The notes under the pieces: model-generated | What the model was told of the DNA's origin: nothing | What the model saw: the letters and a program-made list of their open reading frames with translations, nothing else | The model's database searches: none | Assembly (NCBI GenBank): GCA_002422025.1 | Contig: DISV01000004.1 | Span: 102,578-166,577 of the forward strand | Reading direction: 5' to 3' | Length of the DNA: 64,000 bases | Source of the DNA: Patescibacteria group bacterium UBA6201 | Lineage (GTDB): Bacteria; Patescibacteriota; Minisyncoccia; Phycocordibacterales; UBA918 | Part shown: piece by piece, positions 1-64,000 of the stretch | How the letters are laid out: each line of letters opens with the position of its first letter | How positions within the stretch are numbered: position 1 is the stretch's first letter | Position numbers and translations under genes: made by a program

Positions 1-703
1 CTTGAAGCATGAATGGACCACGGATGAAGGTGTTGGATGCACCAACCAAACGCATCACTGATATTTCTTCACGAGACGTGTAGATAGCAAGACGAATAGT
101 ATTGAAAGTAATCGCCACCGCCGCCACAATGAGTACCAACATTGCTATGATACTTGCCTTTTCCACTACCTCAATAATGGAAGACAGTTTATCAATCGCT
201 TCACGGTTCTTAACGAAGTTTACTCGGTCAATCACAGGCGCTTGCGGAGATTCACTGGACTGCTGCTCATCTAGGAAGAGCGCAATGCCCTCATACTGAC
301 CAGTATTGTTAGCGCGAATAGCGAGCGACGCTCCTAGCGGATTATCTCCTAATTCTTCGAGAGCCTGGATAGTGAGCTCGTCACCACTATGACGTTCACG
401 GAATTCTGCCAAAGCCTGCTCACGTGACGTGTAGGTTACCTCTGCGACCTCTGGTAGAGCCTCAAGCCTAGTCTGAAGAGCTTGAATGTCTGACTCTGGT
501 GCCTCAACCGTAAAATATACGTTTATATCTACCTTACTTTCTATCTGAGCTAGAGATGCGCCTAGAATCTGATCAATCATCATAATGCTACCAATCACAA
601 ATAGTGCGACTGTCATCACAAACACGGAAGACAAAGACACGAAAGCATTACGCCAAAATCCAATCCCGCCTGATCGTATAATTCTTTTAAACGCTACCCA
701 CAT
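1..703 (-). CDS. ftsX: Cell-division ABC transporter permease FtsX (3' end cut by window edge)
   Basis: Hand translation from ATG (rc of 701-703) gives MWVAFKRIIRSGGIGFWRNAFVSLSSVFVMTVALFVIGS..., a typical FtsX N-terminus; it sits 34 bp downstream of ftsE; not in the ORF track because it runs off the window. Confidence 0.6.
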   Translation of the reverse strand, partial: MWVAFKRIIRSGGIGFWRNAFVSLSSVFVMTVALFVIGSIMMIDQILGASLAQIESKVDINVYFTVEAPESDIQALQTRLEALPEVAEVTYTSREQALAEFRERHSGDELTIQALEELGDNPLGASLAIRANNTGQYEGIALFLDEQQSSESPQAPVIDRVNFVKNREAIDKLSSIIEVVEKASIIAMLVLIVAAVAITFNTIRLAIYTSREEISVMRLVGASNTFIRGPFMLQ

Positions 704-737
704 AATTTAGTTGAAAGTTATAAAGTTGAAAGTAATT

Positions 738-1421
738 CTACAAAACGTATTTACCACTAGCGTCGTCACGCACTATCTTGCCGCTATCCATCGTTAGGAC
801 TCGACGACCCAGCTCGTCTATAACGCCCTTATTGTGTGTGGTCATTATGACCGTCGTACCAAGGTCATTTATTTTCTTTAGAATTTGCACTACTTCATAA
901 GTAGCAATTGGGTCTAAATTACCAGTTGGTTCATCAGCAATAATGATGTCGGGCTGATTTACGATGGCACGCGCTATTGCCACCCTTTGTTTTTCACCAC
1001 CAGAAAGTTCGTGTGGAAAATTAAATATCTTATCTTCAAGGTCAACGAGTGCCAGAGCTTGTGGAACATTTTCGGCAATCTCTTCGTCAGACCGTCCATT
1101 GGCCTCCATAGCAAAAGCAATGTTCTCGAAAGCAGTCTTATGAGGAAGGAGTTTAAAGTCTTGAAAAACAGTTCCGATCCGGCGCCGATACTTAGGAAGC
1201 TTGCCACGTGGAATCTTATGAATATCTATTGATTCATAAAAGACTGTTCCTTCTGACGGCTTATCCTCAGCAATCAATAATTTGAGTAGAGTCGACTTAC
1301 CAGCACCGGAGTGTCCGACGATGGAAACGAATTCGTGTGGCGCAACTTGAAAAGTAATGTCTTCTATAGCTACGGAATTTCCCCCACTGTACCATTTGGA
1401 AACTTTATCGAAATAAATCAT
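738..1421 (-). CDS. ftsE: Cell-division ATP-binding protein FtsE
   Basis: Walker A GHSGAGKST, ABC signature LSGGEKQR, Walker B IIIADEP; start taken at MIYFDKVSKWYSG. Confidence 0.85.
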   Translation of the reverse strand: MIYFDKVSKWYSGGNSVAIEDITFQVAPHEFVSIVGHSGAGKSTLLKLLIAEDKPSEGTVFYESIDIHKIPRGKLPKYRRRIGTVFQDFKLLPHKTAFENIAFAMEANGRSDEEIAENVPQALALVDLEDKIFNFPHELSGGEKQRVAIARAIVNQPDIIIADEPTGNLDPIATYEVVQILKKINDLGTTVIMTTHNKGVIDELGRRVLTMDSGKIVRDDASGKYVL

Positions 1422-1585
1422 AAATCTAGCCTTACTATTGTAGTCCACAACACACAAAATACAAAACCTATAAATTCCCCAACTATTTTTGTATTACTAG
1501 CAATTTCACAACCATTCTGTTCCGCATGCGGCAGAATGGTTGTGACCATCAGACATGAGTCGGTGGTGGCCGACACTTTAGCTAG

Positions 1586-1627
1586 CAAAAACGCCCGGTT
1601 CAACAGACTTAATGTCTGTTGGCGTTT
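1586..1627 (-). terminator. Nested GC hairpin followed by a T-run on the minus strand, immediately after the prfB stop
   Basis: aaaacgcc..aacagac(ttaat)gtctgtt..ggcgtttt. Confidence 0.5.
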
Positions 1628-2512
1628 TTACAGCTCACGCTCCGCGTCTATAAATTCCTGTATATTACCGCCTAAAACCGCTTCAATATTACGTACCTCC
1701 ACGCCAGTTCGGTGATCCTTAACCATCTGATAAGGGTGGAGTACATACGACCGAATCTGACTACCCCACTCAATCTTCATAGTTTTTTCCACCGAGAGAC
1801 CTTTGAGTTCCCTTTCCTTTTGCTCTTCAAGAAAAGCAAAGACCTTCCCAGAAAGAAGAGCTATTGCTTTAGCACGATTTTGTTGCTGACTACGCTCAGA
1901 TGAGGCGTGAACAGTCAGACCGGTTGGCTTATGAGTGACCCGAACGGCCGTCTCGCGTTTGTTAACGTTTTGCCCACCGGCTCCACCACTACGGGCAAAT
2001 GTGACCTCAACCTCGTCTTCTGTTAAGGCGATTTCTTCTAATGCCTCCACGGCAGGAGAAACTTCAACTAAGGTGAATGAAGTCTGTCTTTTGCCATTAG
2101 AGTTAAAGGGTGAAATGCGTACCAAACGATGCACCCCACTTTCACGTTTCAACGTACCATACGCATCCTTACCTCTGATTTCAAAAACAATATTTCGATA
2201 ACCTCCGTGATTATTTTCATTCTGATCAATGGTCATTACTTGCCAACCTTGAGTGTCTGCGTAGCGTTGATACATCTCTAGCAAGATTCGAGCAAAATCC
2301 TCAGCGTCATCACCACCAGCGCCGGCCACTATAGTAAACACTGCTCCTAGTCGGTCATACTTTCCTTTACCTTCCGCCTCATCTTTAAGGGCCTGTAGCT
2401 CCTTGATTAGAACCTGTGCCTCCTGGGGATTACTCCAGAAGTCCGATTGCATCATGGCTGATTCAATTTCAGCTATCCGAAGGGCAGCGTTCTTTTTCAT
2501 TTCTTTAGCCAT
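1628..2512 (-). CDS. prfB: Peptide chain release factor 2, no upstream frameshift window
   Basis: SPF tripeptide and GGQ motif ([11 protein letters not shown]); alignment to E. coli RF2 starts near residue 30; no CTT-TGA-C shift site upstream; start taken at MAKEMKK. Confidence 0.85.
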
Positions 2513-2603
2513 AATAATGGTTAATTTTAACAGAAATGGCGGCGATTCGCTTTTGTAAATTACCCCTATAAAAAACACGGCGTTTAAACACCGTGTTTTT
2601 CTT

Positions 2604-2624
2604 ATGAGCCATCTCCCAGGATTG
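2604..2624 (-). repeat. 21-nt direct copy of the 3' end of tRNA-Thr(GGU), T-loop through acceptor
   Basis: tgagccatctcccaggattga occurs at 2604-2624 and again at 2883-2903 inside the tRNA. Confidence 0.6.
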
Positions 2625-2836
2625 ACCCAGAATAGCGGCTATTTCATTTCACCACAGGAGTACTTCCGTTTTCATAGTCGCTACGCTATTTGGAAACTAG
2701 GTCGCGCTACGCTTATGAAATAGGCTCGCTTTCTTGGTCGGCGCCTCCTCGTCTTGTTCGCAAGGAATGCTCACAAAACATCGTCCGACGCTTCAATCCT
2801 GACATAACAGTGAGCAGTCACTGTTACTGTCGATAG

Positions 2837-2885
2837 CTCACAAATATCAAAACCGCCCGGTATGGGCGGTTTTGATATTTGTGAG
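2837..2885. terminator. Perfect 22-bp palindromic hairpin abutting the tRNA-Thr 3' end
   Basis: ctcacaaatatcaaaaccgccc-ggta-tgggcggttttgatatttgtgag. Confidence 0.6.
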
Positions 2886-2956
2886 CCATCTCCCAGGATT
2901 GAACTGGGGACCTCATCCTTACCATGGATGCGCTCTACCAACTGAGCTAAGATGGC
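2884..2956 (-). tRNA. tRNA-Thr (anticodon GGU)
   Basis: Hand-folded cloverleaf: acceptor GCCATCT/AGATGGC, D-arm TAGCTCAGTTGGTAGAGC, anticodon loop ATGGTAA, T-loop TTCAATC; CCA not encoded. Confidence 0.8.
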
Positions 2957-3025
2957 ATCCCTCCTATTCGTAATTCTTCTATTGCGGCAACCGATATTAT
3001 CACGAAGCATCGTATTTTAAAACCT

Positions 3026-3310
3026 CTATTTCAACTGCTTGTGGAGTTGACCTGTTAACACCAAAACAGCAACTCCAATGAGCAAGATGAGCCAAGGACG
3101 ATCTGCTGTCAACGACCACATCTCAAAGAAACGCTCTACTGAGTAGAATACCGCAGAAGCCCCAAAGGCAGTCAGCAGCAAAAATAAGGTGGGAAAACGA
3201 TGTGCTGCTCCGCGACGGGCTGGTTCCACTACTAGCTTTTCTGCCTCTTTGACCCTATTAATTATCTTATGGTCAGTTGCAACAACAGCCTTTTCAAATT
3301 CTTTAATCAT
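3026..3310 (-). CDS. Hypothetical small membrane protein (2 TM)
   Basis: 94-aa ORF with hydrophobic C-terminal half. Confidence 0.45.
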   Translation of the reverse strand: MIKEFEKAVVATDHKIINRVKEAEKLVVEPARRGAAHRFPTLFLLLTAFGASAVFYSVERFFEMWSLTADRPWLILLIGVAVLVLTGQLHKQLK

Positions 3311-3409
3311 ACTATTTATTTGATTTTAACATGCCGCATCTAAACCAGATTACATTCTGAATAAAGTTTGAAGTTAAAGACACGTATAATACGTGTGCTG
3401 GATACAATC

Positions 3410-3482
3410 GCCACTTTAGCTCAGTCGGTAGAGCATGTCACTCGTAACGACAAGGTCCGGAGTTCGATCCTCCGAGGTGGCT
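3410..3482 (+). tRNA. tRNA-Thr (anticodon CGU)
   Basis: Acceptor GCCACTT/AGGTGGC, D-arm TAGCTCAGTCGGTAGAGC, anticodon loop CTCGTAA, T-loop TTCGATC. Confidence 0.8.
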
Positions 3483-3487
3483 CAAAT

Positions 3488-3527
3488 AAAAAACAGCACA
3501 GGGTCAAAGCCTGCGCTGTTTTTTTCT
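3488..3527. terminator. Hairpin plus T7 run after the tRNA, also 3' of the convergent minus-strand gene
   Basis: aaaaaacagcacagg..cctgcgctgttttttt. Confidence 0.55.
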
Positions 3528-3537
3528 TGGATAATAT

Positions 3538-4335
3538 CTAGTCAGAAATAGATACTGACTCCACAACCTCAATCCTTTTCACCTGTACACCCGTTTCTGA
3601 CATTTCTCCCTGTACACGCGCTGGCATAGTTTCTTTTAGGAGATTTTCGTCACAAGCAACAGTAGAACCATCAGCGTTCACACAAACACTGTCAGCATCT
3701 ATAAACAATGGTACAGCATGTCCCAAAACCCCCGCTTCTTCATAAACCAAGTGCCAATAATTAGAATCTAAAGGAGCTGGCACTTGCTTCAAAAGAAAAC
3801 CAGATTTGTCAAAAGAAAATTCTCCTTGTGGTCCACTTTCTGCGTTGCCACAAGAGATATCAGTAATCTGCCATAGACCATTCTTGGCAACCATATTGAC
3901 TATGGCTTGACCAGTCTGACCATCAGTCGTTGACATCACTAGCATCTGCGCTGCTTCTTCCTGTTGATAAACTGGGATAGTACGTAGACCCTCAGGTACA
4001 CCAACTTGGCAAAGTACCGGGTCAATACTTTCATCATTTAATTGACCCTCCTGTGCTTTAAGTTTTTCCTTGAGCTCTGGACCGACCTGCTCATAATCTA
4101 ATAGACCCTGCACAAAAGGCTCGTTAGGACCAGCAGTACGCGCCGTTAACCAATCTTCGTAAAAATCCAAAGTGACGTTTATTGGGTCTCCAGACACTCC
4201 CTTCCACTGTTCTGGCATGAATGAACGCACCCCACCTCCGGTAAGCCACACAATCAAACCGATAATAAGTAATACACCCGCAACCAACAACACCGGTAAC
4301 AATTTACTACGATTGAAATATCTACTCATAAACAT
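3538..4335 (-). CDS. Hypothetical N-terminally membrane-anchored (probably exported) protein
   Basis: 265-aa ORF with a single N-terminal TM (LLPVLLVAGVLLIIGLIVWL) and a hydrophilic remainder containing Cys pairs. Confidence 0.6.
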   Translation of the reverse strand: MFMSRYFNRSKLLPVLLVAGVLLIIGLIVWLTGGGVRSFMPEQWKGVSGDPINVTLDFYEDWLTARTAGPNEPFVQGLLDYEQVGPELKEKLKAQEGQLNDESIDPVLCQVGVPEGLRTIPVYQQEEAAQMLVMSTTDGQTGQAIVNMVAKNGLWQITDISCGNAESGPQGEFSFDKSGFLLKQVPAPLDSNYWHLVYEEAGVLGHAVPLFIDADSVCVNADGSTVACDENLLKETMPARVQGEMSETGVQVKRIEVVESVSISD

Positions 4336-4341
4336 ATTTTC

Positions 4342-4983
4342 TCATGATATCACATTCCTTTTAGTTAGAATGTGGACAAGCATTATACCAATAATGGCGC
4401 CGCCAAAGTTAAAAACAAGGTCCAACATAGCGTTTTCATAGCCTCCAACGCCATGACGATCTAGATTCATTGCAATTAAGAATTCCATTATTTCATTCAT
4501 TGCTGACACACCCATTGAGGCCATTATAGCTATAAGTATCAGTATCCACTTAGGTCCAGTAGCTCTAAGGGTACAAGTGAGGACGTGCAGAAAGGCTATG
4601 GCCATAACACCATACAGATAGCCGTGCACCACCTGATCATATTTTAGAATGTATAAATCCTCACCCAAATCAAGAAAAGGATAGATGCGGTATGCAAACA
4701 AAACCCCGTCTGGTGTTTGTACAGAACCACCTAAAATATGCAGAAGGCCCCAGATACTTATTAGCCACAGTATGTATGATGGAAACTTGGTTATATGAAG
4801 CGTGCTAAAAAGTAAGGTAAAGGCCGCAATAATGACGCCAGCATAAATCACAAATTCAACATTGGAATCTTGAAGAAAATATGCGCCGCCAACCAACAAA
4901 TACAGGGCGATGAAGCCAAGCAAAAAGCGGTGTTCTGACAGTCGCATAGATTTAGGTAATGATGCTAAAAACTTCGCGTGCAA
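4342..4983 (-). CDS. Hypothetical polytopic membrane protein (about 6 TM; DUF2238/YjdF-like guess)
   Basis: 213-aa highly hydrophobic ORF directly downstream of the previous gene. Confidence 0.55.
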   Translation of the reverse strand: MHAKFLASLPKSMRLSEHRFLLGFIALYLLVGGAYFLQDSNVEFVIYAGVIIAAFTLLFSTLHITKFPSYILWLISIWGLLHILGGSVQTPDGVLFAYRIYPFLDLGEDLYILKYDQVVHGYLYGVMAIAFLHVLTCTLRATGPKWILILIAIMASMGVSAMNEIMEFLIAMNLDRHGVGGYENAMLDLVFNFGGAIIGIMLVHILTKRNVIS

Positions 4984-5162
4984 ACGTGAGAATGAGATTC
5001 AGCCCAGCAATCATAAAATTAACAAACAGTTCAAGTAACTGTAGCAAGAAGTTGAGAAATGATTTGATGATGGTAATAGCACTGTCCATAAACAGATTTT
5101 ATCATACACACCTTGAGACAATATTGTGTATTAGGGAAATCAGATGCCTCACCTAGCACATA

Positions 5163-5528
5163 GAAAACCGCCTAATGGCGGCTTTTCTATTGCGCGAGCG
5201 AAGGGACTTGGTCACGAATATTTTCCTGCGTAAAATTTCTCGACCCCACCTCGCTTGCCTACGGCATCGCTCCGGCCTTCAAGCCCCTACACAAGCAAAG
5301 CAGTTTGCTTGTTTCGTTCGCGCAAACAAAAAAACGGCATGAAGCCGTATTTTGTTTGCGCGAGCGAAGGGACTTGAAACTTACAGTTTCGGTACACCTT
5401 TTGGCTGTTTCTGTTCACAAGCTCCAGAAATATCTCAAAAGGTCTTCAAGTCCCTACACAAAAGTCTCCCAGATTTTTGTTTCGCTCGCACAAAGTAAAA
5501 GCCCCCTAGTGGGGACTTTTATACTTTG
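5163..5528 (-). repeat. Three tandem modules (hairpin plus 20-24 nt copy of the tRNA-Asp 3' end) downstream of tRNA-Asp
   Basis: gcgcgagcgaagggacttg occurs at 5193-5211 and 5359-5377 and again as the genuine tRNA 3' end at 5528-5546; each copy is preceded by a GC hairpin; there are also inverted degenerate acceptor copies (cgttcgcgcaaac). Confidence 0.6.
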
Positions 5529-5602
5529 CGCGAGCGAAGGGACTTGAACCCTCAACCTCTGCCGTGACAGGGCAGCGCTCTAACCAGTTGAGCTACGCCC
5601 GC
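5529..5602 (-). tRNA. tRNA-Asp (anticodon GUC)
   Basis: Acceptor GCGGGCG/CGCTCGC, D-arm TAGCTCAACTGGTTAGAGC, anticodon loop CTGTCAC, T-arm GAGGGTTCAAGTCCCTT. Confidence 0.8.
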
Positions 5603-5659
5603 AATAGGCACGATTCTAGCAGAAAACTAGAAAAATGCACGATGTTTAAGAGAGGGAAT

Positions 5660-5800
5660 AAAATGTACAGTTTCTGTACAACTTTTGGATATTTGTTTCA
5701 GCACAGCCTCACAAATCCCACAAAAGGTCATCATTCCCTATCGCACACAAAATCACGCTTACGCAAAGCGCAGAGTATTCGCTTTACGCTCGATGATTTT
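5660..5800 (-). repeat. Duplicated hairpin module plus degenerate copy of the tRNA-Met 3' end
   Basis: acagtttctgtaca-cttttgg...ttcagcacagc parallels 5383-5430; ggtcatcattccctatcgcacac resembles the tRNA-Met T-arm/acceptor ggatcattccctcccgtcgacac. Confidence 0.4.
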
Positions 5801-5801
5801 G

Positions 5802-5875
5802 TGTCGACGGGAGGGAATGATCCTCCGACCTCGGCTTTATGAGTGCCGCGCTCTAACCAACTGAGCTACGTCGAC
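5802..5875 (-). tRNA. tRNA-Met-like (anticodon CAU; elongator Met or lysidine-type Ile2, not distinguishable by eye)
   Basis: Acceptor GTCGACG/CGTCGAC, D-arm TAGCTCAGTTGGTTAGAGC, anticodon loop CTCATAA, unusual T-loop ATCATTC. Confidence 0.65.
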
Positions 5876-5914
5876 GTGTCAAGAGAATAGCATTAGACCA
5901 CCCCTTGTTCAACC

Positions 5915-5957
5915 CGTAAAACAAAGAGCCACGCGATGCGCAGCTCTTTGTTTCTTG
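5915..5957 (-). terminator. Hairpin after the initiator tRNA
   Basis: aaacaaagagc-N12-gctctttgttt. Confidence 0.4.
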
Positions 5958-6028
5958 TTGCGGGGCCTGGAATTGAACCAGGGTCTGGAGGTTATGAGCC
6001 TCCCGAGGTACCACTCCTCTACCCCGCT
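5958..6028 (-). tRNA. Initiator tRNA-fMet-like (anticodon CAU)
   Basis: Acceptor AGCGGGG...CCCCGCA-A closely resembles E. coli tRNA-fMet (CGCGGGG...CCCCGCAA) with a 1:72 mismatch; anticodon loop CTCATAA; T-loop TTCAATT. Confidence 0.6.
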
Positions 6029-6227
6029 ATGTATACAACGTTAAATTGTCCAAAGATTGTACCACTTACTGCACAAAAGTCCAGCGATATATCTCCATAA
6101 AAGGAGACTAAAATTTAGGTGATTTCGAGGCGCGCGAGGAAAATGACACGAGCCGTATATATGGACATACGGTGAGTGTTATTTTACCGAAGCGCAACAA
6201 AGAAAGCGACAAATTTTTGGCTTCTGG

Positions 6228-6869
6228 CTAGATGAAGTTGAACTCGTCGAACACCATTTTATATTCAGCCACCGTCTGCGTGGCCTCCTTCTTGCTCAAA
6301 TTAAAATCCGCCCCTTCGTGTGCAATACGGTTTCTAACATTATGGGCGCGCCATGCTTGATTAATAGTCGTGAAAGAAGCCGGAGACACACTTTTAAGTT
6401 TTTCACTAATAGTAGCACCGGCGTATCCTAAAGTATTTAAAAGTTCGTCCAAAATTATATCGGCCTCAATAATGGCAAGCTTCCAGTCATTGGGTCGGTC
6501 ACTATCACTGTGAGTAAGTACGTCCTGCCAACGCATATTCTTCACATCTTTTCGATATATCTTAGTAAAAGCTTCCTCCTGCCTCTTTAAGATTTCAGCA
6601 AATACTTCACCAAGCTGGTTGTGGCGAATGTAAGCATAAATAATGCCAAAGATAAGCAAGAATGAAAGTAACCAAGACAGTACGACAAACACGCTCCATG
6701 CATCAGAAAGCCAAGCAAACACCGCGCCGGGTGACCAACCTGAAATCACTCCATTTGCACTACCGCCACTCGCAGCCCCACCACCAAATAAGAAAGCAAT
6801 TGCGTAATCTATGAACGCAAAGAAATCCAGCGAATACTCGTTAAACAAGATGTCGTTTGAATCGGGCAC
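6228..6869 (-). CDS. Membrane-anchored protein with C-terminal HEPN/DUF4145-like domain
   Basis: N-terminal Gly-rich region and TM segments, then a soluble domain containing AHNVRNRIAHEG (Rx4H HEPN motif, DUF4145-like). Confidence 0.5.
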   Translation of the reverse strand: MPDSNDILFNEYSLDFFAFIDYAIAFLFGGGAASGGSANGVISGWSPGAVFAWLSDAWSVFVVLSWLLSFLLIFGIIYAYIRHNQLGEVFAEILKRQEEAFTKIYRKDVKNMRWQDVLTHSDSDRPNDWKLAIIEADIILDELLNTLGYAGATISEKLKSVSPASFTTINQAWRAHNVRNRIAHEGADFNLSKKEATQTVAEYKMVFDEFNFI

Positions 6870-6900
6870 GGATTTATTTTAGCACAAAGCTAGGTCCAGA

Positions 6901-8322
6901 TTATTTACCCTGTCTATCATCAAAAACCTTTTTTCCAATATCAAAGAGCCTAGCTTCGCCATTATGTGGCGCAATATACTGCACTCCAACTGGTAGCATC
7001 TTACCTTCCCTGTCCACCTCCTTCATCGGGAGACTCATTGCAGGCACACCAGTGAGGTTCACAGGTACAGTGAAGATGTCCTGACGATACATTGATAGTG
7101 GATCTTCCTTTTCTCCCAATTTAAAGGCTGGAGTCGGCGCAGTTGGTGTAATAACGAGGTCAACATTAGTGAAGACGTGAGACAGCTCTTCGCGCATCAA
7201 AGTGCGTACGGCTTCAGCCTTACCATAATAGGCATCGTAGTATCCAGAGGAAAGCACATAGGTACCGAGGAGTATGCGTCGCTTAGCCTCTCTGCCAAAG
7301 CCGTGCGCACGTGACTCAAGGTAGGTATCAAGCAAATCATTACCTTCTTTACGTACACCATAGCGGATACCATCATAACGAGCTAGGTTTGATGACACTT
7401 CAGCCGGCATCACGATGTAGTAAGCAGCCAAACCAGCCTCAAAGAGTGGCAGCTCAATATCTACGATTTTATGTCCGTCTTTCTTTAGTGACTCAAGATG
7501 GGCCTCGAAACGTTCCATCACGTCTACGTCGATACCGTCTTTCAAAAAAGCGCGCGGCACGCCAATAGTGTAGCTTTCTTTGACTGGCACATCGGGATAA
7601 GTGTCTGGAGAAATGGTAGTCATATCATTTTCATCCTGTCCTTTCATTACATTGAAAACTACCTCTGCATCCGCTACAGAGTTTGCGAGCACACCCGCCT
7701 GATCAAGCGAAGAACCCATCGCCATCAGACCAAAGCGTGACACTGCACCATATGTCGGTTTCATTCCCACTAGCCCACAATAGCTGGCAGGCTGACGAAT
7801 AGAACCACCAGTATCCGTACCGATAGCAATTGGTACGGCCTCCATTGCAACCGCGGCAGCCGAACCGCCACTTGATCCTCCTGGCACCCGACTAGTGTCG
7901 TGAGGGTTCTTAGTGGGTCCAAAGGCAGAATTCTCGGTCGACCCACCCATCGCAAATTCATCGAGATTAGTACTACCGACAATGACAGCACCGGCGGCCT
8001 TTAATTTTTTGATAATAGTAGCGTCATAGGAAGCTATATAATTTTCCAAAATTAAAGACGCGGCAGTCGCCCTTTTTCCCTTTATTAAAATATTGTTCTT
8101 CACTGCAATCGGTACACCGAGGAGTGGTTTTGCTTCGTAGTCTTTTTTAGCAAATGCTAGAGTAGCACTCTCTGCCACTTCTTTAGCGTCGTCATACACA
8201 TCTAAAAAAGCGTGGATTTCTTTATCCTTTTCATTTATCACTTTCAGTGTTTTTGCTAAAGTCTCCGATGGAGTCTCACTACCATCAATAAACTTCTGCC
8301 TTAATTGTGAGATGGTCAACAT
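6901..8322 (-). CDS. gatA: Glutamyl-tRNA(Gln) amidotransferase subunit A
   Basis: Amidase signature GGSSGGSAAAVA, 473 aa, followed by gatC. Confidence 0.9.
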   Translation of the reverse strand: MLTISQLRQKFIDGSETPSETLAKTLKVINEKDKEIHAFLDVYDDAKEVAESATLAFAKKDYEAKPLLGVPIAVKNNILIKGKRATAASLILENYIASYDATIIKKLKAAGAVIVGSTNLDEFAMGGSTENSAFGPTKNPHDTSRVPGGSSGGSAAAVAMEAVPIAIGTDTGGSIRQPASYCGLVGMKPTYGAVSRFGLMAMGSSLDQAGVLANSVADAEVVFNVMKGQDENDMTTISPDTYPDVPVKESYTIGVPRAFLKDGIDVDVMERFEAHLESLKKDGHKIVDIELPLFEAGLAAYYIVMPAEVSSNLARYDGIRYGVRKEGNDLLDTYLESRAHGFGREAKRRILLGTYVLSSGYYDAYYGKAEAVRTLMREELSHVFTNVDLVITPTAPTPAFKLGEKEDPLSMYRQDIFTVPVNLTGVPAMSLPMKEVDREGKMLPVGVQYIAPHNGEARLFDIGKKVFDDRQGK

Positions 8323-8324
8323 AA

Positions 8325-8618
8325 TTATGAGTCTGGATTAAGAATCTTTTTGACCTTTAAGTAATCACCAATCTTTTCTGGAAAAGCTGATACTAAAGCA
8401 TCTATATCTTCGAGAGACGTTTCCACAACCTCATCCTCGCGCAACACGTTCTTAACGACCCCTGGGACTTTCTTCAAATCTAAATCAGAAACAATCCGAT
8501 TGACTGCACCAACATACTCCAAAATGGACTCTATTTCAGTCTGAAATTTGGCTACCTCGTTGTCACTCATCTTCACACGAGATAGGTTTCCTAGCTGTAA
8601 TATCTCTTCCTTAGTCAT
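8325..8618 (-). CDS. gatC: Asp/Glu-tRNA amidotransferase subunit C
   Basis: MTKEEILQLGNLSRVKMSDNEVAKFQTEIESILEYV is a typical GatC; start moved to the internal Met. Confidence 0.75.
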   Translation of the reverse strand: MTKEEILQLGNLSRVKMSDNEVAKFQTEIESILEYVGAVNRIVSDLDLKKVPGVVKNVLREDEVVETSLEDIDALVSAFPEKIGDYLKVKKILNPDS

Positions 8619-8708
8619 CCTGTTGAAATTATTGCTTAAGCGATTATTTATCCAAAACGGGTCGTCCGCCCCATTTTCCATGAGGGACAAGTTATTGGCA
8701 TCATAGCA

Positions 8709-10874
<2,166 letters not shown>

Positions 10875-11079
10875 TTATTTTTCACGTATCGACAAAGTTC
10901 CGCGCCACTTCCAATACCTTATTTATTAAACGCCAAAATCGAGGGCAGTTGCAGTGCGGTCTAAAACTTAAAAATGGATGAGTGGCGAGGAGTTTAGGTG
11001 AACGAGTTGCGAGTGGGACATATTGTCCAGCGAGCAACACGTTAGCCGTAACGACAAAGCCAATCGCCATTTTTAAGTT

Positions 11080-11736
11080 TTAGTACTCGATGGTGATTTC
11101 GCGTTGGATAGTAAAGATAGAATCCAACTGATCACAAGGACGATTGTAGCCTCTAGCAAACACTACAGTGCAGATAGTTCCTGCTGTACATTCAATTGTG
11201 CCTAAACCTTCACCAGTGAGATTATAAGTAAGATCAGTAGTGGCCTCACGTAAGTCAGCAATATAAAGACTCGGTTCTGCACATTTGGCGCCATTGAGTG
11301 TGTATTGATATTTATAGTTATACAAAAGCTGACCACTACTGTTGAATAAAGTTGTGGCCTGTACTCCGGGAGGATTATTCGGATTCACTCCAGCACAAGC
11401 TAGCGATGGTGGCTGTGCCCCACCTTCCTTAAGTAACGCGCTCTTAGTAGTGGGCTGCGCTCGATGGTAACGCATACACTCAAGTCCAATCTGGGCAGAT
11501 TGAAATGATTTTTCTGATTCAATAGCAGTTACCGCCAAAAGATATTGTTTAGTGGTAACAAAAAGTAGCGACAAACCGATAGCCAATACCACACTCACAA
11601 CCACTAAAGTGATGAGTAGGGCGAAACCTTGGTTAGCTTTCGGGGCCGCTTCGCGTCCGGACGCATAAAATTGCCAAACGATTTTACGCAAACGGGTAAC
11701 TAAAAGTTTAAAACTAAAAACTGATTTAAGGTTCAT
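11080..11736 (-). CDS. Minor pseudopilin-like protein (prepilin-type N-terminus without Glu5)
   Basis: ANQGFALLITLVVVSVVLAIG hydrophobic N-terminal helix; last gene of the pseudopilin run. Confidence 0.45.
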   Translation of the reverse strand: MNLKSVFSFKLLVTRLRKIVWQFYASGREAAPKANQGFALLITLVVVSVVLAIGLSLLFVTTKQYLLAVTAIESEKSFQSAQIGLECMRYHRAQPTTKSALLKEGGAQPPSLACAGVNPNNPPGVQATTLFNSSGQLLYNYKYQYTLNGAKCAEPSLYIADLREATTDLTYNLTGEGLGTIECTAGTICTVVFARGYNRPCDQLDSIFTIQREITIEY

Positions 11737-12400
11737 AATACGTATTATAGATATAGCTTTCGAGTACCACACTATCAGAAGGACCATCGCCCCAAGACAC
11801 TTCTGACTGTACCCTCGCCAACGAATTATCTACAGAGATAGAGAGTTCACGTGTGTAGGCAGTAGCTGTTCCGCCGGAAGCACGTTGCTTAAGTGGAACA
11901 CGAGCGCCACTATGTTCGTTGATAACACAGTTACTACCACTACAACGATAAAAACTACTAGTTGTAACAGAGCCGTCTTCTGCGATTTGTACCCCACAAC
12001 GATTTGTACCTCCTACGGGACATAATGAAGCTATGGTGGTCATATTATTCCAAACCTCACCCAGGTTACTATATGTGCTTGCGTCCAACGCATCGTCCTC
12101 ACGTAACTTAACCAAGGCCTCAATACCCTCTTGTGCTAAAAAGACTGCCAAGGTGTTATCTTTTGATTGATTAGCTCTTTTGAGTCCAGAATGTGCGATA
12201 GTGAGCGGACCAACCAGTGCGATTAAGAGTACCGTAATAGCCACTAACACCTCAACGAGAGAATAACCTCTGTGGTGGTTAAGGGTTAGAAGTTTAGGGT
12301 CTAGTGATGCTTTGCCTCTAGACGCAGACACGAAAAATCGCAAAGCTATTTTTCTTAAGCTCTGTACTAGGTACTGCGTGTTGTGTACTAACATAATCAT
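11726..12400 (-). CDS. Type IV pseudopilin (prepilin N-terminal cleavage/methylation domain)
   Basis: RGYSLVEVLVAITVLLIAL class-III signal motif after a long leader. Confidence 0.6.
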   Translation of the reverse strand: MIMLVHNTQYLVQSLRKIALRFFVSASRGKASLDPKLLTLNHHRGYSLVEVLVAITVLLIALVGPLTIAHSGLKRANQSKDNTLAVFLAQEGIEALVKLREDDALDASTYSNLGEVWNNMTTIASLCPVGGTNRCGVQIAEDGSVTTSSFYRCSGSNCVINEHSGARVPLKQRASGGTATAYTRELSISVDNSLARVQSEVSWGDGPSDSVVLESYIYNTYYEP

Positions 12401-13086
12401 AAATCAAGTACGCGCTTAGTGACGGTTGTCTGTATCATAAATGCCGACCCGGTATTATTTACGCCCACCACCTCTCCCTCGATGAAGATTGTGACATTCG
12501 GTTGGAATAGATTGATGTCGTCTTCCTTACTAGCAGTATTTGACACATTAAAGTGCATAGCGGTGATATCGATGGTCGGATTAGTTAGACGAACCCACGA
12601 ACCAGTACCAACCTTACGCTCAATGGAGCCATCGGTAGAATTATGACGGTAAGCTATACGCCGATTATCCGATCCTGCGGTCAAACTTTTACCTCCTTCG
12701 ATTATAGACAAGTATGACCCTTTATTACAATCTTGATGAATCGTAACATTGCCTGTTGTCTCTGTGCCATTCGAACAATAATAAGCGAAGCCGGTCCTAA
12801 TCTCGCGAGTCATACTGTCTAGGGCAAATTGGATGTTACTAACTGACTCTTGAGTATTTTGTGCTTTAGCATTAGCGTTGATTAAGACCATCAAAGCACC
12901 GATACCCATAGTAAGAACAACTACAAAAAGGGCCATTGAAACCAGAAGTTCAATTAAGGAGAAACCACTGTTAGTACGCAGTACACGGGACGCGGGACGC
13001 AGGAACGTATTGTGTCGAGAAGCAGAAAATCGCGAAGCGATTTTCTGCTTCTCGTGTTCTGCTTGCTGTGTACTGTGTACTAACAT
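12397..13086 (-). CDS. Type IV pseudopilin
   Basis: NSGFSLIELLVSMALFVVVL prepilin motif (G|FSLIE). Confidence 0.65.
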   Translation of the reverse strand: MLVHSTQQAEHEKQKIASRFSASRHNTFLRPASRVLRTNSGFSLIELLVSMALFVVVLTMGIGALMVLINANAKAQNTQESVSNIQFALDSMTREIRTGFAYYCSNGTETTGNVTIHQDCNKGSYLSIIEGGKSLTAGSDNRRIAYRHNSTDGSIERKVGTGSWVRLTNPTIDITAMHFNVSNTASKEDDINLFQPNVTIFIEGEVVGVNNTGSAFMIQTTVTKRVLDL

Positions 13087-13088
13087 AA

Positions 13089-13733
13089 TTATTCAACAGT
13101 TATCTGACCGGCCGCATTTATTCTTATCAATCGACTACCAGTATCATTTAAGGTAGCCACTCCTACAGCACCGTCTGAGACGGTACCGTTATTTATTACA
13201 GCATCAAAATTTGGTCGCTGAAATGTAATGGACATGGTACTTAAACTGCAGTTTATACCGCTACATAACTGATTAATAGCAAAGCGTGAATCCAGTCTCC
13301 TCGTTTCCAATTCTTCGCCGGCAGTATAATAGCCATTTTCATTACTATCACGAAAAATTATGTAGCTACCCGGCTCCGCCGTGGCAAAATATATTCCATA
13401 TGGACGTCGGAACTCGCTACTGCTTCCCGTGGCCGAGAGAGAACGCGTTTGTATCTCTCGAAGTTCTAGCGCGATTTGAAAGGCTTGGTTTTTAAGGAGA
13501 ATCAAGTTATTGAACGCTCCATATCGCAGAGTAACAATACCAGTAATTAAACCGATGATTGCAGCAGTAATTAAGACCTCGAGTAAAGAGAAACCCTTAC
13601 TGGGACACGGTACGCAGCCCATGGTAGATAGTGTGCAAGACGCTTCTCGTCCAGCGACAGAAAATCGCTTCGCTCTTTTCTGTCTTTTAGATGCTAATAG
13701 ATATAGCCTCAATGAAAGTAAGAATGTTGGCAT
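13089..13733 (-). CDS. Type IV pseudopilin (start may be the internal Met at 13622)
   Basis: MGCVPCPSKGFSLLEVLITAAIIGLI prepilin motif. Confidence 0.6.
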   Translation of the reverse strand: MPTFLLSLRLYLLASKRQKRAKRFSVAGREASCTLSTMGCVPCPSKGFSLLEVLITAAIIGLITGIVTLRYGAFNNLILLKNQAFQIALELREIQTRSLSATGSSSEFRRPYGIYFATAEPGSYIIFRDSNENGYYTAGEELETRRLDSRFAINQLCSGINCSLSTMSITFQRPNFDAVINNGTVSDGAVGVATLNDTGSRLIRINAAGQITVE

Positions 13734-14508
13734 TAAAAAAGTAAACCATTACAAACGCAAGAATTAGGAATGGCGCGAACGGAACTTCACTTTTCATCTT
13801 AACACGTTGAGTGGAGCCAAAACCGAGGTACTTGTGTAGATTCACTTTCTGAAAGAGGATGATTGAAACACTAATAAGGGCGCCAATCCAGAACGACCAC
13901 ACTACCAATGAAAACACGCCATTCATTCCAACCAATAAACCGAGACTAACCGCCAACTTAGCATCCCCCAAGCCTAACCATCGCCCACTTGAGAACCACC
14001 ATAGCGAGAAAAAAAAGAAAAAAGCGATAAAGGCTGAAAGTAGCGCAGAACCAAGTCCGCTAATGTCGTTGGCAAACCAAGATTCATAACCGACAATGAA
14101 TAAAGCTAAGATAGCCAGACTAAGCGACAGTTCATCGGGAATGATCATGTGATAAAGGTCATAGACCAACACAACCACCAATATAGACATAAAGGCCGTA
14201 AGAAATACAAAAATGCCAATATCTGAAGTGTTGAAGTAAGCTAAGAGAAAAGTAATTGCTGTCAGCACCTCAACTAACGCATAACGGTATGGGATGAATG
14301 ATTGACACGAGCGACAACGACCCCTAAGGACTAGGTATGAAAAGAGCGGAAATAACTCATACCATTTAAGAGTAGTCCCACAAGACAGACAGTGGGAACG
14401 GTCGTTTAGCGAACGGTTAGTATGAAAACGGTAAATAACAACGTTTAGAAAGCTACCAATAATGAGACCAAACAAAGCCACCACAAAAATAAAAAACCAT
14501 TCTGGCAT
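13687..14508 (-). CDS. pilD: Prepilin peptidase / N-methyltransferase (A24 family)
   Basis: N-terminal CxxC..CRSC zinc motif and polytopic membrane domain. Confidence 0.85.
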   Translation of the reverse strand: MPEWFFIFVVALFGLIIGSFLNVVIYRFHTNRSLNDRSHCLSCGTTLKWYELFPLFSYLVLRGRCRSCQSFIPYRYALVEVLTAITFLLAYFNTSDIGIFVFLTAFMSILVVVLVYDLYHMIIPDELSLSLAILALFIVGYESWFANDISGLGSALLSAFIAFFFFFSLWWFSSGRWLGLGDAKLAVSLGLLVGMNGVFSLVVWSFWIGALISVSIILFQKVNLHKYLGFGSTQRVKMKSEVPFAPFLILAFVMVYFFNANILTFIEAISISI

Positions 14509-14790
14509 AAACTAAGTATAACTCCAGACACCAGTCCTGCCGTGATTTTGCGTGGATAGACCAAAGGAAGACGCTAATTTCAATCTACAGACTAACAAGG
14601 CTCTCCGTACTTAAGAATGACAAAACCATAGCAACAGTAGGACTAGTGTGAGGGTAAGCCCCACACCCACTTTTTTCAGTAACTTCTTACACATCTTTCA
14701 TGTAGCCAAAGAAGTCACGGGTAAATTTAAAAACTAATCATAAAACACCCCACTAGGTGGGGTGTTTTATGAAATTGTACAAAATGCAAT

Positions 14791-15210
14791 CTAAGAAGCT
14801 GGACAAGCAGTTCCAGCGCCGAGTGCGCTTGTAACTATTCGAGCGACACCAGTACTATCAACACAATAATATTGTGCAGTGTTAGACATTAGTTGAGCGG
14901 ACATGGCCCAAACCAACGGAGTATCGTTACAATCAACAACTGCACTGCCAGAGGTACCAGCTGCTACTTTCATAGTAGTGATGCCGGTAGTTGCGGTGCA
15001 TACACCGTCGTAAGAACGACTATTGTCGTCATAGTAAAGTTCAGCTTGAGCCCGAGAATTGTTAAGGTTTGATTTGATAGCAGCATCTGCTCCCTTATCA
15101 CGAGCGCTATTAAGTGATGCCAACACCACTGAGGCCAAGATACCGATGATGGCAATGACCACGAGGAGCTCGATGAGGGTAAAGCCGCGGCTAGATGTTT
15201 GTTTAATCAT
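14791..15210 (-). CDS. pilA: Type IVa major pilin paralogue 1
   Basis: Leader MIKQTSSRG|FTLIELLVVIAIIGILASVV; first about 120 nt of the mature region are identical to the next gene. Confidence 0.8.
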   Translation of the reverse strand: MIKQTSSRGFTLIELLVVIAIIGILASVVLASLNSARDKGADAAIKSNLNNSRAQAELYYDDNSRSYDGVCTATTGITTMKVAAGTSGSAVVDCNDTPLVWAMSAQLMSNTAQYYCVDSTGVARIVTSALGAGTACPAS

Positions 15211-15347
15211 AAAATGTAAAATAATTTTCCTTACGTTCATTTTACACCCTACACTGTGAAACATTTGAATGTGTGTGAATAACTAGGAACAAAAAAACAG
15301 CAAGCAATCAAGCTCACTGTTTTTTCCTAAACTAAACTCCTAACTAG

Positions 15348-15743
15348 TTAAGGACAAGTTGTAGCTCCTGTAGTAACTGACGCTGTAGCGGTAGTAGTAG
15401 CGGTTCCAGTTGAGTCTACACAGTATGTGGAAGTAGTAGCGCTCGAGAGAGAAGCAAAAGCTGCCCATACGTCTGCCGTATCATTACATTCACCACCAGC
15501 TGCGCTTACACCTTGTGCAACGTTAGAATCAGCACAAACATTTAAATAACTACCGTTATCATCGTAAAACAATTCAGCTTGCGCACGAATGTTATTAAGG
15601 TTGGACTTGATAGCGGCGTCCTCTCCCTTGTCGCGAGCGCTATTAAGTGATGCCAACACCACTGAGGCCAAGATACCGATGATGGCAATGACCACGAGGA
15701 GCTCGATGAGGGTGAAACCTCTTTTAAGTGTGTTCTTAATCAT
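15348..15743 (-). CDS. pilA: Type IVa major pilin paralogue 2
   Basis: Leader MIKNTLKRG|FTLIELLVVIAIIGILASVVLASLNSARDKG; Thr/Ala-rich variable C-terminus. Confidence 0.85.
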   Translation of the reverse strand: MIKNTLKRGFTLIELLVVIAIIGILASVVLASLNSARDKGEDAAIKSNLNNIRAQAELFYDDNGSYLNVCADSNVAQGVSAAGGECNDTADVWAAFASLSSATTSTYCVDSTGTATTTATASVTTGATTCP

Positions 15744-15949
15744 ATAACTAATTACTTTATAACTTACCTGCTCCAGACATCAGCTGCGTGTCTTGAACAG
15801 GACATCCGTTTAATGGATACTATCAATTCTATAGTTATTCTTGGCCACTTAGATAAATGAGTGTGGATAAGACCAGTTTTTTAATCAAGATACTTTTGAT
15901 TGGGGCCTAATTTTTTAGACTTAAAAAATTAGGTGGAGCTATGTTTAAC

Positions 15950-16081
15950 TTAAGTTATCTAACAGAGGATTTTTGGATGCAGTTATGCCAGCTGGAGGGA
16001 GTTTCGTGCGGAAGACGTATACGGACATACGACGACCAAACGAAGCGACTGAAGCTGGTGTAAATGCACCAAAAATACCTG
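15950..16081. repeat. Intergenic dispersed repeat (Q family)
   Basis: ggatgcagtt...gctggagggag...gtatacggacatacgacgaccaaacgaagcgactgaagc matches copies at 59885-60017 and 62078-62198. Confidence 0.5.
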
Positions 16082-17290
16082 TTAGATAGCGGCGGTCATA
16101 TTGTAGATAGGCATCAAGACAGATGCCAACAAAGTACCCACACCAACACCCAAGAGAACAATCATCACTGGCTCAATCAGTCCAATCAGGGTATCAACAG
16201 CGTTATTCACCTCACGTACATAGAAGGTAGCCAACGTCTTCATAATCTCCGAAAGATTACCGGTCTCTTCTCCGACCTTAGCCATCTGAGAAAGCACACC
16301 AGGAATCTCTGGATACTCAGAAATCGCATCAGCAAACGACCGGCCACCTTTTACTTCCACTAAAGTGTTCTGTAGAATTTCTTTAAAGACTGCATTATCT
16401 ACCACTTCAGCCGTTACCTCGAGTGCCTGCACCATGGAGATTCCACTTTGGAGCATCGTGGCCAAGTTGTCACAGATGCGGGCTAGGTAAAGCTTTTGAT
16501 AAAGATCTCCTATGTAAGGCAGGGTGATTTTCAACTCATCGAAGGCCCTTTGTCCGACTGGAGTCTTTAAGAAACGCCACAGAAATACTCCACCAATAGA
16601 AGCTAGTGCCAGCATTACTCCTATGTAATCAGTAAGGACAGTTGAAATGGCTATAACGATTTTGGTATAGATAGGTAGTTCCTGACCGGAGTCAATGAGA
16701 ATTTGACTAATACGTGGAATCACCATCGTAAGCATAAGTCCCATCACGAGGATGAATACTCCAACAACAAAGGCTGGGTAAACAAGAGCATTTTTAGCTT
16801 TAGTTACTACCTGGTAAGTACGGTCTAGGTAATCTGCCAAATAACCGAACGACTGTTCTAAAGAACCAGATTCTTCTCCGGCCCTAATCATATTTATATA
16901 GAAATCACTAAAGACATCAGGGTGTGCGGATAGAGAACGTGAGATTGAACTACCAGCCTGCAAATCATCAGCAATATCATTCAACACCATCTGCATCTGT
17001 GGATTTTCCGCCTCAGTACCCAATAGGCGAAATATGCGGAGTGCCGATACCTGAGCATCAAAAAGAGTGGCGAGCTGGCGAGAAAGTATAACTACTTCCT
17101 TGTTTGATATTCTTTGAAACCAAGTAATTTTAAAATTTAAAAGCTGTTGCTTTTCCTCTACCGGATCAATCGATATGACTGTATAACCGCGTTTTTGTAC
17201 GGTCGCAATGGCCGCATCGATATTACCAGCTTCGACAATACCTTCGCGTTTAACGTTAGTTTGATCAATGGCCTTATAAGAAAACAACAT
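16082..17290 (-). CDS. pilC: Type IV pilus platform protein PilC (GspF family)
   Basis: 402 aa, two T2SS-F repeats, three TM segments. Confidence 0.9.
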   Translation of the reverse strand: MLFSYKAIDQTNVKREGIVEAGNIDAAIATVQKRGYTVISIDPVEEKQQLLNFKITWFQRISNKEVVILSRQLATLFDAQVSALRIFRLLGTEAENPQMQMVLNDIADDLQAGSSISRSLSAHPDVFSDFYINMIRAGEESGSLEQSFGYLADYLDRTYQVVTKAKNALVYPAFVVGVFILVMGLMLTMVIPRISQILIDSGQELPIYTKIVIAISTVLTDYIGVMLALASIGGVFLWRFLKTPVGQRAFDELKITLPYIGDLYQKLYLARICDNLATMLQSGISMVQALEVTAEVVDNAVFKEILQNTLVEVKGGRSFADAISEYPEIPGVLSQMAKVGEETGNLSEIMKTLATFYVREVNNAVDTLIGLIEPVMIVLLGVGVGTLLASVLMPIYNMTAAI

Positions 17291-17577
17291 AGATATAGTT
17301 TAAAGTTAAAAGCTGAAAGTTGAAAGGCGTGGAGCTGTGTTTAACTTTGCCGTATCCTAACCGAAGATTTTTAGACGCAGTTGCACCAGTGCGAGGTAGT
17401 TTAGGGAGGAAGACGTGAGGTGTGGATACATTTAACAATTTGGATTGTTAAACTTTTTAAATTGGAGGAAATTCGACGGTTTGCAGGAGTTTTTGTGACC
17501 AAGGCGTAGATTGACCTACGGTGCGGGAGCAAAAACTTCGAAAACCTAGGATTTACCCAATTTTGGAAGTTTAGGAT
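17291..17577. repeat. Composite dispersed repeat (Q plus R modules) filling the pilC-pilT spacer
   Basis: gtgaccaaggcgtagattgacctacggtgcggg...cctaggatttaccc is near-identical to 54120-54215 and 51100-51160. Confidence 0.55.
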
Positions 17578-18648
17578 TTATATGAGGCGCTCTAATCCTT
17601 TAGGATTAACCGAGTAAGCAAAAGCATTCTCAACTGTAATCTCGCCCTTCTTAACTAACTCAACTAACGACCGGTTCATATCAATCATTCCGTGCTCAAG
17701 ACCAGTTTCAATCACCGTTTGTACTTCATGGGTACGCCGTTCACGAATCAGGTTAGAAACTGCACTGTTGTTGATTAAAAGTTCATAAGTAGGAATCAAT
17801 CCACCTTGAATACGAGGAATCAAACGTTGTGAAAAGATACCAGTAAGCGACCCTGCCAACTGCACACGTATCTGATCCTGCTGACCAGCTGGGAAACTAT
17901 CAATAATACGATCAATCGTTTGAGCAGCATTGTTGGTATGGAGGGTTGAAAATACCAAGTGTCCAGTCTCAGCAGCAGTCACCGCTGTCGAAATCGTCGC
18001 TGGATTACGCATTTCTCCCACTAAAATAACGTCGATGTCCTGACGAAAAACAGCATTAAGACCAGAAGCAAAATCGACAGTATCGGTACCGACCTCACGT
18101 TGCTCGATTAGAGCTTGGTCAGCTGTATAAACATATTCAATCGGATCTTCAATAGTCACAATGTGATCAGGACGACTCTTATTAATCATCTGAATCATCG
18201 ACGCTAGAGTAGTAGACTTACCTTGTCCGACCGGACCCACACAAAGAAAGAATCCTTGTGGTCTTTCGGTAAAACTCGCTAATATTGGTGGCAAATTTAA
18301 CTCTTCTAAGGACTTGATATCGTTTGGAATATGACGGAGTGCAATAGCTGGAGTACCCTGCTGATGATAAGCATTGCCACGGAAACGCACACCGTCTGAA
18401 GCAGCAAAAGAAAAGTCTACCTCTTTGGTTGCTGTAAAGTTAGTCTGCTTTTGCTCTGTCAACAAGATTCCACAAAAACCCATCACGTCTTCAGAGGTTA
18501 AAACTGGCTTCTTTACCAAAGGCACCAAGGAACCCATTACTCTAACCGCAGGATGTGTTCCAACTGACAAGTGTATGTCAGAACCCTTTTCAGACACCAC
18601 TATATCTATTAAATCTGTTAATTCTCTTCTGTAATCTACATTGGCCAT
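17578..18648 (-). CDS. pilT: Twitching-motility retraction ATPase PilT
   Basis: Walker A GPVGQGKSTT, PilT/PilU-type AAA+ domain, 356 aa. Confidence 0.9.
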   Translation of the reverse strand: MANVDYRRELTDLIDIVVSEKGSDIHLSVGTHPAVRVMGSLVPLVKKPVLTSEDVMGFCGILLTEQKQTNFTATKEVDFSFAASDGVRFRGNAYHQQGTPAIALRHIPNDIKSLEELNLPPILASFTERPQGFFLCVGPVGQGKSTTLASMIQMINKSRPDHIVTIEDPIEYVYTADQALIEQREVGTDTVDFASGLNAVFRQDIDVILVGEMRNPATISTAVTAAETGHLVFSTLHTNNAAQTIDRIIDSFPAGQQDQIRVQLAGSLTGIFSQRLIPRIQGGLIPTYELLINNSAVSNLIRERRTHEVQTVIETGLEHGMIDMNRSLVELVKKGEITVENAFAYSVNPKGLERLI

Positions 18649-18699
18649 AATTTAAATTTAAAGTTGAAAAGTCATTTTCATTTCCAAGCGAGTGCCGAA

Positions 18700-18780
18700 A
18701 GAAAGATTCTCTCACTTTCAAGCGATGCGAATAAAATGAAAGCTTGCTTGCATTTTTGAGTGAGTGAAGAAAGCAAGATT
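18700..18780. promoter_or_regulatory. Two direct repeats AAGATTCTCT(C/T)ACTT upstream of pilT
   Basis: gaaagaaagattctctcactt at about 18705 and gaagaaagcaagattctcttactt at about 18762. Confidence 0.25.
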
Positions 18781-18783
18781 CTC

Positions 18784-19146
18784 TTACTTACATAACTCCT
18801 CTACTCGCTTCACCACCTCACTTGGTATTACCTCGGCTTTAATAATGTAACCCACGGCCATAGCTTCCTTGGCTGCCGACTGGTCGGAGGCCTCACTTTG
18901 ATTAGATAGTACAATGTATTTAGTGTCCCCCGCCAAACCCAGTTTTTTAATCTCTTCCAAAAGCTCAAGTCCACTCATTCCTGGCATTATCATATCCAGC
19001 AAAACAACGTCGTAGTCGGCTTCCTTGATGTGCCGCAGCGCCTCGATCGCGTCTGTAGCGACGTCGACCTGGTGACCAGATTCAATGAATTTGGTAGCGT
19101 ACATATCTCTAAGAAAAGCATCGTCATCTACCAATAAGACTTTCAT
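18784..19146 (-). CDS. Single-domain CheY-like response regulator
   Basis: MKVLLVDDD...DVVLLDMIMPGMSGLELL receiver domain, 120 aa. Confidence 0.8.
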   Translation of the reverse strand: MKVLLVDDDAFLRDMYATKFIESGHQVDVATDAIEALRHIKEADYDVVLLDMIMPGMSGLELLEEIKKLGLAGDTKYIVLSNQSEASDQSAAKEAMAVGYIIKAEVIPSEVVKRVEELCK

Positions 19147-19327
19147 CCCGTTATAAATAAGACGCGAACACGGATGCCCTCGTACCTATGCTTAAAAGGC
19201 TACTAATGTGATTTCGACCACAAATTTCAATACCAAATGATGTGTGTCCGCTATTTCTTACGGGATTCATACGACCTCATTATACAACACACCATTTAAT
19301 TCTGATTGTTAGGTGGGTATAGCAAGA

Positions 19328-21226
19328 TTATTGTTCCTCATCTAAATCAATATCCTTAGACTCACCTTTAGTTGGCATCGGCGCCACTTGTTCTCCCAGC
19401 TCTGTCGGTAGTGCGGTATCTTCGGGTAAAAAATCTTTATCAGTTGCGGTTTCAGCACCTATTTTGGTACCAAAGGTATTAACCTCTTCATAAGGAATAT
19501 CACCTTGAAGGGCTTTCAAAATAGCGTCTTCTTTCATACTCATAAAACCCTTAGCTCGAGCCACATTATAAATCTCCTCTTCACTCCCCTCTCGCAAAAT
19601 AAGATTTTGTATGTCTTGGTCGATTTCCAACACCTCCATCACAGCGATACGTCCCTTAGTACCAGATGCGCAACCAGGAACAGGTACAGCATGATAAATA
19701 TTTTCAAAGGGAGGAAGGCGGTCACTGTAAGCTGCAGGCAAACTTTCAAACTCCTTGGCAAACATCTGCTTAGTACTTTCGTCTATAGGAGTAGCCTGAC
19801 CTGGCTTACAAAGACGTCTAGACAGACGTTGCGCAATTGCTAGTTTCAGAGTCGGTGCAATCAGATATGGGTCCACACCCATATCAATAAGACGCGGCAC
19901 TACTCCAATTGCATTGTTGGTGTGGATAGTGGAAAGTACCAAGTGACCAGTAAGGGCTGCCTGAATAGCCAACTGGGCCGTCTCTTTATCTCGAATCTCT
20001 CCTACCAAGATAACGTCAGGGTCTTGACGGAGTGCAGTTCTAAGACCATTAGCAAAAGTATAGCCAATTTCTGGACGTACTTGTGACTGTGATACACCAT
20101 CAATATTATACTCAATCGGATCTTCAAGTGAGAGAACATTCTTAGTGGCCCTATCCACCTCAGCCAACATAGCGTAAAGAGTGGTTGACTTACCACTACC
20201 GGTCGGACCGGAGATAAGGATAATACCGTATGGTTCATTAATCATTCTGCGGATTGTGGCAAGGTGATTCTTAGACATACCAGTGAGTTCCAAAGTACGG
20301 ATGCCTTTTTCATTATCCAAAATACGCATCACCACCTTTTCTCCGTGGTTGGTAGGAAACGTAGAGACTCGAAAATCAATCTTACGCCCATCGAAGGTAG
20401 CGGAAAACCGCCCATCCTGAGGCTTGCGTCTTTCATCAAGACGCATAGAAGAAAGAATCTTGATACGAGCCACGACAGCAGCCTGCACGTTACGCGGAAG
20501 TTCGATACTAGTTTGCAGGATACCATCAACTCGAAAGCGTACTCGCACCTTTCCGTTAGTCGGCTCAATATGAACGTCAGAGGCTCCCCCATCAACAGCG
20601 TAACGAAGAATAGTTGCGACAATCTTAGTGACTGGTGCGTCTTCTTTGATATGCTCAGTCGACAATTTATCCCCCTCTGCAGACTCGCTCTTTCTTTCTG
20701 CAATTTCTTGGTCAAGCTCACCTTCGAGTGAGGTTAGTGCTTGCCCGACCTCACCAGTGAGATTTTCATAACCGGTCAATAACTTTTGGAGATCTTCTTT
20801 TAATAAAAAAATGAATTTGTAAGGTATACCGTGCTTCGTACTAACGAAGTTCAAAACCTCGCGCAAACGAAAGTCATCGGGATTATTAACACCAACAAGA
20901 AGAGTGTCATTCTCAAGTTTGAGCGGTACAATCTCGTAGTTTTTAGCCGCCTCTACAGGAATAAACTCCAGCACGTTTTGCGGGACAGACTCGTCTTCAG
21001 TCGGAGTATGCGCTGGAATGTTGTAATAACGAGCTAGTCGTTCACGTACCACTTCCTTCGCTACCCCAGCTGACAACAAGGCCTTTTCTGGTGATATTCC
21101 TTGCTCTACCTGCTTACCCACTGTCACCGCTATATCTGGGGTAATAACGCCTTCTTTCTGTAATTCGTTTAAAAAATCCATTTTATGGTTGTTTAGAACA
21201 CGGGAACGTTGTTGTGCCATCTCCAA
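19328..21226 (-). CDS. pilB: Type IV pilus assembly ATPase PilB (GspE family)
   Basis: Walker A GPTGSGKSTT, GspII_E N-terminal domain, tetra-Cys region. Confidence 0.9.
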   Translation of the reverse strand: MEMAQQRSRVLNNHKMDFLNELQKEGVITPDIAVTVGKQVEQGISPEKALLSAGVAKEVVRERLARYYNIPAHTPTEDESVPQNVLEFIPVEAAKNYEIVPLKLENDTLLVGVNNPDDFRLREVLNFVSTKHGIPYKFIFLLKEDLQKLLTGYENLTGEVGQALTSLEGELDQEIAERKSESAEGDKLSTEHIKEDAPVTKIVATILRYAVDGGASDVHIEPTNGKVRVRFRVDGILQTSIELPRNVQAAVVARIKILSSMRLDERRKPQDGRFSATFDGRKIDFRVSTFPTNHGEKVVMRILDNEKGIRTLELTGMSKNHLATIRRMINEPYGIILISGPTGSGKSTTLYAMLAEVDRATKNVLSLEDPIEYNIDGVSQSQVRPEIGYTFANGLRTALRQDPDVILVGEIRDKETAQLAIQAALTGHLVLSTIHTNNAIGVVPRLIDMGVDPYLIAPTLKLAIAQRLSRRLCKPGQATPIDESTKQMFAKEFESLPAAYSDRLPPFENIYHAVPVPGCASGTKGRIAVMEVLEIDQDIQNLILREGSEEEIYNVARAKGFMSMKEDAILKALQGDIPYEEVNTFGTKIGAETATDKDFLPEDTALPTELGEQVAPMPTKGESKDIDLDEEQ

Positions 21227-21262
21227 CTAATCATTTCCGAACACTACCGTCCTGGGTATCAG

Positions 21263-21547
21263 CTACTGTGAGAAAGGATTTGGACGTCCAGCCGACACAC
21301 TCTCCGGATTAGTGTTGAACGAAACTAAAGAGCGGAACCGTGCATCATCAAAAAAGTCCCGCGATAGATCAATATTTTGAATCTCATTCAGACGCATAAG
21401 AAATTCTGTTGCCAAAAGCTCCCCCTCACTTACACCACCATCAACAGCAAGATTAGCTTCTTTGTTAACCGAAAAAATATAATAACCAGCGTAAAGTAGG
21501 CCAGCCAGGACAATGAAAATCAAAAGGTTTTTTAGTAGAGATGACAT
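21263..21547 (-). CDS. Hypothetical small single-TM protein in the PilP position
   Basis: 94 aa with N-terminal TM LLIFIVLAGLLYAGYYIF; located between pilO and pilB. Confidence 0.3.
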   Translation of the reverse strand: MSSLLKNLLIFIVLAGLLYAGYYIFSVNKEANLAVDGGVSEGELLATEFLMRLNEIQNIDLSRDFFDDARFRSLVSFNTNPESVSAGRPNPFSQ

Positions 21548-21555
21548 AATTTATC

Positions 21556-22179
21556 TTAAGACGCTGGCAAGGCGTAAGCCTCTAACAATAATGAGTACTG
21601 TAGCAAACTAGAATCAATTTCTTCAAGCTCAAATTTAAATTCAACTAACTTTAAAGGATAAGCATTTCGCTCCAAGTCACCGAGCATCGCCTTCATCTGT
21701 TCATATGTACCAACTACCTCAACTTCAAACTGCTGAACCACCAACACACCGCTCTGGCTTCCTAATAATTCTTGATCTACCAATGCACCAGTGTTCGGGT
21801 CATAGGCCGCGCTTTCTTCTACCTGGCCGTCGGCAGAATATACCGTAACCGGAAGTACCTCACTCGGGATTATATCTAGAAGCAAAAGACGGTTTCGAGA
21901 AACTATATTAGAGATATCATTTGCGACTAAAGTAGCGTCAATCTCTTTTGGTAAGTAACGTTCTAAAACCGATCGGTCATAGCCACTTAACGCGTTAGTT
22001 TGATTTACGAGAGTTTGTAACTGCTGGTTATAGCGACTAATATTGTCTAAAGCTGTTTGGTACGCCGCTACTTCACTTTGATCGATACGAATCGAATCTA
22101 TTTTTGGCTTCACGACACTAAAAGCGATAATTATCGCTACGACCAACAATGTAATTTGTATACCAACTTGAAATCTCAT
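21556..22179 (-). CDS. pilO: PilO-like inner-membrane pilus alignment protein
   Basis: N-terminal TM, coiled-coil then periplasmic domain; operon position. Confidence 0.5.
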   Translation of the reverse strand: MRFQVGIQITLLVVAIIIAFSVVKPKIDSIRIDQSEVAAYQTALDNISRYNQQLQTLVNQTNALSGYDRSVLERYLPKEIDATLVANDISNIVSRNRLLLLDIIPSEVLPVTVYSADGQVEESAAYDPNTGALVDQELLGSQSGVLVVQQFEVEVVGTYEQMKAMLGDLERNAYPLKLVEFKFELEEIDSSLLQYSLLLEAYALPAS

Positions 22180-22181
22180 AA

Positions 22182-22949
22182 TTATTGATTGACTTCCGTA
22201 GTCGACGTTGCCCCAACCTCCTCATTGTTGGTGACCGTGGATTCTGTAGCCTCGGTAGTGGAAGTAGCACTGTCGGTTATTACAACATTCTCTTCTCCCG
22301 TCAGGGGCTCTGCACCAGTCACAGTACTAGCCTCTTGTTCTGGTAGATAAGCGATACTGGATATATCTCGTGTGTCTGAGAACACGAATGAAAGGGTGGC
22401 TGAGCCAAGTATATTACTATCACCTTCGCCCTCACCAACACTGTAGTCATATTCTACAACCTTAGAGTCCTTGAGTAGACTACTGTTACCAAGAAGATTT
22501 TGTTGACTAATAATTTCTGTGAAATTATCTGCCTGACCAGTTAGATCAATTTGGAATTGATTGTTTGGTAAGTGCTGATAATGCATACCAGAAAAATAAA
22601 TATTTGAGGCAACTATTGCTTCAATGTCGCTAAAGATACGTGAAGGCGCCGAAGAGTTGTTTAAAAGTTCTTCAGCTGCAGCTAATCTCTGATGCAGTTG
22701 CTTAATGTTCTCTATGTCGTCCAAAGAGAACCTCTGTCTTTCTGCCACCATCTGATCACGCAATGAGGATAGGTCTCGGCTTACGATAGCTCCATAGACA
22801 TACACACCAATAACCGAAAACAATGTACTAAAAAAGACAATGTAGCTTATGTAAGCTAGCACGTAGATACGACGAGTACCTTTAGTGCGTTGCACCGTCT
22901 TTACTCCGCTTTTTGGTATGAAAGAAGTGCCTTCAGGCGCCATATACAA
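22182..22949 (-). CDS. pilN: PilN-like fimbrial assembly protein
   Basis: N-terminal TM VLAYISYIVFFSTLFSVIGVYVYGAIV; follows pilM. Confidence 0.5.
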   Translation of the reverse strand: MYMAPEGTSFIPKSGVKTVQRTKGTRRIYVLAYISYIVFFSTLFSVIGVYVYGAIVSRDLSSLRDQMVAERQRFSLDDIENIKQLHQRLAAAEELLNNSSAPSRIFSDIEAIVASNIYFSGMHYQHLPNNQFQIDLTGQADNFTEIISQQNLLGNSSLLKDSKVVEYDYSVGEGEGDSNILGSATLSFVFSDTRDISSIAYLPEQEASTVTGAEPLTGEENVVITDSATSTTEATESTVTNNEEVGATSTTEVNQ

Positions 22950-23082
22950 TTTATTATACGCCCACTCTGCAAATCGCTTTTATTCTCTCTGTGGACAAGG
23001 TTCTTTAAACTATCTGGTTATATGGTCTTTTAGTTTTCTGGTCGGATGGTTTCTGCTAATCCCTACGACTATATTGGCAACT

Positions 23083-24168
23083 TTATTGGAATTTGCGTAG
23101 TGCGGCGCCGAGCGCCACACCAAAAGATGAACCAATGGTTTTTAAAGTATCCTCCATAAACGCTGGATAAGCGACCTTAGCAAAAGGATGTGCCAATTCC
23201 ACTGGCCGAGCAAATCGTTCTTTAATGTACTCTAAGGCGTAAGGAGACGCAGAAACGCCACCCGTGATAACAATACGACCAATCTGTTCATTCAGACGGG
23301 CTTCGTACTGACCAATCAGTCGGCCAAATTCTGAAAGTGAGTTTTCTAAGACTGAAGTCATAGACTGATAGATAACTGGTCCCTGCTCTACCCCTCTATC
23401 AAAGGCACGCTTCTGATTCTCAGCTTCTTCAAAACCTATATTTAAACGTTCTGCGGTCAATCGAGTAATCTCACGACCACCCTGGCCGACGCGATGGAGT
23501 CGCTCCAACATACCGCCGCGGACTATGTATAACTTAGAACTTTTTGCACCAAGATCAATAATGGCTAGCGTCGAATCTTTCTGACGCCACAGAGACCGAA
23601 TCAAACTAAATGCTTCTATTTCTGCCGATTCTCCAGTCATACCAATCGCAGCAAATAGTTCTCGATGCTCTGCTAGAGCCTTATTCTCTATTGCGGCTAC
23701 AAGCACTTCTTTAAGATTACTTTTATTGTCTCCAACTGGGGGCAACTCGGACCAATCTAGAGTAACATCACTTAAAGGTAGTGGAACATACTTGCGAGCC
23801 TCGACAGGAATACGATTCGCTATATCTTCTTGTGGGCCTACGGTCACTGGAATAACAGTCAAGAAACTGGAATATAAGGACATTGCCAAAGCGCCATTAT
23901 GACCACTGACGCCAGACTCACGCATCACGTCGGTTACAGCCTCTATTTTTTTCTCTCTGGACAAGTCCACTATTTCACCCAAAGGCTTAGCATCATAAGG
24001 GCCAAGTTGGAGCTCTCCATATGTACGTAACATTACCGTGCGTGGTGTCTCTTCTATTTCTACAACCTTTACTGAAGCACTACCAACATCAATACCTACA
24101 GTGGTGGCACCAGCGTCTTTTGTCGCCTCTCTCACTCCACCAAATATTTTTTTAAAGGAAAAGACCAT
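23083..24168 (-). CDS. pilM: Type IV pilus assembly protein PilM (actin-like ATPase)
   Basis: VGIDVGSASVKVVEIEE and DLGAKSSKLYIVRGG sugar-kinase/actin fold motifs. Confidence 0.8.
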   Translation of the reverse strand: MVFSFKKIFGGVREATKDAGATTVGIDVGSASVKVVEIEETPRTVMLRTYGELQLGPYDAKPLGEIVDLSREKKIEAVTDVMRESGVSGHNGALAMSLYSSFLTVIPVTVGPQEDIANRIPVEARKYVPLPLSDVTLDWSELPPVGDNKSNLKEVLVAAIENKALAEHRELFAAIGMTGESAEIEAFSLIRSLWRQKDSTLAIIDLGAKSSKLYIVRGGMLERLHRVGQGGREITRLTAERLNIGFEEAENQKRAFDRGVEQGPVIYQSMTSVLENSLSEFGRLIGQYEARLNEQIGRIVITGGVSASPYALEYIKERFARPVELAHPFAKVAYPAFMEDTLKTIGSSFGVALGAALRKFQ

Positions 24169-24254
24169 ATTAGTAACAAGTTCAAAAATAAAAATGTAAA
24201 AAAGTTACAATTTAAAATTGAATGACACTATCATTATAACGTTAATACACAAAA

Positions 24255-24860
24255 ATGCTGGCATTGTTTTTAAAATTCTGTGAGTATGTCTTTCCACAAC
24301 GAGTGGAGTACCGTATGGTACATGACCTTGAAATAGACGATTTATTATTTCACCTATTACCAACCACTCGTGACAATATAGTTTCGTTACTGCCTTTCAA
24401 TGAGCCCATTGTTCGTGCTGTCATACATGAGGCAAAATTCCAACACAACGAAAAGGCTTGGGGTTTACTAGGAGAGGTATTGGTACAATATTTAAAACAC
24501 CACGACAGAGACACGGTACTGATACCAATCCCCTTGTCGGAAACAAGACGTCACAAACGTAAGTATAACCAAGTAGCGGAAATAGCTAAGTGCGCACAAA
24601 AATTATTGGTACATCAGAAACTTAGCAGTGACGCCCTGTTTAGAAAACGCGACACTGTGCCACAAACCACTCTGAATCGCAAAGAAAGATTGAAGAATGT
24701 TGCGGACGCCTTCGGCGTCCGCAACATTCTCCAAATCAAAAACCAAAACGTCATTATCCTCGACGACGTAGCTACGACTGGTGCAACCCTCAAAGCAGCC
24801 CATATGGCTTTAGAGGCACATCACCCCACCTCCATCACTCTCCTTTCTCTGGCTCGTTAG
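24255..24860 (+). CDS. comF: ComF-family protein (phosphoribosyltransferase domain)
   Basis: PRTase motif VIILDDVATTGATL; adjacent to the pilus/competence locus. Confidence 0.7.
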   Translation: MLALFLKFCEYVFPQRVEYRMVHDLEIDDLLFHLLPTTRDNIVSLLPFNEPIVRAVIHEAKFQHNEKAWGLLGEVLVQYLKHHDRDTVLIPIPLSETRRHKRKYNQVAEIAKCAQKLLVHQKLSSDALFRKRDTVPQTTLNRKERLKNVADAFGVRNILQIKNQNVIILDDVATTGATLKAAHMALEAHHPTSITLLSLAR

Positions 24861-24911
24861 AAACGCTCTGAGGTCTCGCCGCCTAAATAATTGCTCAAGG
24901 GGCATCGAAAC

Positions 24912-26132
24912 TTAGGGTAGTTTCAAAGCCAAGCGCTCGAGTGCCACCTTAAAGGCTGCAATTCTCATTGTCACTCCTAATACCTCAGCATTGCCATATA
25001 TATTGTCAGCTTGCGAAACTAAGGTCTCACGCAACCTCTTTAAAACCTCTTCCTCACTCCAATGTTCTCCTTTTATATTTTGTTCCCATTCTAAAGTCGA
25101 CACCACCACCCCGCCGGCATTAGCTAGAATATCCGGTACGACCTTGACGCCTCGCTTCCATAAAATATCATCGGCTTCTGGTGTAGTTGGTCCATTCGCC
25201 AGCTCTAACACCATCTTTGCCTGTACATGCGGAGCATTTTCCTCAGTTAACTGGTTTTCGAGTGCCGCTGGCACCAATACATCCACTGGTAATTCTAGCA
25301 ACTCGGCGTTTGTGAGCATCTTCACGTTTGGAAAACCTTTCAAAGAACGATGTTCCGCTTTATATCTCTCAACCGCTTCCGGATCGAGTCCTTCTTCATT
25401 ATAAATAGCGTCCTTTGAATCTGACATTGCCACCACTTTGTGACTGTGATTTACGAATATGCGGGCAGCGTGCCCACCCACATTACCCATTCCTTGCACC
25501 GCAACAGATACGCTACCGGCAAGATTCAACTTTTCCCTCAGGGCTTCGAATACGTAATACCCGCCCTGACCTGTCGCCACACCTCTTCCTTCCGACCCGC
25601 CCTCTTTGACGGGTTTACCAGTAAAAGCCGCTCGGGATGTATCACCTGTCAGTTTTTCATATTCATCAACCATCCAAGACATTATTTCTGGAGTGGTATT
25701 AACATCCGGTGCCGGCACATCGACCTGGGGACCAAGGTCACGGTAGAGAGCACGAACGAAGCCACGAGACAAACGTTCGAGCTCGGCAGATGAAAGCATA
25801 TCCGGATCGACAACCACCCCACCCTTCCCGCCACCCATCAAAATATCAGCCACAGCGGTCTTCATAGTCATCCACAGAGCTAAAGCACGCACTTCATCCA
25901 AATTGGCTTCAGGATGAAAGCGTATTCCACCCTTATATGGACCACGTAAGCTACAGTGTTGCACTCGGTACCCCTCAAAGAAGCGTGTCGAACCATCATC
26001 CATCGTAAGTGGTATCGTGACAGTAATCTCCCGCTCAGCCCTGGATAGTCGTTCTATAAGTTCGTTCGGGAAGTCGCTACCATGTGCTGCCAGATGAAGT
26101 TGTCTCTGGGCACTTTCAAACGGATTAACCAT
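24912..26132 (-). CDS. gdh: Glu/Leu/Phe/Val-family (glutamate) dehydrogenase
   Basis: KGGIRFHPEANLDEV...GGGKGG catalytic and glycine-rich motifs; start taken at MVNPFESAQRQL. Confidence 0.9.
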   Translation of the reverse strand: MVNPFESAQRQLHLAAHGSDFPNELIERLSRAEREITVTIPLTMDDGSTRFFEGYRVQHCSLRGPYKGGIRFHPEANLDEVRALALWMTMKTAVADILMGGGKGGVVVDPDMLSSAELERLSRGFVRALYRDLGPQVDVPAPDVNTTPEIMSWMVDEYEKLTGDTSRAAFTGKPVKEGGSEGRGVATGQGGYYVFEALREKLNLAGSVSVAVQGMGNVGGHAARIFVNHSHKVVAMSDSKDAIYNEEGLDPEAVERYKAEHRSLKGFPNVKMLTNAELLELPVDVLVPAALENQLTEENAPHVQAKMVLELANGPTTPEADDILWKRGVKVVPDILANAGGVVVSTLEWEQNIKGEHWSEEEVLKRLRETLVSQADNIYGNAEVLGVTMRIAAFKVALERLALKLP

Positions 26133-26296
26133 GAAAATATTTGTTGTTAAAGAACCTATATCATACATCACAGAGTGATTTTCGCGTCTAAATGGCCCGT
26201 TTGGAGTATAACTAAGTTATACACAGTTGCGCTTGGCAAGGCCAAAAAGGCCATTTTCAGTGCTAAACTATTCACATAACAGTAATTTATACCGAC

Positions 26297-26551
26297 ATGC
26301 CAAAAGCTAATTCAGCGTTTATGAAGCCGATGACTATCAGCCCAGAGTTGGCTGAGGTGGTTGGAAAAGGTCCTATGCCCCGTTCAGAGGTAGTAAAAGA
26401 AATCTGGGCTTACATTAAGAAGAACGATTTGCAAAATCCAGCCAATAAACGAAACATCCTCGCTGATGACAAACTCAAAGCTGTCTTTGGCGGCAAGAGT
26501 GAGGTAACAATGTTTGAAATGACCAAGCTCGTCTCTGCACACCTCTCATAA
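26297..26551 (+). CDS. SWIB/MDM2-domain protein
   Basis: VVKEIWAYIKKNDLQNPANKRNILADDKLKAVFG...VTMFEMTKLVSAHL matches the SWIB fold consensus. Confidence 0.7.
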   Translation: MPKANSAFMKPMTISPELAEVVGKGPMPRSEVVKEIWAYIKKNDLQNPANKRNILADDKLKAVFGGKSEVTMFEMTKLVSAHLS

Positions 26552-26572
26552 TCAAAATCGTTCAGTTGACGT

Positions 26573-26611
26573 AAACGTCCCTCTCTGCGAAAATGCCGAG
26601 AGGGACGTTTG
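26573..26611. terminator. 13-bp perfect stem hairpin after the SWIB gene
   Basis: aaacgtccctctc-N12-gagagggacgttt. Confidence 0.6.
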
Positions 26612-26904
26612 TAAATGGAGAGAATTTGATGACGGGTATTCTGGCTGAAAACCAGGCTTTGTACGACATACGAAAGACATTGACGATTGATGAAATAATG
26701 GATATAGAGGAATCTGATCCAGATGCGCTAATCATAAGTTTTTGGCTCTTCGTACCAGACAGAAATGCATTGTTTGACATGGTCATGATGACCTTTTGGT
26801 CTATTTTTGGTATCAGGTAACAAGCAGACAATAAAGGTTAGTCCCAGAGAAAATAGAAAAGGCGCCGACAGCATAGCTGCGGCGCCCTTTTGTTGATAAT
26901 CTAG

Positions 26905-27087
26905 TCAACAAACGTCGATGTGTATCTGTGACGACCCATCATCACGATTGCACCCCGGCAATCGTTTTGGATGGACCTCTTTTGGATCAAGGTCGCCGTC
27001 GGCAACAGCGCGCCATAATTTCGAAGCAGGGCCAGATTCAGCCACAACTTCTCTTTCCTTTTCAAGACCACTTTTTTCTCCGTCCAT
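26905..27087 (-). CDS. Hypothetical 60-aa protein with strong RBS
   Basis: AAGGAGaaaaaaATG SD and spacing; GC hairpin terminator downstream (26845-26885); direct repeat ACGTTGA x2 just upstream. Confidence 0.35.
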   Translation of the reverse strand: MDGEKSGLEKEREVVAESGPASKLWRAVADGDLDPKEVHPKRLPGCNRDDGSSQIHIDVC

Positions 27088-27420
27088 TTTTTTCTCCTTA
27101 AATTGGACGTTGACTAAGACGTTGATTAAACTAAACAGAACTAAACCCTCTCCTCAAAATATAAGGTCAACCCATTACAGAATCAACCCTGTATTTCTTG
27201 GAGCGTTACTACACGCGAGCCAACCCGACCCTGTTTTTGAGGATCGTCAGAGACATAAGGAAAAACCAATTTATGGCCCTTTGTGTTTCCTGTGTCGACT
27301 TACCTGTCATAAAGTGAATATAGCTCCGCACTATAGAAGTGTCAACCAAGAGAAGTGCCTAGTGTGGATATCGTGCACTACTTGACGAGTCAGATAAAAG
27401 CCCCGACTTATGCGTATAGT

Positions 27421-27717
27421 TTATTCACTTCGCAGAGCATCAACTGGTTGAAGCTTTGACGCACGACGCGCCGGATACACACCAAAAACTACACCAACTG
27501 CAAGTGCGATGAAAGCAGCAAAGAATATAACCTGCCAAGAAATAATAATGGTCACAAAGTTACTGTTTGCGAGTACCTGATTAGCTAAAGTAGAACCTCC
27601 GATTGCGATAATAATGCCGACAATGCCACCAAAAACAGTAAGTAGTACCGATTCGGTAAGTATCTGAAGTAAGATATCCCGATCACGAGCGCCAACCGCT
27701 TTTGTAACTCGATTTCT
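27421..27717 (-). pseudogene. C-terminal remnant of a MacB/FtsX-type ABC transporter permease
   Basis: Hand translation KAVGARDRDILLQILTESVLLTVFGGIVGIIIAIGG...AVGVVFGVYPARRASKLQPVDALRSE*; preceded by an in-frame stop; no upstream continuation in any frame. Confidence 0.6.
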
Positions 27718-27787
27718 TTATGCGACACAAAACATACACTATCTTCTTTTTCGACCGTAGTATTAAGTCCTGCGGCCCATTCAACTA

Positions 27788-28357
27788 TCAAGTATTTTGC
27801 CACTCAATAATATATTCAATCGGATAAATAAAGTTCACTATATTGAGAGTGAGATTGTCTCGGATTGAGATGCCGACGAGCAGTTCAAGAATAACGGCCA
27901 ACCCTATGATTACCCATAGAGGACTAAACCGTGCAATCACAAAACCAACGATCATTGCAAAAGTATCAGAGACTGAGTTTATGATACTGTCGCCAGAGTA
28001 AGTCTGTGCAATCTCTTGTGCGCGATACGCACCAATCACCCATGGAGTATTTTCAAGTAGTTCCCAAGCCACTTCCCCACCTATGGCTATACAGAGTCGC
28101 TGACTGGCTGATAGTCGTGGAAATAACACCATGGTTGCTGCATAAAAAAGAAAGCCGTGAATGATGTGCGAGAAGGTAAACCAATCAGTTAGATGTTGGG
28201 AATCAGTTGCTAAGTGGAGTGCCCCTTCCCAAAGGGATACATATCCGCAAGGACATATAGGATTTCTGCCCAACAAAAATAAAGTGACCACCTGAATAAC
28301 AATCAGCAATGCGATCCAGATAAGTGGTGCGTATTTGTGTTTCGTAAGGATATACAT
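27788..28357 (-). CDS. Hypothetical polytopic membrane protein (C-P-C motif)
   Basis: 189-aa hydrophobic ORF that replaces the 5' part of the permease gene. Confidence 0.5.
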   Translation of the reverse strand: MYILTKHKYAPLIWIALLIVIQVVTLFLLGRNPICPCGYVSLWEGALHLATDSQHLTDWFTFSHIIHGFLFYAATMVLFPRLSASQRLCIAIGGEVAWELLENTPWVIGAYRAQEIAQTYSGDSIINSVSDTFAMIVGFVIARFSPLWVIIGLAVILELLVGISIRDNLTLNIVNFIYPIEYIIEWQNT

Positions 28358-28359
28358 AA

Positions 28360-29052
28360 TTAGCTAATGTAATAACCAGGTGGCGGCCAGGTGTGTAAAA
28401 GAGTGGCAACAAGAATGTAAAACAAAAGGTGTATTGTGTAGGAATACACGAAACCGGCGCGCGCACGCAAGATAAGAAATGGAAAGACAAACGAGGAAAG
28501 AAGCGCACCAATCGTGATAATTACTCCATATGGAGTAGGCATCCCACTTACAAACACATACGCTATATGTATACTGACAAATAAAACAGCGTACGCTATC
28601 ACAACTTTTTTAAAGGACTTGAGTCCATCAACGAGTGCCTGAATAAGAATCAATATCAATATTTGTTGCAATAGAATCTCGGCTGCCTTAGGGAGAAAAT
28701 ACCATGGAGTAGCTAAAAGAATATCGGAATATGGAGCAAAAACCGGTCCAGTTAAGGTTGGCAGAAAGGAGTAGATATAGAGTATCCCCCAAACAACAAA
28801 AAATGCACCGATACTTAAAGTGGCGTACCACCACAATCTTTTCCCTAAGGGGAACCTCCGTCCATATAGGTATTCAAAATATAAAATCGCCACCACTGCC
28901 CAACCAGAGAAATAAAGAAAGATCCCTATCGGACTTGTGTTGTAGCTTGCGGCGTCACTTCCCGAAAATATAAAGTAATAGCCAATATTTGCTAATGCCC
29001 AGATAGCAGCCACAAAGATGAGACGCGCAGATATTTTTTTCCAGTCATGCAT
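28360..29052 (-). CDS. Hypothetical polytopic membrane protein (possible CPBP/Abi-like)
   Basis: About 231 aa from MHDWKK (upstream part of the ORF overlaps a tRNA); 6-7 TM segments. Confidence 0.5.
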   Translation of the reverse strand: MHDWKKISARLIFVAAIWALANIGYYFIFSGSDAASYNTSPIGIFLYFSGWAVVAILYFEYLYGRRFPLGKRLWWYATLSIGAFFVVWGILYIYSFLPTLTGPVFAPYSDILLATPWYFLPKAAEILLQQILILILIQALVDGLKSFKKVVIAYAVLFVSIHIAYVFVSGMPTPYGVIITIGALLSSFVFPFLILRARAGFVYSYTIHLLFYILVATLLHTWPPPGYYIS

Positions 29053-29140
29053 ACATCCACAGTATAGAGCATGTGTAATACTCTGTCTCCGCGAACAAAA
29101 CAGAATCACCCAACACTTGTGTGTTGGGCTGATTGTTTTG

Positions 29141-29227
29141 CGGAGGATGTGAGATTCGAACTCACGGGCAGTTTTACCCGCCGGCGGTTTAGTAAACCGC
29201 TGGTTTAAACCACTCACCCAATCCTCC
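29141..29227 (-). tRNA. Type II (long variable arm) Ser-like tRNA with apparent anticodon ACU
   Basis: Acceptor GGAGGAT/ATCCTCC, 3-bp D-stem GGT/ACC, anticodon arm GCGGT-TTACTAA-ACCGC, variable stem GGCGG/CTGCC, T-arm GTGAG-TTCGAAT-CTCAC. Confidence 0.5.
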
Positions 29228-29299
29228 ATATATTCGCTTCACTTAACTCCAACCGAGAACAGTGGCGACATTATAATCAGTTGAGGTGAAAAGTCTATA

Positions 29300-29481
29300 C
29301 ACGGGGACGGAAGGAGGGATTCAGTCACGAATAATTTTGTAATACAAAATTTTCTCGACCCCAGCTCGCTGGCCTGCGGCATCGCTCCGCTTTTCGAATC
29401 CCTCCGTAAAGCAAAGCAGTTTACTTTACTCCTTTTCCGCCCAATAAAATAACCACCCTAGTGGGTGGTATTTTATACGGG
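29300..29481 (-). repeat. tRNA-associated repeat also present at the tRNA-Asp locus, plus partial and inverted copies of the tRNA-Ser 3' end
   Basis: aaaattttctcgaccccagctcgctggcctgcggcatcgctccg matches 5234-5277 with 3 mismatches; gacggaaggagggattc is a copy of the tRNA 3' end. Confidence 0.55.
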
Positions 29482-29568
29482 CGGAAAAGGAGGGATTCGA
29501 ACCCTCGAGGGTTTTGACACCCTACCTCCTTAGCAAGGAGGCACATTCGACCACTCTGACACTTTTCC
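29482..29568 (-). tRNA. tRNA-Ser (anticodon GCU), type II
   Basis: Acceptor GGAAAAG/CTTTTCC, anticodon arm CCTCC-TTGCTAA-GGAGG, long variable arm, T-arm GAGGG-TTCGAAT-CCCTC. Confidence 0.7.
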
Positions 29569-29690
29569 AATGTGCAGTACATATTGCCCTATTTAAGGCA
29601 TCTTTTCAAATGTTTATATAACTTCTGCATCTTTTCAAAGTTTCACTTATATGCGATGCTTGAATTAGCGAAAGGGAGGAGGTGTACAAA

Positions 29691-29903
29691 ATGAAAGCCC
29701 GTTTGGAGCTAGTACTGTATGGCCGCATCGCGAAAGGTTGCTTGGCCCACAACATCGCTTCCAAGACCTCGGAAGCACCGTCAACAACAAAAGACACGCG
29801 GTCGAATGACTGTGGCGAAGTGTTCGACTGGCTAATGGGACGAACTGGTTTGACTTACGAATGTTTGAGCAGAATGCCCATTCGGTCACGCGCGCGCATG
29901 TAG
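29691..29903 (+). CDS. Hypothetical small basic protein (70 aa)
   Basis: Strong SD GGAGGAGGTG, 6 nt, ATG; GC-rich relative to surroundings; followed by a 9-bp stem hairpin. Confidence 0.35.
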   Translation: MKARLELVLYGRIAKGCLAHNIASKTSEAPSTTKDTRSNDCGEVFDWLMGRTGLTYECLSRMPIRSRARM

Positions 29904-29989
29904 TGATGCGCCCAAAGCTGTAATTAACTGTAATTAAATAATGGCCATGCACCTCTTAAGATGCATGGCCTAAATTTATTTGTCCAATA

Positions 29990-31201
29990 TTATTTGATCA
30001 CACTAGCCACCGCCTTAACCAAACCTGGGGTCATAACTGACGGAATTATGTTATCGGCAGTTGGTTTTTTTACCAACGAAGCAATCTTCTTAGCAGCAGC
30101 AAGCTTCATTGCATCAGTAATAGCCTTCACATTGCGGTCCAGGGCCCCACGGAAGATGCCAGGGAAAGCGAGCGAGTTATTGACTTGATTAGGAAAATCA
30201 CTCCGTCCAGTTGCTACCACTGCGGCACCGGCGCGCTTCGCGTCATCGGGGTAAATTTCTGGTACCGGATTGGCGAGAGCAAATACCACAGCCTTATCAG
30301 CCATTCTTTCAATATGATGACGTGTGATAGTACCAGGACCAGACACACCAACAATAACGTCAGCGCCAGTCACTGCCTCCATTACCTCTCCCTTAATGTG
30401 TCGTGGATTAGTAATCTTAGAAAGTTCTTTTTTATAACCTGTGAGCCCTGGACGACCGGACACAATCACACCGCTACGGTCAGTCACAATAACATCCTCC
30501 ACTTTAGCCTCTCGAAGCAATTTAGCAATAGCGCATCCGGCTGCCCCGGAACCAACAATCACCACTTTCATATCCTCCATCTTCTTCCCCACTACTTTTG
30601 CCGCGTTTATAAGGCCAGCCAACACCACAATCGCTGTGCCGTGTTGATCGTCGTGCATCACTGGAATGTCTAGCTCTGCCTTTAGTCTCTCTTCAATAAT
30701 GAAACATTGTGGTGCAGCAATATCCTCAAGGTTAATTCCACCAAAAGTCGGAGCAATCGCTTTTACTACTTTAATGATTTCTTCTGGATCATGTACATCA
30801 AGTACGATTGGAAATGCATCCACTCCTGCCATCGCTTTAAATATTGCGCACTTTCCCTCCATTACCGGTAAGGCTCCTAAAGGACCAAGGTTCCCAAGCC
30901 CTAAGACTGCCGTACCGTCTGATACCACTGCCACTGTATTGCGCTTAATAGTATAGTCACGCGCTTCTTTAGGCCTCTTTGCCAAATGCGAAGAAACTGC
31001 ACCGACGCCTGGTGTGTAAATCGTACTCCAATCGTCACGAGTCTTTAGCTCTACCTTACCAACCACTTCAAGCTTACCTTTCAATTTTTTATGTAGAGCT
31101 AAGGCTAATTTGTTGTAATCCTTGCGAAATACACCCTGCGCTCGCTCAGACTTTAAGGAACCTGCGACTTTCTTTTTAGTGATAGTTTTCTTTTTCGGCA
31201 T
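29990..31201 (-). CDS. NAD(P)-dependent malic enzyme
   Basis: YTPGVGAVS..., VVSDGTAVLGLGNLGPLGALPVMEGK, VGSGAAGCA Rossmann motif. Confidence 0.85.
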   Translation of the reverse strand: MPKKKTITKKKVAGSLKSERAQGVFRKDYNKLALALHKKLKGKLEVVGKVELKTRDDWSTIYTPGVGAVSSHLAKRPKEARDYTIKRNTVAVVSDGTAVLGLGNLGPLGALPVMEGKCAIFKAMAGVDAFPIVLDVHDPEEIIKVVKAIAPTFGGINLEDIAAPQCFIIEERLKAELDIPVMHDDQHGTAIVVLAGLINAAKVVGKKMEDMKVVIVGSGAAGCAIAKLLREAKVEDVIVTDRSGVIVSGRPGLTGYKKELSKITNPRHIKGEVMEAVTGADVIVGVSGPGTITRHHIERMADKAVVFALANPVPEIYPDDAKRAGAAVVATGRSDFPNQVNNSLAFPGIFRGALDRNVKAITDAMKLAAAKKIASLVKKPTADNIIPSVMTPGLVKAVASVIK

Positions 31202-31264
31202 AATAGAGAAAAGTATATCATCTCAAATCAGAAAAAGACTCTGTTTGCTGGTAAAATAGATACC

Positions 31265-33445
31265 ATGCTCCCCACTGACTCACTTAGAACCCATTTCCGT
31301 CTGGACCAGGCACATGAAAAAGCCCTTAAAAAGCTTAGGATTGAAACCGTATCCGACCTCCTTCACCACCTACCCGCACGTTACGAGGACATTAGTGATA
31401 TTCAATCAGTCTCTGGTTTAACCGCCGGTAGTGAAGCAGTGATATATGGACAACTCGGTGGTCTCAAAGCCCGTAAGGCTTGGAAGAGCAAACGACCAAT
31501 AGCTGAAGGCTGGTTAGAAGACGGAACGTCGCGCATTAAAGTGATGTGGTTTAACCAACCATACCTCGCCAAGATGTATCAAGACGGACAGTATGTAAAA
31601 GCCTCTGGGAAAGTTACCGGTGTGGGAGATAAGATGTACCTAGCTAATCCAGAACTCGAACCAATGGAGTCTCTTCCGATTGACCGGCATGATTCAATTT
31701 TTAAAAATACTGAGAATATAGACGACACTATCTACCCTGTCTATAAAGAAACTAAAGGTGTCACCAGTCGCTGGTTCTACCACACGGTAATGAAATGTTT
31801 TGAAGCCGGTGTATTAGATAAGTTTATTGACCCAATTCCCACTCAAATACTCGAGCGCTATAAACTATATGAACTGAAGACTGCTCTTCGCTACATACAC
31901 TCACCTAAAAAACTTGATCATGCCACTGGCGCACGCAAACGCTTCGCTTTTGAGGAGGTTTTCTATATTCAAGTCCAAAAGGCAATGGAACGTGCTGCCG
32001 TGTCCGCTGCCACTACCTACCAAATTGACGCTACTGAAGATAATGTTCAGGAATTTATTTCTCGTTTTCCCTTCCCTCTCACTCGAGCACAACAAAGAGC
32101 AATTAATGAAATATTAATTGACTTTCATGGACAACACGCGATGTCTCGACTCCTTGAGGGTGACGTAGGCAGTGGCAAGACGGCCGTGGCTGCAACAACT
32201 GCGTACGCGGTTGTTACCTCTCGCCCTCCAGAAGGTCGAGGGACCAAAAGTGGTATCGACTATGGCAACTTGCAAGTGGCGTACATGGCTCCAACCGAAA
32301 TTCTGGCCAAACAACACTTCGAAAGCTTCATTCAATACTTTGAACACTTACCAATCCAAATTGGACTCATTACTGGTAGCGGTTGCTATAAGTTCCCATC
32401 AAAGTCCGACCCGACCAAACCGACCAAGATATCGAAAGCACAGCTGATGAAGTGGGTTAGGAGTGGTGAAGTTCCTATACTTATCGGTACGCATGCACTG
32501 ATTTATAAAAGTGTGGAGTTCAAACACCTCGCCTACGTCATTATTGACGAACAACACCGCTTCGGCACCAATCAGCGTAAAGCCTTAACTAAAAAGGGCG
32601 CGCCGATGCCTCACCTATTATCAATGACAGCAACCCCTATCCCTCGCACGCTTTCCCTTACTGTTTACGGTGACTTAGATCTCACTTTACTCGACGAAAT
32701 GCCAAAGGGGCGCAAGCCAGTAATTACCAAGATAGTTGGTCCAAACCAACAAGAGCCAATGTATGAGCATATTAAGAGCGAACTGGCGGCTGGCCGACAA
32801 GCCTATGTCATCTGTCCGCGTATCGAAGAACCTGATCCAGAAAAGGAAAATGTCTTAAACCTCAAGAGCGTTATCGCAGAAGCGGAACGTCTTCGAAAAA
32901 ATGTATTCAAAGGTGCTCAGGTTGACGTCCTACACGGCAAGATGACCCCTAGTGAAAAAGACGAAGTGATGAGACGTTTTCTCAACCACGACAGTGACAT
33001 ATTGGTAGCGACTTCAGTAGTCGAAGTCGGGGTGAATGTGCCAAACGCTACAAACATCATCATTGAGGGCGCAGAACGCTTTGGACTTTCCCAACTGCAC
33101 CAACTACGCGGTCGAGTCATTCGTGGCACACACCAACCATACTGTTTTGCTGTAACGGAATCAAAAAGTGAAAAGACACGCGATCGCCTTAAAGCGCTAT
33201 CTACCGCCAAGAATGGCTTTGAACTCTCAGAATACGATTTGCAATTTCGTGGTGCGGGCGAACTATATGGCTCTAAACAATCCGGCCTATCCGACCTAGG
33301 TATGGAAGCACTTAAGAATCTGAAATTAGTAGAAGCGGCTCGTAATGAGGCACGAATGCTGGTAGAGGCTGACCCAGCATTAGAAAAGCATAACAAAATA
33401 GCCGAGCGCGTCACCGCACTCGGATTAAATCTTCATTTGGAATAG
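31265..33445 (+). CDS. recG: ATP-dependent DNA helicase RecG
   Basis: Wedge domain, Walker A GDVGSGKT, DEQHRFG, helicase motifs; 726 aa. Confidence 0.9.
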   Translation: MLPTDSLRTHFRLDQAHEKALKKLRIETVSDLLHHLPARYEDISDIQSVSGLTAGSEAVIYGQLGGLKARKAWKSKRPIAEGWLEDGTSRIKVMWFNQPYLAKMYQDGQYVKASGKVTGVGDKMYLANPELEPMESLPIDRHDSIFKNTENIDDTIYPVYKETKGVTSRWFYHTVMKCFEAGVLDKFIDPIPTQILERYKLYELKTALRYIHSPKKLDHATGARKRFAFEEVFYIQVQKAMERAAVSAATTYQIDATEDNVQEFISRFPFPLTRAQQRAINEILIDFHGQHAMSRLLEGDVGSGKTAVAATTAYAVVTSRPPEGRGTKSGIDYGNLQVAYMAPTEILAKQHFESFIQYFEHLPIQIGLITGSGCYKFPSKSDPTKPTKISKAQLMKWVRSGEVPILIGTHALIYKSVEFKHLAYVIIDEQHRFGTNQRKALTKKGAPMPHLLSMTATPIPRTLSLTVYGDLDLTLLDEMPKGRKPVITKIVGPNQQEPMYEHIKSELAAGRQAYVICPRIEEPDPEKENVLNLKSVIAEAERLRKNVFKGAQVDVLHGKMTPSEKDEVMRRFLNHDSDILVATSVVEVGVNVPNATNIIIEGAERFGLSQLHQLRGRVIRGTHQPYCFAVTESKSEKTRDRLKALSTAKNGFELSEYDLQFRGAGELYGSKQSGLSDLGMEALKNLKLVEAARNEARMLVEADPALEKHNKIAERVTALGLNLHLE

Positions 33446-33550
33446 AGCGACTTGATCTAGTGCCCAATATCTTTATCAAATACTGATTATTTTACATTTT
33501 ATTTGATGTAATATTCAGTACAAAGATTACATTTAGCTAAGATAAAACAC

Positions 33551-33577
33551 AAAAAAGGCGACCGCAGTCGCCTTTTC
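33551..33577. terminator. Bidirectional hairpin aaaaaaggcgaccgcagtcgccttttc
   Basis: GC stem flanked by A- and T-runs. Confidence 0.55.
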
Positions 33578-33596
33578 ATTTCTCCGAGATAACGCC

Positions 33597-33818
33597 TCAG
33601 TGCAGAGTATAAACCACGGCACCTGCATCACGCATCTGAGAGTATACGTAGACCATGCTGTCAGAAACAACTAGGAGTTCTCCGACATGGCTGTATGCTA
33701 CATACAACTCCACGTCATTTGCACACTGTAACCCCAGATGTTTTGGCAACATATCCCCCCTCAATGATCGAATATACACGGCGTTATCGAGCTTATATTG
33801 ACTCCAGTCGAAAGTCAT
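33597..33818 (-). CDS. Hypothetical 73-aa protein
   Basis: ORF only. Confidence 0.3.
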   Translation of the reverse strand: MTFDWSQYKLDNAVYIRSLRGDMLPKHLGLQCANDVELYVAYSHVGELLVVSDSMVYVYSQMRDAGAVVYTLH

Positions 33819-33901
33819 GTCCGCCCTCCTTTTTAAAAAACTTTATGTTTACAGAATACATTATATCCACTAAATGACAATCTGCTGATACAATTAAACT
33901 T

Positions 33902-34633
33902 ATGTTAGACGTCATTTCTAGAGTATCCCTCCACCCAATCGATTATTCTGGGGCTCTACGCGTTACTGCGCTAAGCTTTAAAGAAAAAATTCAAGAAAAC
34001 GATAACACCTACTCATTCCTATTTACAACACCTAAGCTACCTGGATGGAAAGCTGGACAACACGCAATTTTCACTCTACCCGGGGCTCATGTCGCAGGCA
34101 AAACCTGGCGGCCTTTTTCAGTTGCCTCTGCTCCAAGTGAGGGCATCATTAGAATCGGTACAATCATCCCGCCAGAGCCGAGTAGTTTCAAACAAAGACT
34201 AATAGCACTTCAACCAGGCAATGTGATAAGGATGTTTGGCCCTTATGGTGAGCTTTATATCAAGCCTAGTATGAGTAAAGTAGTTGCGGTTGCTGGCGGT
34301 ATTGGTATCACCCCTTTTCGTTCCATAATCGCCGACATGGCCGACATGGATAATGATATCGACTTTCATTTGATTTACTCTGCCAAAGCTTCGCACGTAT
34401 ATAAAGCAGAGCTGGAAAATTGGAAACTCAAATTACCCCACCTCAAAATCACCTACACTACCACTGCTGATGAAGTGAACGCTGTACTTCTAAAAGAGGT
34501 GACAGAGGGAGGTAACAACACCCACTACCTACTATCTGGTGCGCCAGGGATGATTGAGGCACTACGACGCTCGCTACAAGAGCAAGGGGTTAGATCCGGT
34601 CGAATTATCAATGACCCCTTTAAGGGCTATTAA
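33902..34633 (+). CDS. Ferredoxin-NADP+ reductase-family oxidoreductase (FAD/NAD-binding)
   Basis: RPFSVAS (RxYS-type FAD motif) and VAGGIGITPFRS (NAD(P) motif). Confidence 0.7.
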   Translation: MLDVISRVSLHPIDYSGALRVTALSFKEKIQENDNTYSFLFTTPKLPGWKAGQHAIFTLPGAHVAGKTWRPFSVASAPSEGIIRIGTIIPPEPSSFKQRLIALQPGNVIRMFGPYGELYIKPSMSKVVAVAGGIGITPFRSIIADMADMDNDIDFHLIYSAKASHVYKAELENWKLKLPHLKITYTTTADEVNAVLLKEVTEGGNNTHYLLSGAPGMIEALRRSLQEQGVRSGRIINDPFKGY

Positions 34634-34676
34634 ACAACAGGTTGTGCGTTGCAAGTTTTAGTTTATAGTATTCTCA

Positions 34677-34719
34677 CCCACCCTTTAGCTCAGCCCTAAT
34701 AGAGCACAGAGCTTATAAT
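34677..34719 (+). repeat. Degenerate copy of the 5' half (to the anticodon loop) of tRNA-Ile(UAU)
   Basis: ccaccctttagctcag-ccctaa-tagagcacagagcttataa versus the genuine ccgcccttagctcagttggttagagcacagagcttatac. Confidence 0.5.
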
Positions 34720-34792
34720 GTGAGTTGGGGAAACAAGCGCGTTAACACTTGTTTTCCGAGATGAAGCGATGTGTGGAAATTGAAAATTGCGT

Positions 34793-34866
34793 CCGCCCTT
34801 AGCTCAGTTGGTTAGAGCACAGAGCTTATACCTCTGGGGTCCTTGGTTCGAGTCCAAGAGGGCGGA
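34793..34866 (+). tRNA. tRNA-Ile (anticodon UAU)
   Basis: Acceptor CCGCCCT/AGGGCGG, D-arm TAGCTCAGTTGGTTAGAGC, anticodon arm CAGAG-CTTATAC-CTCTG, T-arm CTTGG-TTCGAGT-CCAAG. Confidence 0.7.
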
Positions 34867-34892
34867 CGGAATTTTTAATTTTCTTATACCTG

Positions 34893-34956
34893 TCCTTAGT
34901 GCGAGTCCAAGAGTGCAAACCAATTAAAAAAACCTGCCCTATGGCAGGTTTTTTTA
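34893..34956 (+). terminator. Degenerate copy of the tRNA-Ile 3' end followed by a hairpin terminator
   Basis: gtgcgagtccaagagtgcaaac resembles the tRNA T-arm/acceptor; aaaaaaacctgccctatggcaggttttttt. Confidence 0.5.
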
Positions 34957-35105
34957 TGCATGCACGGATACTTTGCATTTTACGAACAGAGCAAAGCAAA
35001 AATACTTAGCGAGCTAAATGCTTTTATTACACTGTGTAAAACTGGACATATTCACAAAATACGTTGTTACAATAGCTTTAACCTTTAAACAAATAATTAA
35101 ATAAT

Positions 35106-35525
35106 ATGAGTCAAAGAACCATGCACGAGGTAGCCAAATTCGCTAGTGGTGTAGTGGCTGCTGACCTAGCAACCAACATTTGGTTTGCTTATAGTGGAAT
35201 CCTCCCTATTACCACAATGGGTGTGACCATCACCGAATCGATGTTATGGCCAGCCATCGTCTTTGATGTTGCTGCCTTAGCATTTTTAGTTCATTACGCT
35301 TGGAGAATTGGAAACATTCCATCCTTACGTGAACGTAGTTACTTAATGCTTGCTGGACTCGTATTCACTGGCGTCGCCATTATTCACTTTGCACGAATCT
35401 TCTTTGATGTTGATGTGGCAATAATGGGTTATGAGGCCCCGCACTGGATTTCCTGGACCGCCAGTATTGTGACCGCCTACCTTGCCTATATGAGCTTACG
35501 TTTGGCAACAAGATTGAGAGGTTAA
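35106..35525 (+). CDS. Hypothetical 4-TM membrane protein
   Basis: 139-aa hydrophobic ORF; hairpin terminator at 35550-35587. Confidence 0.5.
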   Translation: MSQRTMHEVAKFASGVVAADLATNIWFAYSGILPITTMGVTITESMLWPAIVFDVAALAFLVHYAWRIGNIPSLRERSYLMLAGLVFTGVAIIHFARIFFDVDVAIMGYEAPHWISWTASIVTAYLAYMSLRLATRLRG

Positions 35526-35627
35526 TTTAATAACTCAAACGTTAAACAAGGAACCGGTAGTCCTATGGACTACCGGTTTCTTGTTTTTACTCTTTAAACT
35601 CGCTACTAACTTCTAACGTCTATACAC

Positions 35628-37646
35628 CTAGACCTCCTTCCCCTTCATATGATCCGCATCGAATTCAATAGCGCTCGTTGGGTCACCTAGTCTTTCTTCT
35701 TCAAGACGCTGGTCGCGATAGAAATCCTTTATCTCCACACCTTCAGCTTTAAGAATTGCCTCATATTCCTCGCGCTCCAAAGTCTCTACCTCCAACAAAC
35801 GCATAGAAATAGCATCAAGTGCCTTGCGATTCTGAGACAATATCTCCTTAGCTGTTTCCATTCCTGTTGAGATAAGCTTTGACACCTCCTCATCAATTGA
35901 TTTTGCTACGTCTGGTGAATATCCACGATCCTCACCCACCCCACCACCAATCAAGCGTCCTCCAGAGCCTTCAAAGGCCACAGCACCGAGCTTATCACTC
36001 ATACCATACTTAGTGACCATATCGCGTGCGAGATTTGCTACAACCTGCAAGTCGTTAGACGGACCAGTGGTTAGATCGTCAAAAATCATCACCTCAGCTA
36101 CATAACCACCTAATGTCATTGCGATGTCATCAATAAACTCTTTGCGGGAATGCATCTTACGGTCTTGGTCAGGCAACTTCAAAGTATATCCGGCTGCACG
36201 ACCACGGGAGATGATAGATATCTTCTGTACCGGATCAGCATAAGGCAAGACCGAAGCAACCAACGCATGTCCAGCTTCATGATACGCAGTTACTTCTCTT
36301 TCTTTCTTCGAGAGCAAGTGGCTCTTGCGTTCTGGTCCAAGCATTACTTTTTCGATCGAACGAATAATGTCAAACTGTGACACTGTCTTACGCTCCTCGC
36401 GAGCCGCCAAGATAGCCGCTTCGTTCATCAGTGACTGCAAGTCAGCTCCAGAGAAACCTGGAGTACGAGTAGCGATAGTTGCAAGGTTCACATCTTCCGC
36501 CAATGGCTTCTTGCGTGCATGCACATTGAGAATCGCTTCACGATCGTCACGATCAGGTAGATCGATGGTTACACGTCTATCGAAGCGTCCAGGACGCACA
36601 AGCGCTGGGTCAAGTACATCTGGGCGGTTAGTAGCTGCCATCACAATCACCTTTTCGGTTGGCTCGAAGCCATCCATCTCTACCAGTATCTGGTTCAAGG
36701 TCTGTTCACGTTCATCATTTCCCCCACCAATACCAGTACCGCGGATGCGACCTACAGCATCAATTTCATCTACGAAGATGATTGCTGGAGCGGCCTTCTT
36801 CGCCATTTGGAATAGGTCCCGCACACGACTGGCTCCAACACCAACAAACATCTCTACAAACTCTGAACCAGAGATGGAAAAGAAAGGTACACCGGCCTCA
36901 CCAGCAACAGCCCGTGCCAATAGCGTCTTACCTGTTCCTGCCGGACCCATCAAGAGTACGCCTTTCGGAATTTCTGCACCGATATCCAAAAACTTTTTCG
37001 GATTCTTCAAGAAGTCCACTATCTCTTCTAACTCCTGCTTAGCTTCTTTGGCACCCGCCACATCTTTGAAAGTTACTTTTTGTGACTGATCATTAGGATC
37101 AATTACCCTTGCTTTGGACATTCCAAAATTCAGTGCCTGCATTCCAGCACCACGCATTGAACGGGTGAAGAACCAGATAATCAAGAGGAGAAAAATTATC
37201 GGGAAAATAAACGGAGCGAAGGTGGAAAGATAGTATGAGAAACCAGTCTCTTTCTGCACATCAATAGTCACACCGGCTATTTGTTCTGAAGTTACACCGA
37301 GATTAGCGAGCGTTTCCGTGATAGATGCATCAACTTCTTTCTTCCCTTCGGCCTTTGCCCTGGAGTCATCTTTATATGAAACCTCAAGTTTTGAACCGCG
37401 CACCACAATCTCACTAACCTCACCAGCCTTAACCCCTTCAGCAATGGCTGAGAGCGAAGCCTCTACTGGTTCTTCCTGACGTTCAGCAATATATGAATAT
37501 CCAGCCACAATCAGCATCAAAACTAAAATCGTCGACAGCATATTGTTCCAAAAATTGCCTGGACCAACTGGCATCTTCTTCATTAACATGGATGAACGAT
37601 TCCGCTTCTCTCCTTCTTTTTTATTCTTTATTTTTTTATCACTCAT
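35628..37646 (-). CDS. ftsH: ATP-dependent zinc metalloprotease FtsH
   Basis: Walker [12 protein letters not shown], zinc site HEAGHAL, N-terminal TMs. Confidence 0.9.
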
Positions 37647-37708
37647 ATTGCAGGTGATTATACAGAACTAGGGCGTTTTTACCATTTTTCTGCTACATTT
37701 ATGACATC

Positions 37709-38155
37709 GTGACTGACCTAATAAGAAACAAAAAAGCTGGGTTTAATTTTGAACTCCTCGAGCGCTATGAAGCGGGCGTGGAACTTTTAGGTATCGAAGT
37801 AAAATCTCTACGAAAAGGTCAAGGCAAACTCGAAGGCTCACACGTTATAGTTCGTGGTGACGAAGCTTATTTAGTCGGTGCCTCCATACCGGCTTTTCAA
37901 AAGGCCAACGCCCCAAAGGACTATGACCCGGAGCGAGTTCGTAGATTATTGTTGAAAAAAAAGGAGATTTTGGAGTTGTTCACAGAGAGTGAAAAGCGTG
38001 GTTTGACAATCGTGCCAATTCGGTGGTATAATAAAAACCGTTTAGTAAAGCTCGAAATCGCTATCGCTAAAGGTAAGAAAAACTATGACAAGCGCGAGAC
38101 CATTAAAGGTCGCGATACCAAACGCGAAATTGAGCGAACATTGAAAAACCAATAA
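37709..38155 (+). CDS. smpB: SsrA-binding protein SmpB
   Basis: 148 aa, typical SmpB sequence; tmRNA gene downstream. Confidence 0.9.
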   Translation: MTDLIRNKKAGFNFELLERYEAGVELLGIEVKSLRKGQGKLEGSHVIVRGDEAYLVGASIPAFQKANAPKDYDPERVRRLLLKKKEILELFTESEKRGLTIVPIRWYNKNRLVKLEIAIAKGKKNYDKRETIKGRDTKREIERTLKNQ

Positions 38156-38171
38156 TTGACTATTCAAAGGT

Positions 38172-38456
38172 GTGATCATGGGGACCACACCAAACAATGG
38201 GAGTGATGACATGCCTACAGAAAAGGATGAGACCTTGGTGTGGTTTGGGGAGGAAATCGATCCGCAGTTGATCGAATGCCCCCCGCCCGCGCCAGGGTTC
38301 ACCGGGGCACAGGTAACGAAGGCCTTGAATCAGGTTGATATCATTATGGCCGAACTTACCCAAGACCAAAAAAACAAACTTCTCCAGGAACTCCGCGAAA
38401 GGGAGCTTCGCGACCTGATCGATTTCTTCAGGATACACCGAATCACACGCCACTGA
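38172..38456 (+). CDS. Hypothetical 94-aa protein (locally GC-rich)
   Basis: ORF followed by hairpin terminator ggcggac-N-gtccgcc at 38470-38495. Confidence 0.35.
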   Translation: MIMGTTPNNGSDDMPTEKDETLVWFGEEIDPQLIECPPPAPGFTGAQVTKALNQVDIIMAELTQDQKNKLLQELRERELRDLIDFFRIHRITRH

Positions 38457-38578
38457 ACTGTTCTTTTTAGGCGGACGCATATACTGTGTCCGCCATACCT
38501 TTGAGAAGTCAATTTACAACTGCCATTCGCTGAAAATTTGTGGGTATACTTTCTGAGTGCTTACCCCGTAAGCTTTCA

Positions 38579-38955
38579 GGGGATGACAGGCATCGACGGT
38601 TTGAATCGTTCATCCACGCAATGCCGAAATTGGAATCAATTCGTTAAAAGGTTCCATCTGTATCTGCAAACAAAGCAATACCAAGTCCGTTCTCATACGG
38701 ATTCGCCTTCGCTCGAGCGTAAGTTCGCGTAGGTGACGCTAACCTGCCCCACGTCTAATAAGGTTGTGTTAGTGGAATAGCATTGGACTCTAGATAATTG
38801 ATTTGTTCCATTAATTATCCAAATTGTTAGGAACTGCTCGTGTTGAGATTTTGCCAAATTTTTCACTTACCACGCTAAGATTTAAATCTGGCTATGCATT
38901 GTAGAAGTGTATGGACGACCATTCTCGGACGTGGATTCAATTTCCACCATCTCCA
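38579..38955 (+). ncRNA. ssrA: tmRNA (ssrA), standard one-piece
   Basis: 5' GGGGATGACAGGCATCGACGG (acceptor strand plus conserved GGC-ATCGACGG), 3' T-arm GTGGA-TTCAATT-TCCAC, acceptor CATCTCC, discriminator A; internal tag ORF starting GCAAAC and ending ...FAFARA-TAA; adjacent to smpB. Confidence 0.75.
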
Positions 38956-39159
38956 CGAGTACAAAAATCCGCTCGCACGAAAGTGCGGGCGATTTTTGTT
39001 CGTGGAGATGGTGAGAAAGCAAACTGTTTTGCTTTCGTGAAATTGAATCGGGCGGAGCGTTGTGTTTTTGCTCTTACTTAGGCAAAAACACCGCGAGCCG
39101 GGCCTGCAAGCACTTAGTATTTTAAGTGCGGAGCACGAATAAATACTTAGTGACTTGAT

Positions 39160-39184
39160 GGTTCAATTTCCACCATCTCCACCA
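39160..39184 (+). repeat. Near-perfect direct copy of the tmRNA 3' end (attachment-site-like), 205 bp downstream of ssrA
   Basis: ggttcaatttccaccatctccacca versus the tmRNA ggattcaatttccaccatctccac. Confidence 0.7.
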
Positions 39185-39323
39185 ATTCTGAAGCAAAACG
39201 AGCCTTATAAAATAAGGCTCGTTTTGTTGTATTTTGGAGAGATGTTTGGAAATTAGAACCTCTGTTTACAAACTATTATTTTTATAATATTGTTCGACTA
39301 GCTACACAGCTTGGAGACTTGAG

Positions 39324-39872
39324 ATGAAAACCATCTATGTAAGTCCTCGCAACGTGCAGATAACCACGGTAGATGGATGCCAGATGTCCGTCAAACTGGT
39401 ACTGGTACGCGAGGCGGGTGGTTTTATCAGTCTTCAAGACTGGAAACCACCTTCTGAACTGGATGATGTAGAAATTGTGCTGGTGAAGAGGCCCTGCTTC
39501 AAGCGATTACGACTACCACACGATGTAAAGCAAGCGATACTGCATTTCCTGCAACGCTACCACGCAAAACAGGACATATCGTTTGATTGCTACGCATTCG
39601 CCAACTTGGTCAAAGGGGTAAAAGTTCACAAAGTTCCTTTCATGCTCAAATACTGGAACAAGCGACCCAAACCCTGGTTTATTCCAGTTGGTTCAGTTGT
39701 ATTCTTCGAGAGCGGTGAGAACCGCTTCCACCATACAGCTGTCTACATCGGGTATGGACTGTACATTTCAGTCTGGGGTGCTGGTGGCGACCTCGAAGTT
39801 GCAACACTCAAATCAATGAAACGCGACTACGGCGCTGAACGAGTGATGTTCGCTGAACCAGTCGCTACTTGA
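39324..39872 (+). CDS. Island cargo 1: NlpC/P60-like (Cys-His papain-fold) putative hydrolase
   Basis: FDCYAF...VGSVVFFESGENRFHHTAVYIGYG follows the C..H..H spacing of NlpC/P60; GC-rich; own promoter-like module and intrinsic terminator (39869-39905). Confidence 0.45.
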   Translation: MKTIYVSPRNVQITTVDGCQMSVKLVLVREAGGFISLQDWKPPSELDDVEIVLVKRPCFKRLRLPHDVKQAILHFLQRYHAKQDISFDCYAFANLVKGVKVHKVPFMLKYWNKRPKPWFIPVGSVVFFESGENRFHHTAVYIGYGLYISVWGAGGDLEVATLKSMKRDYGAERVMFAEPVAT

Positions 39873-39904
39873 CCGCCTTCCCTTCGGGGTGGGCGGTTTC
39901 TTTT

Positions 39905-39992
39905 TCACCAGAAATCAACAATCTTCAAGAAACTCGGACACTCCATTTCAATCAAAGAGGTTTTAACTTGTAGTAAACTGCTCCACAGAATC
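39905..39992 (+). repeat. Cassette-junction module M1 (degenerate tmRNA 3' end copy)
   Basis: cttcaagaaactcggacactccatttcaatcaaagaggttttaacttgtagtaaactgctccacagaat; about 98% identical to 40813-40897; ctcggac...tttcaat...ctccacagaat echoes the tmRNA ctcggacgtggattcaattt...ctccaccaatt. Confidence 0.6.
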
Positions 39993-40133
39993 TGAAGCAA
40001 AAAGAGCCTTATATAATAAGGCTCTTTTTGTGCAATTTTTGACAGATGTATGGAAACTAGAACCTCTATTTACAGACTACTGTTTTCATTATATTGTTTC
40101 AATAGCTCTTTCAACTAAAACACGAGGTGAAAC

Positions 40134-40739
40134 ATGAGAGAAGTTTCTCTTACGCTCGACTATCTGACCATCGAACAGCTAATCGACCTTATCGACGAGC
40201 CGCATCGTTCGGTCTGCCAGCGCATTCTTGCGGACAACCGCAAACTCTTCGAAACAGCACGCGGTTCAACCCATAACCATCAGACATGGGACGGGGGTTA
40301 CATCGACCATGTCACTGACGGCATGAACTACGTGCGCCACCTCTACACGTTCGATGAGGCCTTCGGTCGACCTTTGCCATTCTCGATGTCAGATGCCCTG
40401 CTGGTCTTCTTCTTGCACGACCTCGAAAAACCTTGGCGTATCCTGGTCGATGAATCGGGGCAAGCATCAAACCGCGAGGGACTCGACACCAAAGCAACCT
40501 ACAAGGCATTTCGTGAAGAAAAGCTGGCATCGTACGGCCTCGAACTGAGCGACATGCAGTTCAACGGCTTCACGTACGTCGAAGGCGAACTTCATGACTA
40601 CACCAGCAAGCGGCGCGTCATGAACGAGCTGGCAGCTTTCGCCCACAAAGTCGACAACTGGTGCGCTCGTGGATGGTATGACTACCCCAAAGCCACTGAT
40701 GACGAGTGGACGGGCGCTGGTCGGATACGCACCACGTAA
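40134..40739 (+). CDS. Island cargo 2: HD-domain metal-dependent phosphohydrolase
   Basis: STHNHQTWDGGYIDH plus FFLHDLEKP (H..HD..D); about 55% GC versus about 44% surroundings; own promoter module and terminator. Confidence 0.6.
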   Translation: MREVSLTLDYLTIEQLIDLIDEPHRSVCQRILADNRKLFETARGSTHNHQTWDGGYIDHVTDGMNYVRHLYTFDEAFGRPLPFSMSDALLVFFLHDLEKPWRILVDESGQASNREGLDTKATYKAFREEKLASYGLELSDMQFNGFTYVEGELHDYTSKRRVMNELAAFAHKVDNWCARGWYDYPKATDDEWTGAGRIRTT

Positions 40740-40812
40740 CATCGTTACAACAACCACTGAATCTTGAATTGAAAGTCACCCTTTCGTTTCAACGATTGGG
40801 TGGTTTTCTTTT

Positions 40813-40897
40813 TCCCACAAATCCACTACCTTCAAGAAACTCGGACACTCCATTTCAATTAAAGAGGTTTTAACTTGTAGTAAACTGCTCCACAGAA
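40813..40897 (+). repeat. Cassette-junction module M2
   Basis: Near-identical to M1. Confidence 0.6.
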
Positions 40898-41000
40898 TAT
40901 AGAAATATATGGAAGATTAAGAGAGCTTACTCAGGTCTGAGTAAGCTTTCTTATTTTGTATAAAACCAGACATCCATAGTCCTCTACTGTTTTACACAGA

Positions 41001-41361
41001 TTATTTCTTCACACAGTGCAACATAAGGTCATTACCGTCAGGATCAGTGAAAAGCGCCATGTAACAGACAGGATTATCAAGAGTCTCGCCACTAAACACA
41101 ACCCCCCTTATCCTCTAATTCTTTACGTGCTGCTTCTATCTCATCGACATGAAGTGCAATATGAGCGTTCTTCTGTGGCGCGAACGACATGCCCATCTTC
41201 TCTGGTTCCCAGATACCAAAACAGGTGTCCCCTACCCAAAATTCATACTCTGCTTTTGGATCTGGTCTAAGACCTAAGGTGTCTATATAAAACTTCCGCG
41301 ACCGCTCTGAGTCAGTTGACGGCACTCCCACAAAATCAAGTTTAGTGATTTTATTTTCCAT
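41001..41361 (-). pseudogene. Island cargo 3: glyoxalase/VOC-family gene interrupted by a frameshift in a G6/C6 homopolymer
   Basis: N-terminal LDFVGVPSTDSERSRKFY...KGG (41092-41361) continues in another frame as VFSGETLDNPVCYMALFTDPDGNDLMLHCVKK* (41001-41100); the shift lies at cccccc, 41103-41108. Confidence 0.55.
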
Positions 41362-41404
41362 AGTTAAAATTTTAGTGGTTAATTATTTATTAATTGTACT
41401 ACAA

Positions 41405-41448
41405 ATTCACCACCCTCAAGAAATTCTGACACTCCATTTCAATCAAAC
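41405..41448 (+). repeat. Partial junction module M3
   Basis: caccaccctcaagaaattctgacactccatttcaatcaaa. Confidence 0.45.
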
Positions 41449-41635
41449 TAATCCTAACCAAGGACAAACTACTCCACCGATTCAAAACACCACTCTATCG
41501 AGTAGCATTTTGCTACCTATATATAGAAATTAGTTTGAATACCATGTACAAAATAGTATTTTCATTATATTGTTTGCCTCAGTTTTGAGGCTATTGCGCC
41601 AACAAGTACACCAACCCGCACCTTTACAGGAGGCC

Positions 41636-42436
41636 AAAATGGCTTTTAAGATTCGATTGTTCACACAGAAAGACCTCGATCGCATCGAAGCATATCATCG
41701 GGGAGAAATACAAAAACCCCAATGGATAATCGACTGGGAAAAGAAGATTGAAGATGCACGGCTGATACTCGCTGCTGCCGTTCATCAAGAGCTTCTGGAC
41801 CCCCATCAACAAACGCTGTACGTTCAGACTGTCGCTCAGATGATGCATCGGCGAGACCGCCTCTACGACATCTGGATGGAAGAGCTACCTTTTAAGACAT
41901 GGGAAGAACTCGCGAACGAACGTCCACCGTCTTCAGACGATCTGTTTCAATACACAGTTAAGGACACAGAAGACTACCTCAACGGCCCTGGAGTCTCAGC
42001 ATTTGTATGCTTCTTGGACCAACGGTGGAAGGGGTTCCTCAAGGACTTCGCCCATCAATGTCTTCGGGACTGCGACCCACTGATCGAAGAGTCATTCCTT
42101 ATGACTCCAGAAATTCGTCACACACTCTCCTACCCAGAACAAACCTTCGGTACTAGTAATAAGGAAATTCTTGAAGCTCGTCTGATTGAATGGACTAACA
42201 AGAAAATTCACACTGATACACCCTCATACGTCGTGCGGCTACTCGTTGCTAATGTATGGATAGCACTGGACAAAGAAATGAGTGCGCTGACGCAGATGGA
42301 GTTCGCTCGATGTGAAGCTGCGGAACCCAATTTCGAGCGAATGATGAAAGAAAAGGACCCGGCAACCGACCTCTATCTGACACAAGCGCAACGATGGCAG
42401 ATAGAAGTTCTTCTCAAAATGTGGCCAAGTTCATGA
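41636..42436 (+). CDS. Island cargo 4: hypothetical 266-aa protein
   Basis: SD acaGGAGGccaaaATG; stem-loop terminator at 42440-42480; no recognisable domain. Confidence 0.5.
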   Translation, partial: KMAFKIRLFTQKDLDRIEAYHRGEIQKPQWIIDWEKKIEDARLILAAAVHQELLDPHQQTLYVQTVAQMMHRRDRLYDIWMEELPFKTWEELANERPPSSDDLFQYTVKDTEDYLNGPGVSAFVCFLDQRWKGFLKDFAHQCLRDCDPLIEESFLMTPEIRHTLSYPEQTFGTSNKEILEARLIEWTNKKIHTDTPSYVVRLLVANVWIALDKEMSALTQMEFARCEAAEPNFERMMKEKDPATDLYLTQAQRWQIEVLLKMWPSS

Positions 42437-42625
42437 CCCGGCCACCTCGCCGCCTTCCCTCTGGGGGAGGCGGTTTCTTTTATATAGATCAGTTCGTTAA
42501 GTTGTCGCAAATCAACAAACTGATGATTCATATTAGTTTTTAACCACTCCTCTCTATGTTGGTTTAGTATACGGTGAGGTCTAAAGTTAGCTACTTTATT
42601 CATTCAGTTGTTCACAGTGGTATTT

Positions 42626-42654
42626 GACAAAAACACTAACTGGTCACATAATAA
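42626..42654 (+). promoter_or_regulatory. Consensus sigma70-type promoter TTGACA-N17-CATAAT
   Basis: ttgacaaaaacactaactggtcacataat. Confidence 0.4.
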
Positions 42655-42687
42655 ACACAGTTGGGAGGAAACCGGGGAGGAAGTACT

Positions 42688-42792
42688 ATGGAGTCAACAT
42701 GGGCATTGCCGGCAGCGATTTTTTTTGGATATGTCTGCCTGACCATCACTTGCAGTTACTGGTGGACACATTCTGGTCCATCTGACCCACAT
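42688..42792 (+). CDS. Hypothetical 34-aa hydrophobic peptide
   Basis: MESTWALPAAIFFGYVCLTITCSYWWTHSGPSDPH; SD gggaggaag; terminator at 42821-42850; below the ORF-track length cut-off. Confidence 0.3.
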
Positions 42793-42876
42793 TGAAAGTG
42801 GGTCAATCGAAGAATACAGGGTCCGGCGCATCTGCTCCGGACCTTTTGTTATGATATATTCTTAGTATCTTACGGT

Positions 42877-43491
42877 ATGAATTTTTCCCGTACCACAAAA
42901 AAGGTTATCGCTGTTGACTTCGATGATGTTGTAATGCACTTCAGTACTGGATTCTTAACTTTTCATAATCGGTTACACGGAACCAATTTGGTGTACGAAA
43001 ACCTCACTCGTTATGATGACTGGGAACTGACATACGGATGCGACAAGGAAACAATGGCAGGAAGAGCGACTGACTTCTACCACTCCCCCGATCATATGTT
43101 GGTACCACCGGTACCAGGGGCAGTTGAAGCGATTGCGTATTTATCAAAAACATATTCGCTTCAAATAGTGACCAGTCGGCCTGAATCTACTCGCTCGCCG
43201 ACTTTGAAATGGTTGGACAGTCATTTTCCGAAACTTTTTCACGACTTTCATTTCACTAACGGCTACGCGGGAGCCGCTGATGCCAAACTAAGGGCAAAAT
43301 CGGAAGTATGTCGTGAGATTGGTGCCGTAGTGCTGATTGATGACGCAATGAAACATGCTTGTGATGTTGCAAATAGTGGTATTCCCACCCTGCTTCCAAA
43401 CCGTCCATGGAACCAGGGTCCAGAACCGAAAGGAGTATATCGAGTATATTCATGGAAAGAGACCATTAAATGGATTAGTGAGAATGTTTAG
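42877..43491 (+). CDS. Island cargo: HAD-superfamily 5'(3')-deoxyribonucleotidase (NT5C family)
   Basis: VIAVDFDDVV (HAD motif I), ...VTSRPE..., LIDDAMKH; terminator at 43492-43532. Confidence 0.65.
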   Translation: MNFSRTTKKVIAVDFDDVVMHFSTGFLTFHNRLHGTNLVYENLTRYDDWELTYGCDKETMAGRATDFYHSPDHMLVPPVPGAVEAIAYLSKTYSLQIVTSRPESTRSPTLKWLDSHFPKLFHDFHFTNGYAGAADAKLRAKSEVCREIGAVVLIDDAMKHACDVANSGIPTLLPNRPWNQGPEPKGVYRVYSWKETIKWISENV

Positions 43492-43574
43492 GAACAAAAA
43501 CCAGACACACTAGTGTGTCTGGTTTTTGTTCCTTATGGTGTAAAGATTGTTTTGTTATATGTTAAAATCGCGCG

Positions 43575-43985
43575 ATGTCTAAAAAAGATTTTAAGGTTTT
43601 TAAAAGTAGTGCTGGCTTTGGGCTTAGGACACTGCGCGACTGGAAGAAGGGTGACCTGGTAATCGAGTACACTGGAAAGAAAATTACTAACAAAGCCGCC
43701 GATGACAAACCAAACCGTTACCTGTTTGATCTTGATGAGAAATGGACTATAGACGGCTCACCTCGCTCTAACCTCGCCCGCTATATTAATCACTCTTGCC
43801 GACCTAACTGCGAGCCAGTCCACTACACAGATACCAATGAGATAGGTATAGAAGCCTTACGAGATATAAAAACTGACGAAGAACTGACCTACGACTACGG
43901 AAAAGACCACTTTGAGGAATACATAGAGCCATATGGCTGTAAGTGTAGTTACCATATGAAGAAGCAAGGTAAGATTGTGAGCTAG
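43575..43985 (+). CDS. Island cargo: SET-domain protein (putative lysine methyltransferase)
   Basis: NHSCRPNC and ELTYDYG SET motifs, post-SET Cys cluster CKCSYH. Confidence 0.75.
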   Translation: MSKKDFKVFKSSAGFGLRTLRDWKKGDLVIEYTGKKITNKAADDKPNRYLFDLDEKWTIDGSPRSNLARYINHSCRPNCEPVHYTDTNEIGIEALRDIKTDEELTYDYGKDHFEEYIEPYGCKCSYHMKKQGKIVS

Positions 43986-44093
43986 AGAAATCGAGCAGCT
44001 ACTTTTCTACTTCCTATTCCTTATTCACTGATTTGTGTTATATTTTGTCTCAATCAGACTAAAGACTAGCTGGCGCCGCATTAAACATTTTAT

Positions 44094-44786
44094 ATATTAA
44101 GAGAAATCAATCTGAACAAACCAAGAACCTTCATCAACTACAATAAAGACCGTACTCGTATCAATGCCGCCATTAGGGCGAAGGAACTTCGTGTAATCGG
44201 CGCCAAAGGTGAGAACCTTGGTGTATTACTCCTCGACGACGCTAGGAAGGCAGCCGACGAAGCTGGTCTTGACCTAATTGAAATCTCCCCAAACGCCAAC
44301 CCTCCAGTGGCTAAGATAATGGACTTTGGTCAATTTCGTTATGAGACCAAACGTAAGAAAAGTGAGGTTAAAGCCAAATCACACGTTACCGAAACTAAGT
44401 CCGTTCAGGTTAAAGTTATTACCGGCGACCACGACCAGCAACTTAAAGCTCGACGTGCAGCTGAATGGCTTTCCGAAGGTCATCGCGTGAAGGCTGACCT
44501 TTTCCTTTCTGGACGATACAAGTACATGGATGAAGCTTTCTTGAAAGACCGACTGAATCGCTTCCTTAAAATCATTCCGATTGAGTACAAGATTGCTGAC
44601 CCTATCAAGAAGAGCCCAAAAGGTTACACTGTAACCCTAGAACGCGATGGAAAAGCTAAATACATCAAGGGCATAGAACTGGAAGATGTAAAACCAGCTA
44701 AAGTTGAGCCTGACGATAACTCTACAAACACACAAAAGGTGAAAAAGAAGTCATTGGACGAACTTATAGAGGGAGGATTAATCTAG
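44094..44786 (+). CDS. infC: Translation initiation factor IF-3, non-AUG start (AUA at 44094 or AUC at 44106)
   Basis: The in-frame upstream extension reads INLNKPRTFINYNKDRTRINAAIRAKELRVIGAKGENLGVLLLDDARKAADEAGLDLIEISPNANPPVAKIMDFGQFRYE; no in-frame ATG/GTG/TTG sits between the TAA at 44082-44084 and 44307. Confidence 0.8.
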   Translation: MLREINLNKPRTFINYNKDRTRINAAIRAKELRVIGAKGENLGVLLLDDARKAADEAGLDLIEISPNANPPVAKIMDFGQFRYETKRKKSEVKAKSHVTETKSVQVKVITGDHDQQLKARRAAEWLSEGHRVKADLFLSGRYKYMDEAFLKDRLNRFLKIIPIEYKIADPIKKSPKGYTVTLERDGKAKYIKGIELEDVKPAKVEPDDNSTNTQKVKKKSLDELIEGGLI

Positions 44787-44789
44787 GTT

Positions 44790-44936
44790 CTAGGGCTTGA
44801 CCCCACACCTGTTCTCCTGTTGTTTTGCGGATACAGACAGAGAGGAAGACTCTAATTTCACTTATAAATTCTTTGATTCTGAGTATTTAAAAGTGGCAAA
44901 ACTGAAACTACAGGAGAACAGGTGTAGGGGGCTTGA
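44790..44936 (+). promoter_or_regulatory. Long-range inverted repeat (about 25-bp arms, about 90-nt loop) in the infC-rpmI spacer; candidate L20-binding autoregulatory leader
   Basis: ctagggcttgaccccacacctgttctcctgt ... acaggagaacaggtgtagggggcttga. Confidence 0.35.
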
Positions 44937-45139
44937 TTTAAGGGGGGTTTTGCTGTATATTTCTACCACTTTTGTCGCTTCTCACGACAGAGAACCCCGA
45001 ACCTTGAACTGCCGTGATTTCACGAAATTGGATGCAGTTCGAGGCGGACAAGGAAAATAATGTGAGCGGGACAAAATAGTCCAGTGAGCATTATATTACG
45101 AAGTCCAACAAAGAAATGTGCCAATTTCGTTGAATCACT

Positions 45140-45331
45140 ATGAAAACTAACAAATCTTATACAAAGAGAATAAAAGTCACGAAAAACGGCAAGCTCGTTG
45201 CTCGTAAGCCTGGCCAAAACCACTTTAATGCACGCCAGACTGGTCAACAAAGACTTCGTCGCAAGCGAACACAGCTGTTGAATTTGAGTAAGAAGATTAC
45301 CAGACGTTTCCTACCAGGCACCGGAGCCTAG
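45140..45331 (+). CDS. rpmI: 50S ribosomal protein bL35
   Basis: 63-aa Lys/Arg-rich protein in the infC-rpmI-rplT arrangement. Confidence 0.75.
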   Translation: MKTNKSYTKRIKVTKNGKLVARKPGQNHFNARQTGQQRLRRKRTQLLNLSKKITRRFLPGTGA

Positions 45332-45505
45332 TCTCCAAAACCAGCGAATTTGTACCGGTTTCGGTCGCTTCACTTGGTCGTCGTAGGTTTACTACGTCTT
45401 CCGCTTGAAGCTCCCTCCAACCGGCACAACTTCATCCGGTTTTGAAAACTAGCAATAATTATCGCTAGTACTAGAAACTTTAAACTGAAAACTAACAACT
45501 AATTT

Positions 45506-45850
45506 ATGTCACGTGTAAAAGGAGGATTGATGGCTCAAAAACGCCGTCGTAACATCCTCGAACAAGTAAAAGGATACCGTTTCGGTCGCTCTAAGAAAAA
45601 GCGTCAGGCCATTGAAGCAATTCATCACTCTGGACTTCACTCTTTCGCTCACCGTAAGGATAAGAAGGCTGACTACCGTTCACTCTGGATTACCCGTATC
45701 AACGCTGCCTTGAAGGCACAAGGTCTCCAATACAGCCGTTTTGTAAAGGCGATGAAGGATAAGGGATTCGCAGTTGATCGTAAAATCCTCGCTACTCTAG
45801 CTAAGGATAAGCCGGAAGTATTTCAACGAGTTGTTGACCAAGTTAAGTAA
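45506..45850 (+). CDS. rplT: 50S ribosomal protein bL20
   Basis: MSRVKGGLMAQKRRRNILEQVKGYRFGRSKK is a classic L20. Confidence 0.9.
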   Translation: MSRVKGGLMAQKRRRNILEQVKGYRFGRSKKKRQAIEAIHHSGLHSFAHRKDKKADYRSLWITRINAALKAQGLQYSRFVKAMKDKGFAVDRKILATLAKDKPEVFQRVVDQVK

Positions 45851-46034
45851 AGTTTCCAAAATCAGGTAAATTCTAGGACTTCAGAAATTTTGCTCGTCGC
45901 CGTATGTTGAATACGGCTCGCTCTCAAAACTTCCTCCAGTCCGTCGAATTTCCACTAATTTTGAAAGATTTAACGAAACCCCGCGCCTAGGCGCGGGGTT
46001 TTTGCTTATTTGTTATTTCTAGTAGGACTGACAC

Positions 46035-47399
46035 TTAAAACTCAATGTCCACGACCTCGTTCGGACTTGGTGCTACAGCATTAACACCAAGGTAGTCACG
46101 TAGGCGCTGAACCAAGAAAAGTGAGGAGCGCTCCTCTCCCATGGCCACAAATACCTGTTTGGCCTTCTCGCCACCCTTTGCTACAAAGCTCACTAGTTGG
46201 TCTCGGTCAGCGTGACCGGACCAGCCCTGAATACTAGCGACCTCGGCCTTAACCACAACTTTCTTGCCATCAATCTTTACGGAAGGTGCACCATCTTTGA
46301 GACGGCGCCCGATACTACCGACAGATTGATAACCAACGAGTAACAGAATGGTCTTTGGGTTAGACAGAAAATTCTGTTCATGTTTTAAGATACGTCCACC
46401 GTGAGACATACCGCTGCCGGCAATAATCACTTTAGCGCCCTTAGTGCGACTAATCGCTTCCGAATCCGAAACGGTACGGGTTAGTTTGAGTTTTGGAAAA
46501 TCAAAGACATTGTCCCCTTTCTTTATTTGCTCGCGTACTGAATCTCTTAAATATTTAGTTCGTTCTCTATAAATATCGGTCACTTCTATAGCTAGTGGTG
46601 AATCCAGAAATACCGGCACCGGCTCTATCTTGCCACTTTCTACCATATTATTAATTTCAAATAACATTCCTTGGGTACGCTCAAGTGAAAAGGCCGGTAT
46701 GATGAGTGTCCCTTTTTGCTTTATTGTCTTCTCCAAGTAGCCAAGTAGCAATTCACTCCTCTCATTCACCTCTTCGTGCAATCTGTCACCATACACGCTC
46801 TCCATTACCAAGTAGTCGTAACCAGTTGGAATAACTGGAGGATTAAGTAATGGTTGCGGGTCGTTTCCAATGTCACCAGAAAATGTGATGTGGCGTCCGG
46901 CACGTTCTAAAGTAATAGAGGCTGAACCGAGAATATGTCCAACATCGGTGAACACGGCCGACACGTCATCTTTAAGAGCTAAGGTAGTTTCGTATTCTAC
47001 TGGCTTCCATAGACCCAAGGCCGCGGCAATATCTTTTTCTTCATAAAGTAAGGGAGTACCGTACTTTTCTGACTCAAAGGACATCACCTGGAAAGCGTCA
47101 CGAAGCATCACACCAGCAAGTGCGAGTGTTGGTTCAGTCGAATAGATAGTTCCTTTAAAGCCGTCCCGCACTAACTTTGGAATACGACCAATATGATCAG
47201 CGTGCGCGTGTGTCACTAAAAGAAAATCCACCAACGAAGGGTCATAAGAAAATGCCTTATGGTTTTCCTTTTCTTCAAAGCGATCACCCTGAACCAATCC
47301 ACAATCCACTACGATTCTTGAGCCTCCAGTATCAAGATGAAAATTCGCTCCCGTAACACTACCCACACCGCCATAAAAACCAAGTTTAGATTTACTCAT
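46035..47399 (-). CDS. Beta-CASP metallo-beta-lactamase-fold ribonuclease (RNase J-like)
   Basis: HAHADHIG MBL motif and beta-CASP region; 454 aa. Confidence 0.7.
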   Translation of the reverse strand: MSKSKLGFYGGVGSVTGANFHLDTGGSRIVVDCGLVQGDRFEEKENHKAFSYDPSLVDFLLVTHAHADHIGRIPKLVRDGFKGTIYSTEPTLALAGVMLRDAFQVMSFESEKYGTPLLYEEKDIAAALGLWKPVEYETTLALKDDVSAVFTDVGHILGSASITLERAGRHITFSGDIGNDPQPLLNPPVIPTGYDYLVMESVYGDRLHEEVNERSELLLGYLEKTIKQKGTLIIPAFSLERTQGMLFEINNMVESGKIEPVPVFLDSPLAIEVTDIYRERTKYLRDSVREQIKKGDNVFDFPKLKLTRTVSDSEAISRTKGAKVIIAGSGMSHGGRILKHEQNFLSNPKTILLLVGYQSVGSIGRRLKDGAPSVKIDGKKVVVKAEVASIQGWSGHADRDQLVSFVAKGGEKAKQVFVAMGEERSSLFLVQRLRDYLGVNAVAPSPNEVVDIEF

Positions 47400-47782
47400 A
47401 TATCTAGCTGACTAACTCTTCTGCCAACAAAATACCCTACCAAGCCTCCTAAGGCTCCCATAATAAGGTCCAAGGTAGTGTCGCCAACATAATTACCTTC
47501 TTCAAATGGTATACCAATAACAACCTCAAAGATTTCCCAGGAGGTGGCCACCAATAAGACAAAAGTGATAGTACGTGTAAAGGTAAAGTTCTTATCTGCC
47601 AGATTAGAAAAAAGGCCCAGAAATGTCAGATAGCCCAAGGCTACAGTCACTCCTCCTAAAAAATGCATCGGAATATCAAGCCATAGATATAACCAATAGA
47701 GATGAAGTTCCAAAGCCAGATAATGAAAACCAGCTAGCATTACGGCTGATAGTCCAAATAGTAAAGTGGTGGATTTAATCAC
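47396..47782 (-). CDS. VanZ-like small membrane protein
   Basis: 4 TM segments; SWEIFEVVIG...DLIMGALGGLVGY resembles the VanZ family. Confidence 0.45.
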   Translation of the reverse strand: MIKSTTLLFGLSAVMLAGFHYLALELHLYWLYLWLDIPMHFLGGVTVALGYLTFLGLFSNLADKNFTFTRTITFVLLVATSWEIFEVVIGIPFEEGNYVGDTTLDLIMGALGGLVGYFVGRRVSQLDI

Positions 47783-47799
47783 GGTTCTATTTTAGCACT

Positions 47800-47830
47800 A
47801 AAAAACGCGTTCAAAAGAACGCGTTTTTTA
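47800..47830. terminator. Bidirectional hairpin aaaaaacgcgttc-aaaa-gaacgcgtttttt
   Basis: Perfect 9-bp GC-containing stem flanked by A- and T-runs. Confidence 0.55.
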
Positions 47831-48059
47831 GTGAGTCGCCAACGCATGTCCCTGGAAAAGTCCAGGTGGGCACCGTTACCGATAGCAGTCTGAAATTCTC
47901 GGCCATATGCCTAAAGATTCTCATATGCTAACGCGTCTAAAGGCAGCCCTGACAAAAAAATTAACTCGGAACATACGATAGCGACTCAATAACAGGATAT
48001 CATAAACAAAAAATGACAATACTTTAGTATTGTCATTTTTTGTTTTTTAATAAACTTTC

Positions 48060-48665
48060 TTATTCATTGATTCCATCAAAGTTCACATCATACATAATTC
48101 TCTCTTGAGCAGTGGAGTAACTCATTATCTCTTCGCCCTTAAACCAAATAGCGATTTCACGCTCCGCTTCTTCCGGTGATTCTGATTGGTGAACAAGGTT
48201 TCTCACCGCTCGATTCTCATAAGTAGCGTGTCCGTAGGAATCTACAGTGTAATCACCTCGGATAGTACCAACGTCTGAAGTGGATGGCTCGGTAGTACCA
48301 ACAATCTTAGTAACAACCGAGCAGGCCTGATTACCTTCGAGAATAAGGGCCACCACTGGAGCGGCAGTCATATAGTGCACGATAGTACGGATAATATCCT
48401 TTCCGTACTCCATCGGTTCTTTAGTAATCTCTTGACCTTGAGACTTAAGATCCTCGATAACACCCTTACCCTTTCTTTCATACCACTCGTCGGACTTATT
48501 GTAGTGTTCTAGGAGTTGCGCTTCAGTTGGGACGATCATTTTAAGCGCCGAAATCTTAAGACCGGTACGCTCAAAACGCTTAATTACTTCACCTACCAAT
48601 GACCGCTGTACGGTATCTGGTTTTAGGAGTACAAGTGAACGTTCTTGATGTGGTAATTTGTCCAT
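48060..48665 (-). CDS. ndk: Nucleoside diphosphate kinase (long form)
   Basis: LVLLKPDTVQRSLVGEVIKRFE..., NLVHQSESPEEAEREIAIWF; terminator at 48010-48045. Confidence 0.8.
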   Translation of the reverse strand: MDKLPHQERSLVLLKPDTVQRSLVGEVIKRFERTGLKISALKMIVPTEAQLLEHYNKSDEWYERKGKGVIEDLKSQGQEITKEPMEYGKDIIRTIVHYMTAAPVVALILEGNQACSVVTKIVGTTEPSTSDVGTIRGDYTVDSYGHATYENRAVRNLVHQSESPEEAEREIAIWFKGEEIMSYSTAQERIMYDVNFDGINE

Positions 48666-48765
48666 AAGATTTTGTTTTTAGAGCTGTACATTAAAAAGTT
48701 AGCCCGACTAATATACCTTAAAAGTGACTTAGCGCAAAGCCGGTTCGGCGTCCCAATTTCGTATT

Positions 48766-49557
48766 TTAGGTACCTGACCGAGGGCTCAAGGTGAGAATTT
48801 CGGGACCGTTCTCAGTCACCAGAACCGTATGCTCCATATGTGCAGCGATGTTGCCGTCCTCCGACCTTACTGTGTAACCATCCTCTTCGTCAAAGAAGAC
48901 CTCCTTACTGCCGTAAATTATCATCGGCTCAATCGCTAGCACCATTCCTGGCTTGAGTAATGCCCCTTTAACACCCTTTTGGACATAATTTGGTATCTGT
49001 GGCTCTTCGTGTAACGAATATCCCACTCCGTGTCCACACAAAGCCTCCACGATACCAAAGCCTTTGGGTACACTAGCTTCCACTGCCGCACCAATAGCAG
49101 ACACATAGGCACCGGGGCGAGCCGCCTCAATAGCAGCCTTTAGGGCCTTTGCAGTTACCGACACCAATGCCTTTGCTGCTTCATTACCTTCCCCACAAAT
49201 CACAGTCCGCGCAGAATCTAACACCATCTCTTGATAACCAATCACTAAGTCGATACTGACCACATCCCCCTCTTTAAAGGTGCGCAGAGTTTCATTTGGA
49301 ATTCCGTGCACCACTTCCTCATTCAAAGATACACAAGTAGCAGCCGGATACGGACGTGGAGCAAAGGTCGGATGATAACCCAAAATAATAGGCTCAAGGT
49401 TATACTGCTCCAAAAGCTCCATCGCTCTATCGTCTACATCAAGTGTAGTCGCCCCTGGGACTACCTCTTTCTCCAATTCATCAAGCACTAACGCCAAAAG
49501 CTTCCCGCCTTCGCGGAGCTTTTTAATATCTTCTTCTGTTTTTATAGTGATACCCAT
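48766..49557 (-). CDS. map: Methionine aminopeptidase type I
   Basis: Pita-bread fold metal ligands (D, D, H, E, E); 263 aa. Confidence 0.9.
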   Translation of the reverse strand: MGITIKTEEDIKKLREGGKLLALVLDELEKEVVPGATTLDVDDRAMELLEQYNLEPIILGYHPTFAPRPYPAATCVSLNEEVVHGIPNETLRTFKEGDVVSIDLVIGYQEMVLDSARTVICGEGNEAAKALVSVTAKALKAAIEAARPGAYVSAIGAAVEASVPKGFGIVEALCGHGVGYSLHEEPQIPNYVQKGVKGALLKPGMVLAIEPMIIYGSKEVFFDEEDGYTVRSEDGNIAAHMEHTVLVTENGPEILTLSPRSGT

Positions 49558-49585
49558 AAACGAATTTTAATTTCTAATTTTGAAA

Positions 49586-50179
49586 TTAGAGCGATAATGC
49601 CTTCAAAATATCCTGATGTACACTGGCGATATCTTTGGTTCCATCTATGTCATGAACGATGGTACTGGGTCGTTGTCGATAATACTCTACGACCGGTAAG
49701 GTCTGTTCACGATACCATTTTAGCCGTTCCTCAATAGAATCCGGTGTATCGTCAGGGCGGGCCCGAGAATTCATACGCTCCCGTACCACCTCTTCAGGGG
49801 TATCAAGGTTGATGATGTCGATCAAATTACGTTGATAAAATGCCAAAGCAGATTCGAGTACCTTCGCTTCGTCAATAATGCGGGGGAAACCATCAATCAA
49901 CAAGTGGCATTGACTATCCAGATGAGTACGCATCGCGTCTCCCCAAAGCACAGTCGAGAGAAAGAGTGGCTGAAGTACACCAGTGTTTAAGGTGTCTTGA
50001 ATATGTTTCTCGGTATAACCTTCCCCAGATGCCGCCATAGCGCGAAACCGTCGTCCTGTCTGAATATCTAACACTCGACGAGTTGGATCCTTCTCTTTTA
50101 GGACTTTATCGAGCCCATCAATCTGTGTTCCTTTACCACTACCTTGGGGGCCAATGAATATAACGGTTTTTGGTGTCAT
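49586..50179 (-). CDS. adk: Adenylate kinase (short lid)
   Basis: P-loop GPQGSGKGTQ; position secY-adk-map. Confidence 0.75.
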   Translation of the reverse strand: MTPKTVIFIGPQGSGKGTQIDGLDKVLKEKDPTRRVLDIQTGRRFRAMAASGEGYTEKHIQDTLNTGVLQPLFLSTVLWGDAMRTHLDSQCHLLIDGFPRIIDEAKVLESALAFYQRNLIDIINLDTPEEVVRERMNSRARPDDTPDSIEERLKWYREQTLPVVEYYRQRPSTIVHDIDGTKDIASVHQDILKALSL

Positions 50180-50754
50180 TTGCTGATTGCCTTTAGTACT
50201 TCTTGATAAACCACTTCCTCGTTTTGATCTGCATTAATGGTTACTACCTTGCCTTGGCTTTCAAAAAATTCCAATGAATGAATAGTTTCATCATAGAACG
50301 CTTGTAGGCGTTTCTTAATGTTTTCTTCAGTGTCCGACTGATCACGTTGTCTCTTGCGCATTCGCTCAACCACCACCTCATCTTCAGTATCCAGATGCAA
50401 CACAATATACGGACGGGCCAGCATAATATGCATTTCGTGAAGCTTCTTAGCCTCCTCTGGCTTGCGAGCCACACTTTCAAAGATTAGACCGCTATCTATA
50501 TGCTCTGCCAAAACAGCATTGGCAAACAAGTAACTAGCTAGCCATTCTGGTACCCATCCCGAAATATGAATATCACGGATATGGCGACCAAGCGACGAGT
50601 CTTCTGCGGACAATTCTCGTACACGATCCCCGGTGGAAAAAACTGGGAAGCCTAACGCCTTAGCCAAACGATGAGCCTGAGTACCTTTCCCACAACCGGT
50701 CTTACCTATGAAAATTATGCTCTGGTACGGTGTTTGTAGTTGATTCACCGTCAC
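50176..50754 (-). CDS. Second adenylate/NMP kinase paralogue
   Basis: P-loop GKTGCGKGTQ; overlaps adk by 4 nt. Confidence 0.65.
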   Translation of the reverse strand: MTVNQLQTPYQSIIFIGKTGCGKGTQAHRLAKALGFPVFSTGDRVRELSAEDSSLGRHIRDIHISGWVPEWLASYLFANAVLAEHIDSGLIFESVARKPEEAKKLHEMHIMLARPYIVLHLDTEDEVVVERMRKRQRDQSDTEENIKKRLQAFYDETIHSLEFFESQGKVVTINADQNEEVVYQEVLKAISK

Positions 50755-50934
50755 ACATTAGCAGATTTTGGTCCGTCCGTAAAACCACTGACTTGTCCAA
50801 AGGCAAGTCAGGCCGGGTGGTTTTGCTATCTAAGGAATTACCCGCCGGTAATACTGATTTATAAGTTTACTGCCGTAAACATTGATAGTAAACAAAGAAT
50901 GGCGAGCCTCTAGCTCGCCATTCTTTATTCTAAA

Positions 50935-51156
50935 CCTGTGAAATTGGATGCAGTTGTATTGGTACTCCGAAGTCAAAACTTCGAAAATTGGAGGAAATCC
51001 GACGGGTTGGAGGAATTTTGGCGACAGAGCGACCAAGAAAATAAGGAGTGTGCAACACGACTATATTTTCTGAAGTACTCCCTGTAGTGCCTTAGACCAA
51101 CTAAGGTGACCGAGACAAAATTCCGAAACCCTAGGATTTACCCGATTTTGGGAGTT
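50935..51156. repeat. Composite dispersed repeat (Q plus R) between the NMP kinase gene and secY
   Basis: gaaattggatgcagttg...ggaggaaatccgacgggttggagga...ccctaggatttacccgatttt. Confidence 0.55.
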
Positions 51157-52425
51157 TTAGTATTCGCGCATGGAGACTTGCGCATCAACTCGGCGCAACA
51201 GATCCAACACCACTGACACCACAATCAAGAGCGCAGTACCACCAATAGCGAGAGCTGCAATACCGGTCACCATTTTCATACCAAGTGGTAAGACTGCCAC
51301 TAGACCAAGAAATAGTGCTCCTACTAAGGTGAGACGAGTAATCAGTCCTCCTAGGTATTCAGCAGTCGCTGCACCTGGACGGAGTCCAGGTACGAATGCT
51401 CCACTGCGCTGTAGGTTCTTCGATACAGCATCTGGATCAAAGGTTACAGCTGTGTAGAAGAAAGCAAACATGATAACCAACACGAAGTAGACTAGCGCGT
51501 AAGCAAGCTGATTATTAAAGAAGACTAAAAGTAATTCAGATGCTCTGGCTACTCCGGCAATATTAAAGCTCGAAAGGACGTTAAGAAGCATTTGTGGAAA
51601 GAGCAATATCGACATAGCAAAGATAATTGGTATGACGCCTGCCTGATTGAGACGCAGTGGCAAGTATGAAGATGTGCCACCGTAGGTCGTACCACCTCGG
51701 CTCTGTTTTGCGTAAGTAATTGGTACTGGACGCTCCGCCTCAGTCATCACCACCACCGCATAGATAGTAGCGAGCGCAATCAGACCAAAACCAAGGTAAA
51801 GTGGTAATTGTGCTGGAGTATACCCGAAAGCGAGTTGACTCGCTGTGGCAGGAAGTCCTGCAACGATACCAGCGAAAATGAGGATTGAAACACCATTACC
51901 GATACCGTACTCTGTGACTAATTCACCAATCCACATAAGAAGGACAGAACCAGCAACAATTAAGACAACGTTAGTCAAGAAAGCAAAAGTAGACAATCCA
52001 CTAATCACTCCCTGACTCTGAAGTAGAGTCAGGAAACCATAACCTTGCAGGACACCGAGTGGCAAAGTGAGCAGACGTGCATACTGAGTAAAACGAGCTC
52101 GTCCCGCCTCCCCTTCTTCGGTGTGCATGCTCTTCAGTTTTGGTGACATCACAGTCAACAACTGCATAATGATTGAAGCAGTAATGAAAGGTCCAACACC
52201 GAGCATGATGATGGACAAGTTTGCCAGACCACCACCAGAGAAGATGTTAAGGAGTCCCAAGAATTGATTGTTCGCGAAAAATTGCTGCAATACTACCGCG
52301 TCGACTCCTGGAATAGGAATGGTCGACAGGGCTCTGAATATAAATAGTGCACCGAGTACGAATAGTAGACGGTTACGGATACCTTCATCGGTGAACGCTA
52401 TTTTCAGTTTATGTAGGAATTTATT
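51157..52425 (-). CDS. secY: Preprotein translocase SecY
   Basis: 10 TM segments; start taken at MNKFLHKLKIAF. Confidence 0.9.
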   Translation of the reverse strand, partial: NKFLHKLKIAFTDEGIRNRLLFVLGALFIFRALSTIPIPGVDAVVLQQFFANNQFLGLLNIFSGGGLANLSIIMLGVGPFITASIIMQLLTVMSPKLKSMHTEEGEAGRARFTQYARLLTLPLGVLQGYGFLTLLQSQGVISGLSTFAFLTNVVLIVAGSVLLMWIGELVTEYGIGNGVSILIFAGIVAGLPATASQLAFGYTPAQLPLYLGFGLIALATIYAVVVMTEAERPVPITYAKQSRGGTTYGGTSSYLPLRLNQAGVIPIIFAMSILLFPQMLLNVLSSFNIAGVARASELLLVFFNNQLAYALVYFVLVIMFAFFYTAVTFDPDAVSKNLQRSGAFVPGLRPGAATAEYLGGLITRLTLVGALFLGLVAVLPLGMKMVTGIAALAIGGTALLIVVSVVLDLLRRVDAQVSMREY

Positions 52426-52526
52426 CATAGAATCAAGTATAAAGTTAAAAGTGGAAAGTGGAAAGCTGGCTCTTAACCCCAAGGTGGTGGTTTGTCGCCC
52501 TGTAGCTAGCCTTAGACTTTCAGCTT

Positions 52527-52976
52527 TTAACTAATAGCACCTCCCGCTTTCTCGATCTTGGCTTTAGCAGATGCTGAAACCTGACAATCGGTAAAAGTAA
52601 ACTTCTTGGTTAACTCTCCAGTCCCAAGGATTTTCACCAGTGGAGCACGTTTACGTACTGAGGAAATAACTCCAGAAGCTACCAAAGTCTTAGGGCTAAT
52701 AGTTGCTCCCGCTTCGAAAGCTTGCTCAAGTGCGGAAAGGTTAACCACTACCGGAAGTACGCGCTCAGCATTAACAGCCACTGCACGGTTAACACCGTGT
52801 CCACGAAGCTTAGGAAGCTTCTTGATCTGCTCACGCATTTCTGGACGAGTAGAGTTACCCGATCGAGCGGTCTGACCCTTATGTCCGCGACCGGACATCT
52901 TGCCACGCTTACCTCCACGGCCGATACGGCGTGCGGTCTTTTTAGGTGACGTTGGTTTTAATGAATGTAACTGCAT
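52527..52976 (-). CDS. rplO: 50S ribosomal protein uL15
   Basis: Gly/Arg-rich N-terminus GRGGKRGKMSGRGHKG. Confidence 0.9.
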   Translation of the reverse strand: MQLHSLKPTSPKKTARRIGRGGKRGKMSGRGHKGQTARSGNSTRPEMREQIKKLPKLRGHGVNRAVAVNAERVLPVVVNLSALEQAFEAGATISPKTLVASGVISSVRKRAPLVKILGTGELTKKFTFTDCQVSASAKAKIEKAGGAIS

Positions 52977-53040
52977 GATATTAATTTAGAGTTTAAAGTG
53001 AAAAGTTATAAAGTAGTTGATTGCTTCCAACTTTATAAAC

Positions 53041-53715
53041 TTAGGCCTTTAACTGTTTTAGTGCCTCGACAGTGGCGCGGGCGTTGTTAAGTTTGTTCTT
53101 AGTTCGTGAAAGCAGTTTAGCAGTAACGTCCTTAACTCCAGCCAATTCGAGGACGGTGCGTGCAGAACTACCAGCTACTAGACCACGACCAGGAGCTGGC
53201 ATTATCATCACACGACTAGAGGATAGCTTCTTTTCAACATCGTGAGCGATATGGCTGTGCTCATTCATAGGTACAGTAATCATGTGCTTGCGAGCATCTC
53301 GTACGGCCTTTTCAATAGCTAGCTGAGTGTCTCCAGCCTTGCCGATACCTACTCCCACGCGGCCTTTCTTGTCTCCGATTACCATAGAAACTGAGAAAGA
53401 GAAACGACGTCCTCCACCCATAACACGAGTTACGCGACGGATAGAAATGATTTTTTGTTCAAACTCAGGTCGAGCACGTTCGCCACGACCACCAGCACCT
53501 CGACGTGGTCGACGTGGGTTACGGCGGTCATTAGACTCTCCTCCTCTGCCACCAGCACGGCCATGTCCACGGGGTCCGCCAAAGCGGGTGGCTGGCTCAG
53601 TTCCTGAAGTAGCATCAGCAGGTGCATCGGTAGTAGCAGTATTTGCCACTTGGTTTGGCGCCCCCTCTGTAGTTACAGTAGAGTCAGCGACAATTTTAGC
53701 TTCCTGTTTTTCCAT
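53041..53715 (-). CDS. rpsE: 30S ribosomal protein uS5 with about 75-aa low-complexity N-terminal extension
   Basis: Core IISIRRVTRVMGGGRRFSFS...; Ala/Thr/Gly/Arg-rich N-terminus; no rpmD (L30) follows. Confidence 0.9.
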   Translation of the reverse strand: MEKQEAKIVADSTVTTEGAPNQVANTATTDAPADATSGTEPATRFGGPRGHGRAGGRGGESNDRRNPRRPRRGAGGRGERARPEFEQKIISIRRVTRVMGGGRRFSFSVSMVIGDKKGRVGVGIGKAGDTQLAIEKAVRDARKHMITVPMNEHSHIAHDVEKKLSSSRVMIMPAPGRGLVAGSSARTVLELAGVKDVTAKLLSRTKNKLNNARATVEALKQLKA

Positions 53716-53736
53716 AAAATAAATTTGTAGTTGTTA

Positions 53737-54090
53737 CTAGAATTTTAATCCTCCTTCGCGAGCAGCATCAGCCAAAATGGCAATAGCTCCCTGATAACGG
53801 AATCCTCCGCGGTCAAAGACCACCTTCTCAATCCCTTTACCAGTAGCGATTTTCGCGAGCTCAGTGCCGAGAGCGTTTGCTCGTTCCAATAAGTTCTTTC
53901 CTTTCTGCTTTCTGGTATCAAGAGCAGCAACAGTAACGCCGGCACTATCATCAATAAGCTGGGCATAAAGGCCGGTATTACTTTTGAAGACGGCCAAGCG
54001 AGGCTTCTCGCTGGTACCAATGACTCGTGCACGAATACGATTGTGTCGTGATACGCGGCGAGCTGTCTTTAGTTGTGTTTTAGTTTTCAT
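53737..54090 (-). CDS. rplR: 50S ribosomal protein uL18
   Basis: 117 aa, operon position. Confidence 0.9.
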   Translation of the reverse strand: MKTKTQLKTARRVSRHNRIRARVIGTSEKPRLAVFKSNTGLYAQLIDDSAGVTVAALDTRKQKGKNLLERANALGTELAKIATGKGIEKVVFDRGGFRYQGAIAILADAAREGGLKF

Positions 54091-54099
54091 ACACCTTGT

Positions 54100-54226
54100 T
54101 ATTTAAACTTAGGAAATTGGATGAAATCCGACGGGCTGGAGAAGATTTTGTGACCAAGGCGTAGATAGACCTACGACGCGGAAACAAAATCTTTGAAGCC
54201 CTAGGATTTCGCCGATTTCATATTGT
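54100..54226. repeat. Dispersed repeat (R module) between rplF and rplR
   Basis: ggaaattggatgaaatccgacgggctggagaagattttgtgaccaaggcgtagatagacctacgacgcgg...ccctaggatttcgcc. Confidence 0.55.
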
Positions 54227-54760
54227 TTAAACGGCTTTCTTACCTTGCTTACGAATAATATATTCACCCTGATAGCGAATACCCTTGCCCTTATAAGGCT
54301 CTGGCTTTTTCACCTTGCGCACGTCAGCCGCAAATTGACCAACGATCTCCTTATCGACTCCTGTTACTGTTACAACACCCTTCTCTACCACTACAGTGAC
54401 TCCTTCTGGAATCACCATCTCCACTGGGTGCGAGAAACCCATAAGAAGTACGAGTGTGTTTCCTTTAACTTCAGCACGATAGCCAACTCCTTCAATTTCC
54501 AATATTTTTTTGAATCCGTCAGTAACTCCGGTCACCATGTTTCGAGCATGCGCTGCGTAAGTACCCCAAAGGGCACGAGCCGCAATACTACCTTCCTTTG
54601 GAGAGAAGGTGATAGTGTTTCCTTCCATCTTAAGTTCAACATCATCCTTAATCGGACGTGACAAAGAAGTGTTTCCCTTTTTCACAGTCAAGATACCACC
54701 TTCAAAAGTAGCTTCGACGCCAACAGGCAATATTACTGGTTGTTTTCCTAAACGACTCAT
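54227..54760 (-). CDS. rplF: 50S ribosomal protein uL6
   Basis: MSRLGKQPVILP... start. Confidence 0.9.
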   Translation of the reverse strand: MSRLGKQPVILPVGVEATFEGGILTVKKGNTSLSRPIKDDVELKMEGNTITFSPKEGSIAARALWGTYAAHARNMVTGVTDGFKKILEIEGVGYRAEVKGNTLVLLMGFSHPVEMVIPEGVTVVVEKGVVTVTGVDKEIVGQFAADVRKVKKPEPYKGKGIRYQGEYIIRKQGKKAV

Positions 54761-54762
54761 AA

Positions 54763-55149
54763 TTACCAAATCTTAAACAACTGTTCGCCTCCGACCTTTG
54801 CCTCCCTGGCCTCACTGTCAGTGAGGATACCCTTTGGGGTAGATAGGAAAAGGTGGCCTTTGCCGAACTTGACCGGATAAATTTCTTCGACCTTAGCGTA
54901 CAGACGGCGTCCTGGTTTGGACACACGCTTTACATCACTGATGACATGCTTATCGCCGTCATACTTGAGAGTTACCTCAAGAGTTTTCTTTACGTCCTTA
55001 CCTTTTGTTTCTACTGCTACTACGTAGCCAACAGCGGCTAGCTTCATAGCAATAGCCTCCTTTAATTTTGAGTGCGGGACAGACACTACCTGGTGTCCGA
55101 CCGCTCCGGCATTCTTAAGCCGGATGATGAAATCTCCAATGTTATCCAT
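54763..55149 (-). CDS. rpsH: 30S ribosomal protein uS8
   Basis: 128 aa. Confidence 0.9.
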   Translation of the reverse strand: MDNIGDFIIRLKNAGAVGHQVVSVPHSKLKEAIAMKLAAVGYVVAVETKGKDVKKTLEVTLKYDGDKHVISDVKRVSKPGRRLYAKVEEIYPVKFGKGHLFLSTPKGILTDSEAREAKVGGEQLFKIW

Positions 55150-55162
55150 ATATGCTTAAGAA

Positions 55163-55348
55163 TTACCAAGAGCTCTTTTTAACTCCTGGGATAAGTCCCT
55201 CGTGTGCGTGCTCGCGGAAACAAATACGACAAAGATCGAAATCTCGCATATATCCATGCTTACGACCACACTGAACACAACGGCGGACAACCCGACTCTT
55301 GTACTTTGGGGTACGCGTAGCGCGTACTTTTACTGATGTTCGAGCCAT
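55163..55348 (-). CDS. rpsN: 30S ribosomal protein uS14 (type Z, zinc-binding)
   Basis: 61 aa with [20 protein letters not shown]. Confidence 0.9.
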
Positions 55349-55358
55349 TTATTTTTTA

Positions 55359-55392
55359 GGGTTTAGGGACCAGGGTTTAGGGACCAGGGAAC
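55359..55392. repeat. Tandem repeat (gggtttagggaccag) x2
   Basis: ttagggtttagggaccagggtttagggaccagggaac. Confidence 0.5.
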
Positions 55393-55573
55393 ATGTCGGT
55401 AAAACCAACATACAGAACCCAATCCCTTCAGCCTCAATCCCCTTCTTTTCGAGCAGTATCAGCTAGATGTGCTGACTTACATCGACTATTAATCTTCTAT
55501 GGAAGGCCGCCCTGCTGGGCATCTATCGGCAACCCATATCGCTCGCTACATTACCAGAATTTGGATAAAAATC

Positions 55574-55612
55574 AAGCCCCGCGCCAGAGGTGACGCGGGG
55601 CTTTTCTTTTTG
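55574..55612. terminator. Strong GC hairpin inside the spc operon, between rplE and rpsN
   Basis: aagccccgcgccagaggtgacgcggggcttttcttttt; T-runs on both strands. Confidence 0.45.
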
Positions 55613-55619
55613 TAAAAAA

Positions 55620-56168
55620 CTACACTGCTACTTCTTCTTTTTGCAACGGCAAGCCAATATGTCGCAAGAAGGCCTCAGCTTCTGCCTTAGTCTTTGCGGT
55701 AGTAACAATAGTGATAGCAAGCGAAAAAACGTCGCGGATATCTTCGTCAGCAGTCTCAGGGAAAATAGTGTGCTCCTTGATACCGAGAGTGATGTTTCCC
55801 ATATCGTCGATTGCGGTGGTCTTAAGACCACGGAAGTCACGAGTCTGTGGAAGAGCGATATGGATGAGCTTGTCTAGGAAATGATGCATTCTCTCCCCTC
55901 GTAAAGTCACCTGGTAACCAATGATGTCACCCTGACGAAGTTTGAAAGAAGCAATAGATTGCTTAGCTGGACGAGGAGATGGCTTCTGACCAGTGATTTG
56001 TGACAGACGATTGAAGATGGCTTCTTTTTTAGCCTTGTCTTCTACTTTTCCAATACCAACTGATACCACCACTTTATCGAGTCGTGGAGCCTGCATTATA
56101 TTGGTATATCCAAGACTAGACTTCAAAGTCTCAAATGCACTGCCTAGATTTTCTTTTAGAGTTTTCAT
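55620..56168 (-). CDS. rplE: 50S ribosomal protein uL5
   Basis: 182 aa. Confidence 0.9.
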   Translation of the reverse strand: MKTLKENLGSAFETLKSSLGYTNIMQAPRLDKVVVSVGIGKVEDKAKKEAIFNRLSQITGQKPSPRPAKQSIASFKLRQGDIIGYQVTLRGERMHHFLDKLIHIALPQTRDFRGLKTTAIDDMGNITLGIKEHTIFPETADEDIRDVFSLAITIVTTAKTKAEAEAFLRHIGLPLQKEEVAV

Positions 56169-56187
56169 ATGCTTAATAATTGAAAGA

Positions 56188-56505
56188 TTAGATCTCCTTA
56201 CCGGTCTTCTTACTTACACGAACCTTCTTATCACCCTCAGTCTTGTAGCCAACTCGGACTGGCTTTTTGCCATCCACTAGAGCGACATTAGAGATATGTA
56301 CCGGTGCCGCCTTCTTGATTACCTGCCCCTGAGAACGGACACGCTTATTCTTCTGGTGACGAGTAATAACATTAACCTCCTCAACCAAAACCTGCTCAGT
56401 CTTTGGAAAAACTTTTTCCACTTTGCCAGACTTACCTTTATCCTTACCAGCGATAATTATGACGTTGTCTCCTTTCTTAATTTTCATAGACATAGGCTTA
56501 AACAA
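56188..56505 (-). CDS. rplX: 50S ribosomal protein uL24
   Basis: KOW motif; 105 aa. Confidence 0.9.
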   Translation of the reverse strand: MFKPMSMKIKKGDNVIIIAGKDKGKSGKVEKVFPKTEQVLVEEVNVITRHQKNKRVRSQGQVIKKAAPVHISNVALVDGKKPVRVGYKTEGDKKVRVSKKTGKEI

Positions 56506-56869
56506 CTTCAGGGGCTAATGAAACAATCTTCTGATACCCAGCCTCAGAAAGTTCACGAGGGACTGGACCGAACACACGGTTTGCCTTTGGTTCTTTCTTT
56601 TCCTTATCAACCAATACTACGGCGTTATCGTCGAAACTTACGTAAGAACCGTCTGTACGTCGGAATGGCTTCTTCTGGCGTACCACTACTCCGTAAACAA
56701 CATCCTTCTTTTTTACTTGCTTGCGAGGTTCAGCAGTCTGAACAGAAAGCACCACCATCTCGCCGAGTTCAGCGTAGCGCTTCTTGGAACCACCAAGTAC
56801 TTTGAAAACACGACCGATCTTACCGCCGGAGTTGTCTGTGATTTTAACTATGGTTTGTGGTTGAATCAT
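56498..56869 (-). CDS. rplN: 50S ribosomal protein uL14
   Basis: MIQPQTIVKITDNSG. Confidence 0.9.
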   Translation of the reverse strand: MIQPQTIVKITDNSGGKIGRVFKVLGGSKKRYAELGEMVVLSVQTAEPRKQVKKKDVVYGVVVRQKKPFRRTDGSYVSFDDNAVVLVDKEKKEPKANRVFGPVPRELSEAGYQKIVSLAPEVV

Positions 56870-56875
56870 AAGCGT

Positions 56876-57133
56876 TTATTTAGTTAGGAGCGCAAAGCGC
56901 TTGCGCTTACTGATTGGACGAGTCTCAATGATGGATACCTTAGTTCCAACTGGGGCGGTGTTGCCAACATCGTGAACCAAATACTTCTTGGTCTGACGGA
57001 TGAACTTCTTGTACTTAGGGTGCTTTACATAGCGCTCCACAGCCACAGTACAAGTGTCCTGCATCAACGACGCTACCACAGTGCCCTCAAACACTCGGCC
57101 GTTGCTGTTTTCTGTTTTAATTTCTTTTGCCAT
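56876..57133 (-). CDS. rpsQ: 30S ribosomal protein uS17
   Basis: 85 aa. Confidence 0.9.
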   Translation of the reverse strand: MAKEIKTENSNGRVFEGTVVASLMQDTCTVAVERYVKHPKYKKFIRQTKKYLVHDVGNTAPVGTKVSIIETRPISKRKRFALLTK

Positions 57134-57144
57134 ATAAATGAGTT

Positions 57145-57354
57145 TTATTCGGACTTAGTCTTAGGAGATTCACCACTGGTGCGGGTCTTTAATTCAGTGA
57201 GCGAACGAGCAATGTCCTTTCTCGCTTCACGCATTACTCCCACGTCCTTACCACCAGTACCGAAACGGAAATTACGTAGAATCTCGCGCTTATCCTTTAC
57301 CAAAGAAGCGAGTTCTGTGTCCTTCATCTTTTTTATTTCATTCATCTTAGTCAT
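57145..57354 (-). CDS. rpmC: 50S ribosomal protein uL29
   Basis: 69 aa. Confidence 0.85.
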   Translation of the reverse strand: MTKMNEIKKMKDTELASLVKDKREILRNFRFGTGGKDVGVMREARKDIARSLTELKTRTSGESPKTKSE

Positions 57355-57369
57355 ATAAATTTATGAAGA

Positions 57370-57798
57370 TTACTCACCCTCGCGGGCTACGACACGACCC
57401 TTAAGTGGAAGCTTGGCAGTAGCCTTACGTAGTGCCTCTCTAGCCACTACTTCACTGACACCATCTACCTCAAATAAAACTCGACCAGGCCCAACCTCGA
57501 ACACGAAGTGATCTGGATCGCCCTTACCCTTACCCATCGGAGTTTCTGCAGCCTTCTTAGTGATTGGACGGTCTGGGAAAATACGAATCCAAACACGACC
57601 AGTCTTGCCAAGAGTACGAGAAATCACACGACGAGCAGCCTCGATTTGATTGCTCTTCACACGAGCGGGCGTTGTGGCCTTGAGTCCGTATGAACCAAAG
57701 GCAACAGTAATACCGCGAGTCTCTGGGCGCGCCAGTTTAGCCTCGCTCTTGCGATCCACCTGCCACTTACGATGTTTTACTTTTTTAGGAAACAACAT
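57370..57798 (-). CDS. rplP: 50S ribosomal protein uL16
   Basis: 142 aa. Confidence 0.9.
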
Positions 57799-57804
57799 AC
57801 TTAA

Positions 57805-58533
57805 TTATGAGTTACGAGGGGCGCGAGCTGGGGCCTTAGACTCTTCACGAGCCGGAGTGTCAATAGCCGCACGACGGTCAGTGAAAATGTCACCGCGGTA
57901 AATCCACACCTTAATACCAATAACTCCGTAAGGAAGATTGGCGCGTACACGAGCAAAGTCAATGTCAGCGCGCAAAGTCTGAAGCGGGATACGTCCCTTC
58001 TTAAGCTCTTCAACGCGGGACATGTCAGCTCCACCAAGGCGACCAGACATCATAATACGTACACCCTGCACGTCACGGTTGGCCATTACCTTTTCAATAG
58101 TCTGCTTGAGAACACGACGGAACTGCATACGCTTTTCTAGACCCTCTGCTACCATCTGTCCAACTAACTGTGCTGACACTTCTGGAGAACGGATCTCTTC
58201 AATATCAAGATTTATTTCAGGCTTTTCAGTCAATTTTAGAGTACGAAGCAAGAGGTCAATCTCTTTCTTTAGCTTCACTGCCCCTTCGCCACTTCGTCCG
58301 ATTACAAGACCAGGACGGGCGCTCTTTACAATAATGCGAATCGCTTTCTCATCACGCTCAATCTCCACAACGTCAACAGACATACCCTTCAACTTCTTGA
58401 AAAGGAGCTTACGGATAGCTGCGTCGGTACGCAAGTATTCTCGGAAACGCTTAGGATCAGTAGTGAACCAACGACTACGCCAGTCACGGTTGATACCAAT
58501 GCGTTGTATAAATGGATGAGCTACGTGAGTCAT
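57805..58533 (-). CDS. rpsC: 30S ribosomal protein uS3
   Basis: KH domain; 242 aa. Confidence 0.9.
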   Translation of the reverse strand: MTHVAHPFIQRIGINRDWRSRWFTTDPKRFREYLRTDAAIRKLLFKKLKGMSVDVVEIERDEKAIRIIVKSARPGLVIGRSGEGAVKLKKEIDLLLRTLKLTEKPEINLDIEEIRSPEVSAQLVGQMVAEGLEKRMQFRRVLKQTIEKVMANRDVQGVRIMMSGRLGGADMSRVEELKKGRIPLQTLRADIDFARVRANLPYGVIGIKVWIYRGDIFTDRRAAIDTPAREESKAPARAPRNS

Positions 58534-58534
58534 A

Positions 58535-58852
58535 TTATTTTAATTCGACGGTTATGTGGCTAGAACGACGATTGATTGGGGACGCAGAACCACGAGCACG
58601 AGGCATAAAACGGGTCATAACTGTTCCCTTGTCTACCGCAACCTTGGCAATCTTCAAATTCTCAGCCGTACGACCAGTGCTCTTGGCATTAGCTACAGCA
58701 GAATTGATTACCTTAATGAAAGGCCCTGAAGCTTTCTTGTCCACGAAGGCCAAGTGCTTAAGCGCGTCATTAACCTTCTTGCCACGTACGAGGTCAGCGA
58801 GCAGGCGCACTTTGCGTGGTGATTGGCGGTAATTTTTAAGGATTGCTTTCAT
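58535..58852 (-). CDS. rplV: 50S ribosomal protein uL22
   Basis: 105 aa. Confidence 0.9.
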   Translation of the reverse strand: MKAILKNYRQSPRKVRLLADLVRGKKVNDALKHLAFVDKKASGPFIKVINSAVANAKSTGRTAENLKIAKVAVDKGTVMTRFMPRARGSASPINRRSSHITVELK

Positions 58853-58858
58853 ATAAAA

Positions 58859-59197
58859 CTATTTCTTAGCGTCAGGTGACTTAGCGGCCTTAGCAGAAGC
58901 AATTTCTGCCTCCTTCTTCTTAGTATCTAGCTCCTTCTGCATTTTACCTCCATGACGAAGGAATTTGGTGGTCGGAGAAAACTCACCGAGACAGTGGCCT
59001 ACCATTTCCTCAGAGACCATTACTTCGATGTGACTCTTGCCGTTGTGCACACCAAAAGTGAAGCCCACCATTTCTGGTGAAATCGTCGCATCGCGAGACC
59101 AGGTCTTAATGACGCCGGCTTGGTCTGGCTTCTTTCCGGCAATCTTCTTCAGAAGACGCTCGTCTAGATATGGACCCTTATATAGTGATCGTGACAT
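58859..59197 (-). CDS. rpsS: 30S ribosomal protein uS19 (Lys/Ala-rich C-terminal tail)
   Basis: 112 aa. Confidence 0.9.
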
Positions 59198-59596
59198 ATA
59201 GATAAAACGCTAAGGCTGGTCTGAAATAAGGAAGTTTGTTTAAAATCAATGAGATGCAAGGCGGATGAGGAAAATAATGCGAGGTGAACTTAACGTTCAG
59301 AGAGCTTTATTTTCCGAAATCCAACGCAGCAGATCGTGATTTTAAACTGACTTCTAAGTCAGAAGCCCGTGTGGAAGAAGGTAACGGCCTACCCCACACG
59401 AGTTCCCGACAAGTAGTGATGAACCTGTGCCGACCCGCCCTGCCAGGGGCTTTCGGGCATCAGTTCGGAACGGGGGCTATAGTACGGGATTGTGTATAAA
59501 AAGTCAACAACCTACTAACCAACGGCCTACAACTTTTCGATTGCCAGCATGATATCTTTATAACAGACAGAATAGATGCCAACAGAGGAGCGAAAA

Positions 59597-59815
59597 ATGG
59601 CACCAAAAACAAAACGTCTGAGCTTGGACAAAAAGTGTAAGATTACCCAACAACTGAGCGCACCCAGAAGCAGTGTCAGACAACTGGCCGATTGGCATCG
59701 TCGCGACGGTGAAGGTCCCGTTCCTGAAGTGGTAAAAAAGGCGGTGGAACGATACCGCACGATTTCACCTGAAATCAGGACAAAAGGCAGGCTCATAATC
59801 AGCCGACATAAAGAC
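59597..59815 (+). CDS. Hypothetical 72-aa HTH-like protein (transposase N-terminal-like) inserted between rpsS and rplB
   Basis: SD agaGGAGcgaaaaATG; MAPKTKRLSLDKKCKITQQLSAPRSSVRQLADWHRR...; hairpin terminator at 59840-59873. Confidence 0.4.
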
Positions 59816-59884
59816 TAGCCAGTAGATTGGCCCACAACGCAAAGCGCCGGACAATTTGTCCGGCGCTTTATACGTTGTATTTAC

Positions 59885-60017
59885 AAGAAACTTAAAACTT
59901 TCTAAATGAGATGAAGTTGCGTTTGCTGGAGGGAGGAGCTGCGAGCGAGCCGTATTTAACATACGGTGACGAGCAGTCCGACTGAAGCAAATGCAAATTC
60001 GCTCATTTAGGAATGTT
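59885..60017. repeat. Dispersed repeat (Q family) upstream of rplB
   Basis: gagatgaagttgcgtttgctggagggagg...gagccgtatttaacatacggtgacgag...cgactgaagcaaatgcaaattcgc. Confidence 0.55.
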
Positions 60018-60881
60018 TTACTTCTTGGAGGTCATTCGTGGTCCTAACTTTCGTCTCTTAACAATAAACTTGTTAGACTGCTTCTTTGGACGACGAGTCT
60101 TCTGACCCTTACCGGTCGGACGACCCTGAGCCGTACGAGAACGCTTGTGTCCACGTGGCTGCACACCTTCTCCACCTCCGTGTGGGTGGTCTACGGCGTT
60201 TTTAGCAGTACCACGAGTCTTAGGACGAAGTCCCATATGACGAGCGCGTCCAGCCTTACCAATGTTCACTAGACGATTCTCTTCGTTTGAAACTTCACCA
60301 ATGGAAGCCCAAGCGGTAGAGATAATCTTGCGAATTTCAGTTGAAGGTAGACGAACCTGTGTGTAACCTGCATCCTGCGCTACTACTTCAGCGTAGTTAC
60401 CAGCAGAACGAGCGATACGAGCTCCGGCTCCTGGTTTTAATTCCACTGCGTACACAAAGGTACCAACTGGAATCTTAGCCAAAGGAAGACGGTTACCTAG
60501 AGTTGGGCGAGCGTCGGCAGAGACAATGAAACTGTCTCCTACTTGCATACGCTGAGGCACTAGGATGTAACGGCGTTCACCGTCGGCGTAAAGTGCCAAG
60601 GCGATGAAACCGGTTCGGTACGGATCGTACTCAATAGTTTCAATCCGAGCTGGAATTCCCTGCTTGTTGAAACGGAAATCGATTTCGCGATACTTACGCT
60701 TATTACCATTACCACGGTACCAAACGGTAGTACGTCCTTGACTGTTACGACCACCGGTTCCACTGCGACCTTTTACCAAAGCCTTGTGCGGAGTACTAGA
60801 AGTCGAAGACAATTTCTTCTTGTATTCGATGACGGTCATCCCGCGACGACCTGGTGATGTTGGTTTGTGTTTTTTCATAAT
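60018..60881 (-). CDS. rplB: 50S ribosomal protein uL2
   Basis: Start taken at MKKHKPTSPGRRGMT. Confidence 0.9.
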   Translation of the reverse strand: MMKKHKPTSPGRRGMTVIEYKKKLSSTSSTPHKALVKGRSGTGGRNSQGRTTVWYRGNGNKRKYREIDFRFNKQGIPARIETIEYDPYRTGFIALALYADGERRYILVPQRMQVGDSFIVSADARPTLGNRLPLAKIPVGTFVYAVELKPGAGARIARSAGNYAEVVAQDAGYTQVRLPSTEIRKIISTAWASIGEVSNEENRLVNIGKAGRARHMGLRPKTRGTAKNAVDHPHGGGEGVQPRGHKRSRTAQGRPTGKGQKTRRPKKQSNKFIVKRRKLGPRMTSKK

Positions 60882-61006
60882 TTTTTGCTGGAACTTTGTC
60901 TCTAGCTCTTGGCACTTGGTTTTGTAAACCACTAAGTGCTAAGTACTATGAGCCAAGGGCCATTTGTTACTTTGCAGGTACTGAGTACCTATTCGTGTAA
61001 TAAAGT

Positions 61007-61366
61007 TTAGATGAGAGAGATAGAATCCCCTTTCTTCAAATAAACGTAAGCTTTTTTCATTCCGTGCTGTGTCATCACTCTACCTTTTGACCTCGACTTG
61101 AACTGCCGTGGAGTTTTGTTGACGATGTTTATTCTCACCGGCGTCACGCCATAGAAGGTTTTAACGGCCTCACGGACATCGAACTTCGTTGCAGAACGAG
61201 CTACTTCAAATGAGTAGATATTCCTTTCGCTCATCTTCATCGCCTTTTCAGTGATGCGAGGAGATCGAAGTACGAAAGAGAGGTCGCGAGAGACATCAGC
61301 ACCGTTGGTGCTAACGGCTTTCTTTTCTTTCTTAGTGGCGGTTTTTTTCTGACTAAAGAGTGCCAT
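61007..61366 (-). CDS. rplW: 50S ribosomal protein uL23
   Basis: 119 aa. Confidence 0.9.
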   Translation of the reverse strand: MALFSQKKTATKKEKKAVSTNGADVSRDLSFVLRSPRITEKAMKMSERNIYSFEVARSATKFDVREAVKTFYGVTPVRINIVNKTPRQFKSRSKGRVMTQHGMKKAYVYLKKGDSISLI

Positions 61367-61385
61367 ATTAATTAGGTTATAGGTT

Positions 61386-62051
61386 CTAGCTCGTTACGCG
61401 CTTTTCCAAAGTCTCAAGAGAGGCTTTTGGCTCAGCCACAATAACGTACTTATAAGTTAGAAGATCAACTGGGTTGATATCCTTAGCCATCACAACCTCT
61501 AGATTTCCAAAGTTTCGGAAACTCTTCTCAGTTGCAATGTCACGAGCCGCCAATACTACTACTGCAGTATTCTTGCGCTTCGTTACCAACTCCTTCTGGT
61601 CAATAGCGGTAGCCAAAGACTTAAGGATGTTCTTAGCTTCCTCGGCCTTTGGCTCAGCAAATACTAATGAATCAACAAAGATGACTTCGCCGTCTTGGTA
61701 CTTACGAGTCAAAGTGACTGCAAGTGCCTTCGCGCGAACCTTCTTGTTAATCTTGCGAGTATAGTCTTTCTCAGAGATTGGACCGTGGGCCACACCTCCT
61801 CCCGACCAAATCGGAGAGCGGCGAGAACCATGACGCGCGCGTCCGGTACCCTTCTGCTTCCAAGGCTTTCGCCCTCCTCCACGTACTTCACCACGATCCT
61901 TGGTGTCGGCAGTACCAGCACGAGCATTACCCTGCATCGCTACTACTACTTCGTGTACCAAGTCAGCGTTCCAAGCGACGTTGAAAAGAGACTCCGGTAG
62001 AGTAATTTCTGAAGCCTTGCCACCATCTTGTTTATATATTTGTGCTTTCAT
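61386..62051 (-). CDS. rplD: 50S ribosomal protein uL4
   Basis: 221 aa. Confidence 0.9.
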   Translation of the reverse strand: MKAQIYKQDGGKASEITLPESLFNVAWNADLVHEVVVAMQGNARAGTADTKDRGEVRGGGRKPWKQKGTGRARHGSRRSPIWSGGGVAHGPISEKDYTRKINKKVRAKALAVTLTRKYQDGEVIFVDSLVFAEPKAEEAKNILKSLATAIDQKELVTKRKNTAVVVLAARDIATEKSFRNFGNLEVVMAKDINPVDLLTYKYVIVAEPKASLETLEKRVTS

Positions 62052-62077
62052 ATTTTTATACTTAATTTAAGTTTTAA

Positions 62078-62198
62078 AAATTGGATGCAGTTGTGTTTGT
62101 TGGAAGAATTTTTATGAGGAAGGTGTAGTAAACCTACGACGACCGAGTAAAAATTCTGAAACGAATGCAAATGCGCCAATTTATTTAACTTAAAAAGA
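62078..62198. repeat. Dispersed repeat (Q family) between rplC and rplD
   Basis: aaaaattggatgcagttgtg...gtgtagtaaacctacgacgaccgagtaaaaattctgaaacgaatgcaaatgcgcc. Confidence 0.55.
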
Positions 62199-62828
62199 TT
62201 AGGCAGCAGCTCTTACCTCTACTAGAGTCCCCTTTCGACCAGGGATTGCTCCCTTTACGAGGATTGTATTCTCTTCAGCGTTTACCTGAACGATTTTAAG
62301 GTTCTTAACCGTTATACGGTCAGAGCCCATACGTCCAGCCATACGCATACCCTTGATAACACGTCCTCCATCACGTCCTCCACCTCCAATAGAACCTGGA
62401 GCGCGGAGTGAGTGCTTACGTCCGTGAGAGGCCATGTCTCCAGCAAAACCGTGACGCTTGACCACACCCTGAAAGCCCTTACCCTTTGAGATGGCTGACA
62501 CAGTAACAGTGTCACCTGGAGCAAAAACTGAAGAATCAATTGTTGCACCTACCTCTACTCCATCAAGTTTTTCTCCTTGTGAAGCACGGGCACGAAACTC
62601 CTTCACGTAGCGCTTAGCGCCACCTTGGTGACCAAGATCAGCCTTACCAAGACGTGATTCCTTTTGCTCACCACCTGCTACTTGTACAGCGTCGTAACCA
62701 TCTTTCTCAGACGATTTCACAGCCGTTACAACCAGTGGAGTGACCCGAAGGATGGTCACAGGGAAACAAGTTCCCTTTTCATCAAAGACTTGAGTCATCT
62801 TGTCTTTAGTGCCTAAAATGAATTTCAT
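62199..62828 (-). CDS. rplC: 50S ribosomal protein uL3
   Basis: 209 aa; no rpsJ ORF in the 309-bp upstream spacer. Confidence 0.9.
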   Translation of the reverse strand: MKFILGTKDKMTQVFDEKGTCFPVTILRVTPLVVTAVKSSEKDGYDAVQVAGGEQKESRLGKADLGHQGGAKRYVKEFRARASQGEKLDGVEVGATIDSSVFAPGDTVTVSAISKGKGFQGVVKRHGFAGDMASHGRKHSLRAPGSIGGGGRDGGRVIKGMRMAGRMGSDRITVKNLKIVQVNAEENTILVKGAIPGRKGTLVEVRAAA

Positions 62829-63137
62829 TCAATCAGGGCAGGGCTCCAAAATTAGCGAATTTCTTCGTTATGCTTCACAAATTGACACTCACTGGACTAA
62901 TTGTTGTCCCACTCGTGACAATTTGCTCACACATCTCGAACTTCATCCAATTTTAAATCCCTGCAATTTAGTTAATAAATGTCTCTGACCAGAAACGGGT
63001 AATAAAAAACACGTTCCAGGACACAGCCACGAAACGCGGATAGTGCCCATTGGTTCTCAAGGATGCAAGCATCCCGTCATCGAACTTAGGTCTTGAAGAC
63101 CGCTGTACTATATCGCTTATTAGCAAAAAAGCAAGGG

Positions 63138-64000
63138 TTAGGTGTCTGTACTAAACCGTACATAAATCCCAGTGGGGACTATACGCTTTGAGGATACTTC
63201 TTGAATACTAAGTGAGCCAAAAGTGCCTGAAACCTTATCAAAAACACTTTCTACTGCTTGAGCAAAGGATTCGGAAGCAAAGCCAGCGGCATAACCAGAG
63301 AGCACCACGAATGAACCAGGTTTTTCAGAGAGAATCTCTTTAAGGTTTTTAAGGAGTGGAACTAAGTCTTCTTCGATGTGCCAGACCTGGCCCTTAGCAC
63401 CGCGACCAAAGGCCGGTGGGTCTAGGATAATGCCGTCGTACTTTGCCCCACGTCGTACTTCACGCTTTACGAAAGCGGCAGCATCGTCCACAATCCAACG
63501 AACGGAGTCATTAGCCAATTCGCTCGCCTTAGCGTTTTCACTCGCCCACTCCATCGACTGCTTAGAGGAATCAACATGGGTCACTTTGGCTCCAGCCTTG
63601 GCTACGGCGAGTGTGGCGGCACCAGTGTAGCCGAAAAGATTAAGAACACTTGGCGACTCATTTCCCTTCTTCATACCCTTAACCTTTTCCATTATCCAAG
63701 ACCACTGACTAGCGTGTTCAGGGAAAAGCCCAACATGCTTAAAGGAGGTGAAGTGAAGTTTGAAAGTAAGGTCTTCAAAGACTACCTGCCAATCAACCGG
63801 AGTGTCATCGTGAAGAGTCCACTTCCCATCCTTTGTTTCAGAGGTAAATTTAGCTTGTGCCTGTGACCACAATTCAGGCTTGAGCGGGGACCAAATAGCT
63901 TGCGTGTCTGGTCTGTCGGTGATGATTTTACCAAAGCGCTCGAGCTTCCGCCCATTTCCTGAATCAATCAGTTCGTAGTCAGGCCAAGATTTAGTTGTGA
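63138..64000 (-). CDS. Class I SAM-dependent rRNA methyltransferase (RlmI/COG1092-like), 5' end beyond the window
   Basis: GYTGAATLAVAKAGAKVTHVDSS (SAM motif I) and ILDPPAF (motif IV); the frame stays open upstream of the listed TTG start through to the window edge. Confidence 0.65.
   Translation of the reverse strand, partial: TTKSWPDYELIDSGNGRKLERFGKIITDRPDTQAIWSPLKPELWSQAQAKFTSETKDGKWTLHDDTPVDWQVVFEDLTFKLHFTSFKHVGLFPEHASQWSWIMEKVKGMKKGNESPSVLNLFGYTGAATLAVAKAGAKVTHVDSSKQSMEWASENAKASELANDSVRWIVDDAAAFVKREVRRGAKYDGIILDPPAFGRGAKGQVWHIEEDLVPLLKNLKEILSEKPGSFVVLSGYAAGFASESFAQAVESVFDKVSGTFGSLSIQEVSSKRIVPTGIYVRFSTDT

Follow-up and report, generated by a model that had tools for sequence, protein, structure and literature searches.

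The repeats behind the tyrT gene of E. coli, which carry copies of the tRNA 3' end, first became known in the late 1970s. Tandem duplication is the usual assumption for these 3.14 repeats and, to our knowledge, they have never been explained. The 178-bp repeat units of tyrT/tyrV (RtT RNA, rttR, Rfam RF00391) lie directly behind the tRNA gene in the same orientation, and each unit closes with 19 nt copied from the tRNA 3' end, beginning in the T-loop; according to its annotation, RtT is an sRNA that arises by processing of the tyrT transcript. The units contain an internal inverted copy (GGGGAAGGAT), which the Rfam consensus pairs with the 3'-end copy. They are stacked in tandem and their copy number differs between strains, with RtT found at 1 to 9 places per genome in E. 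coli. This known layout was recovered in the Patescibacterial DNA analysed here, where the elements occur at many different tRNAs and vary between relatives. Literature searches for such elements in CPR/Patescibacteria returned nothing relevant.

The analysed stretch of DNA (64 kb, hereafter the window) contains a cluster of three minus-strand tRNA genes, which ARAGORN and Rfam identified as predicted: tRNA-fMet (CAU, initiator type, CGCGGGG...CCCCGCA; 5957-6028), the elongator tRNA-Met (CAU; 5801-5875) and tRNA-Asp (GUC; 5528-5602). The two extra copies of the tRNA-Asp 3' end that had been proposed from the sequence are present. The 21-mer TTGCGCGAGCGAAGGGACTTG, which runs from the T-loop to the 3' end of tRNA-Asp, occurs in three exact copies (5190-5210, 5356-5376 and 5526-5546), with a chance expectation of 0 copies in 100 shuffles. 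These copies belong to a 24-nt repeat family, spaced by 166 and 170 nt (5189-5212, 5355-5378 and 5525-5548), of which copy 1 (5525-5548) is formed by the last 21-24 nt of the tRNA gene itself and copy 2 is identical to the tRNA-Asp 3' end at 24/24 positions. Read on the plus strand, one terminator-like hairpin stands ahead of each copy, at 5162-5188 (T3), 5328-5353 (T2) and 5492-5524 (T1). The original prediction also held up for the inverted acceptor fragments in the Asp trailer (I4, 19 nt at 95%; I6, 20 nt at 90%), for a degenerate copy of the tRNA-Met 3' end (5643-5659 versus 5802-5818, 76%) and for a hairpin module shared by the Asp and Met trailers, which matches in two stretches (5377-5410 versus 5661-5694, 82%; 5420-5448 versus 5705-5733, 76%). 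The ORFs 5305-5547 and 5564-5842 had been taken for artefacts; both run antisense over tRNA genes and elements, and the public gene call overlapping 5564-5842 has no Pfam record, so that a protein-coding reading of the region was rejected. Since the whole arrangement is 100% identical in two further assemblies (L086/L089, ERZ27315056; L090, SRR5323255), it is not an assembly artefact.

Six elements of common anatomy were delimited in the window, behind five host genes (tRNA-Asp with two, tRNA-Met, tRNA-Thr(GGU), tRNA-Ser(GCU) and tmRNA). Each is non-coding, about 120-280 bp long and without an ORF. On the tRNA strand a terminator hairpin comes first, followed by a segment complementary to the acceptor 3' strand, a small hairpin, a segment complementary to the T-arm and a core of 60-150 nt; the final part is a copy of the last 18-24 nt of the tRNA, which begins in the T-loop and extends slightly beyond the discriminator. 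Every element thus contains a split internal sequence complementary to the tRNA 3' end; neither this complement nor the agreement with the RtT layout was part of the original prediction.

All elements of the Asp/Met/fMet cluster are on the minus strand. Element E1, next to tRNA-Asp (5379-5524), consists of terminator T1, an acceptor complement (5481-5490), a hairpin with the loop GGG (5459-5479), the T-arm complement AGGGACTTGAA (5445-5455) and a core of family B (5379-5444), and is followed by repeat copy 2. Element E2 (5211-5353) continues with terminator T2, an acceptor complement (5313-5325), a hairpin (AAACTGCTTT; 5292-5311), the T-arm complement AGGGGCTTGAA (5278-5288) and a core of family A (5211-5277). 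Beyond it lie repeat copy 3 (5189-5210), the displaced ancestral 3' end of tRNA-Asp, and T3, its ancestral terminator. The Met element (5643-5800) has a long hairpin (5749-5800), a partial acceptor-strand complement (5740-5748), the T-stem/T-loop complement AGGGAATGAT (5730-5739), a core of family B (5664-5729) and a degenerate 3'-end copy (5643-5663). Directly after tRNA-fMet there is a terminator-like hairpin (5919-5953, minus strand), which is homologous to the distal trailer of the loci L081 and L085.

The remaining three elements are scattered over the window. Behind tRNA-Thr(GGU) (2883-2956) the element at 2605-2882 on the minus strand comprises a terminator (2840-2882), an acceptor complement (2831-2839), a hairpin with the loop CTGC (2802-2830), a T-arm complement (2792-2801), a long core and an exact 23-nt 3'-end copy (2605-2627), after which a further terminator follows (2568-2603). 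The element behind tRNA-Ser(GCU) (29479-29569) occupies 29304-29478 of the same strand, with a terminator (29444-29478), an acceptor complement (29429-29443), a hairpin (29406-29428), a T-arm complement (29393-29405), a core of family A (29324-29392) and a degenerate 3'-end copy (29304-29323). On the plus strand, the tmRNA gene (38579-38958) is followed by an element at 38960-39182, which is composed of a terminator (38960-38999), an acceptor complement matching at 14/14 positions (39000-39013), a hairpin (39015-39036), a T-arm complement (39037-39047), a family A-like core (39048-39161) and an exact 21-nt 3'-end copy (39162-39182), with another terminator at about 39193-39229.

The same anatomy was observed outside the window in seven loci from Patescibacteria-type MAGs (L018, L033, L034, L047, L049, L081 and L085). 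Exact 18-nt copies of tRNA 3' ends were all located downstream in the same orientation, 142-319 nt off, and none was detected behind the tRNAs of the examined loci from other phyla. The downstream distance of exact 3'-end copies was 142-178 nt for eight of them and 260 nt for the ninth; a kilobase-sized insertion was seen at none of these nine copies. The original prediction had left the choice between miniature elements and larger ones that were later deleted, and these distances, together with the recurring cores, speak for the former.

At least three unrelated core families exist, and three recur, each at a roughly constant length. Core A was found at Asp-E2, Ser and tmRNA. A model (R1) of this core scored 125.8 and 114.8 bits on its two source elements (Asp-E2 and Ser) and 30.6 bits (E = 1.8e-5) on the tmRNA element, which was not part of the model. 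Core B is shared by Asp-E1 and the Met element and was further found in L033 and, in L001, upstream of fMet. The complement in turn fits the host tRNA of its own element, as the observed score was reached in 0 of 20,000 permutations of tRNA-element pairings, and it is often imperfect even where the repeat is perfect. In every element the part of the complement that covers the T-loop and the 3' strand of the T-stem stops at T54, and the repeat begins at positions 54-57; repeat and complement have the same extent. The small-hairpin loops, among them that of E2, and a motif CGGAGCGWTG are conserved across loci. AAACUGCUUU is likewise a hairpin of the elements.

All elements are predicted to fold far more stably than shuffled sequence (z -2.3 to -8.8). 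In the predicted folds a stem between complement and 3'-end copy closes the core and is accompanied by a three-way junction (-55 to -61 kcal/mol, z -3.3 to -6.4). The tRNA-sense strand gave the more stable fold in 12 of 13 elements; this preference is compositional, because the dinucleotide-shuffle z-scores are alike for both strands. As no match to a tRNA model was obtained inside the elements, a reading of them as pseudo-tRNAs was rejected.

Position directly behind a tRNA, a 3'-end copy starting in the T-loop and an internal complement that serves as closing stem are thus common to the elements and to RtT, and with respect to layout the former may be regarded as equivalents of the E. coli repeats in Patescibacteria. 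There are also differences. In E. coli, at the locus examined, the units follow only tRNA-Tyr, whereas at least five host genes including tmRNA are occupied within 64 kb here; the E. coli units are near-identical to each other while the cores described here are unrelated; a terminator is missing at the start of the E. coli unit but present in each unit here; and the short, unsplit complement of RtT contrasts with one of about 20 nt that is split by a conserved hairpin. Sequence homology was not supported either. An 18/21 match (GAGCGWTGCCGCAGGC..) was rejected after an nhmmer profile built from the four E. coli units gave only noise in 1.17 Mb and, in the reverse direction, model R1 left E. 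coli unmatched, which leaves an analogy of layout only. The covariance-model threshold of RF00391 (45 bits) was not reached, and a search of the elements against Rfam at the gathering score and at E<=10 returned only tRNAs and chance matches to long-hairpin 'miRNA' models, with no ribozyme and no RtT.

Comparison with the orthologous clusters of relatives revealed the differences in presence and absence that insertion predicts. At L083 the same tRNA-Asp is followed directly by a homologue of the distal terminator without any element, an empty site, and repeat copy 3 plus T3 is 93.6% identical over 47 nt to this tRNA end and terminator. L085 carries a single, older element behind Asp, to which the left part of E2 is 88.6% identical, and none behind Met. 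Based on these alignments the order at Asp reads as the ancestral end with T3, then E2 as the older and E1 as the youngest insertion. Behind tRNA-fMet, two different ORF cassettes are found in L081 and L085, and the window represents the empty state. Near-identical element pairs were not observed, the closest cores being roughly 85% identical by the look of the alignment, nor was an excised or circular form of an element. Exact-protein look-ups for strain-level polymorphism yielded only identical copies of the genome or contigs whose ends fall within the repeats. At the level of sequence, these comparisons establish insertion polymorphism, the order of events, a modular, mosaic build and the combination of one core with repeats and complements matched to different hosts.

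The head-to-tail units with their period of 166-170 nt, and the varying copy number of RtT, would fit an origin without any mobility, in which the tRNA 3' end was duplicated locally in tandem, or by unequal crossing-over, together with its trailer. This explanation is hardly credible, and for E1 versus E2 it is already contradicted by the sequences: terminator, hairpin and core all differ, and therefore the two are not duplicates of each other. Only the tRNA-derived pieces are common to them, homology does not extend over the whole length, and their closest kin stand behind other genes (the Met element for E1, the Ser and tmRNA elements for E2). Moreover, the sequence after each repeat copy differs, unlike the outcome of a simple duplication. 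The elements could instead be scars of integrase-bearing islands or prophages that had integrated at the 3' end of the tRNA gene and were afterwards stripped of nearly their whole interior. Williams reportedly described in 2002 the T-loop-to-3'-end repeat as the classic identity block of tyrosine integrases that target tRNA and tmRNA genes, and such integrative elements also share with those found here the restoration of an intact gene, tandem accretion beside the tRNA, the use of tmRNA and presence/absence between relatives. Nevertheless, this origin is very improbable, since the nine independent exact copies fall into one narrow size class with none kilobases away, and complete elements that agree in family and length turn up again at other tRNAs. 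The genome was seen over 64 kb and a further 9 kb, and a scan of approximately 28 window ORFs against Pfam or NCBIfam identified no recombinase, integrase, transposase or reverse transcriptase, whole or fragmentary, inside or adjacent to the elements; the scanned ORFs that gave a match encode housekeeping functions (type IV pilus, ribosomal proteins, SecY, FtsH, RecG). The others matched nothing. The repeat, core A and core B each gave 0 matches in 2.9 million viral contigs. In contrast to integrative elements, those described here measure 120-280 bp, which is too small for a double-stranded circle, and contain an internal complement, which is not known from attP sites. Simple recombination between att sites is insufficient because one core family is found at more than one tRNA, each time with repeats and complements that match. 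The original prediction was borne out in that the repeats trace successive insertions, as the empty sites demonstrate; support for att recombination by an integrase was not obtained.

It seems unlikely, though less so, that the units encode small RNAs of the RtT type that are linked to the tRNA and transcribed together with it or following it, and that the arrays are a by-product of recombination between repeats. The internal complement and the 3'-end copy would then form a stem resembling acceptor and T-arm, and tRNA-processing enzymes would therefore release a stable RNA. The annotation of RtT, which has the same layout, as an sRNA, the predicted closure of the core by the complement/3'-end stem with its three-way junction, and the conservation of the hairpin loops and of CGGAGCGWTG argue for such RNAs. 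On the other hand, each Patescibacterial unit starts with a good intrinsic terminator, which should leave little read-through, and a conserved promoter was not seen at the elements, inspection included. Presence is sporadic among relatives, the core families are mutually unrelated, ORF cassettes occupy the same kind of site and a strand-specific structural signal is absent. Other known systems resemble the elements in part. The hairpins of integron attC and CTX-phi attP offer a likeness of geometry, in that end repeats and an inverted copy near one end produce a long imperfect hairpin with a protruding branch, and integron cassettes are small, tandem and sometimes without an ORF; this likeness concerns geometry only. 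Integron attributes such as IntI, attI or a dif-like site are lacking here, no integrase was found in the scanned ORFs and conserved R'/R'' boxes are absent by inspection. MITEs likewise occur in several dispersed copies, as do the six elements in 64 kb, but they have terminal inverted repeats, whereas the inverted copy is internal and split here, and the duplication is 18-24 nt long and tRNA-specific instead of a fixed 2-10 bp.

We favour, with modest confidence, the reading that the arrays are stacks of small non-coding insertion modules, which entered one after another at the 3' ends of tRNA-type genes. A new module would insert behind the tRNA body and ahead of the 3'-end copy already there, which is why the gene would stay intact and old ends and terminators would accumulate downstream, and the module's own terminator hairpin would now end the tRNA transcript. 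The complement, split around the conserved hairpin, would pair with the 3' segment of the tRNA as single-stranded DNA or RNA and so define the stretch that is duplicated, and a protein acting in trans would cut and join. Duplications of tRNA 5' ends were also noted in L001 and L033; together with the arrangement at tRNA-Gln they are a poor fit to a purely 3'-end mechanism. A bolder version of the insertion reading, which we consider distinctly improbable, is that the elements form a new class of guide-bearing miniature mobile element, whose split complement of about 20 nt would base-pair to any tRNA-like gene at its 3' segment. The duplex would set two cuts, one opposite T54 and one just past the discriminator, the paired stretch would be duplicated on insertion by an enzyme provided in trans, and rewriting of the guide would direct the element to a different tRNA or to tmRNA; the RtT repeats of E. 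coli would be a decayed relative of the same principle. The guide tetranucleotides that IS200/IS605 elements carry at hairpin feet, the bridge RNA of IS110 and those homing spacers of CAST systems that match tRNA genes are comparable in that sequence complementary or identical to the target lies by a conserved hairpin, the target here being a tRNA gene end. Unlike these systems, the elements carry no transposase, TnpB or Cas gene, their guide-like segment is about 20 nt long and split, and duplication of the paired stretch is without precedent there.

For practical work, insertion modules of the kind favoured here matter as they break short-read assemblies at tRNA genes, give rise to false ORFs in gene calling and can be mistaken for prophage att scars by pipelines that search for islands. 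The RtT layout is now found in a distant, genome-reduced lineage, at five tRNA-type genes in 64 kb, with empty sites, interchangeable cores and host-matched repeats and complements. This observation turns a one-locus curiosity into a family that is open to comparison across many loci, and points to a mechanism that may read the tRNA 3' segment through base pairing.

ARAGORN and Rfam agreed on the three tRNA genes of the original prediction and placed them on the minus strand: tRNA-Asp (5528-5602), tRNA-Met (5801-5875) and tRNA-fMet (5957-6028). The final 21 nt of tRNA-Asp, which span the T-loop, the 3' strands of the T-stem and acceptor stem, the discriminator and a few further bases, are present in three exact copies at 5190, 5356 and 5526 (none expected by chance), and as a 24-nt family these copies are spaced 166 and 170 nt apart. 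The hairpin described as preceding each of the two extra copies was also found; on the tRNA strand it is an intrinsic-terminator-like hairpin that follows each copy. Inverted acceptor fragments were recovered by repeat self-comparison (pairs I4 and I6), as were a module common to the Asp and tRNA-Met trailers (pairs D4 and D5, 76-82%) and a degenerate copy of the tRNA-Met end (pair D9). As all of these repeats, hairpins and fragments are present, the observation is confirmed in all particulars.

Read 5' to 3' on the tRNA-Asp strand, the gene is followed by a terminator (T1, 5524-5492) and then by TGCGAGCGAA, the complement of the tRNA-Asp acceptor 3' strand. A small hairpin (5479-5459) leads to AGGGACTTGAA, which complements the T-stem 3' strand and the T-loop and ends opposite T54, and a 66-nt core (5444-5379) and the second copy of the tRNA-Asp end (5378-5355) complete this proximal element, E1. 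The distal element, E2 (5353-5211), shows the same order of parts, but its terminator (T2), hairpin and core all differ from those of E1; it is followed by the third copy (5210-5189) and terminator T3 (5188-5162). The Met trailer has the same plan, comprising a long hairpin, AGGGAATGAT, a core homologous to that of E1 and the decayed tRNA-Met end copy, with AGGGAATGAT complementing the T-arm of tRNA-Met itself. The full 460 nt of the Asp trailer are predicted to fold with -222 kcal/mol (z = -11.5). Among the elements, the tRNA-sense strand only seems to fold more stably than its complement, a difference that stems from base composition.

Each tRNA in the window was scanned for copies of its own ends, and the sequence was searched with a covariance model derived from five elements, which revealed the same architecture at three further sites. 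These are located behind tRNA-Thr(GGU) (2605-2882, exact 23-nt copy), tRNA-Ser(GCU) (29304-29478) and the tmRNA gene (38960-39182, acceptor complement 14/14, exact 21-nt copy), so that six elements are found at five of nine tRNA-type genes within 64 kb. A tRNA-Ser with anticodon ACT (ACU) was called by ARAGORN at 29140-29227 (-), adjoining the ordinary tRNA-Ser(GCU); A34 in a serine tRNA is unusual for bacteria. A tRNA-Ile with anticodon TAT (UAU) at 34793-34867 (+) is followed after 24 nt by a degenerate 29-nt copy of its T-arm and acceptor end (GTCCTTAGTGCGAGTCCAAGAGTGCAAAC, 34892-34920, +) and then a terminator. This copy is a short, older duplication without an element core.

A metagenome search with the Asp 21-mer yielded four relatives of the locus, two of which (L081 and L084) are the same sequence, and one chance match (L082). 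In L083, a tRNA-Asp 3' half identical to that of the window runs directly into a terminator without an element, and this tRNA end and terminator are 93.6% identical over 47 nt to the distal window copy and T3; L083 is thus an empty site. L085 carries a tRNA-Asp that is 100% identical over 79 nt to that of the window and is followed by one element, the left half of which shows 88.6% identity to E2; a plain 71-nt spacer lies behind its tRNA-Met. From these two states, the ancestral arrangement was tRNA-Asp followed by T3, with E2 gained first, E1 inserted later between the gene and E2, and the Met element acquired separately. Neither E1 nor E2 is a copy of the other, and the closest relatives of each lie behind other genes, which excludes a simple tandem duplication. 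At tRNA-fMet the window is in the empty state and has no ORF, whereas in L081 (525-1110) and L085 (reverse strand, from tRNA-fMet to tRNA-Met) an ORF separates the gene from a decayed 3'-end copy (GATTCCA...GCAACA). The two ORFs, a membrane protein of 154 aa and a soluble protein of 163 aa, are unrelated, so the same kind of site also accepts protein-coding cassettes. The end of the fMet-specific element in L081 (1230-1330) holds three short tandem units (TAGAAACCTGAYGTCGATTCC), each with the T-loop-like TCGATTCC of tRNA-fMet. The comparison demonstrates repeated insertion at the 3' end of genes with duplication of the segment from the T-loop to the end, and mobility or turnover over the times that separate species of one genus or family.

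Among loci fetched through GatA, exact 18-nt copies of tRNA 3' ends were found only downstream and in the same orientation, 142-178 nt away, with one exception at 260 nt and one at 319 nt that represents two units. They occur in L018, L033, L034, L047 (twice) and the window, and L049 has a 16-nt copy. All of these loci belong to Patescibacteria-labelled or unclassified MAGs with a common gatA and fMet-Met-Asp neighbourhood, and GatA-fetched loci of other phyla had no such copies at any tRNA. At least three core families, unrelated to one another, can be told apart. Family A (CGGAGCGWTG ... GGGGTCGAGAAA ... ATTCGTGAC) is found in E2, the Ser and tmRNA elements, L047 (Met) and L081 (Asp and fMet), family B (GACCTTTTG ... 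AAAAGGTGTACAGAAACTGTAAG) in E1, the window Met element, L033 (Asp and Met), L085 and L001, and family C in L047 (fMet) and L034 (Met).

Every element brings a new terminator, and cores are reused at different hosts, core A at Asp, Ser and tmRNA within one genome. Covariance model R1 scored 125.8 and 114.8 bits on its two training members, E2 and the Ser element, and 30.6 on the tmRNA element, which lies outside the model. Even where cores are homologous, the direct repeat and the internal complement are always those of the local tRNA, and none of 20,000 permutations of the element-tRNA pairings reached the observed score. The complement ends opposite T54 in all elements, and the repeat runs from positions 54-57 to 1-7 nt beyond the discriminator; the duplicated stretch is therefore the one that can pair with the complement. 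Perfect repeats often go together with an imperfect complement (Thr, L033, L034, L047), which suggests that the complement moves with the element, whereas the repeat is either generated at the site or held identical there. Elements are also mosaic: L085 joins T2 and a family-A hairpin to a B-type core, the switch falling where the T-loop complement ends, and the Ser element combines a terminator similar to T1 with a hairpin similar to that of E2.

Duplications of tRNA 5' ends occur too, so the process is not strictly confined to 3' ends. In L001, the closest GTDB relative, a 24-nt repeat made up of the leader and the first 8 nt of tRNA-fMet flanks the B-type core, which lies upstream of this tRNA, and L033 has a similar case at fMet. 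In the same genome as the window, about 1-10 kb outside it, tRNA-Gln(UUG) (L089, 12209-12465) has an exact 20-nt copy of its own 5' end 64 nt upstream, and after 44 nt downstream its last 55 nt recur exactly. These fragments overlap by TA and, if joined, would give another complete gene; it looks as though 180 nt of DNA with a whole tRNA-Gln had entered the D-loop of a second copy. Two small ORFs of 83 and 86 aa (L089, 12728-12979 and 17513-17773) consist only of a GIY-YIG nuclease domain, one of them 360 nt downstream of this tRNA-Gln. The tRNA-fMet of L001 (10717-11050, +) is split in its anticodon loop by a group I intron (RF00028, 60.2 bits, 10740-11004), and is therefore missed by ARAGORN; immediately upstream, the opposite strand holds an ORF of 220 aa that includes an HTH domain (9770-10429).

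The E. coli tyrT operon contains 178-bp repeats, each with the last 19 nt of tRNA-Tyr. This locus (NC_000913, 1286000-1288200) was marked up like the window elements: each unit ends in AATCCTTCCCCCACCACCA, beginning in the T-loop, and contains an inverted copy, GGGGAAGGAT, about 60 nt past the previous copy, as well as part of the T-arm 5' half in direct orientation (AAGGTTCG). The Rfam model RtT (RF00391) matches all four units with 133-137 bits, and its consensus structure pairs the internal complement with the downstream 3'-end copy; these shared features give RtT and the Patescibacterial elements the same layout. Of 5426 complete E. coli genomes, 4700 carry RtT units, with between 1 and 9 places in each (median 2); 18 places are plasmid-borne. 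The function of RtT is still described as unknown. However, no RF00391 match was obtained on the window elements even at E<=10, an nhmmer search with a profile made from the E. coli units gave only noise and model R1 had no match in E. coli; judged by sequence, the elements fall outside the RtT family. In contrast to RtT, a terminator opens each Patescibacterial unit, the complement is longer and split by a conserved hairpin, the cores are unrelated and many different tRNA-type genes serve as hosts. The elements are classed as a variant, not described before, of the known, unexplained RtT-type tRNA-linked repeats.

Of the original proposal, successive insertions of miniature elements at tRNA ends are supported, but a role of an integrase and att sites is conjectural. 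No recombinase, transposase or reverse transcriptase was found in about 28 scanned ORFs. Viral contigs with element sequences were not found either. That the elements are non-autonomous miniature insertion modules is somewhat favoured. The split complement, held by the conserved hairpin, would pair with the tRNA 3' segment, and this pairing may set which stretch is duplicated; that the mechanism is guide-based and new in kind is unlikely, though not remote. An RtT-like processed small RNA with the arrays as a by-product is a doubtful alternative, weakened by the element terminators and the sporadic distribution, yet it is the stronger of the competing explanations. Scars of integrase-bearing islands are decidedly improbable: a classical T-loop integrase accounts for the repeat boundaries and the use of tmRNA, but leaves the internal complement, size and retargeting unaccounted for, and this reading is further weakened because sizes fall in a narrow class and complete elements recur. 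Plain tandem duplication is contradicted by the unlikeness of neighbouring units and can hardly be upheld.

The window comes from the chromosome of a Patescibacteria/Parcubacteria-type bacterium. The tRNA cluster neighbours ligA, gatC, gatA, a DUF2238 protein and a prfA-like RF-1, and the top relatives of GatA are from Parcubacteria/Paceibacterota MAGs (71% and 67% identity). A long type IV pilus/type II secretion gene cluster at about 11000-24200 (-) encodes N_methyl pilins, a prepilin peptidase, T2SSF, two T2SSE ATPases and PilM; it is a candidate DNA-uptake apparatus, of relevance to the elements if they spread by transformation. A 233-kb ENA contig and a contig of another SRA run both match the tRNA-cluster sequence at 100% identity. 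Because internal repeats disrupt assemblies, short-read (Logan) contigs of the same organism break at the repeated tRNA 3' ends, with L087 stopping in tRNA-Asp (window 5557) and L091 beginning in tRNA-Thr(GGU) (window 2936); L002 likewise terminates directly past tRNA-fMet. Elements of this kind fragment assemblies and stay hidden at contig ends.

Follow-up and report, generated by a model that had tools for sequence, protein, structure and literature searches.

A heptamer-flanked hairpin cassette in the leaders of Parcubacterial minor pilins

Four consecutive prepilin-type genes on the minus strand of an uncultivated Parcubacteria (CPR) bacterium, encoding the minor pilins C3, C2, C1 and C4, each carry inside the leader, upstream of the G/F(Y) cleavage site, a palindrome with the core GAAAATCGC-N3-GCGATTTTC. 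("The window" denotes the entire 64-kb stretch of DNA that was analysed.) The palindrome sits within a larger cassette that recurs in 10 related Parcubacteria loci. Our preferred explanation, held tentatively and with less than even confidence, is that the cassette is a cis-acting long hairpin of the simple-sequence-repeat (SSR) type, lodged in a disposable leader, through which the expression of minor pilins is tuned or varied. In the ultra-small CPR/Patescibacteria, type IV pili form the chief surface machinery and are believed to serve in attachment to the host and in DNA uptake.

Four overlapping genes and the cassette in their leaders

The four genes have the attributes of class III signal peptide proteins: Gly at -1, Phe or Tyr at +1, N_methyl matches (4e-06 to 7e-06) for C1-C3, and a prepilin peptidase, PilD, encoded nearby (13687-14508). 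Glu at +5 is present in C1-C3 and absent from C4, which for that reason is probably GspK/PilX-like. Every complete locus has the genes in one order, PilD-C3-C2-C1-C4-LigA, and no candidate trans-acting factor is found in the conserved neighbourhood of the minor-pilin locus. The 3' end of the PilD gene overlaps the start of the C3 leader, whose 5' part doubles as PilD coding sequence; the ATGA start of C1 overlaps the C2 stop codon; the start of C4 overlaps the C1 stop by 11 nt. Because the genes overlap (by ATGA, or by 11-47 nt), there is no intergenic space for a regulatory element.

Table 1. Coordinates of genes, leaders, hairpins and heptamer arrays in the window (hairpin and 3'-arm sequences in the sense orientation; CM R1, score with the covariance model R1).
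Feature	Position	Strand	Details
Prepilin peptidase PilD	13687-14508	-	Pfam A24_N_bact 1.4e-30, Peptidase_A24 5.5e-14
Minor pilin C3 (G/FSLLEVL)	13089-13733	-	ORF; N_methyl 7.1e-06; synteny kept in 11 loci
C3 leader, 47 codons	13593-13733	-	ATG 13733 to Gly 13595-13593
C3 tip hairpin GACAGAAAAGAGC-GAA-GCGATTTTCTGTC	13656-13684		13-nt arms, 2 mismatches; CM R1 38.6 bits
Minor pilin C2 (G/FSLIELL)	12397-13086	-	ORF; N_methyl 4.4e-06; 170 homologues
C2 leader cassette, 41 codons	12964-13086	-	No alternative start codon
C2 5'-arm heptamer array TAGTACA CAGTACA CAGCAAG CAG	13059-13082	-	TRF period 7
C2 palindrome CGAGAAGCAGAAAATCGC-TTC-GCGATTTTCTGCTTCTCG	13016-13054		Perfect, 18+3+18 nt; CM R1 44.6 bits
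C2 3'-arm heptamer array (CGTCCCG) x2.7	12986-13004	-	TRF period 7, 91% matches
Minor pilin C1 (G/YSLVEVL)	11726-12400	-	ORF; N_methyl 4.3e-06
C1 leader, 43-45 codons	12266-12400	-	No internal ATG
C1 tip hairpin GAAAAATAGC-TTT-GCGATTTTTC	12332-12354		10-nt arms, 1 mismatch; CM R1 33.3 bits
Minor pilin C4 (G/FALLITL)	11080-11736	-	ORF; faint PilX_N match on orthologue
C4 leader, 37 codons	11626-11736	-	No internal ATG
C4 decayed tip hairpin GCGTAAAATCG-TTTG-GCAATTTTATGCG	11662-11689		CM R1 36.1 bits

The leaders run to 37-47 codons, in keeping with the roughly 40 aa originally predicted and outside the usual range for a short basic prepilin leader (about 5-30 aa); homologues have a median leader length of 15.5 aa (n=106), with at least 25 aa in 28 of the 106. 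The cassette, about 90-145 nt long, begins a few bases ahead of the ATG and ends with the Gly codon at which PilD cuts. Its order is: ATG and a few codons, 3-5 YAGNNNN heptamers, hairpin, spacer, 3-5 CTRNNNN heptamers, xxGly/Phe. The hairpin is perfect or nearly so; its core is GAAAA(T/A)(C/T)GC, its loop has 3 nt and its outer stem varies, and the short spacer that follows it is asymmetric (about GGACACGAAGCGTCA). C2 bears a cassette in all 10 related loci examined, decayed in one.

The original prediction, three pseudopilin leaders each with a perfect palindrome of 13-15 bp, was sound as to the palindromes and their place upstream of the cleavage sites; the C4 copy (11662-11689) had been missed, however, and only the C2 copy, longer than supposed, is perfect. 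The other three have 1-2 mismatches, C4 retaining about 10 pairs with one mismatch and a loop of 4-5 nt. (A note on coordinates: the 15-nt arms quoted for C2 lie at 13019-13033 and 13037-13051 rather than across 13029-13062; the copy assigned to 12318-12345 is at 12332-12354; the one assigned to 13651-13680 exists, with its two mismatches, at 13656-13684. The start module ATG(A/T)TTATGTTAGTACACA, thought to be common to three genes, is common to two only, 12363-12400 and 13055-13092, which are 76% identical over 38 nt.)

The core AAAATCGC-N3-GCGATTTT, allowed up to 3 mismatches, has 5 matches in 64 kb (0.41 expected), 4 of them in leaders, and the pattern (YAGN4)x3-YAG has 3 in the window (0.08 expected). 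Above 33 bits, CM R1 finds the four leaders and nothing else in the window, the next best match (20.6 bits) being an ordinary terminator; the orthologous loci searched, 11 of them related and 9 more distant, have matches in minor-pilin leaders only, with one weak exception (22.4 bits). The whole C2 leader folds into one long hairpin (MFE -58.8 kcal/mol, z -10.2, for the sense strand; -74.2, z -10.4, for the antisense), while the hairpin is decayed in the other three window copies (folding z -1.1, -2.1 and +0.2).

Both arms have the 7-nt period: autocorrelation at lag 7 is 0.54 and 0.44, whereas other lags give 0.22-0.35 and control coding sequence 0.22-0.28. Arms pair better with their own partners (-16.8 kcal/mol) than with arms of other genomes (-12.2; p=0.003), the pairing being strong in about 10 of 28 cassettes (window C2, L002 C1, L183, L185 C3 and L180 C2 among them) and absent in others. 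Arrays are only 3-5 units long, most of them imperfect; L001 has perfect tandem heptamers (CAATTTT x4 and CTACAAC x3), as have L183 and L185 (x3 arrays), and some 5' arms are (GGGN4)n arrays. Similar heptamer arrays are also seen upstream of the housekeeping genes secY and rpsN, and in a Saccharimonadales MAG, from another CPR lineage, (AGAATCA)x4 comes after a hairpin with the cassette's core, in the interval between pilT and pilC.

Pairing, reading frame and strand

Comparison of the copies supports conservation of a nucleic-acid feature rather than of a peptide, as the original prediction had proposed. Perfect stems of 10-18 bp, always with a 3-nt loop, are found in 16 of the 30 long-leader cassettes (11 genomes). 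The core itself varies in compensated fashion (ATCGC/GCGAT, AATGC/GCATT, ATTGC/GCAAT, AACGC/GCGTT, ATAGC/GCTAT, ATGGC/GCCAT), and stems wholly different in sequence between copies keep their complementarity, with changes on both sides at 14 of 18 pairs. The covariation check suggested at the outset gives 74 double-change cells against 35.7 in shuffles (a value reached in none of 500) and a score of 0.377 against 0.18 for shuffles and 0.07-0.18 for slid partners. In L002 three mutually diverged copies are each perfectly self-complementary over 15-16 bp; in L178 and L179 the hairpin is decayed in most copies. Outer stems that are variable yet complementary favour a folded hairpin over a sequence-specific duplex site, which speaks against the operator once suggested.

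Could the palindrome nevertheless be incidental to a conserved long leader peptide with its own part in targeting, chaperoning or delaying assembly? The motif R-K-I-A-x-R-F-S recurs in many homologues, the leaders are always translated, and all four window palindromes share one reading frame (K-I/R-A/V-x-R/Q-F), contrary to the original supposition that indels shift the frame between copies. It is between genomes that the phase shifts: in L183 and L184 the same nucleotides are read as KWLRHF or KSLCDF and not as KIAxRF, so that the peptide motif is a by-product. Residue pairs, moreover, vary only as base pairing permits (I/R, I/Q, I/L, N/R, N/H), outer-stem residues are unconstrained, and close relatives manage with leaders of 9-20 aa. 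We regard a protein-level role as highly improbable and, as the cause of conservation, effectively refuted. A nucleic-acid element in such a place would caution annotators that a "long leader" on a prepilin, or a conserved "leader motif", may reflect DNA or RNA structure that is being read through.

The converse proposition, that the element is untranslated (an attenuator, operator or processing site) and that the pilins start at a shorter internal Met or Val, was that of the original prediction, and C3 seems made for it: its internal ATG at codon -10, the only one in the window leaders, would give a normal 10-aa leader. Read in the pilin frame, however, the 30 cassettes are free of stops, of which the two remaining frames have 96 and 99, and an alternative ATG, GTG or TTG is lacking in 12. 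Because all 30 are open and 12 are without another start, the long leader is translated with the hairpin inside it and later cleaved. The upstream ATG, furthermore, is located at the preceding gene's stop codon, and no U-tract follows the stem on the sense strand. An untranslated element is, of all the readings considered, the one that we find hardest to credit.

That missing U-tract also rules out an intrinsic terminator or attenuator: the terminator scan flags the C2 stem (13016-13054) on the plus (antisense) strand only, where its T-rich tail is weak, and the locus has genuine terminators of another build, A-tract/GC-stem/T-tract (e.g., 14738-14772). Rfam has no match to the leaders at E<=10, and otherwise identifies only tRNAs and tmRNA in the window. 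A DNA uptake sequence (DUS/USS-like) is rejected, GAAAATCGC occurring only 4 times in 64 kb, 3 of them in leaders; so is an integron attC/cassette array, gene order being fixed and the sites lying inside ORFs, and inspection of the cassette sequences reveals no RYYYAAC/GTTRRRY pair (integron core sites).

Strand bias does not separate an RNA role from a DNA role. Sense and antisense folding energies do not differ detectably (MFE -33.2 and -34.8 kcal/mol; p=0.2), internal single mismatches are evenly divided (G.U 4, A.C 4, other 4), and loops come as reverse-complement pairs (TTC/GAA, GGA/TCC, AAA/TTT). This symmetry suits a DNA palindrome at least as well as it suits an element of the sense RNA.

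Exchange, variation and a possible function

The cassette comes and goes between genes and between strains; it is missing from some whose mature proteins are at least 90% identical, and is therefore dispensable. Leaders are more alike within a genome (0.63) than between orthologues (0.57; p=0.008), the reverse of the mature regions (0.61 and 0.70, respectively). Exchange between leaders is mosaic, with sharp cassette boundaries and a junction at the hairpin, and this pattern indicates that cassettes are homogenised within genomes by segmental gene conversion.

These are also the observations that a functionless, self-maintaining or selfish palindrome would generate, and it is the main rival, unlikely in our estimation but to be taken seriously. 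Slippage would make the heptamers, intrastrand template switching the perfect palindromes and inverted loops, and conversion between paralogues would spread the product, all because the leader is nearly free of amino-acid constraint; the cassette would be tolerated only because it is in frame and cleaved off. Its presence or absence gene by gene and within protein clusters of 90% identity, the many decayed copies, the greater likeness of leaders within genomes, the mosaic exchange and the strand-symmetric structure all fit. What does not fit is that intergenic DNA is available and yet, that single 22-bit match apart, copies are confined to leaders in the window and the searched loci; that core sequence and 3-nt loop are conserved across diverged genomes; that the diverged L002 copies each retain perfect pairing; and that a 7-nt unit, not a multiple of 3, persists in an ORF, which neutrality does not lead one to expect. 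No transposase or target-site duplication is seen. If the cassette is neutral after all, it shows cleanly, in nature, how palindromes arise, correct themselves and undergo gene conversion within coding sequence.

Alternatively, the cassette may act on DNA, as a contingency locus or recombination hotspot: heptamers (7 = 1 mod 3) and a cruciform-prone palindrome would promote ON/OFF frameshifting, or recombination and gene conversion, and so vary the minor pilins that the episymbiont displays. The other frames are stop-rich (about 3 stops per cassette), so that a slip of one unit would truncate the protein. P0067 and P0158 differ by 7 aa (21 nt, three heptamer units); mature proteins that are nearly identical carry hypervariable leaders; the recombination junction at the hairpin, the perfect tandem heptamers of L001, L183 and L185, and the (GGGN4)n arms point the same way. 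Against these stand the absence of any out-of-frame cassette among 30, the shortness and imperfection of the arrays, the similar arrays before secY and rpsN, and the lack of differences between those near-identical strains whose DNA was available. (One suspected OFF allele, the sole "truncated" gene call examined, proved to be a gene-caller artefact; its 20-aa leader is intact.) On balance we doubt this explanation.

The preferred explanation, a hairpin that tunes expression, starts from the placement of the cassette, in frame in the leader, the sole stretch of a prepilin with an amino-acid sequence that is thrown away. On a polycistronic, translationally coupled mRNA a ribosome arriving from the upstream cistron would have to melt the cassette hairpin, whose stability might in this way set the amount of each tip pilin or expose double-stranded RNA to processing. 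Slippage, template switching and gene conversion among the four leaders would make heptamer arms and palindrome mutate fast, and hence generate strain-to-strain variation. An effect on expression, action at the level of RNA rather than DNA, and involvement of RNase III are all steps that we infer. Compact, overlapping CPR operons have no room for classical regulatory regions, and an element hidden in a disposable leader would be a neat solution.

The most far-reaching formulation takes the cassette for an undescribed contingency device of CPR episymbionts: heptamer repeat and perfect palindrome, set in PilD-cleaved tip-pilin leaders and exchanged by gene conversion among the four, would switch or grade the expression of individual tip pilins, through unit-slippage frameshifts, hairpin-dependent mRNA processing or both, and thereby vary host attachment. 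We think this improbable. Were the cassette a switch, SSR/hairpin contingency would extend from pathogens to uncultivated episymbionts.

Comparison with known systems

Leaders of type IVb/Tad prepilins, at 15-30 aa, likewise exceed the 5-10 aa typical of type IVa, and are conserved as peptides, with no known nucleic-acid palindrome; here close orthologues have leaders of 9-20 aa and the extra length is an insertion. In Neisseria, opa (CTCTT)n and pilC poly-G are repeats in signal-peptide coding regions, with long perfect tracts and documented ON/OFF frames, and gene conversion of pilE is G4-initiated. The pilin cassettes share with opa and pilC an SSR (7-nt arms, not a multiple of 3) in the cleaved 5' coding region of a surface or pilus-tip protein; they differ in having no OFF allele among 30 and in the dominance of the palindrome.

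Rickettsia palindromic elements (Ogata 2000/2002), as summarised in PMC10969869, are palindromic repeats of about 100-150 bp lying in frame in coding genes, translated and tolerated. The minor-pilin palindrome is likewise in frame, translated and tolerated by its host protein; the Rickettsia elements, as described there, are in dozens of unrelated genes, whereas in the window and the orthologous loci searched the CM R1 matches, the one weak match apart, show no such dispersal and the cassette occupies the same position in four adjacent paralogous leaders only. Expression of the S. gallolyticus pil1 pilus is controlled by leader-ORF repeats together with a stem-loop (PMC3894217). Both systems concern pilus genes and place tandem repeats of a non-triplet unit in a translated leader, along with a stem-loop that the ribosome destabilises or, in the cassette, would destabilise. 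The pil1 leader ORF, however, is short and separate, and a genuine terminator comes after it; in the cassette, leader and pilin are one polypeptide and the hairpin lacks a U-tract.

Nearest of all is the 5'UTR of Haemophilus influenzae hmw1A/hmw2A. There a heptamer SSR makes up one side of a 122-nt hairpin, which RNase III cuts and which governs the adhesin (PMC12721329). The hmw element is untranslated, its repeats are perfect and number at least 11, and its cleavage by RNase III has been demonstrated; the pilin cassette is translated and then cleaved, has 3-5 mostly imperfect units on both arms and a conserved perfect tip hairpin, and is present four times in one operon. In both, heptamers lie just upstream of the functional part of a surface adhesin; they build one side of a long hairpin (about 120 nt) in hmw and would do so in those cassettes whose arms pair strongly. 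The partner arm is G-rich or G4-capable in some copies, and both elements act, or in the cassette would act, in cis, with a structure linked to the dynamics of the repeats.

Leader hairpins of four minor pilins

The long leaders of four consecutive minor-pilin genes, C3, C2, C1 and C4, are very probably an operon-specific nucleic-acid cassette, a hairpin with heptamer arms, that keeps the reading frame within the portion of the prepilin later cleaved off, and whose evolution proceeds through slippage, gene conversion and self-correction. The genes belong to a type IV pilus cluster that is encoded by the - strand (order: PilT-PilC-two major pilins-PilD-C3-C2-C1-C4-LigA; see the table), whose best protein matches are to Candidatus Nomurabacteria, Kaiserbacteria and Paceibacterota (CPR/Parcubacteria). 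C3, C2, C1 and C4 overlap or abut (ATGA; 11-nt and 47-nt overlaps), and intergenic space is consequently absent. (A side note on the neighboring genes: the tandem major-pilin paralogues have in common a 203-nt stretch of 82% identity in their N-terminal region, at 15012-15214 and 15545-15747, and a 16-bp bidirectional terminator follows the second of them at 14738-14772.)

Features of the window (positions in nucleotides)
Feature	Position	Strand	Remark
PilT	17578-18648	-	pilus cluster
PilC	16082-17290	-	pilus cluster
Major-pilin paralogue	15348-15743	-	first of two in tandem
Major-pilin paralogue	14791-15264	-	second of two in tandem
Prepilin peptidase PilD	13687-14508	-	
Minor pilin C3	13089-13733	-	prepilin-type, N-terminal methylation motif
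Minor pilin C2	12397-13086	-	prepilin-type, N-terminal methylation motif
Minor pilin C1	11726-12400	-	prepilin-type, N-terminal methylation motif
Minor pilin C4	11080-11736	-	G|FALLITL without Glu5, as in GspK/PilX-type subunits
LigA			downstream of C4
C3 palindrome	13656-13684		2 mismatches in 13 pairs
C2 palindrome	13016-13054		perfect, 18+3+18 nt
C1 palindrome	12332-12354		1 mismatch in 10 pairs
C4 palindrome	11662-11689		
rplE-rpsN long hairpin	55349-55470	-	ends 9 nt before rpsN ATG
(CTTTNNA) heptamer arrays	17291-17330, 52428-52470, 694-733	-	

The core AAAATCGC-N3-GCGATTTT, with up to 3 mismatches, is matched five times in 64 kb (0.41 expected); four of these matches lie in the leaders of C3, C2, C1 and C4. 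The original prediction had placed perfect palindromes in three pseudopilin leaders, behind a shared start module ATG..TTATGTTAGTACACA and in shifted frames. The palindromes are real, and there are four: the C4 copy had been overlooked. Only that of C2 is perfect, and it is longer than claimed, while those of C3 and C1 are mismatched; the start module is confined to C1 and C2, and the four palindromes share one reading frame. The C2 leader folds into a single hairpin that begins at the upstream stop/start and ends at the cleavage site (MFE -58.8 kcal/mol sense, z -10.2; -74.2 antisense, z -10.4); the leaders of C1, C3 and C4 fold weakly (z -1.1, -2.1 and +0.2, respectively). Two further perfect palindromes in the window, 22+22 nt with no loop (43490-43533) and 20+20 nt with a 2-nt loop (48004-48045), are flanked by A/T tracts and terminator-like.

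Pairing, arms and reading frame

The orthologous cluster was fetched from 10 related metagenomic/MAG loci (L001, L002, L004, L178-L180, L182-L185), to which the partial locus L181 and nine distant loci were added; the cassette statistics rest on the DNA of about 30 cassettes, whose source organisms are uncultivated. The synteny PilD-C3-C2-C1-C4-LigA is kept wherever a contig spans the cluster. A perfect Watson-Crick stem of 10-18 bp is found in 16 of the 30 long leaders of close loci, and in these copies the loop is always 3 nt, closed by GC...GC (for example, GGTGCGGAAAATCGC-gga-GCGATTTTCCGCACC, GGTACGGAAAAATGC-gga-GCATTTTTCCGTACC, GGACACCGAAAATCGC-tcc-GCGATTTTCGGTGTCC, TGAGCAGAAAATTGC-aaa-GCAATTTTCTGCTCA and GCGGCGAAATGGC-tac-GCCATTTCGCCGC). 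Outer stems are complementary despite unrelated sequences, and changes in the core are compensated pairs. In a loop-anchored alignment of 28 copies, both sides have changed at 14 of 18 stem pairs, double-change cells number 74 as against 35.7 in shuffles (none of 500 reaches 74), and the covariation score is 0.377, as against 0.18 for shuffled and 0.07-0.18 for slid partners. Thus, it is the base pairing that is kept and not the sequence, which bears out the suggestion that the similarity lies at the DNA level. RNAalifold, applied to full-length cassettes, recovered no pairs beyond the 8 innermost, since there is no alignment between the repeat arms. Distant orthologues (up to 43% identity, from a metagenome-contig search for related loci) have leaders of 9-20 aa and no hairpin.

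The tip hairpin is set between two heptamer arms. Autocorrelation at lag 7 is 0.54 in the 5' arm and 0.44 in the 3' arm (lag 14: 0.50 and 0.40), as against 0.22-0.35 at other lags and 0.22-0.28 in control coding sequence. The 5' units are YAGNNNN, as in (CAGTTTT)3, (CAGGTTT)3 and (TAGGGNN)4, with (CAATTTT)4 in L001; the 3' units are CTRNNNN, as in (CTACAAC)3 or CTAAAAC CTGACAC CTGTCAC. An asymmetric short spacer, approximately GGACACGAAGCGTCA, is invariably 3' of the tip and fixes the polarity of the cassette. Arms pair better with their own partners (-16.8 kcal/mol) than with arms from other genomes (-12.2; p=0.003), strongly so in only about one third of the cassettes. Several known kinds of element were set aside: HutP/TRAP-like NAG repeats, since the unit sequence differs between genomes (CAATTTT, for instance); CsrA sites, GGA loops being present in only some copies; and a CRISPR/TIGR-like array, since copies about 635-690 nt apart are simply one gene length from each other.

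Does the element favor one strand? No bias was found in MFE (sense -33.2, antisense -34.8 kcal/mol; p=0.2), in internal single mismatches (four G.U, four A.C, four other) or in arm duplex energies (-16.8 and -18.2 kcal/mol; p=0.26). By these measures the element is symmetric, and tests of strand do not separate an RNA from a DNA level of action. The loops come as reverse-complement pairs (TTC 6 and GAA 3, GGA 3 and TCC 3, AAA 3 and TTT 2), the signature that would be expected of template switching within a DNA hairpin.

The pilin frame is open in all 30 long-leader cassettes; the other two frames contain 96 and 99 stops, and are open in 2 and 1 of the 30. In 12 of the 30 there is no ATG, GTG or TTG after the first ATG, which lies at the stop codon of the preceding gene. 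Together, these features indicate that the leader is translated through the hairpin; a start at a short internal Met/Val, as originally suggested, is available in the window at most to C3 (ATG at codon -10). Conservation of the leader at the amino acid level had been named as evidence against a nucleic-acid element, and a peptide, R-K-I-A-x-R-F-S, does recur in homologues. It is judged a by-product of the nucleotides on three grounds: 1) The first loop base, at codon position 3 in most copies, is at position 2 in L183 (three copies) and in L184 C2, where the same nucleotides are read as KWLRHF or KSLCDF. 2) At two paired codons only base-pair-compatible combinations of residues occur (I/R, I/Q, I/L, N/R, N/H). 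3) Outer-stem residues vary freely. A signal for translational bypass or frameshifting was rejected, since neither a stop codon nor a slippery site is suitably placed.

A role in DNA-level contingency or recombination would fit the heptamers and the abundance of stops in the alternative frames, but no out-of-frame allele is seen among the 30 cassettes, and we consider this role improbable. The sole candidates, 5'-truncated gene calls (MELLVS..., MGLFIVV...) that might have been frameshifted OFF alleles, were discarded: the one locus examined, L186, has an in-frame ATG and an intact 20-aa leader upstream, so that the truncated entry is a gene-caller artefact. (In about 12% of the homologues from databases, the annotated start falls downstream of the prepilin cleavage site: P0013, P0015, P0019, P0024, P0029, P0031, P0035, P0064, P0066, P0068, P0072 and P0076. 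For the entry checked, at L186 2415-2500, at least, this is a gene-calling error.)

Distribution and exchange of the cassette

When the 64-kb window is searched with R1, a covariance model of the tip hairpin, the four leaders score 33-45 bits and an ordinary terminator comes next, at 20.6 bits. All R1 matches in the orthologous loci are in minor-pilin leaders with one exception (22.4 bits, in L134, one of the distant loci). The 9-mer core is not dispersed; a DNA uptake sequence and an integron attC were considered and dropped. Rfam searches at relaxed and gathering thresholds gave no match over the leaders. Scanning a genome-contig collection with the pattern GAAAAWYGCNNNGCRWTTTTC yielded at least 120 loci in a wide range of phyla. 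Most are hairpins of the terminator or array type, a few are CPR intergenic examples, and none of the matches listed lies in a prepilin leader.

C2 bears the cassette, intact or decayed, in all 10 related loci. It is confined to C2 in L001 and L004, present in C3, C2 and C1 of L002, and in all four genes of the window, L179 and L185. The cleavage site is recognizable in 106 C2-family representatives, whose leaders have a median length of 15.5 aa; leaders of at least 25 aa (28 of the 106) belong nearly all to the closest relatives. Leaders can be radically unlike each other inside a single 90%-identity cluster: one such cluster mixes a plain 18-aa leader, a decayed 34-aa one and full-cassette leaders of 41-42 aa, and in another the leaders of two members are 7 aa apart in length, the equivalent of three heptamers. 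Duplicate contigs (L002/L003 and L004/L005) are identical and show no variation in repeat number. Cassettes are more alike within a genome (0.63) than between orthologues (0.57; p=0.008), the opposite of mature regions (0.61 and 0.70). In L183, C2 and C1 share 92% identity over a span that starts exactly 5 nt upstream of the ATG and stops at the Gly codon, beyond which they are unrelated; in L185, C1 combines the 5' half of C2 with the 3' half of C3/C4, joined at the hairpin. Both patterns point to segmental gene conversion of a discrete cassette.

The main rival account is of a palindrome that has no function and maintains itself, tolerated in a leader that is cleaved and under no constraint, comparable in its in-frame location to the Rickettsia palindromic elements (PMC10969869). 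Three of the four window copies are decayed and the cassette is dispensable between strains, much as this account would have it, but apart from the L134 match no copy is found elsewhere in the window or the orthologous loci, and a non-triplet repeat persists inside an ORF; we regard the account as less likely than not.

A possible role in expression, and related hairpins

The mechanism that we tentatively favor, on comparative sequence grounds, is that of a cis-acting, SSR-type long hairpin: placed in the cleaved leader, within an operon whose genes are translationally coupled, it might tune or vary the expression of each tip pilin. Five considerations favor it: 1) The mutually diverged copies of L002 each maintain pairing independently. 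2) Core and loop length are conserved across genomes. 3) The cassette is locus-specific. 4) A conventional element would find no intergenic space in the operon. 5) There are close precedents, with which we end.

Similar structures were noted elsewhere. In a Saccharimonadales MAG (JBBDKW010000005.1; L031 5826-5900), the hairpin CTGAAAAATGC-AGA-GCATTTTTCAG directly follows the pilT stop codon, and is itself followed by (AGAATCA)x4, (CATGCTT)x3 and pilC: a pilus locus, as for the leader cassettes, but intergenic and in another CPR class. A Saccharibacteria MAG (CAZTJK010000001.1; L045 4987-5019) has a perfect 15-bp palindrome with the same type of core, GGCGCGGAAAAACGC-TTC-GCGTTTTTCCGCGCC (42 bits with the leader-hairpin model), apparently within an RNase HII-like reading frame (..GAEKREAFFRA..). 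Three genes of the window, pilC, secY and an ORF that begins at 693, have a (CTTTNNA) array of 3-4 units shortly upstream, the distance from the end of the array to the ATG being 2-8 nt. Of the 24 tandem-repeat rows for the window, 8 have period 7, and no other lag between 5 and 11 gives long arrays; heptamer arrays before ATGs may be a general feature of 5'UTRs or initiation regions in the source organism. The rplE-rpsN spacer (55349-55619, - strand) is unusually long, about 270 nt; it contains a terminator behind rplE, followed by a long hairpin whose arms are heptamer arrays, (CCCTAAA/CCCTGGT)n in the sense strand and (GGGN4)5, a G-quadruplex-type motif, in the + strand. Its tip is AUGUUGGU-UUU-ACCGACAU, with one G.U pair, and the folding energy of the 286-nt region is -102.8 kcal/mol (z -4.7). 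In architecture this hairpin resembles both the leader cassettes and the 5'UTR hairpin of Haemophilus influenzae hmw.

The hmw hairpin is 122 nt long, its left arm consisting of ten AUCUUUC heptamers; RNase III cleaves the hairpin, and both expression of the adhesin and change in repeat number depend on it (PMC12721329). The second precedent is the pil1 pilus of Streptococcus gallolyticus, which is controlled by a repeat-containing leader ORF together with a stem-loop (PMC3894217).

Follow-up and report, generated by a model that had tools for sequence, protein, structure and literature searches.

The whole stretch of DNA analysed here, called the window (64,000 nt), contains nine RNA genes according to ARAGORN, and two of them, tRNA-Ser(ACT) and tRNA-Ser(GCT), lie close together on the minus strand. 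The first of these was placed by ARAGORN at 29140-29227, and its anticodon, ACU, is complementary to the Ser codon AGU. The features of the locus are the following:

29141..29227, minus strand: tRNA-Ser(ACU) gene, type II (ARAGORN, Rfam RF00005, minus-strand reading, 12-species alignment)
29479..29569, minus strand: tRNA-Ser(GCU) gene, the canonical AGY reader, upstream of the ACU gene and in the same orientation (ARAGORN, Rfam)
29270..29297, minus strand: candidate sigma-70-like promoter, TAGACT-16 nt-TATAAT (consensus match 10/12)
29108..29129, minus strand: terminator-like hairpin with 9 pairs and a T-rich tail (promoter/terminator scan)
29452..29469, minus strand: terminator-like hairpin directly 3' of tRNA-Ser(GCU) (promoter/terminator scan)

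Read on the minus strand, the ACU gene folds into a regular cloverleaf, with a 7-bp acceptor stem (GGAGGAT/ATCCTCC), a 3-bp D-stem (GGT/ACC), a 5-bp anticodon stem (GCGGT/ACCGC), a long variable arm with a 5-bp stem (GGCGG/CTGCC) and a canonical T-arm (GTGAG-TTCGAAT-CTCAC). G18-G19 are canonical as well, the discriminator is G73, and CCA is not encoded. The 7-nt anticodon loop, TTACTAA, consists of U32 and U33, the anticodon A34-C35-U36, and A37 and A38. G73 and the pairs G1-C72, G2-C71 and A3-U70 are serine identity elements for E. coli SerRS, whereas tRNAs for Leu and Tyr have A73. All of these elements are invariant in 12 of the 12 species aligned below, and on their strength tRNA-Ser(ACU) would be expected to accept serine.

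The initial annotation of this DNA, made from the letters alone, had described the same Ser-type cloverleaf with its 3-bp D-stem, 5-bp variable stem and good T-arm, as well as the ACU anticodon, the TTACTAA loop and the coordinates 29141-29227; ARAGORN, Rfam and the minus-strand reading agree with this description, to which only the strand had to be added. It had also suggested a covariance-model score as a check, and that score was not low: the Rfam tRNA model RF00005 gave 54.4 bits (E=6e-9) on 29141-29227, against a gathering score of 29. Its remark that ACU is abnormal for bacteria is shared by reviews (Ehrlich et al.), in which the Ser/Arg box is said to be without A34 everywhere. By every criterion that can be applied to sequence, tRNA-Ser(ACU) is a real and functional gene, and an unusual one.

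The neighbouring tRNA-Ser(GCU), which scored 53.4 bits with RF00005, has the loop TTGCTAA and is the normal tRNA that the annotation had seen about 340 nt away. The distance from start to start is ~340 nt, and a spacer of 251 nt separates tRNA-Ser(GCU) from the downstream ACU gene. The same order, GCU and then ACU, recurs in relatives, with spacers down to 22-46 nt (22 nt in L024 and 46 nt in L005). In the window, the promoter candidate ends ~43 nt upstream of the 5' end of tRNA-Ser(ACU), and a terminator-like hairpin begins ~11 nt past its 3' end, an arrangement from which a mature tRNA-Ser(ACU) would be expected to be expressed. The other hairpin, directly after tRNA-Ser(GCU), suggests that the two Ser tRNAs would be transcribed as separate units in this genome.

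The neighbouring genes encode a membrane protein, a DUF2585 protein, malic enzyme and RecG, with recG 2 kb away. No integrase or phage genes were found among the neighbours flanking tRNA-Ser(ACU), and no Fem/MprF-type gene adjoins it. The GCU-ACU pair stands alone, the next tRNA being 5 kb off, and so does not form part of a dense array.

The spacer itself carries fragments of its upstream gene. A direct 25-nt copy of the tRNA-Ser(GCU) 3' end, 76% identical, occurs at 29298-29322, just upstream of the ACU promoter candidate; an inverted 13-nt copy of the T-loop and stem of the same tRNA lies at 29393-29405; and a 30-nt inverted repeat (29429-29492) takes in the tRNA-Ser(GCU) 3' end and its terminator. 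Similar partial copies of tRNA-Ser(GCU) were seen in L003, L023 and L026, and they are absent where the two genes abut. These fragments could be left over from a duplicated tRNA or from an att site. The idea of a large island with tRNA-end repeats at its borders was also considered and rejected, as no second tRNA-end repeat was found elsewhere in the window.

tRNA-Ser(ACU) in Paceibacteria and in viral tRNA arrays

A scan for RecG in one genome per GTDB species yielded 58 related loci, nearly all labelled Patescibacteria, Paceibacteria, Nomurabacteria or Kaiserbacteria. ARAGORN found tRNA-Ser(ACT) near recG in 11 of the 58, at RecG identities from 93% down to 57%, and the gene usually sits directly beside tRNA-Ser(GCT). 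With the window included there are 12 species with ACU, and the GCU gene is kept in 10 of them.

An alignment of tRNA-Ser(ACU) from these 12 species showed standard pairs in 300 of 300 stem cells and an anticodon loop, TTACTAA, that is invariant. Both sides had changed in 14 of the 25 pairs, and covarying pairs make up 4 of 5 in the variable stem and 2 of 3 in the D-stem. None of 500 shuffles reached the observed values for pairing and covariation, and slid controls fell to 32-52% pairing. Mean pairwise identity is 0.83 for Ser(ACU) against 0.78 for the neighbouring Ser(GCU), and the divergence of each tracks that of RecG to a similar extent (rho 0.40 for ACU and 0.36 for GCU). By these measures tRNA-Ser(ACU) is conserved at least as well as the essential GCU tRNA, and the alignment indicates that purifying selection maintains it in many lineages.

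On the RecG tree, species with the ACU gene are spread over the ingroup and include L043 and L033 on a deep branch; in the outgroup loci, the regions fetched did not contain the gene. An ancestral gene that was lost repeatedly would account for this pattern. In other words, tRNA-Ser(ACU) was probably present in the ancestor of a Paceibacteria clade of Nomurabacteria- and Kaiserbacteria-like organisms and was lost in some lineages.

Other origins were considered and set aside. A recent duplication of the adjacent GCU gene was rejected, the two genes of the window being only ~60-70% identical and their bodies differing throughout. Horizontal transfer among Paceibacteria left no clear signal; ACU identity follows RecG identity just as GCU identity does. 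In two species a Ser(CGA) tRNA stands in place of Ser(ACU) beside Ser(GCU) (L006:7026-7114 and L031:6647-6735). Descent from this tRNA of the same slot was dropped as an explanation, since the D-arm and anticodon arm of the ACU tRNA match the GCU type.

Metagenomes were scanned with a pattern that covers the D-loop and the anticodon arm and leaves position 34 open (N). It matched at least 107 ordinary G34 Ser(GCU) tRNAs, from which it follows that the ACU tRNA has a GCU-type body, and it added at least 7 further A34 copies in metagenome contigs.

When A was fixed at position 34, a complete scan of IMG/VR returned 111 viral contigs (L181-L291), all called Ser(ACT) by ARAGORN and comprising 64 distinct sequences. 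At least five tRNAs occur in 85 of these 111 loci, as in the array Lys(UUU)-Glu(UUC)-Ile(UAU)-Ser(ACU)-Asn(GUU)-Gln(UUG)-Thr(UGU)-Arg(UCU). Arg(UCU) is also carried by 53 of the 111, and Ser(GCU) by only 5, Ser(ACU) usually being the sole AGY reader of the array. Twelve arrays combine Ser(ACU) with Arg(ACG). Three viral arrays carry Arg(GCG) along with Ser(ACU), which may hint at hosts without TadA. A PHROG scan of ten proteins beside viral arrays gave matches that are weakly diagnostic (e.g., RNA ligase and methyltransferases), and the viral label therefore rests on IMG/VR and on array architecture. Seven isolate phages with close homologues of the environmental ACU tRNAs were also checked; six carry GCU, UGA or CGA, and ACU occurs in one alone, the Xanthomonas jumbo phage XaC1 (OR258281.1, 305983-306070; L295:301-388), where the Ser(ACT) gene is annotated just as tRNA-Ser. 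This combination of an ACU anticodon with a Ser body of GCU type is common in putative phage tRNA arrays.

These arrays raise the question of whether the gene of the window is itself the cargo of a phage or mobile element, captured beside tRNA-Ser(GCU) and serving in phage-host conflict (as a back-up against nucleases, or left as the remnant of an element) rather than in optimising translation. A similar body with the same anticodon does occur in the 111 IMG/VR contigs, mostly in arrays, and in XaC1, and Ser(ACU) is listed in ICE-borne tRNA arrays of Acidithiobacillus (PMC4758250). Presence of the gene among close relatives is patchy, and the partial copies of the tRNA-Ser(GCU) 3' end in the spacer resemble att remnants. 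Viral ACU copies reach 81% identity to the window tRNA, against 74% for the closest Ser tRNA with another anticodon in that sample, but these figures are biased, as the sample was picked by a pattern derived from the window tRNA itself, and a phage link is for this reason a possibility and not a result. The flanks free of integrase and phage genes, the lack of a second tRNA-end repeat elsewhere in the window, and a divergence that tracks RecG as that of the GCU gene does, pointing to mainly vertical descent, all speak against capture, and we regard it as unlikely.

Proposed decoding of AGU and the probable state of position 34

The most plausible reading is that tRNA-Ser(ACU) is a functional accessory Ser tRNA, with an unmodified A34, that reads AGU beside tRNA-Ser(GCU) under the standard code, and this is probably what the gene does. 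Charged with serine and with its A34 left as it is, the tRNA would read AGU through a Watson-Crick A34:U3 pair, and its decoding would be confined to that codon. The adjacent tRNA-Ser(GCU) would cover AGC, along with AGU through wobble. The retention of GCU beside ACU in 10 of the 12 species fits a tRNA that does not cover AGC. The initial annotation had offered three explanations, namely a pseudo-tRNA produced by a G34-to-A change, an inosine-34 tRNA that could read AGA as Ser, and an assembly error. None of them holds, and an AGU-only reader with unmodified A34 was missing from its list.

ACU tRNAs have been tried in E. coli. An orthogonal ACU tRNA read AGU there with a U:C discrimination of at least 95:5, its reading of AGA was undetectable and that of AGG slight, and it stayed undeaminated even though E. 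coli has TadA (PMC11066159). Overexpressed Ser-tRNA(ACU) was neutral to beneficial in the same host, with low predicted mistranslation (bioRxiv 10.64898/2026.05.15.725136).

Codon usage offers another view of the proposed role. The window contains 230 AGT, 98 AGC, 106 AGA and 58 AGG codons, and AGU is the preferred AGY codon of the genome. The fractions of U-ending codons in highly expressed genes and in other genes compare as follows:

Asn: 0.36 in highly expressed genes, 0.58 in other genes
His: 0.27 in highly expressed genes, 0.50 in other genes
Tyr: 0.41 in highly expressed genes, 0.56 in other genes
Phe: 0.45 in highly expressed genes, 0.65 in other genes
Ser (AGY): 0.67 in highly expressed genes, 0.71 in other genes

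In the highly expressed set, made up of ribosomal-protein and elongation-factor genes, the boxes that G34 tRNAs read (the split boxes of Asn, His, Tyr and Phe) move to C-ending codons, whereas Ser AGY stays rich in AGU, a comparison that for serine involves only 54 AGY codons. Across loci, the AGU fraction is 0.65 where the tRNA is present and 0.55 where it is not (p=0.01, by a statistic that ignores phylogeny). The lowest values of AGU/(AGU+AGC) among crown-group loci, 0.28 and 0.40, belong to L006 and L031, the species with Ser(CGA) in the slot. The sister species L004 and L027 have the same AGU bias and lack tRNA-Ser(ACU) at the locus, which implies that any benefit is small. Evidently the benefit is modest and the gene dispensable.

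It is conceivable that A34 is instead converted to inosine or otherwise modified, so that the tRNA would read AGU, AGC and, weakly, AGA, creating low-level Ser/Arg ambiguity without formal reassignment. The loop shares U33-A34-C35 and A37-A38 with tRNA-Arg(ACG), the substrate of TadA; A-to-I conversion has been inferred for one split-box A34 tRNA of E. coli, Phe-AAA (bioRxiv 10.64898/2026.05.15.725136); and there are the viral arrays that combine Ser(ACU) with Arg(ACG). The loop of the TadA substrate, however, reads C32 U33 A34 C35 G36 A37 A38, and that of Ser(ACU) has U32 and U36 instead and does not match. Nor do the NNU, NNC and NNA codons of this box specify one amino acid, AGU and AGC being Ser and AGA being Arg.

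The enzyme may be lacking as well. It has been reported that CPR bacteria have no tRNA-Arg(ACG) and rely on GCG (PMC8629427). In five outgroup Patescibacteria loci (L047, L049, L050, L054 and L057) a tRNA-Arg(GCG) was observed beside Ser tRNAs, in agreement with the report that, in the candidate phyla radiation, Arg(GCG) has taken the place of Arg(ACG)/TadA. A search for a tadA-like deaminase, proposed in the initial annotation, found no HAE...PCxxC motif in the window or in loci L001-L060, which represent a small part of each genome. No Arg tRNA occurs in the window or its flanks, and extension of the contig in search of tRNA-Arg or tadA brought only a tRNA-Gln and ribosomal genes in the stretch added. 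Considering also that E. coli TadA leaves an ACU tRNA unmodified (PMC11066159), that AGA stands normally at conserved Arg positions (see below), and that GCU is so regularly kept next to ACU, modification of A34 appears quite unlikely. For the 12 viral arrays that carry both Ser(ACU) and Arg(ACG), the hosts probably have TadA, and inosine should therefore not be dismissed everywhere.

More doubtful still is the proposal that A34 is partly converted, to inosine or otherwise, or that it superwobbles, with low-level insertion of serine at the Arg codons AGA and AGG and the ambiguity tolerated or regulated. If true, this would mean that a free-living bacterial lineage and many phages decode ambiguously, with misreading of a few per cent at most.

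Meaning of the AGN codons and integrity of the gene

A role outside the ribosome might be imagined for tRNA-Ser(ACU), for example as a serine donor in cell-envelope or lipid aminoacylation, where the anticodon would be irrelevant. The redundancy of the gene with tRNA-Ser(GCU) and its dispensability in some relatives would suit such a role. An irrelevant anticodon should drift, though, and the anticodon loop is invariant; the canonical G18-G19 and the T-loop TTCGAAT are unlike those of known non-proteinogenic tRNAs; and no Fem/MprF-type gene adjoins the gene. Such a role is very improbable.

Equally improbable is a non-functional relic, the pseudo-tRNA that the initial annotation derived from a G34A mutation. 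A single mutation does separate A34 from the normal G34, the body resembles that of GCU tRNAs in general, and the N34 pattern met far more G34 than A34 tRNAs in metagenomes (at least 107 against at least 7). A relic would hardly show an invariant loop, full pairing and 14 covarying pairs over 12 species, conservation at least equal to that of the GCU tRNA, and an Rfam score as high as its neighbour's. Its identity to the adjacent GCU gene, with differences throughout the body, is also too low for a simple G34A copy, and the same anticodon with compensatory stem changes is found in at least 12 species.

The meaning of AGA and AGG was examined directly. Window proteins were aligned to related loci by tblastn, and the residues opposite each window codon were tallied. 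Opposite AGA, the aligned residues were R in 34-40%, K in 23-25% and S in 6%, the last being the background level; opposite AGG they were R in 40% and K in 20%; and opposite AGT they were S in 52%. The tally was unchanged once subject AGR codons were left out. In conserved columns, meaning those with 8 or more orthologues and a consensus of at least 70%, window AGA met R eight times, K once and S never (n=9), window AGG met R in 3 of 3, and window AGT met S in 5 of 9, the other four being four different residues. The share of AGA and AGG among Arg codons is equal in loci with and without tRNA-Ser(ACU). The metagenome locus L100 has a tRNA-Arg(UCU) gene as well, 100 nt upstream of Ser(ACU). The code is the standard one, both AGA and AGG stay Arg, and full reassignment is excluded.

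The idea that AGA, or AGA and AGG, had passed from Arg to Ser with tRNA-Ser(ACU) as decoder has in its favour the anticodon alone, which in an inosine-34 form could pair with AGA. Window AGA stands opposite Arg or Lys, with Ser at background, and at conserved positions AGA and AGG meet Arg; the unchanged use of AGA and AGG and the Arg(UCU) gene adjoining Ser(ACU) in L100 lead to the same rejection, and the tallies against the 58 related loci rule the candidate out. The inosine-34 option of the initial annotation, with AGA read as Ser, fails on these columns, which hold no Ser, and on the reported lack of tRNA-Arg(ACG) in CPR; its own suggested check, AGA and AGG at conserved positions, returned Arg in 8 of 9 and 3 of 3. 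Reassignment is hardly credible after this. Invertebrate and other mitochondrial codes in which AGA and AGG mean Ser likewise involve a Ser tRNA of the AGN box, but there AGR stands at Ser positions, whereas in the window genome it stands at Arg positions. Those mitochondrial codes are decoded by a GCU or UCU tRNA that carries modifications.

An assembly or sequencing error at A34, for which nothing speaks except the rarity of the anticodon, has practically no chance of being right: the RecG-bearing contigs of two assemblies, ENA MEGAHIT ERZ27315056 and Logan SRR943318, carry an identical tRNA (the latter contig matching the window at 100% identity over 10,218 nt), and the same A34 recurs in 11 other species, at least 7 metagenome contigs and 111 viral contigs.

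Comparison with known A34 tRNAs, and other features of the window

The gene of the window is a Ser isoacceptor with an anticodon that was thought not to exist in nature. A 2026 preprint repeated the absence of A34, describing the ANN anticodons that it tested as absent across bacteria (bioRxiv 10.64898/2026.05.15.725136), and the absence of A34 from split boxes has been used, both in reviews and in that study, as evidence of ancient and strong selection against unmodified A34. Ser(ACU) has been listed incidentally for ICE-borne tRNA arrays of Acidithiobacillus (PMC4758250) and for the chlorovirus ATCV-1 and SAG viruses (PMC4810235, PMC7589089). Apart from such incidental listings, the searchable literature held no report of a conserved chromosomal bacterial tRNA-Ser(ACU) or of its prevalence in phage arrays. 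These copies, together with that of XaC1, have the same anticodon and isotype as the window gene, but they are mobile or viral cargo, listed without comment, whereas the window gene is chromosomal, syntenic and kept by a clade.

Compared with canonical bacterial tRNA-Ser(GCU), the ACU tRNA shares the type II long arm, the 3-bp D-stem, G73 and C35-U36-A37-A38. It differs in having A34 and not G34, by which wobble reading of AGC would be lost, and it is added alongside GCU and does not replace it. With tRNA-Arg(ACG), the one standard bacterial A34 tRNA, which TadA converts to ICG, it has U33, A34, C35 and A37-A38 in common; tRNA-Arg(ACG) serves a four-codon box with G36 and C32, whereas tRNA-Ser(ACU) belongs to a split box with U36 and U32. 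That system is, moreover, reportedly missing in CPR (PMC8629427), and E. coli TadA does not act on ACU (PMC11066159).

Natural A34 also occurs in Mycoplasma tRNA-Thr(AGU) and in tRNA-Leu(AAG) of some Firmicutes, in some cases without inosine in reduced genomes. Those tRNAs read family boxes, where superwobble is harmless, whereas in the split box of ACU a misreading would put Ser in place of Arg. The engineered ACU tRNAs of E. coli have the same anticodon and are AGU-specific, free of inosine and of low fitness cost (PMC11066159; bioRxiv 10.64898/2026.05.15.725136), but they are artificial, made from the body of an archaeal Tyr tRNA or by mutating a Ser gene of E. coli, whereas the window gene is natural and conserved.

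The gene is a natural counter-example to the universal absence of split-box A34: it is chromosomal and syntenic, and purifying selection has preserved it in a whole bacterial clade, though with losses. More than 100 putative phage tRNA arrays share its anticodon, as does the culturable phage XaC1. The question of the missing ANN tRNAs could therefore be approached by experiment with natural molecules: is A34 bare, and how is misreading of AGA and AGG avoided? For annotation pipelines, such genes should be flagged neither as pseudogenes nor as a sign of recoding, and an AGU-specific Ser decoder belongs in models of codon and tRNA adaptation for Patescibacteria and for phages.

Several other features of the window and its relatives were seen along the way. 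A standard tmRNA lies at 38579-38956 on the plus strand, beside smpB, with the tag peptide ANKAIPSPFSYGFAFARA and nothing unusual about it. A tRNA-Ile(UAU) occurs at 34793-34867 (plus strand), downstream of recG, and also in about 40 of the 58 related loci (L003-L060); it is nearly universal in the Paceibacteria clade and absent from the outgroup loci, and in many viral arrays Ile(UAU) adjoins Ser(ACU). The UAU anticodon has been listed as normally missing in prokaryotes. Its presence implies that AUA would be decoded without the usual lysidine-modified tRNA-Ile(CAU).

Within the ribosomal-protein operon, a gap of 820 nt (59198-60017) separates rplB from rpsS, genes that normally abut. The ENA assembly breaks inside this gap, with two contigs ending at ~59512 and ~59891, and an Rfam search of the gap gave nothing significant, only weak, chance-level matches to a palindromic hairpin at ~59832-59880. 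Just past the right end of the window (L302:7536-10000), rpsJ (S10) and rplC (L3), which are normally adjacent, are separated by two inserted methyltransferase genes, of which the first named type is SpoU/TrmH and the other SAM-dependent.
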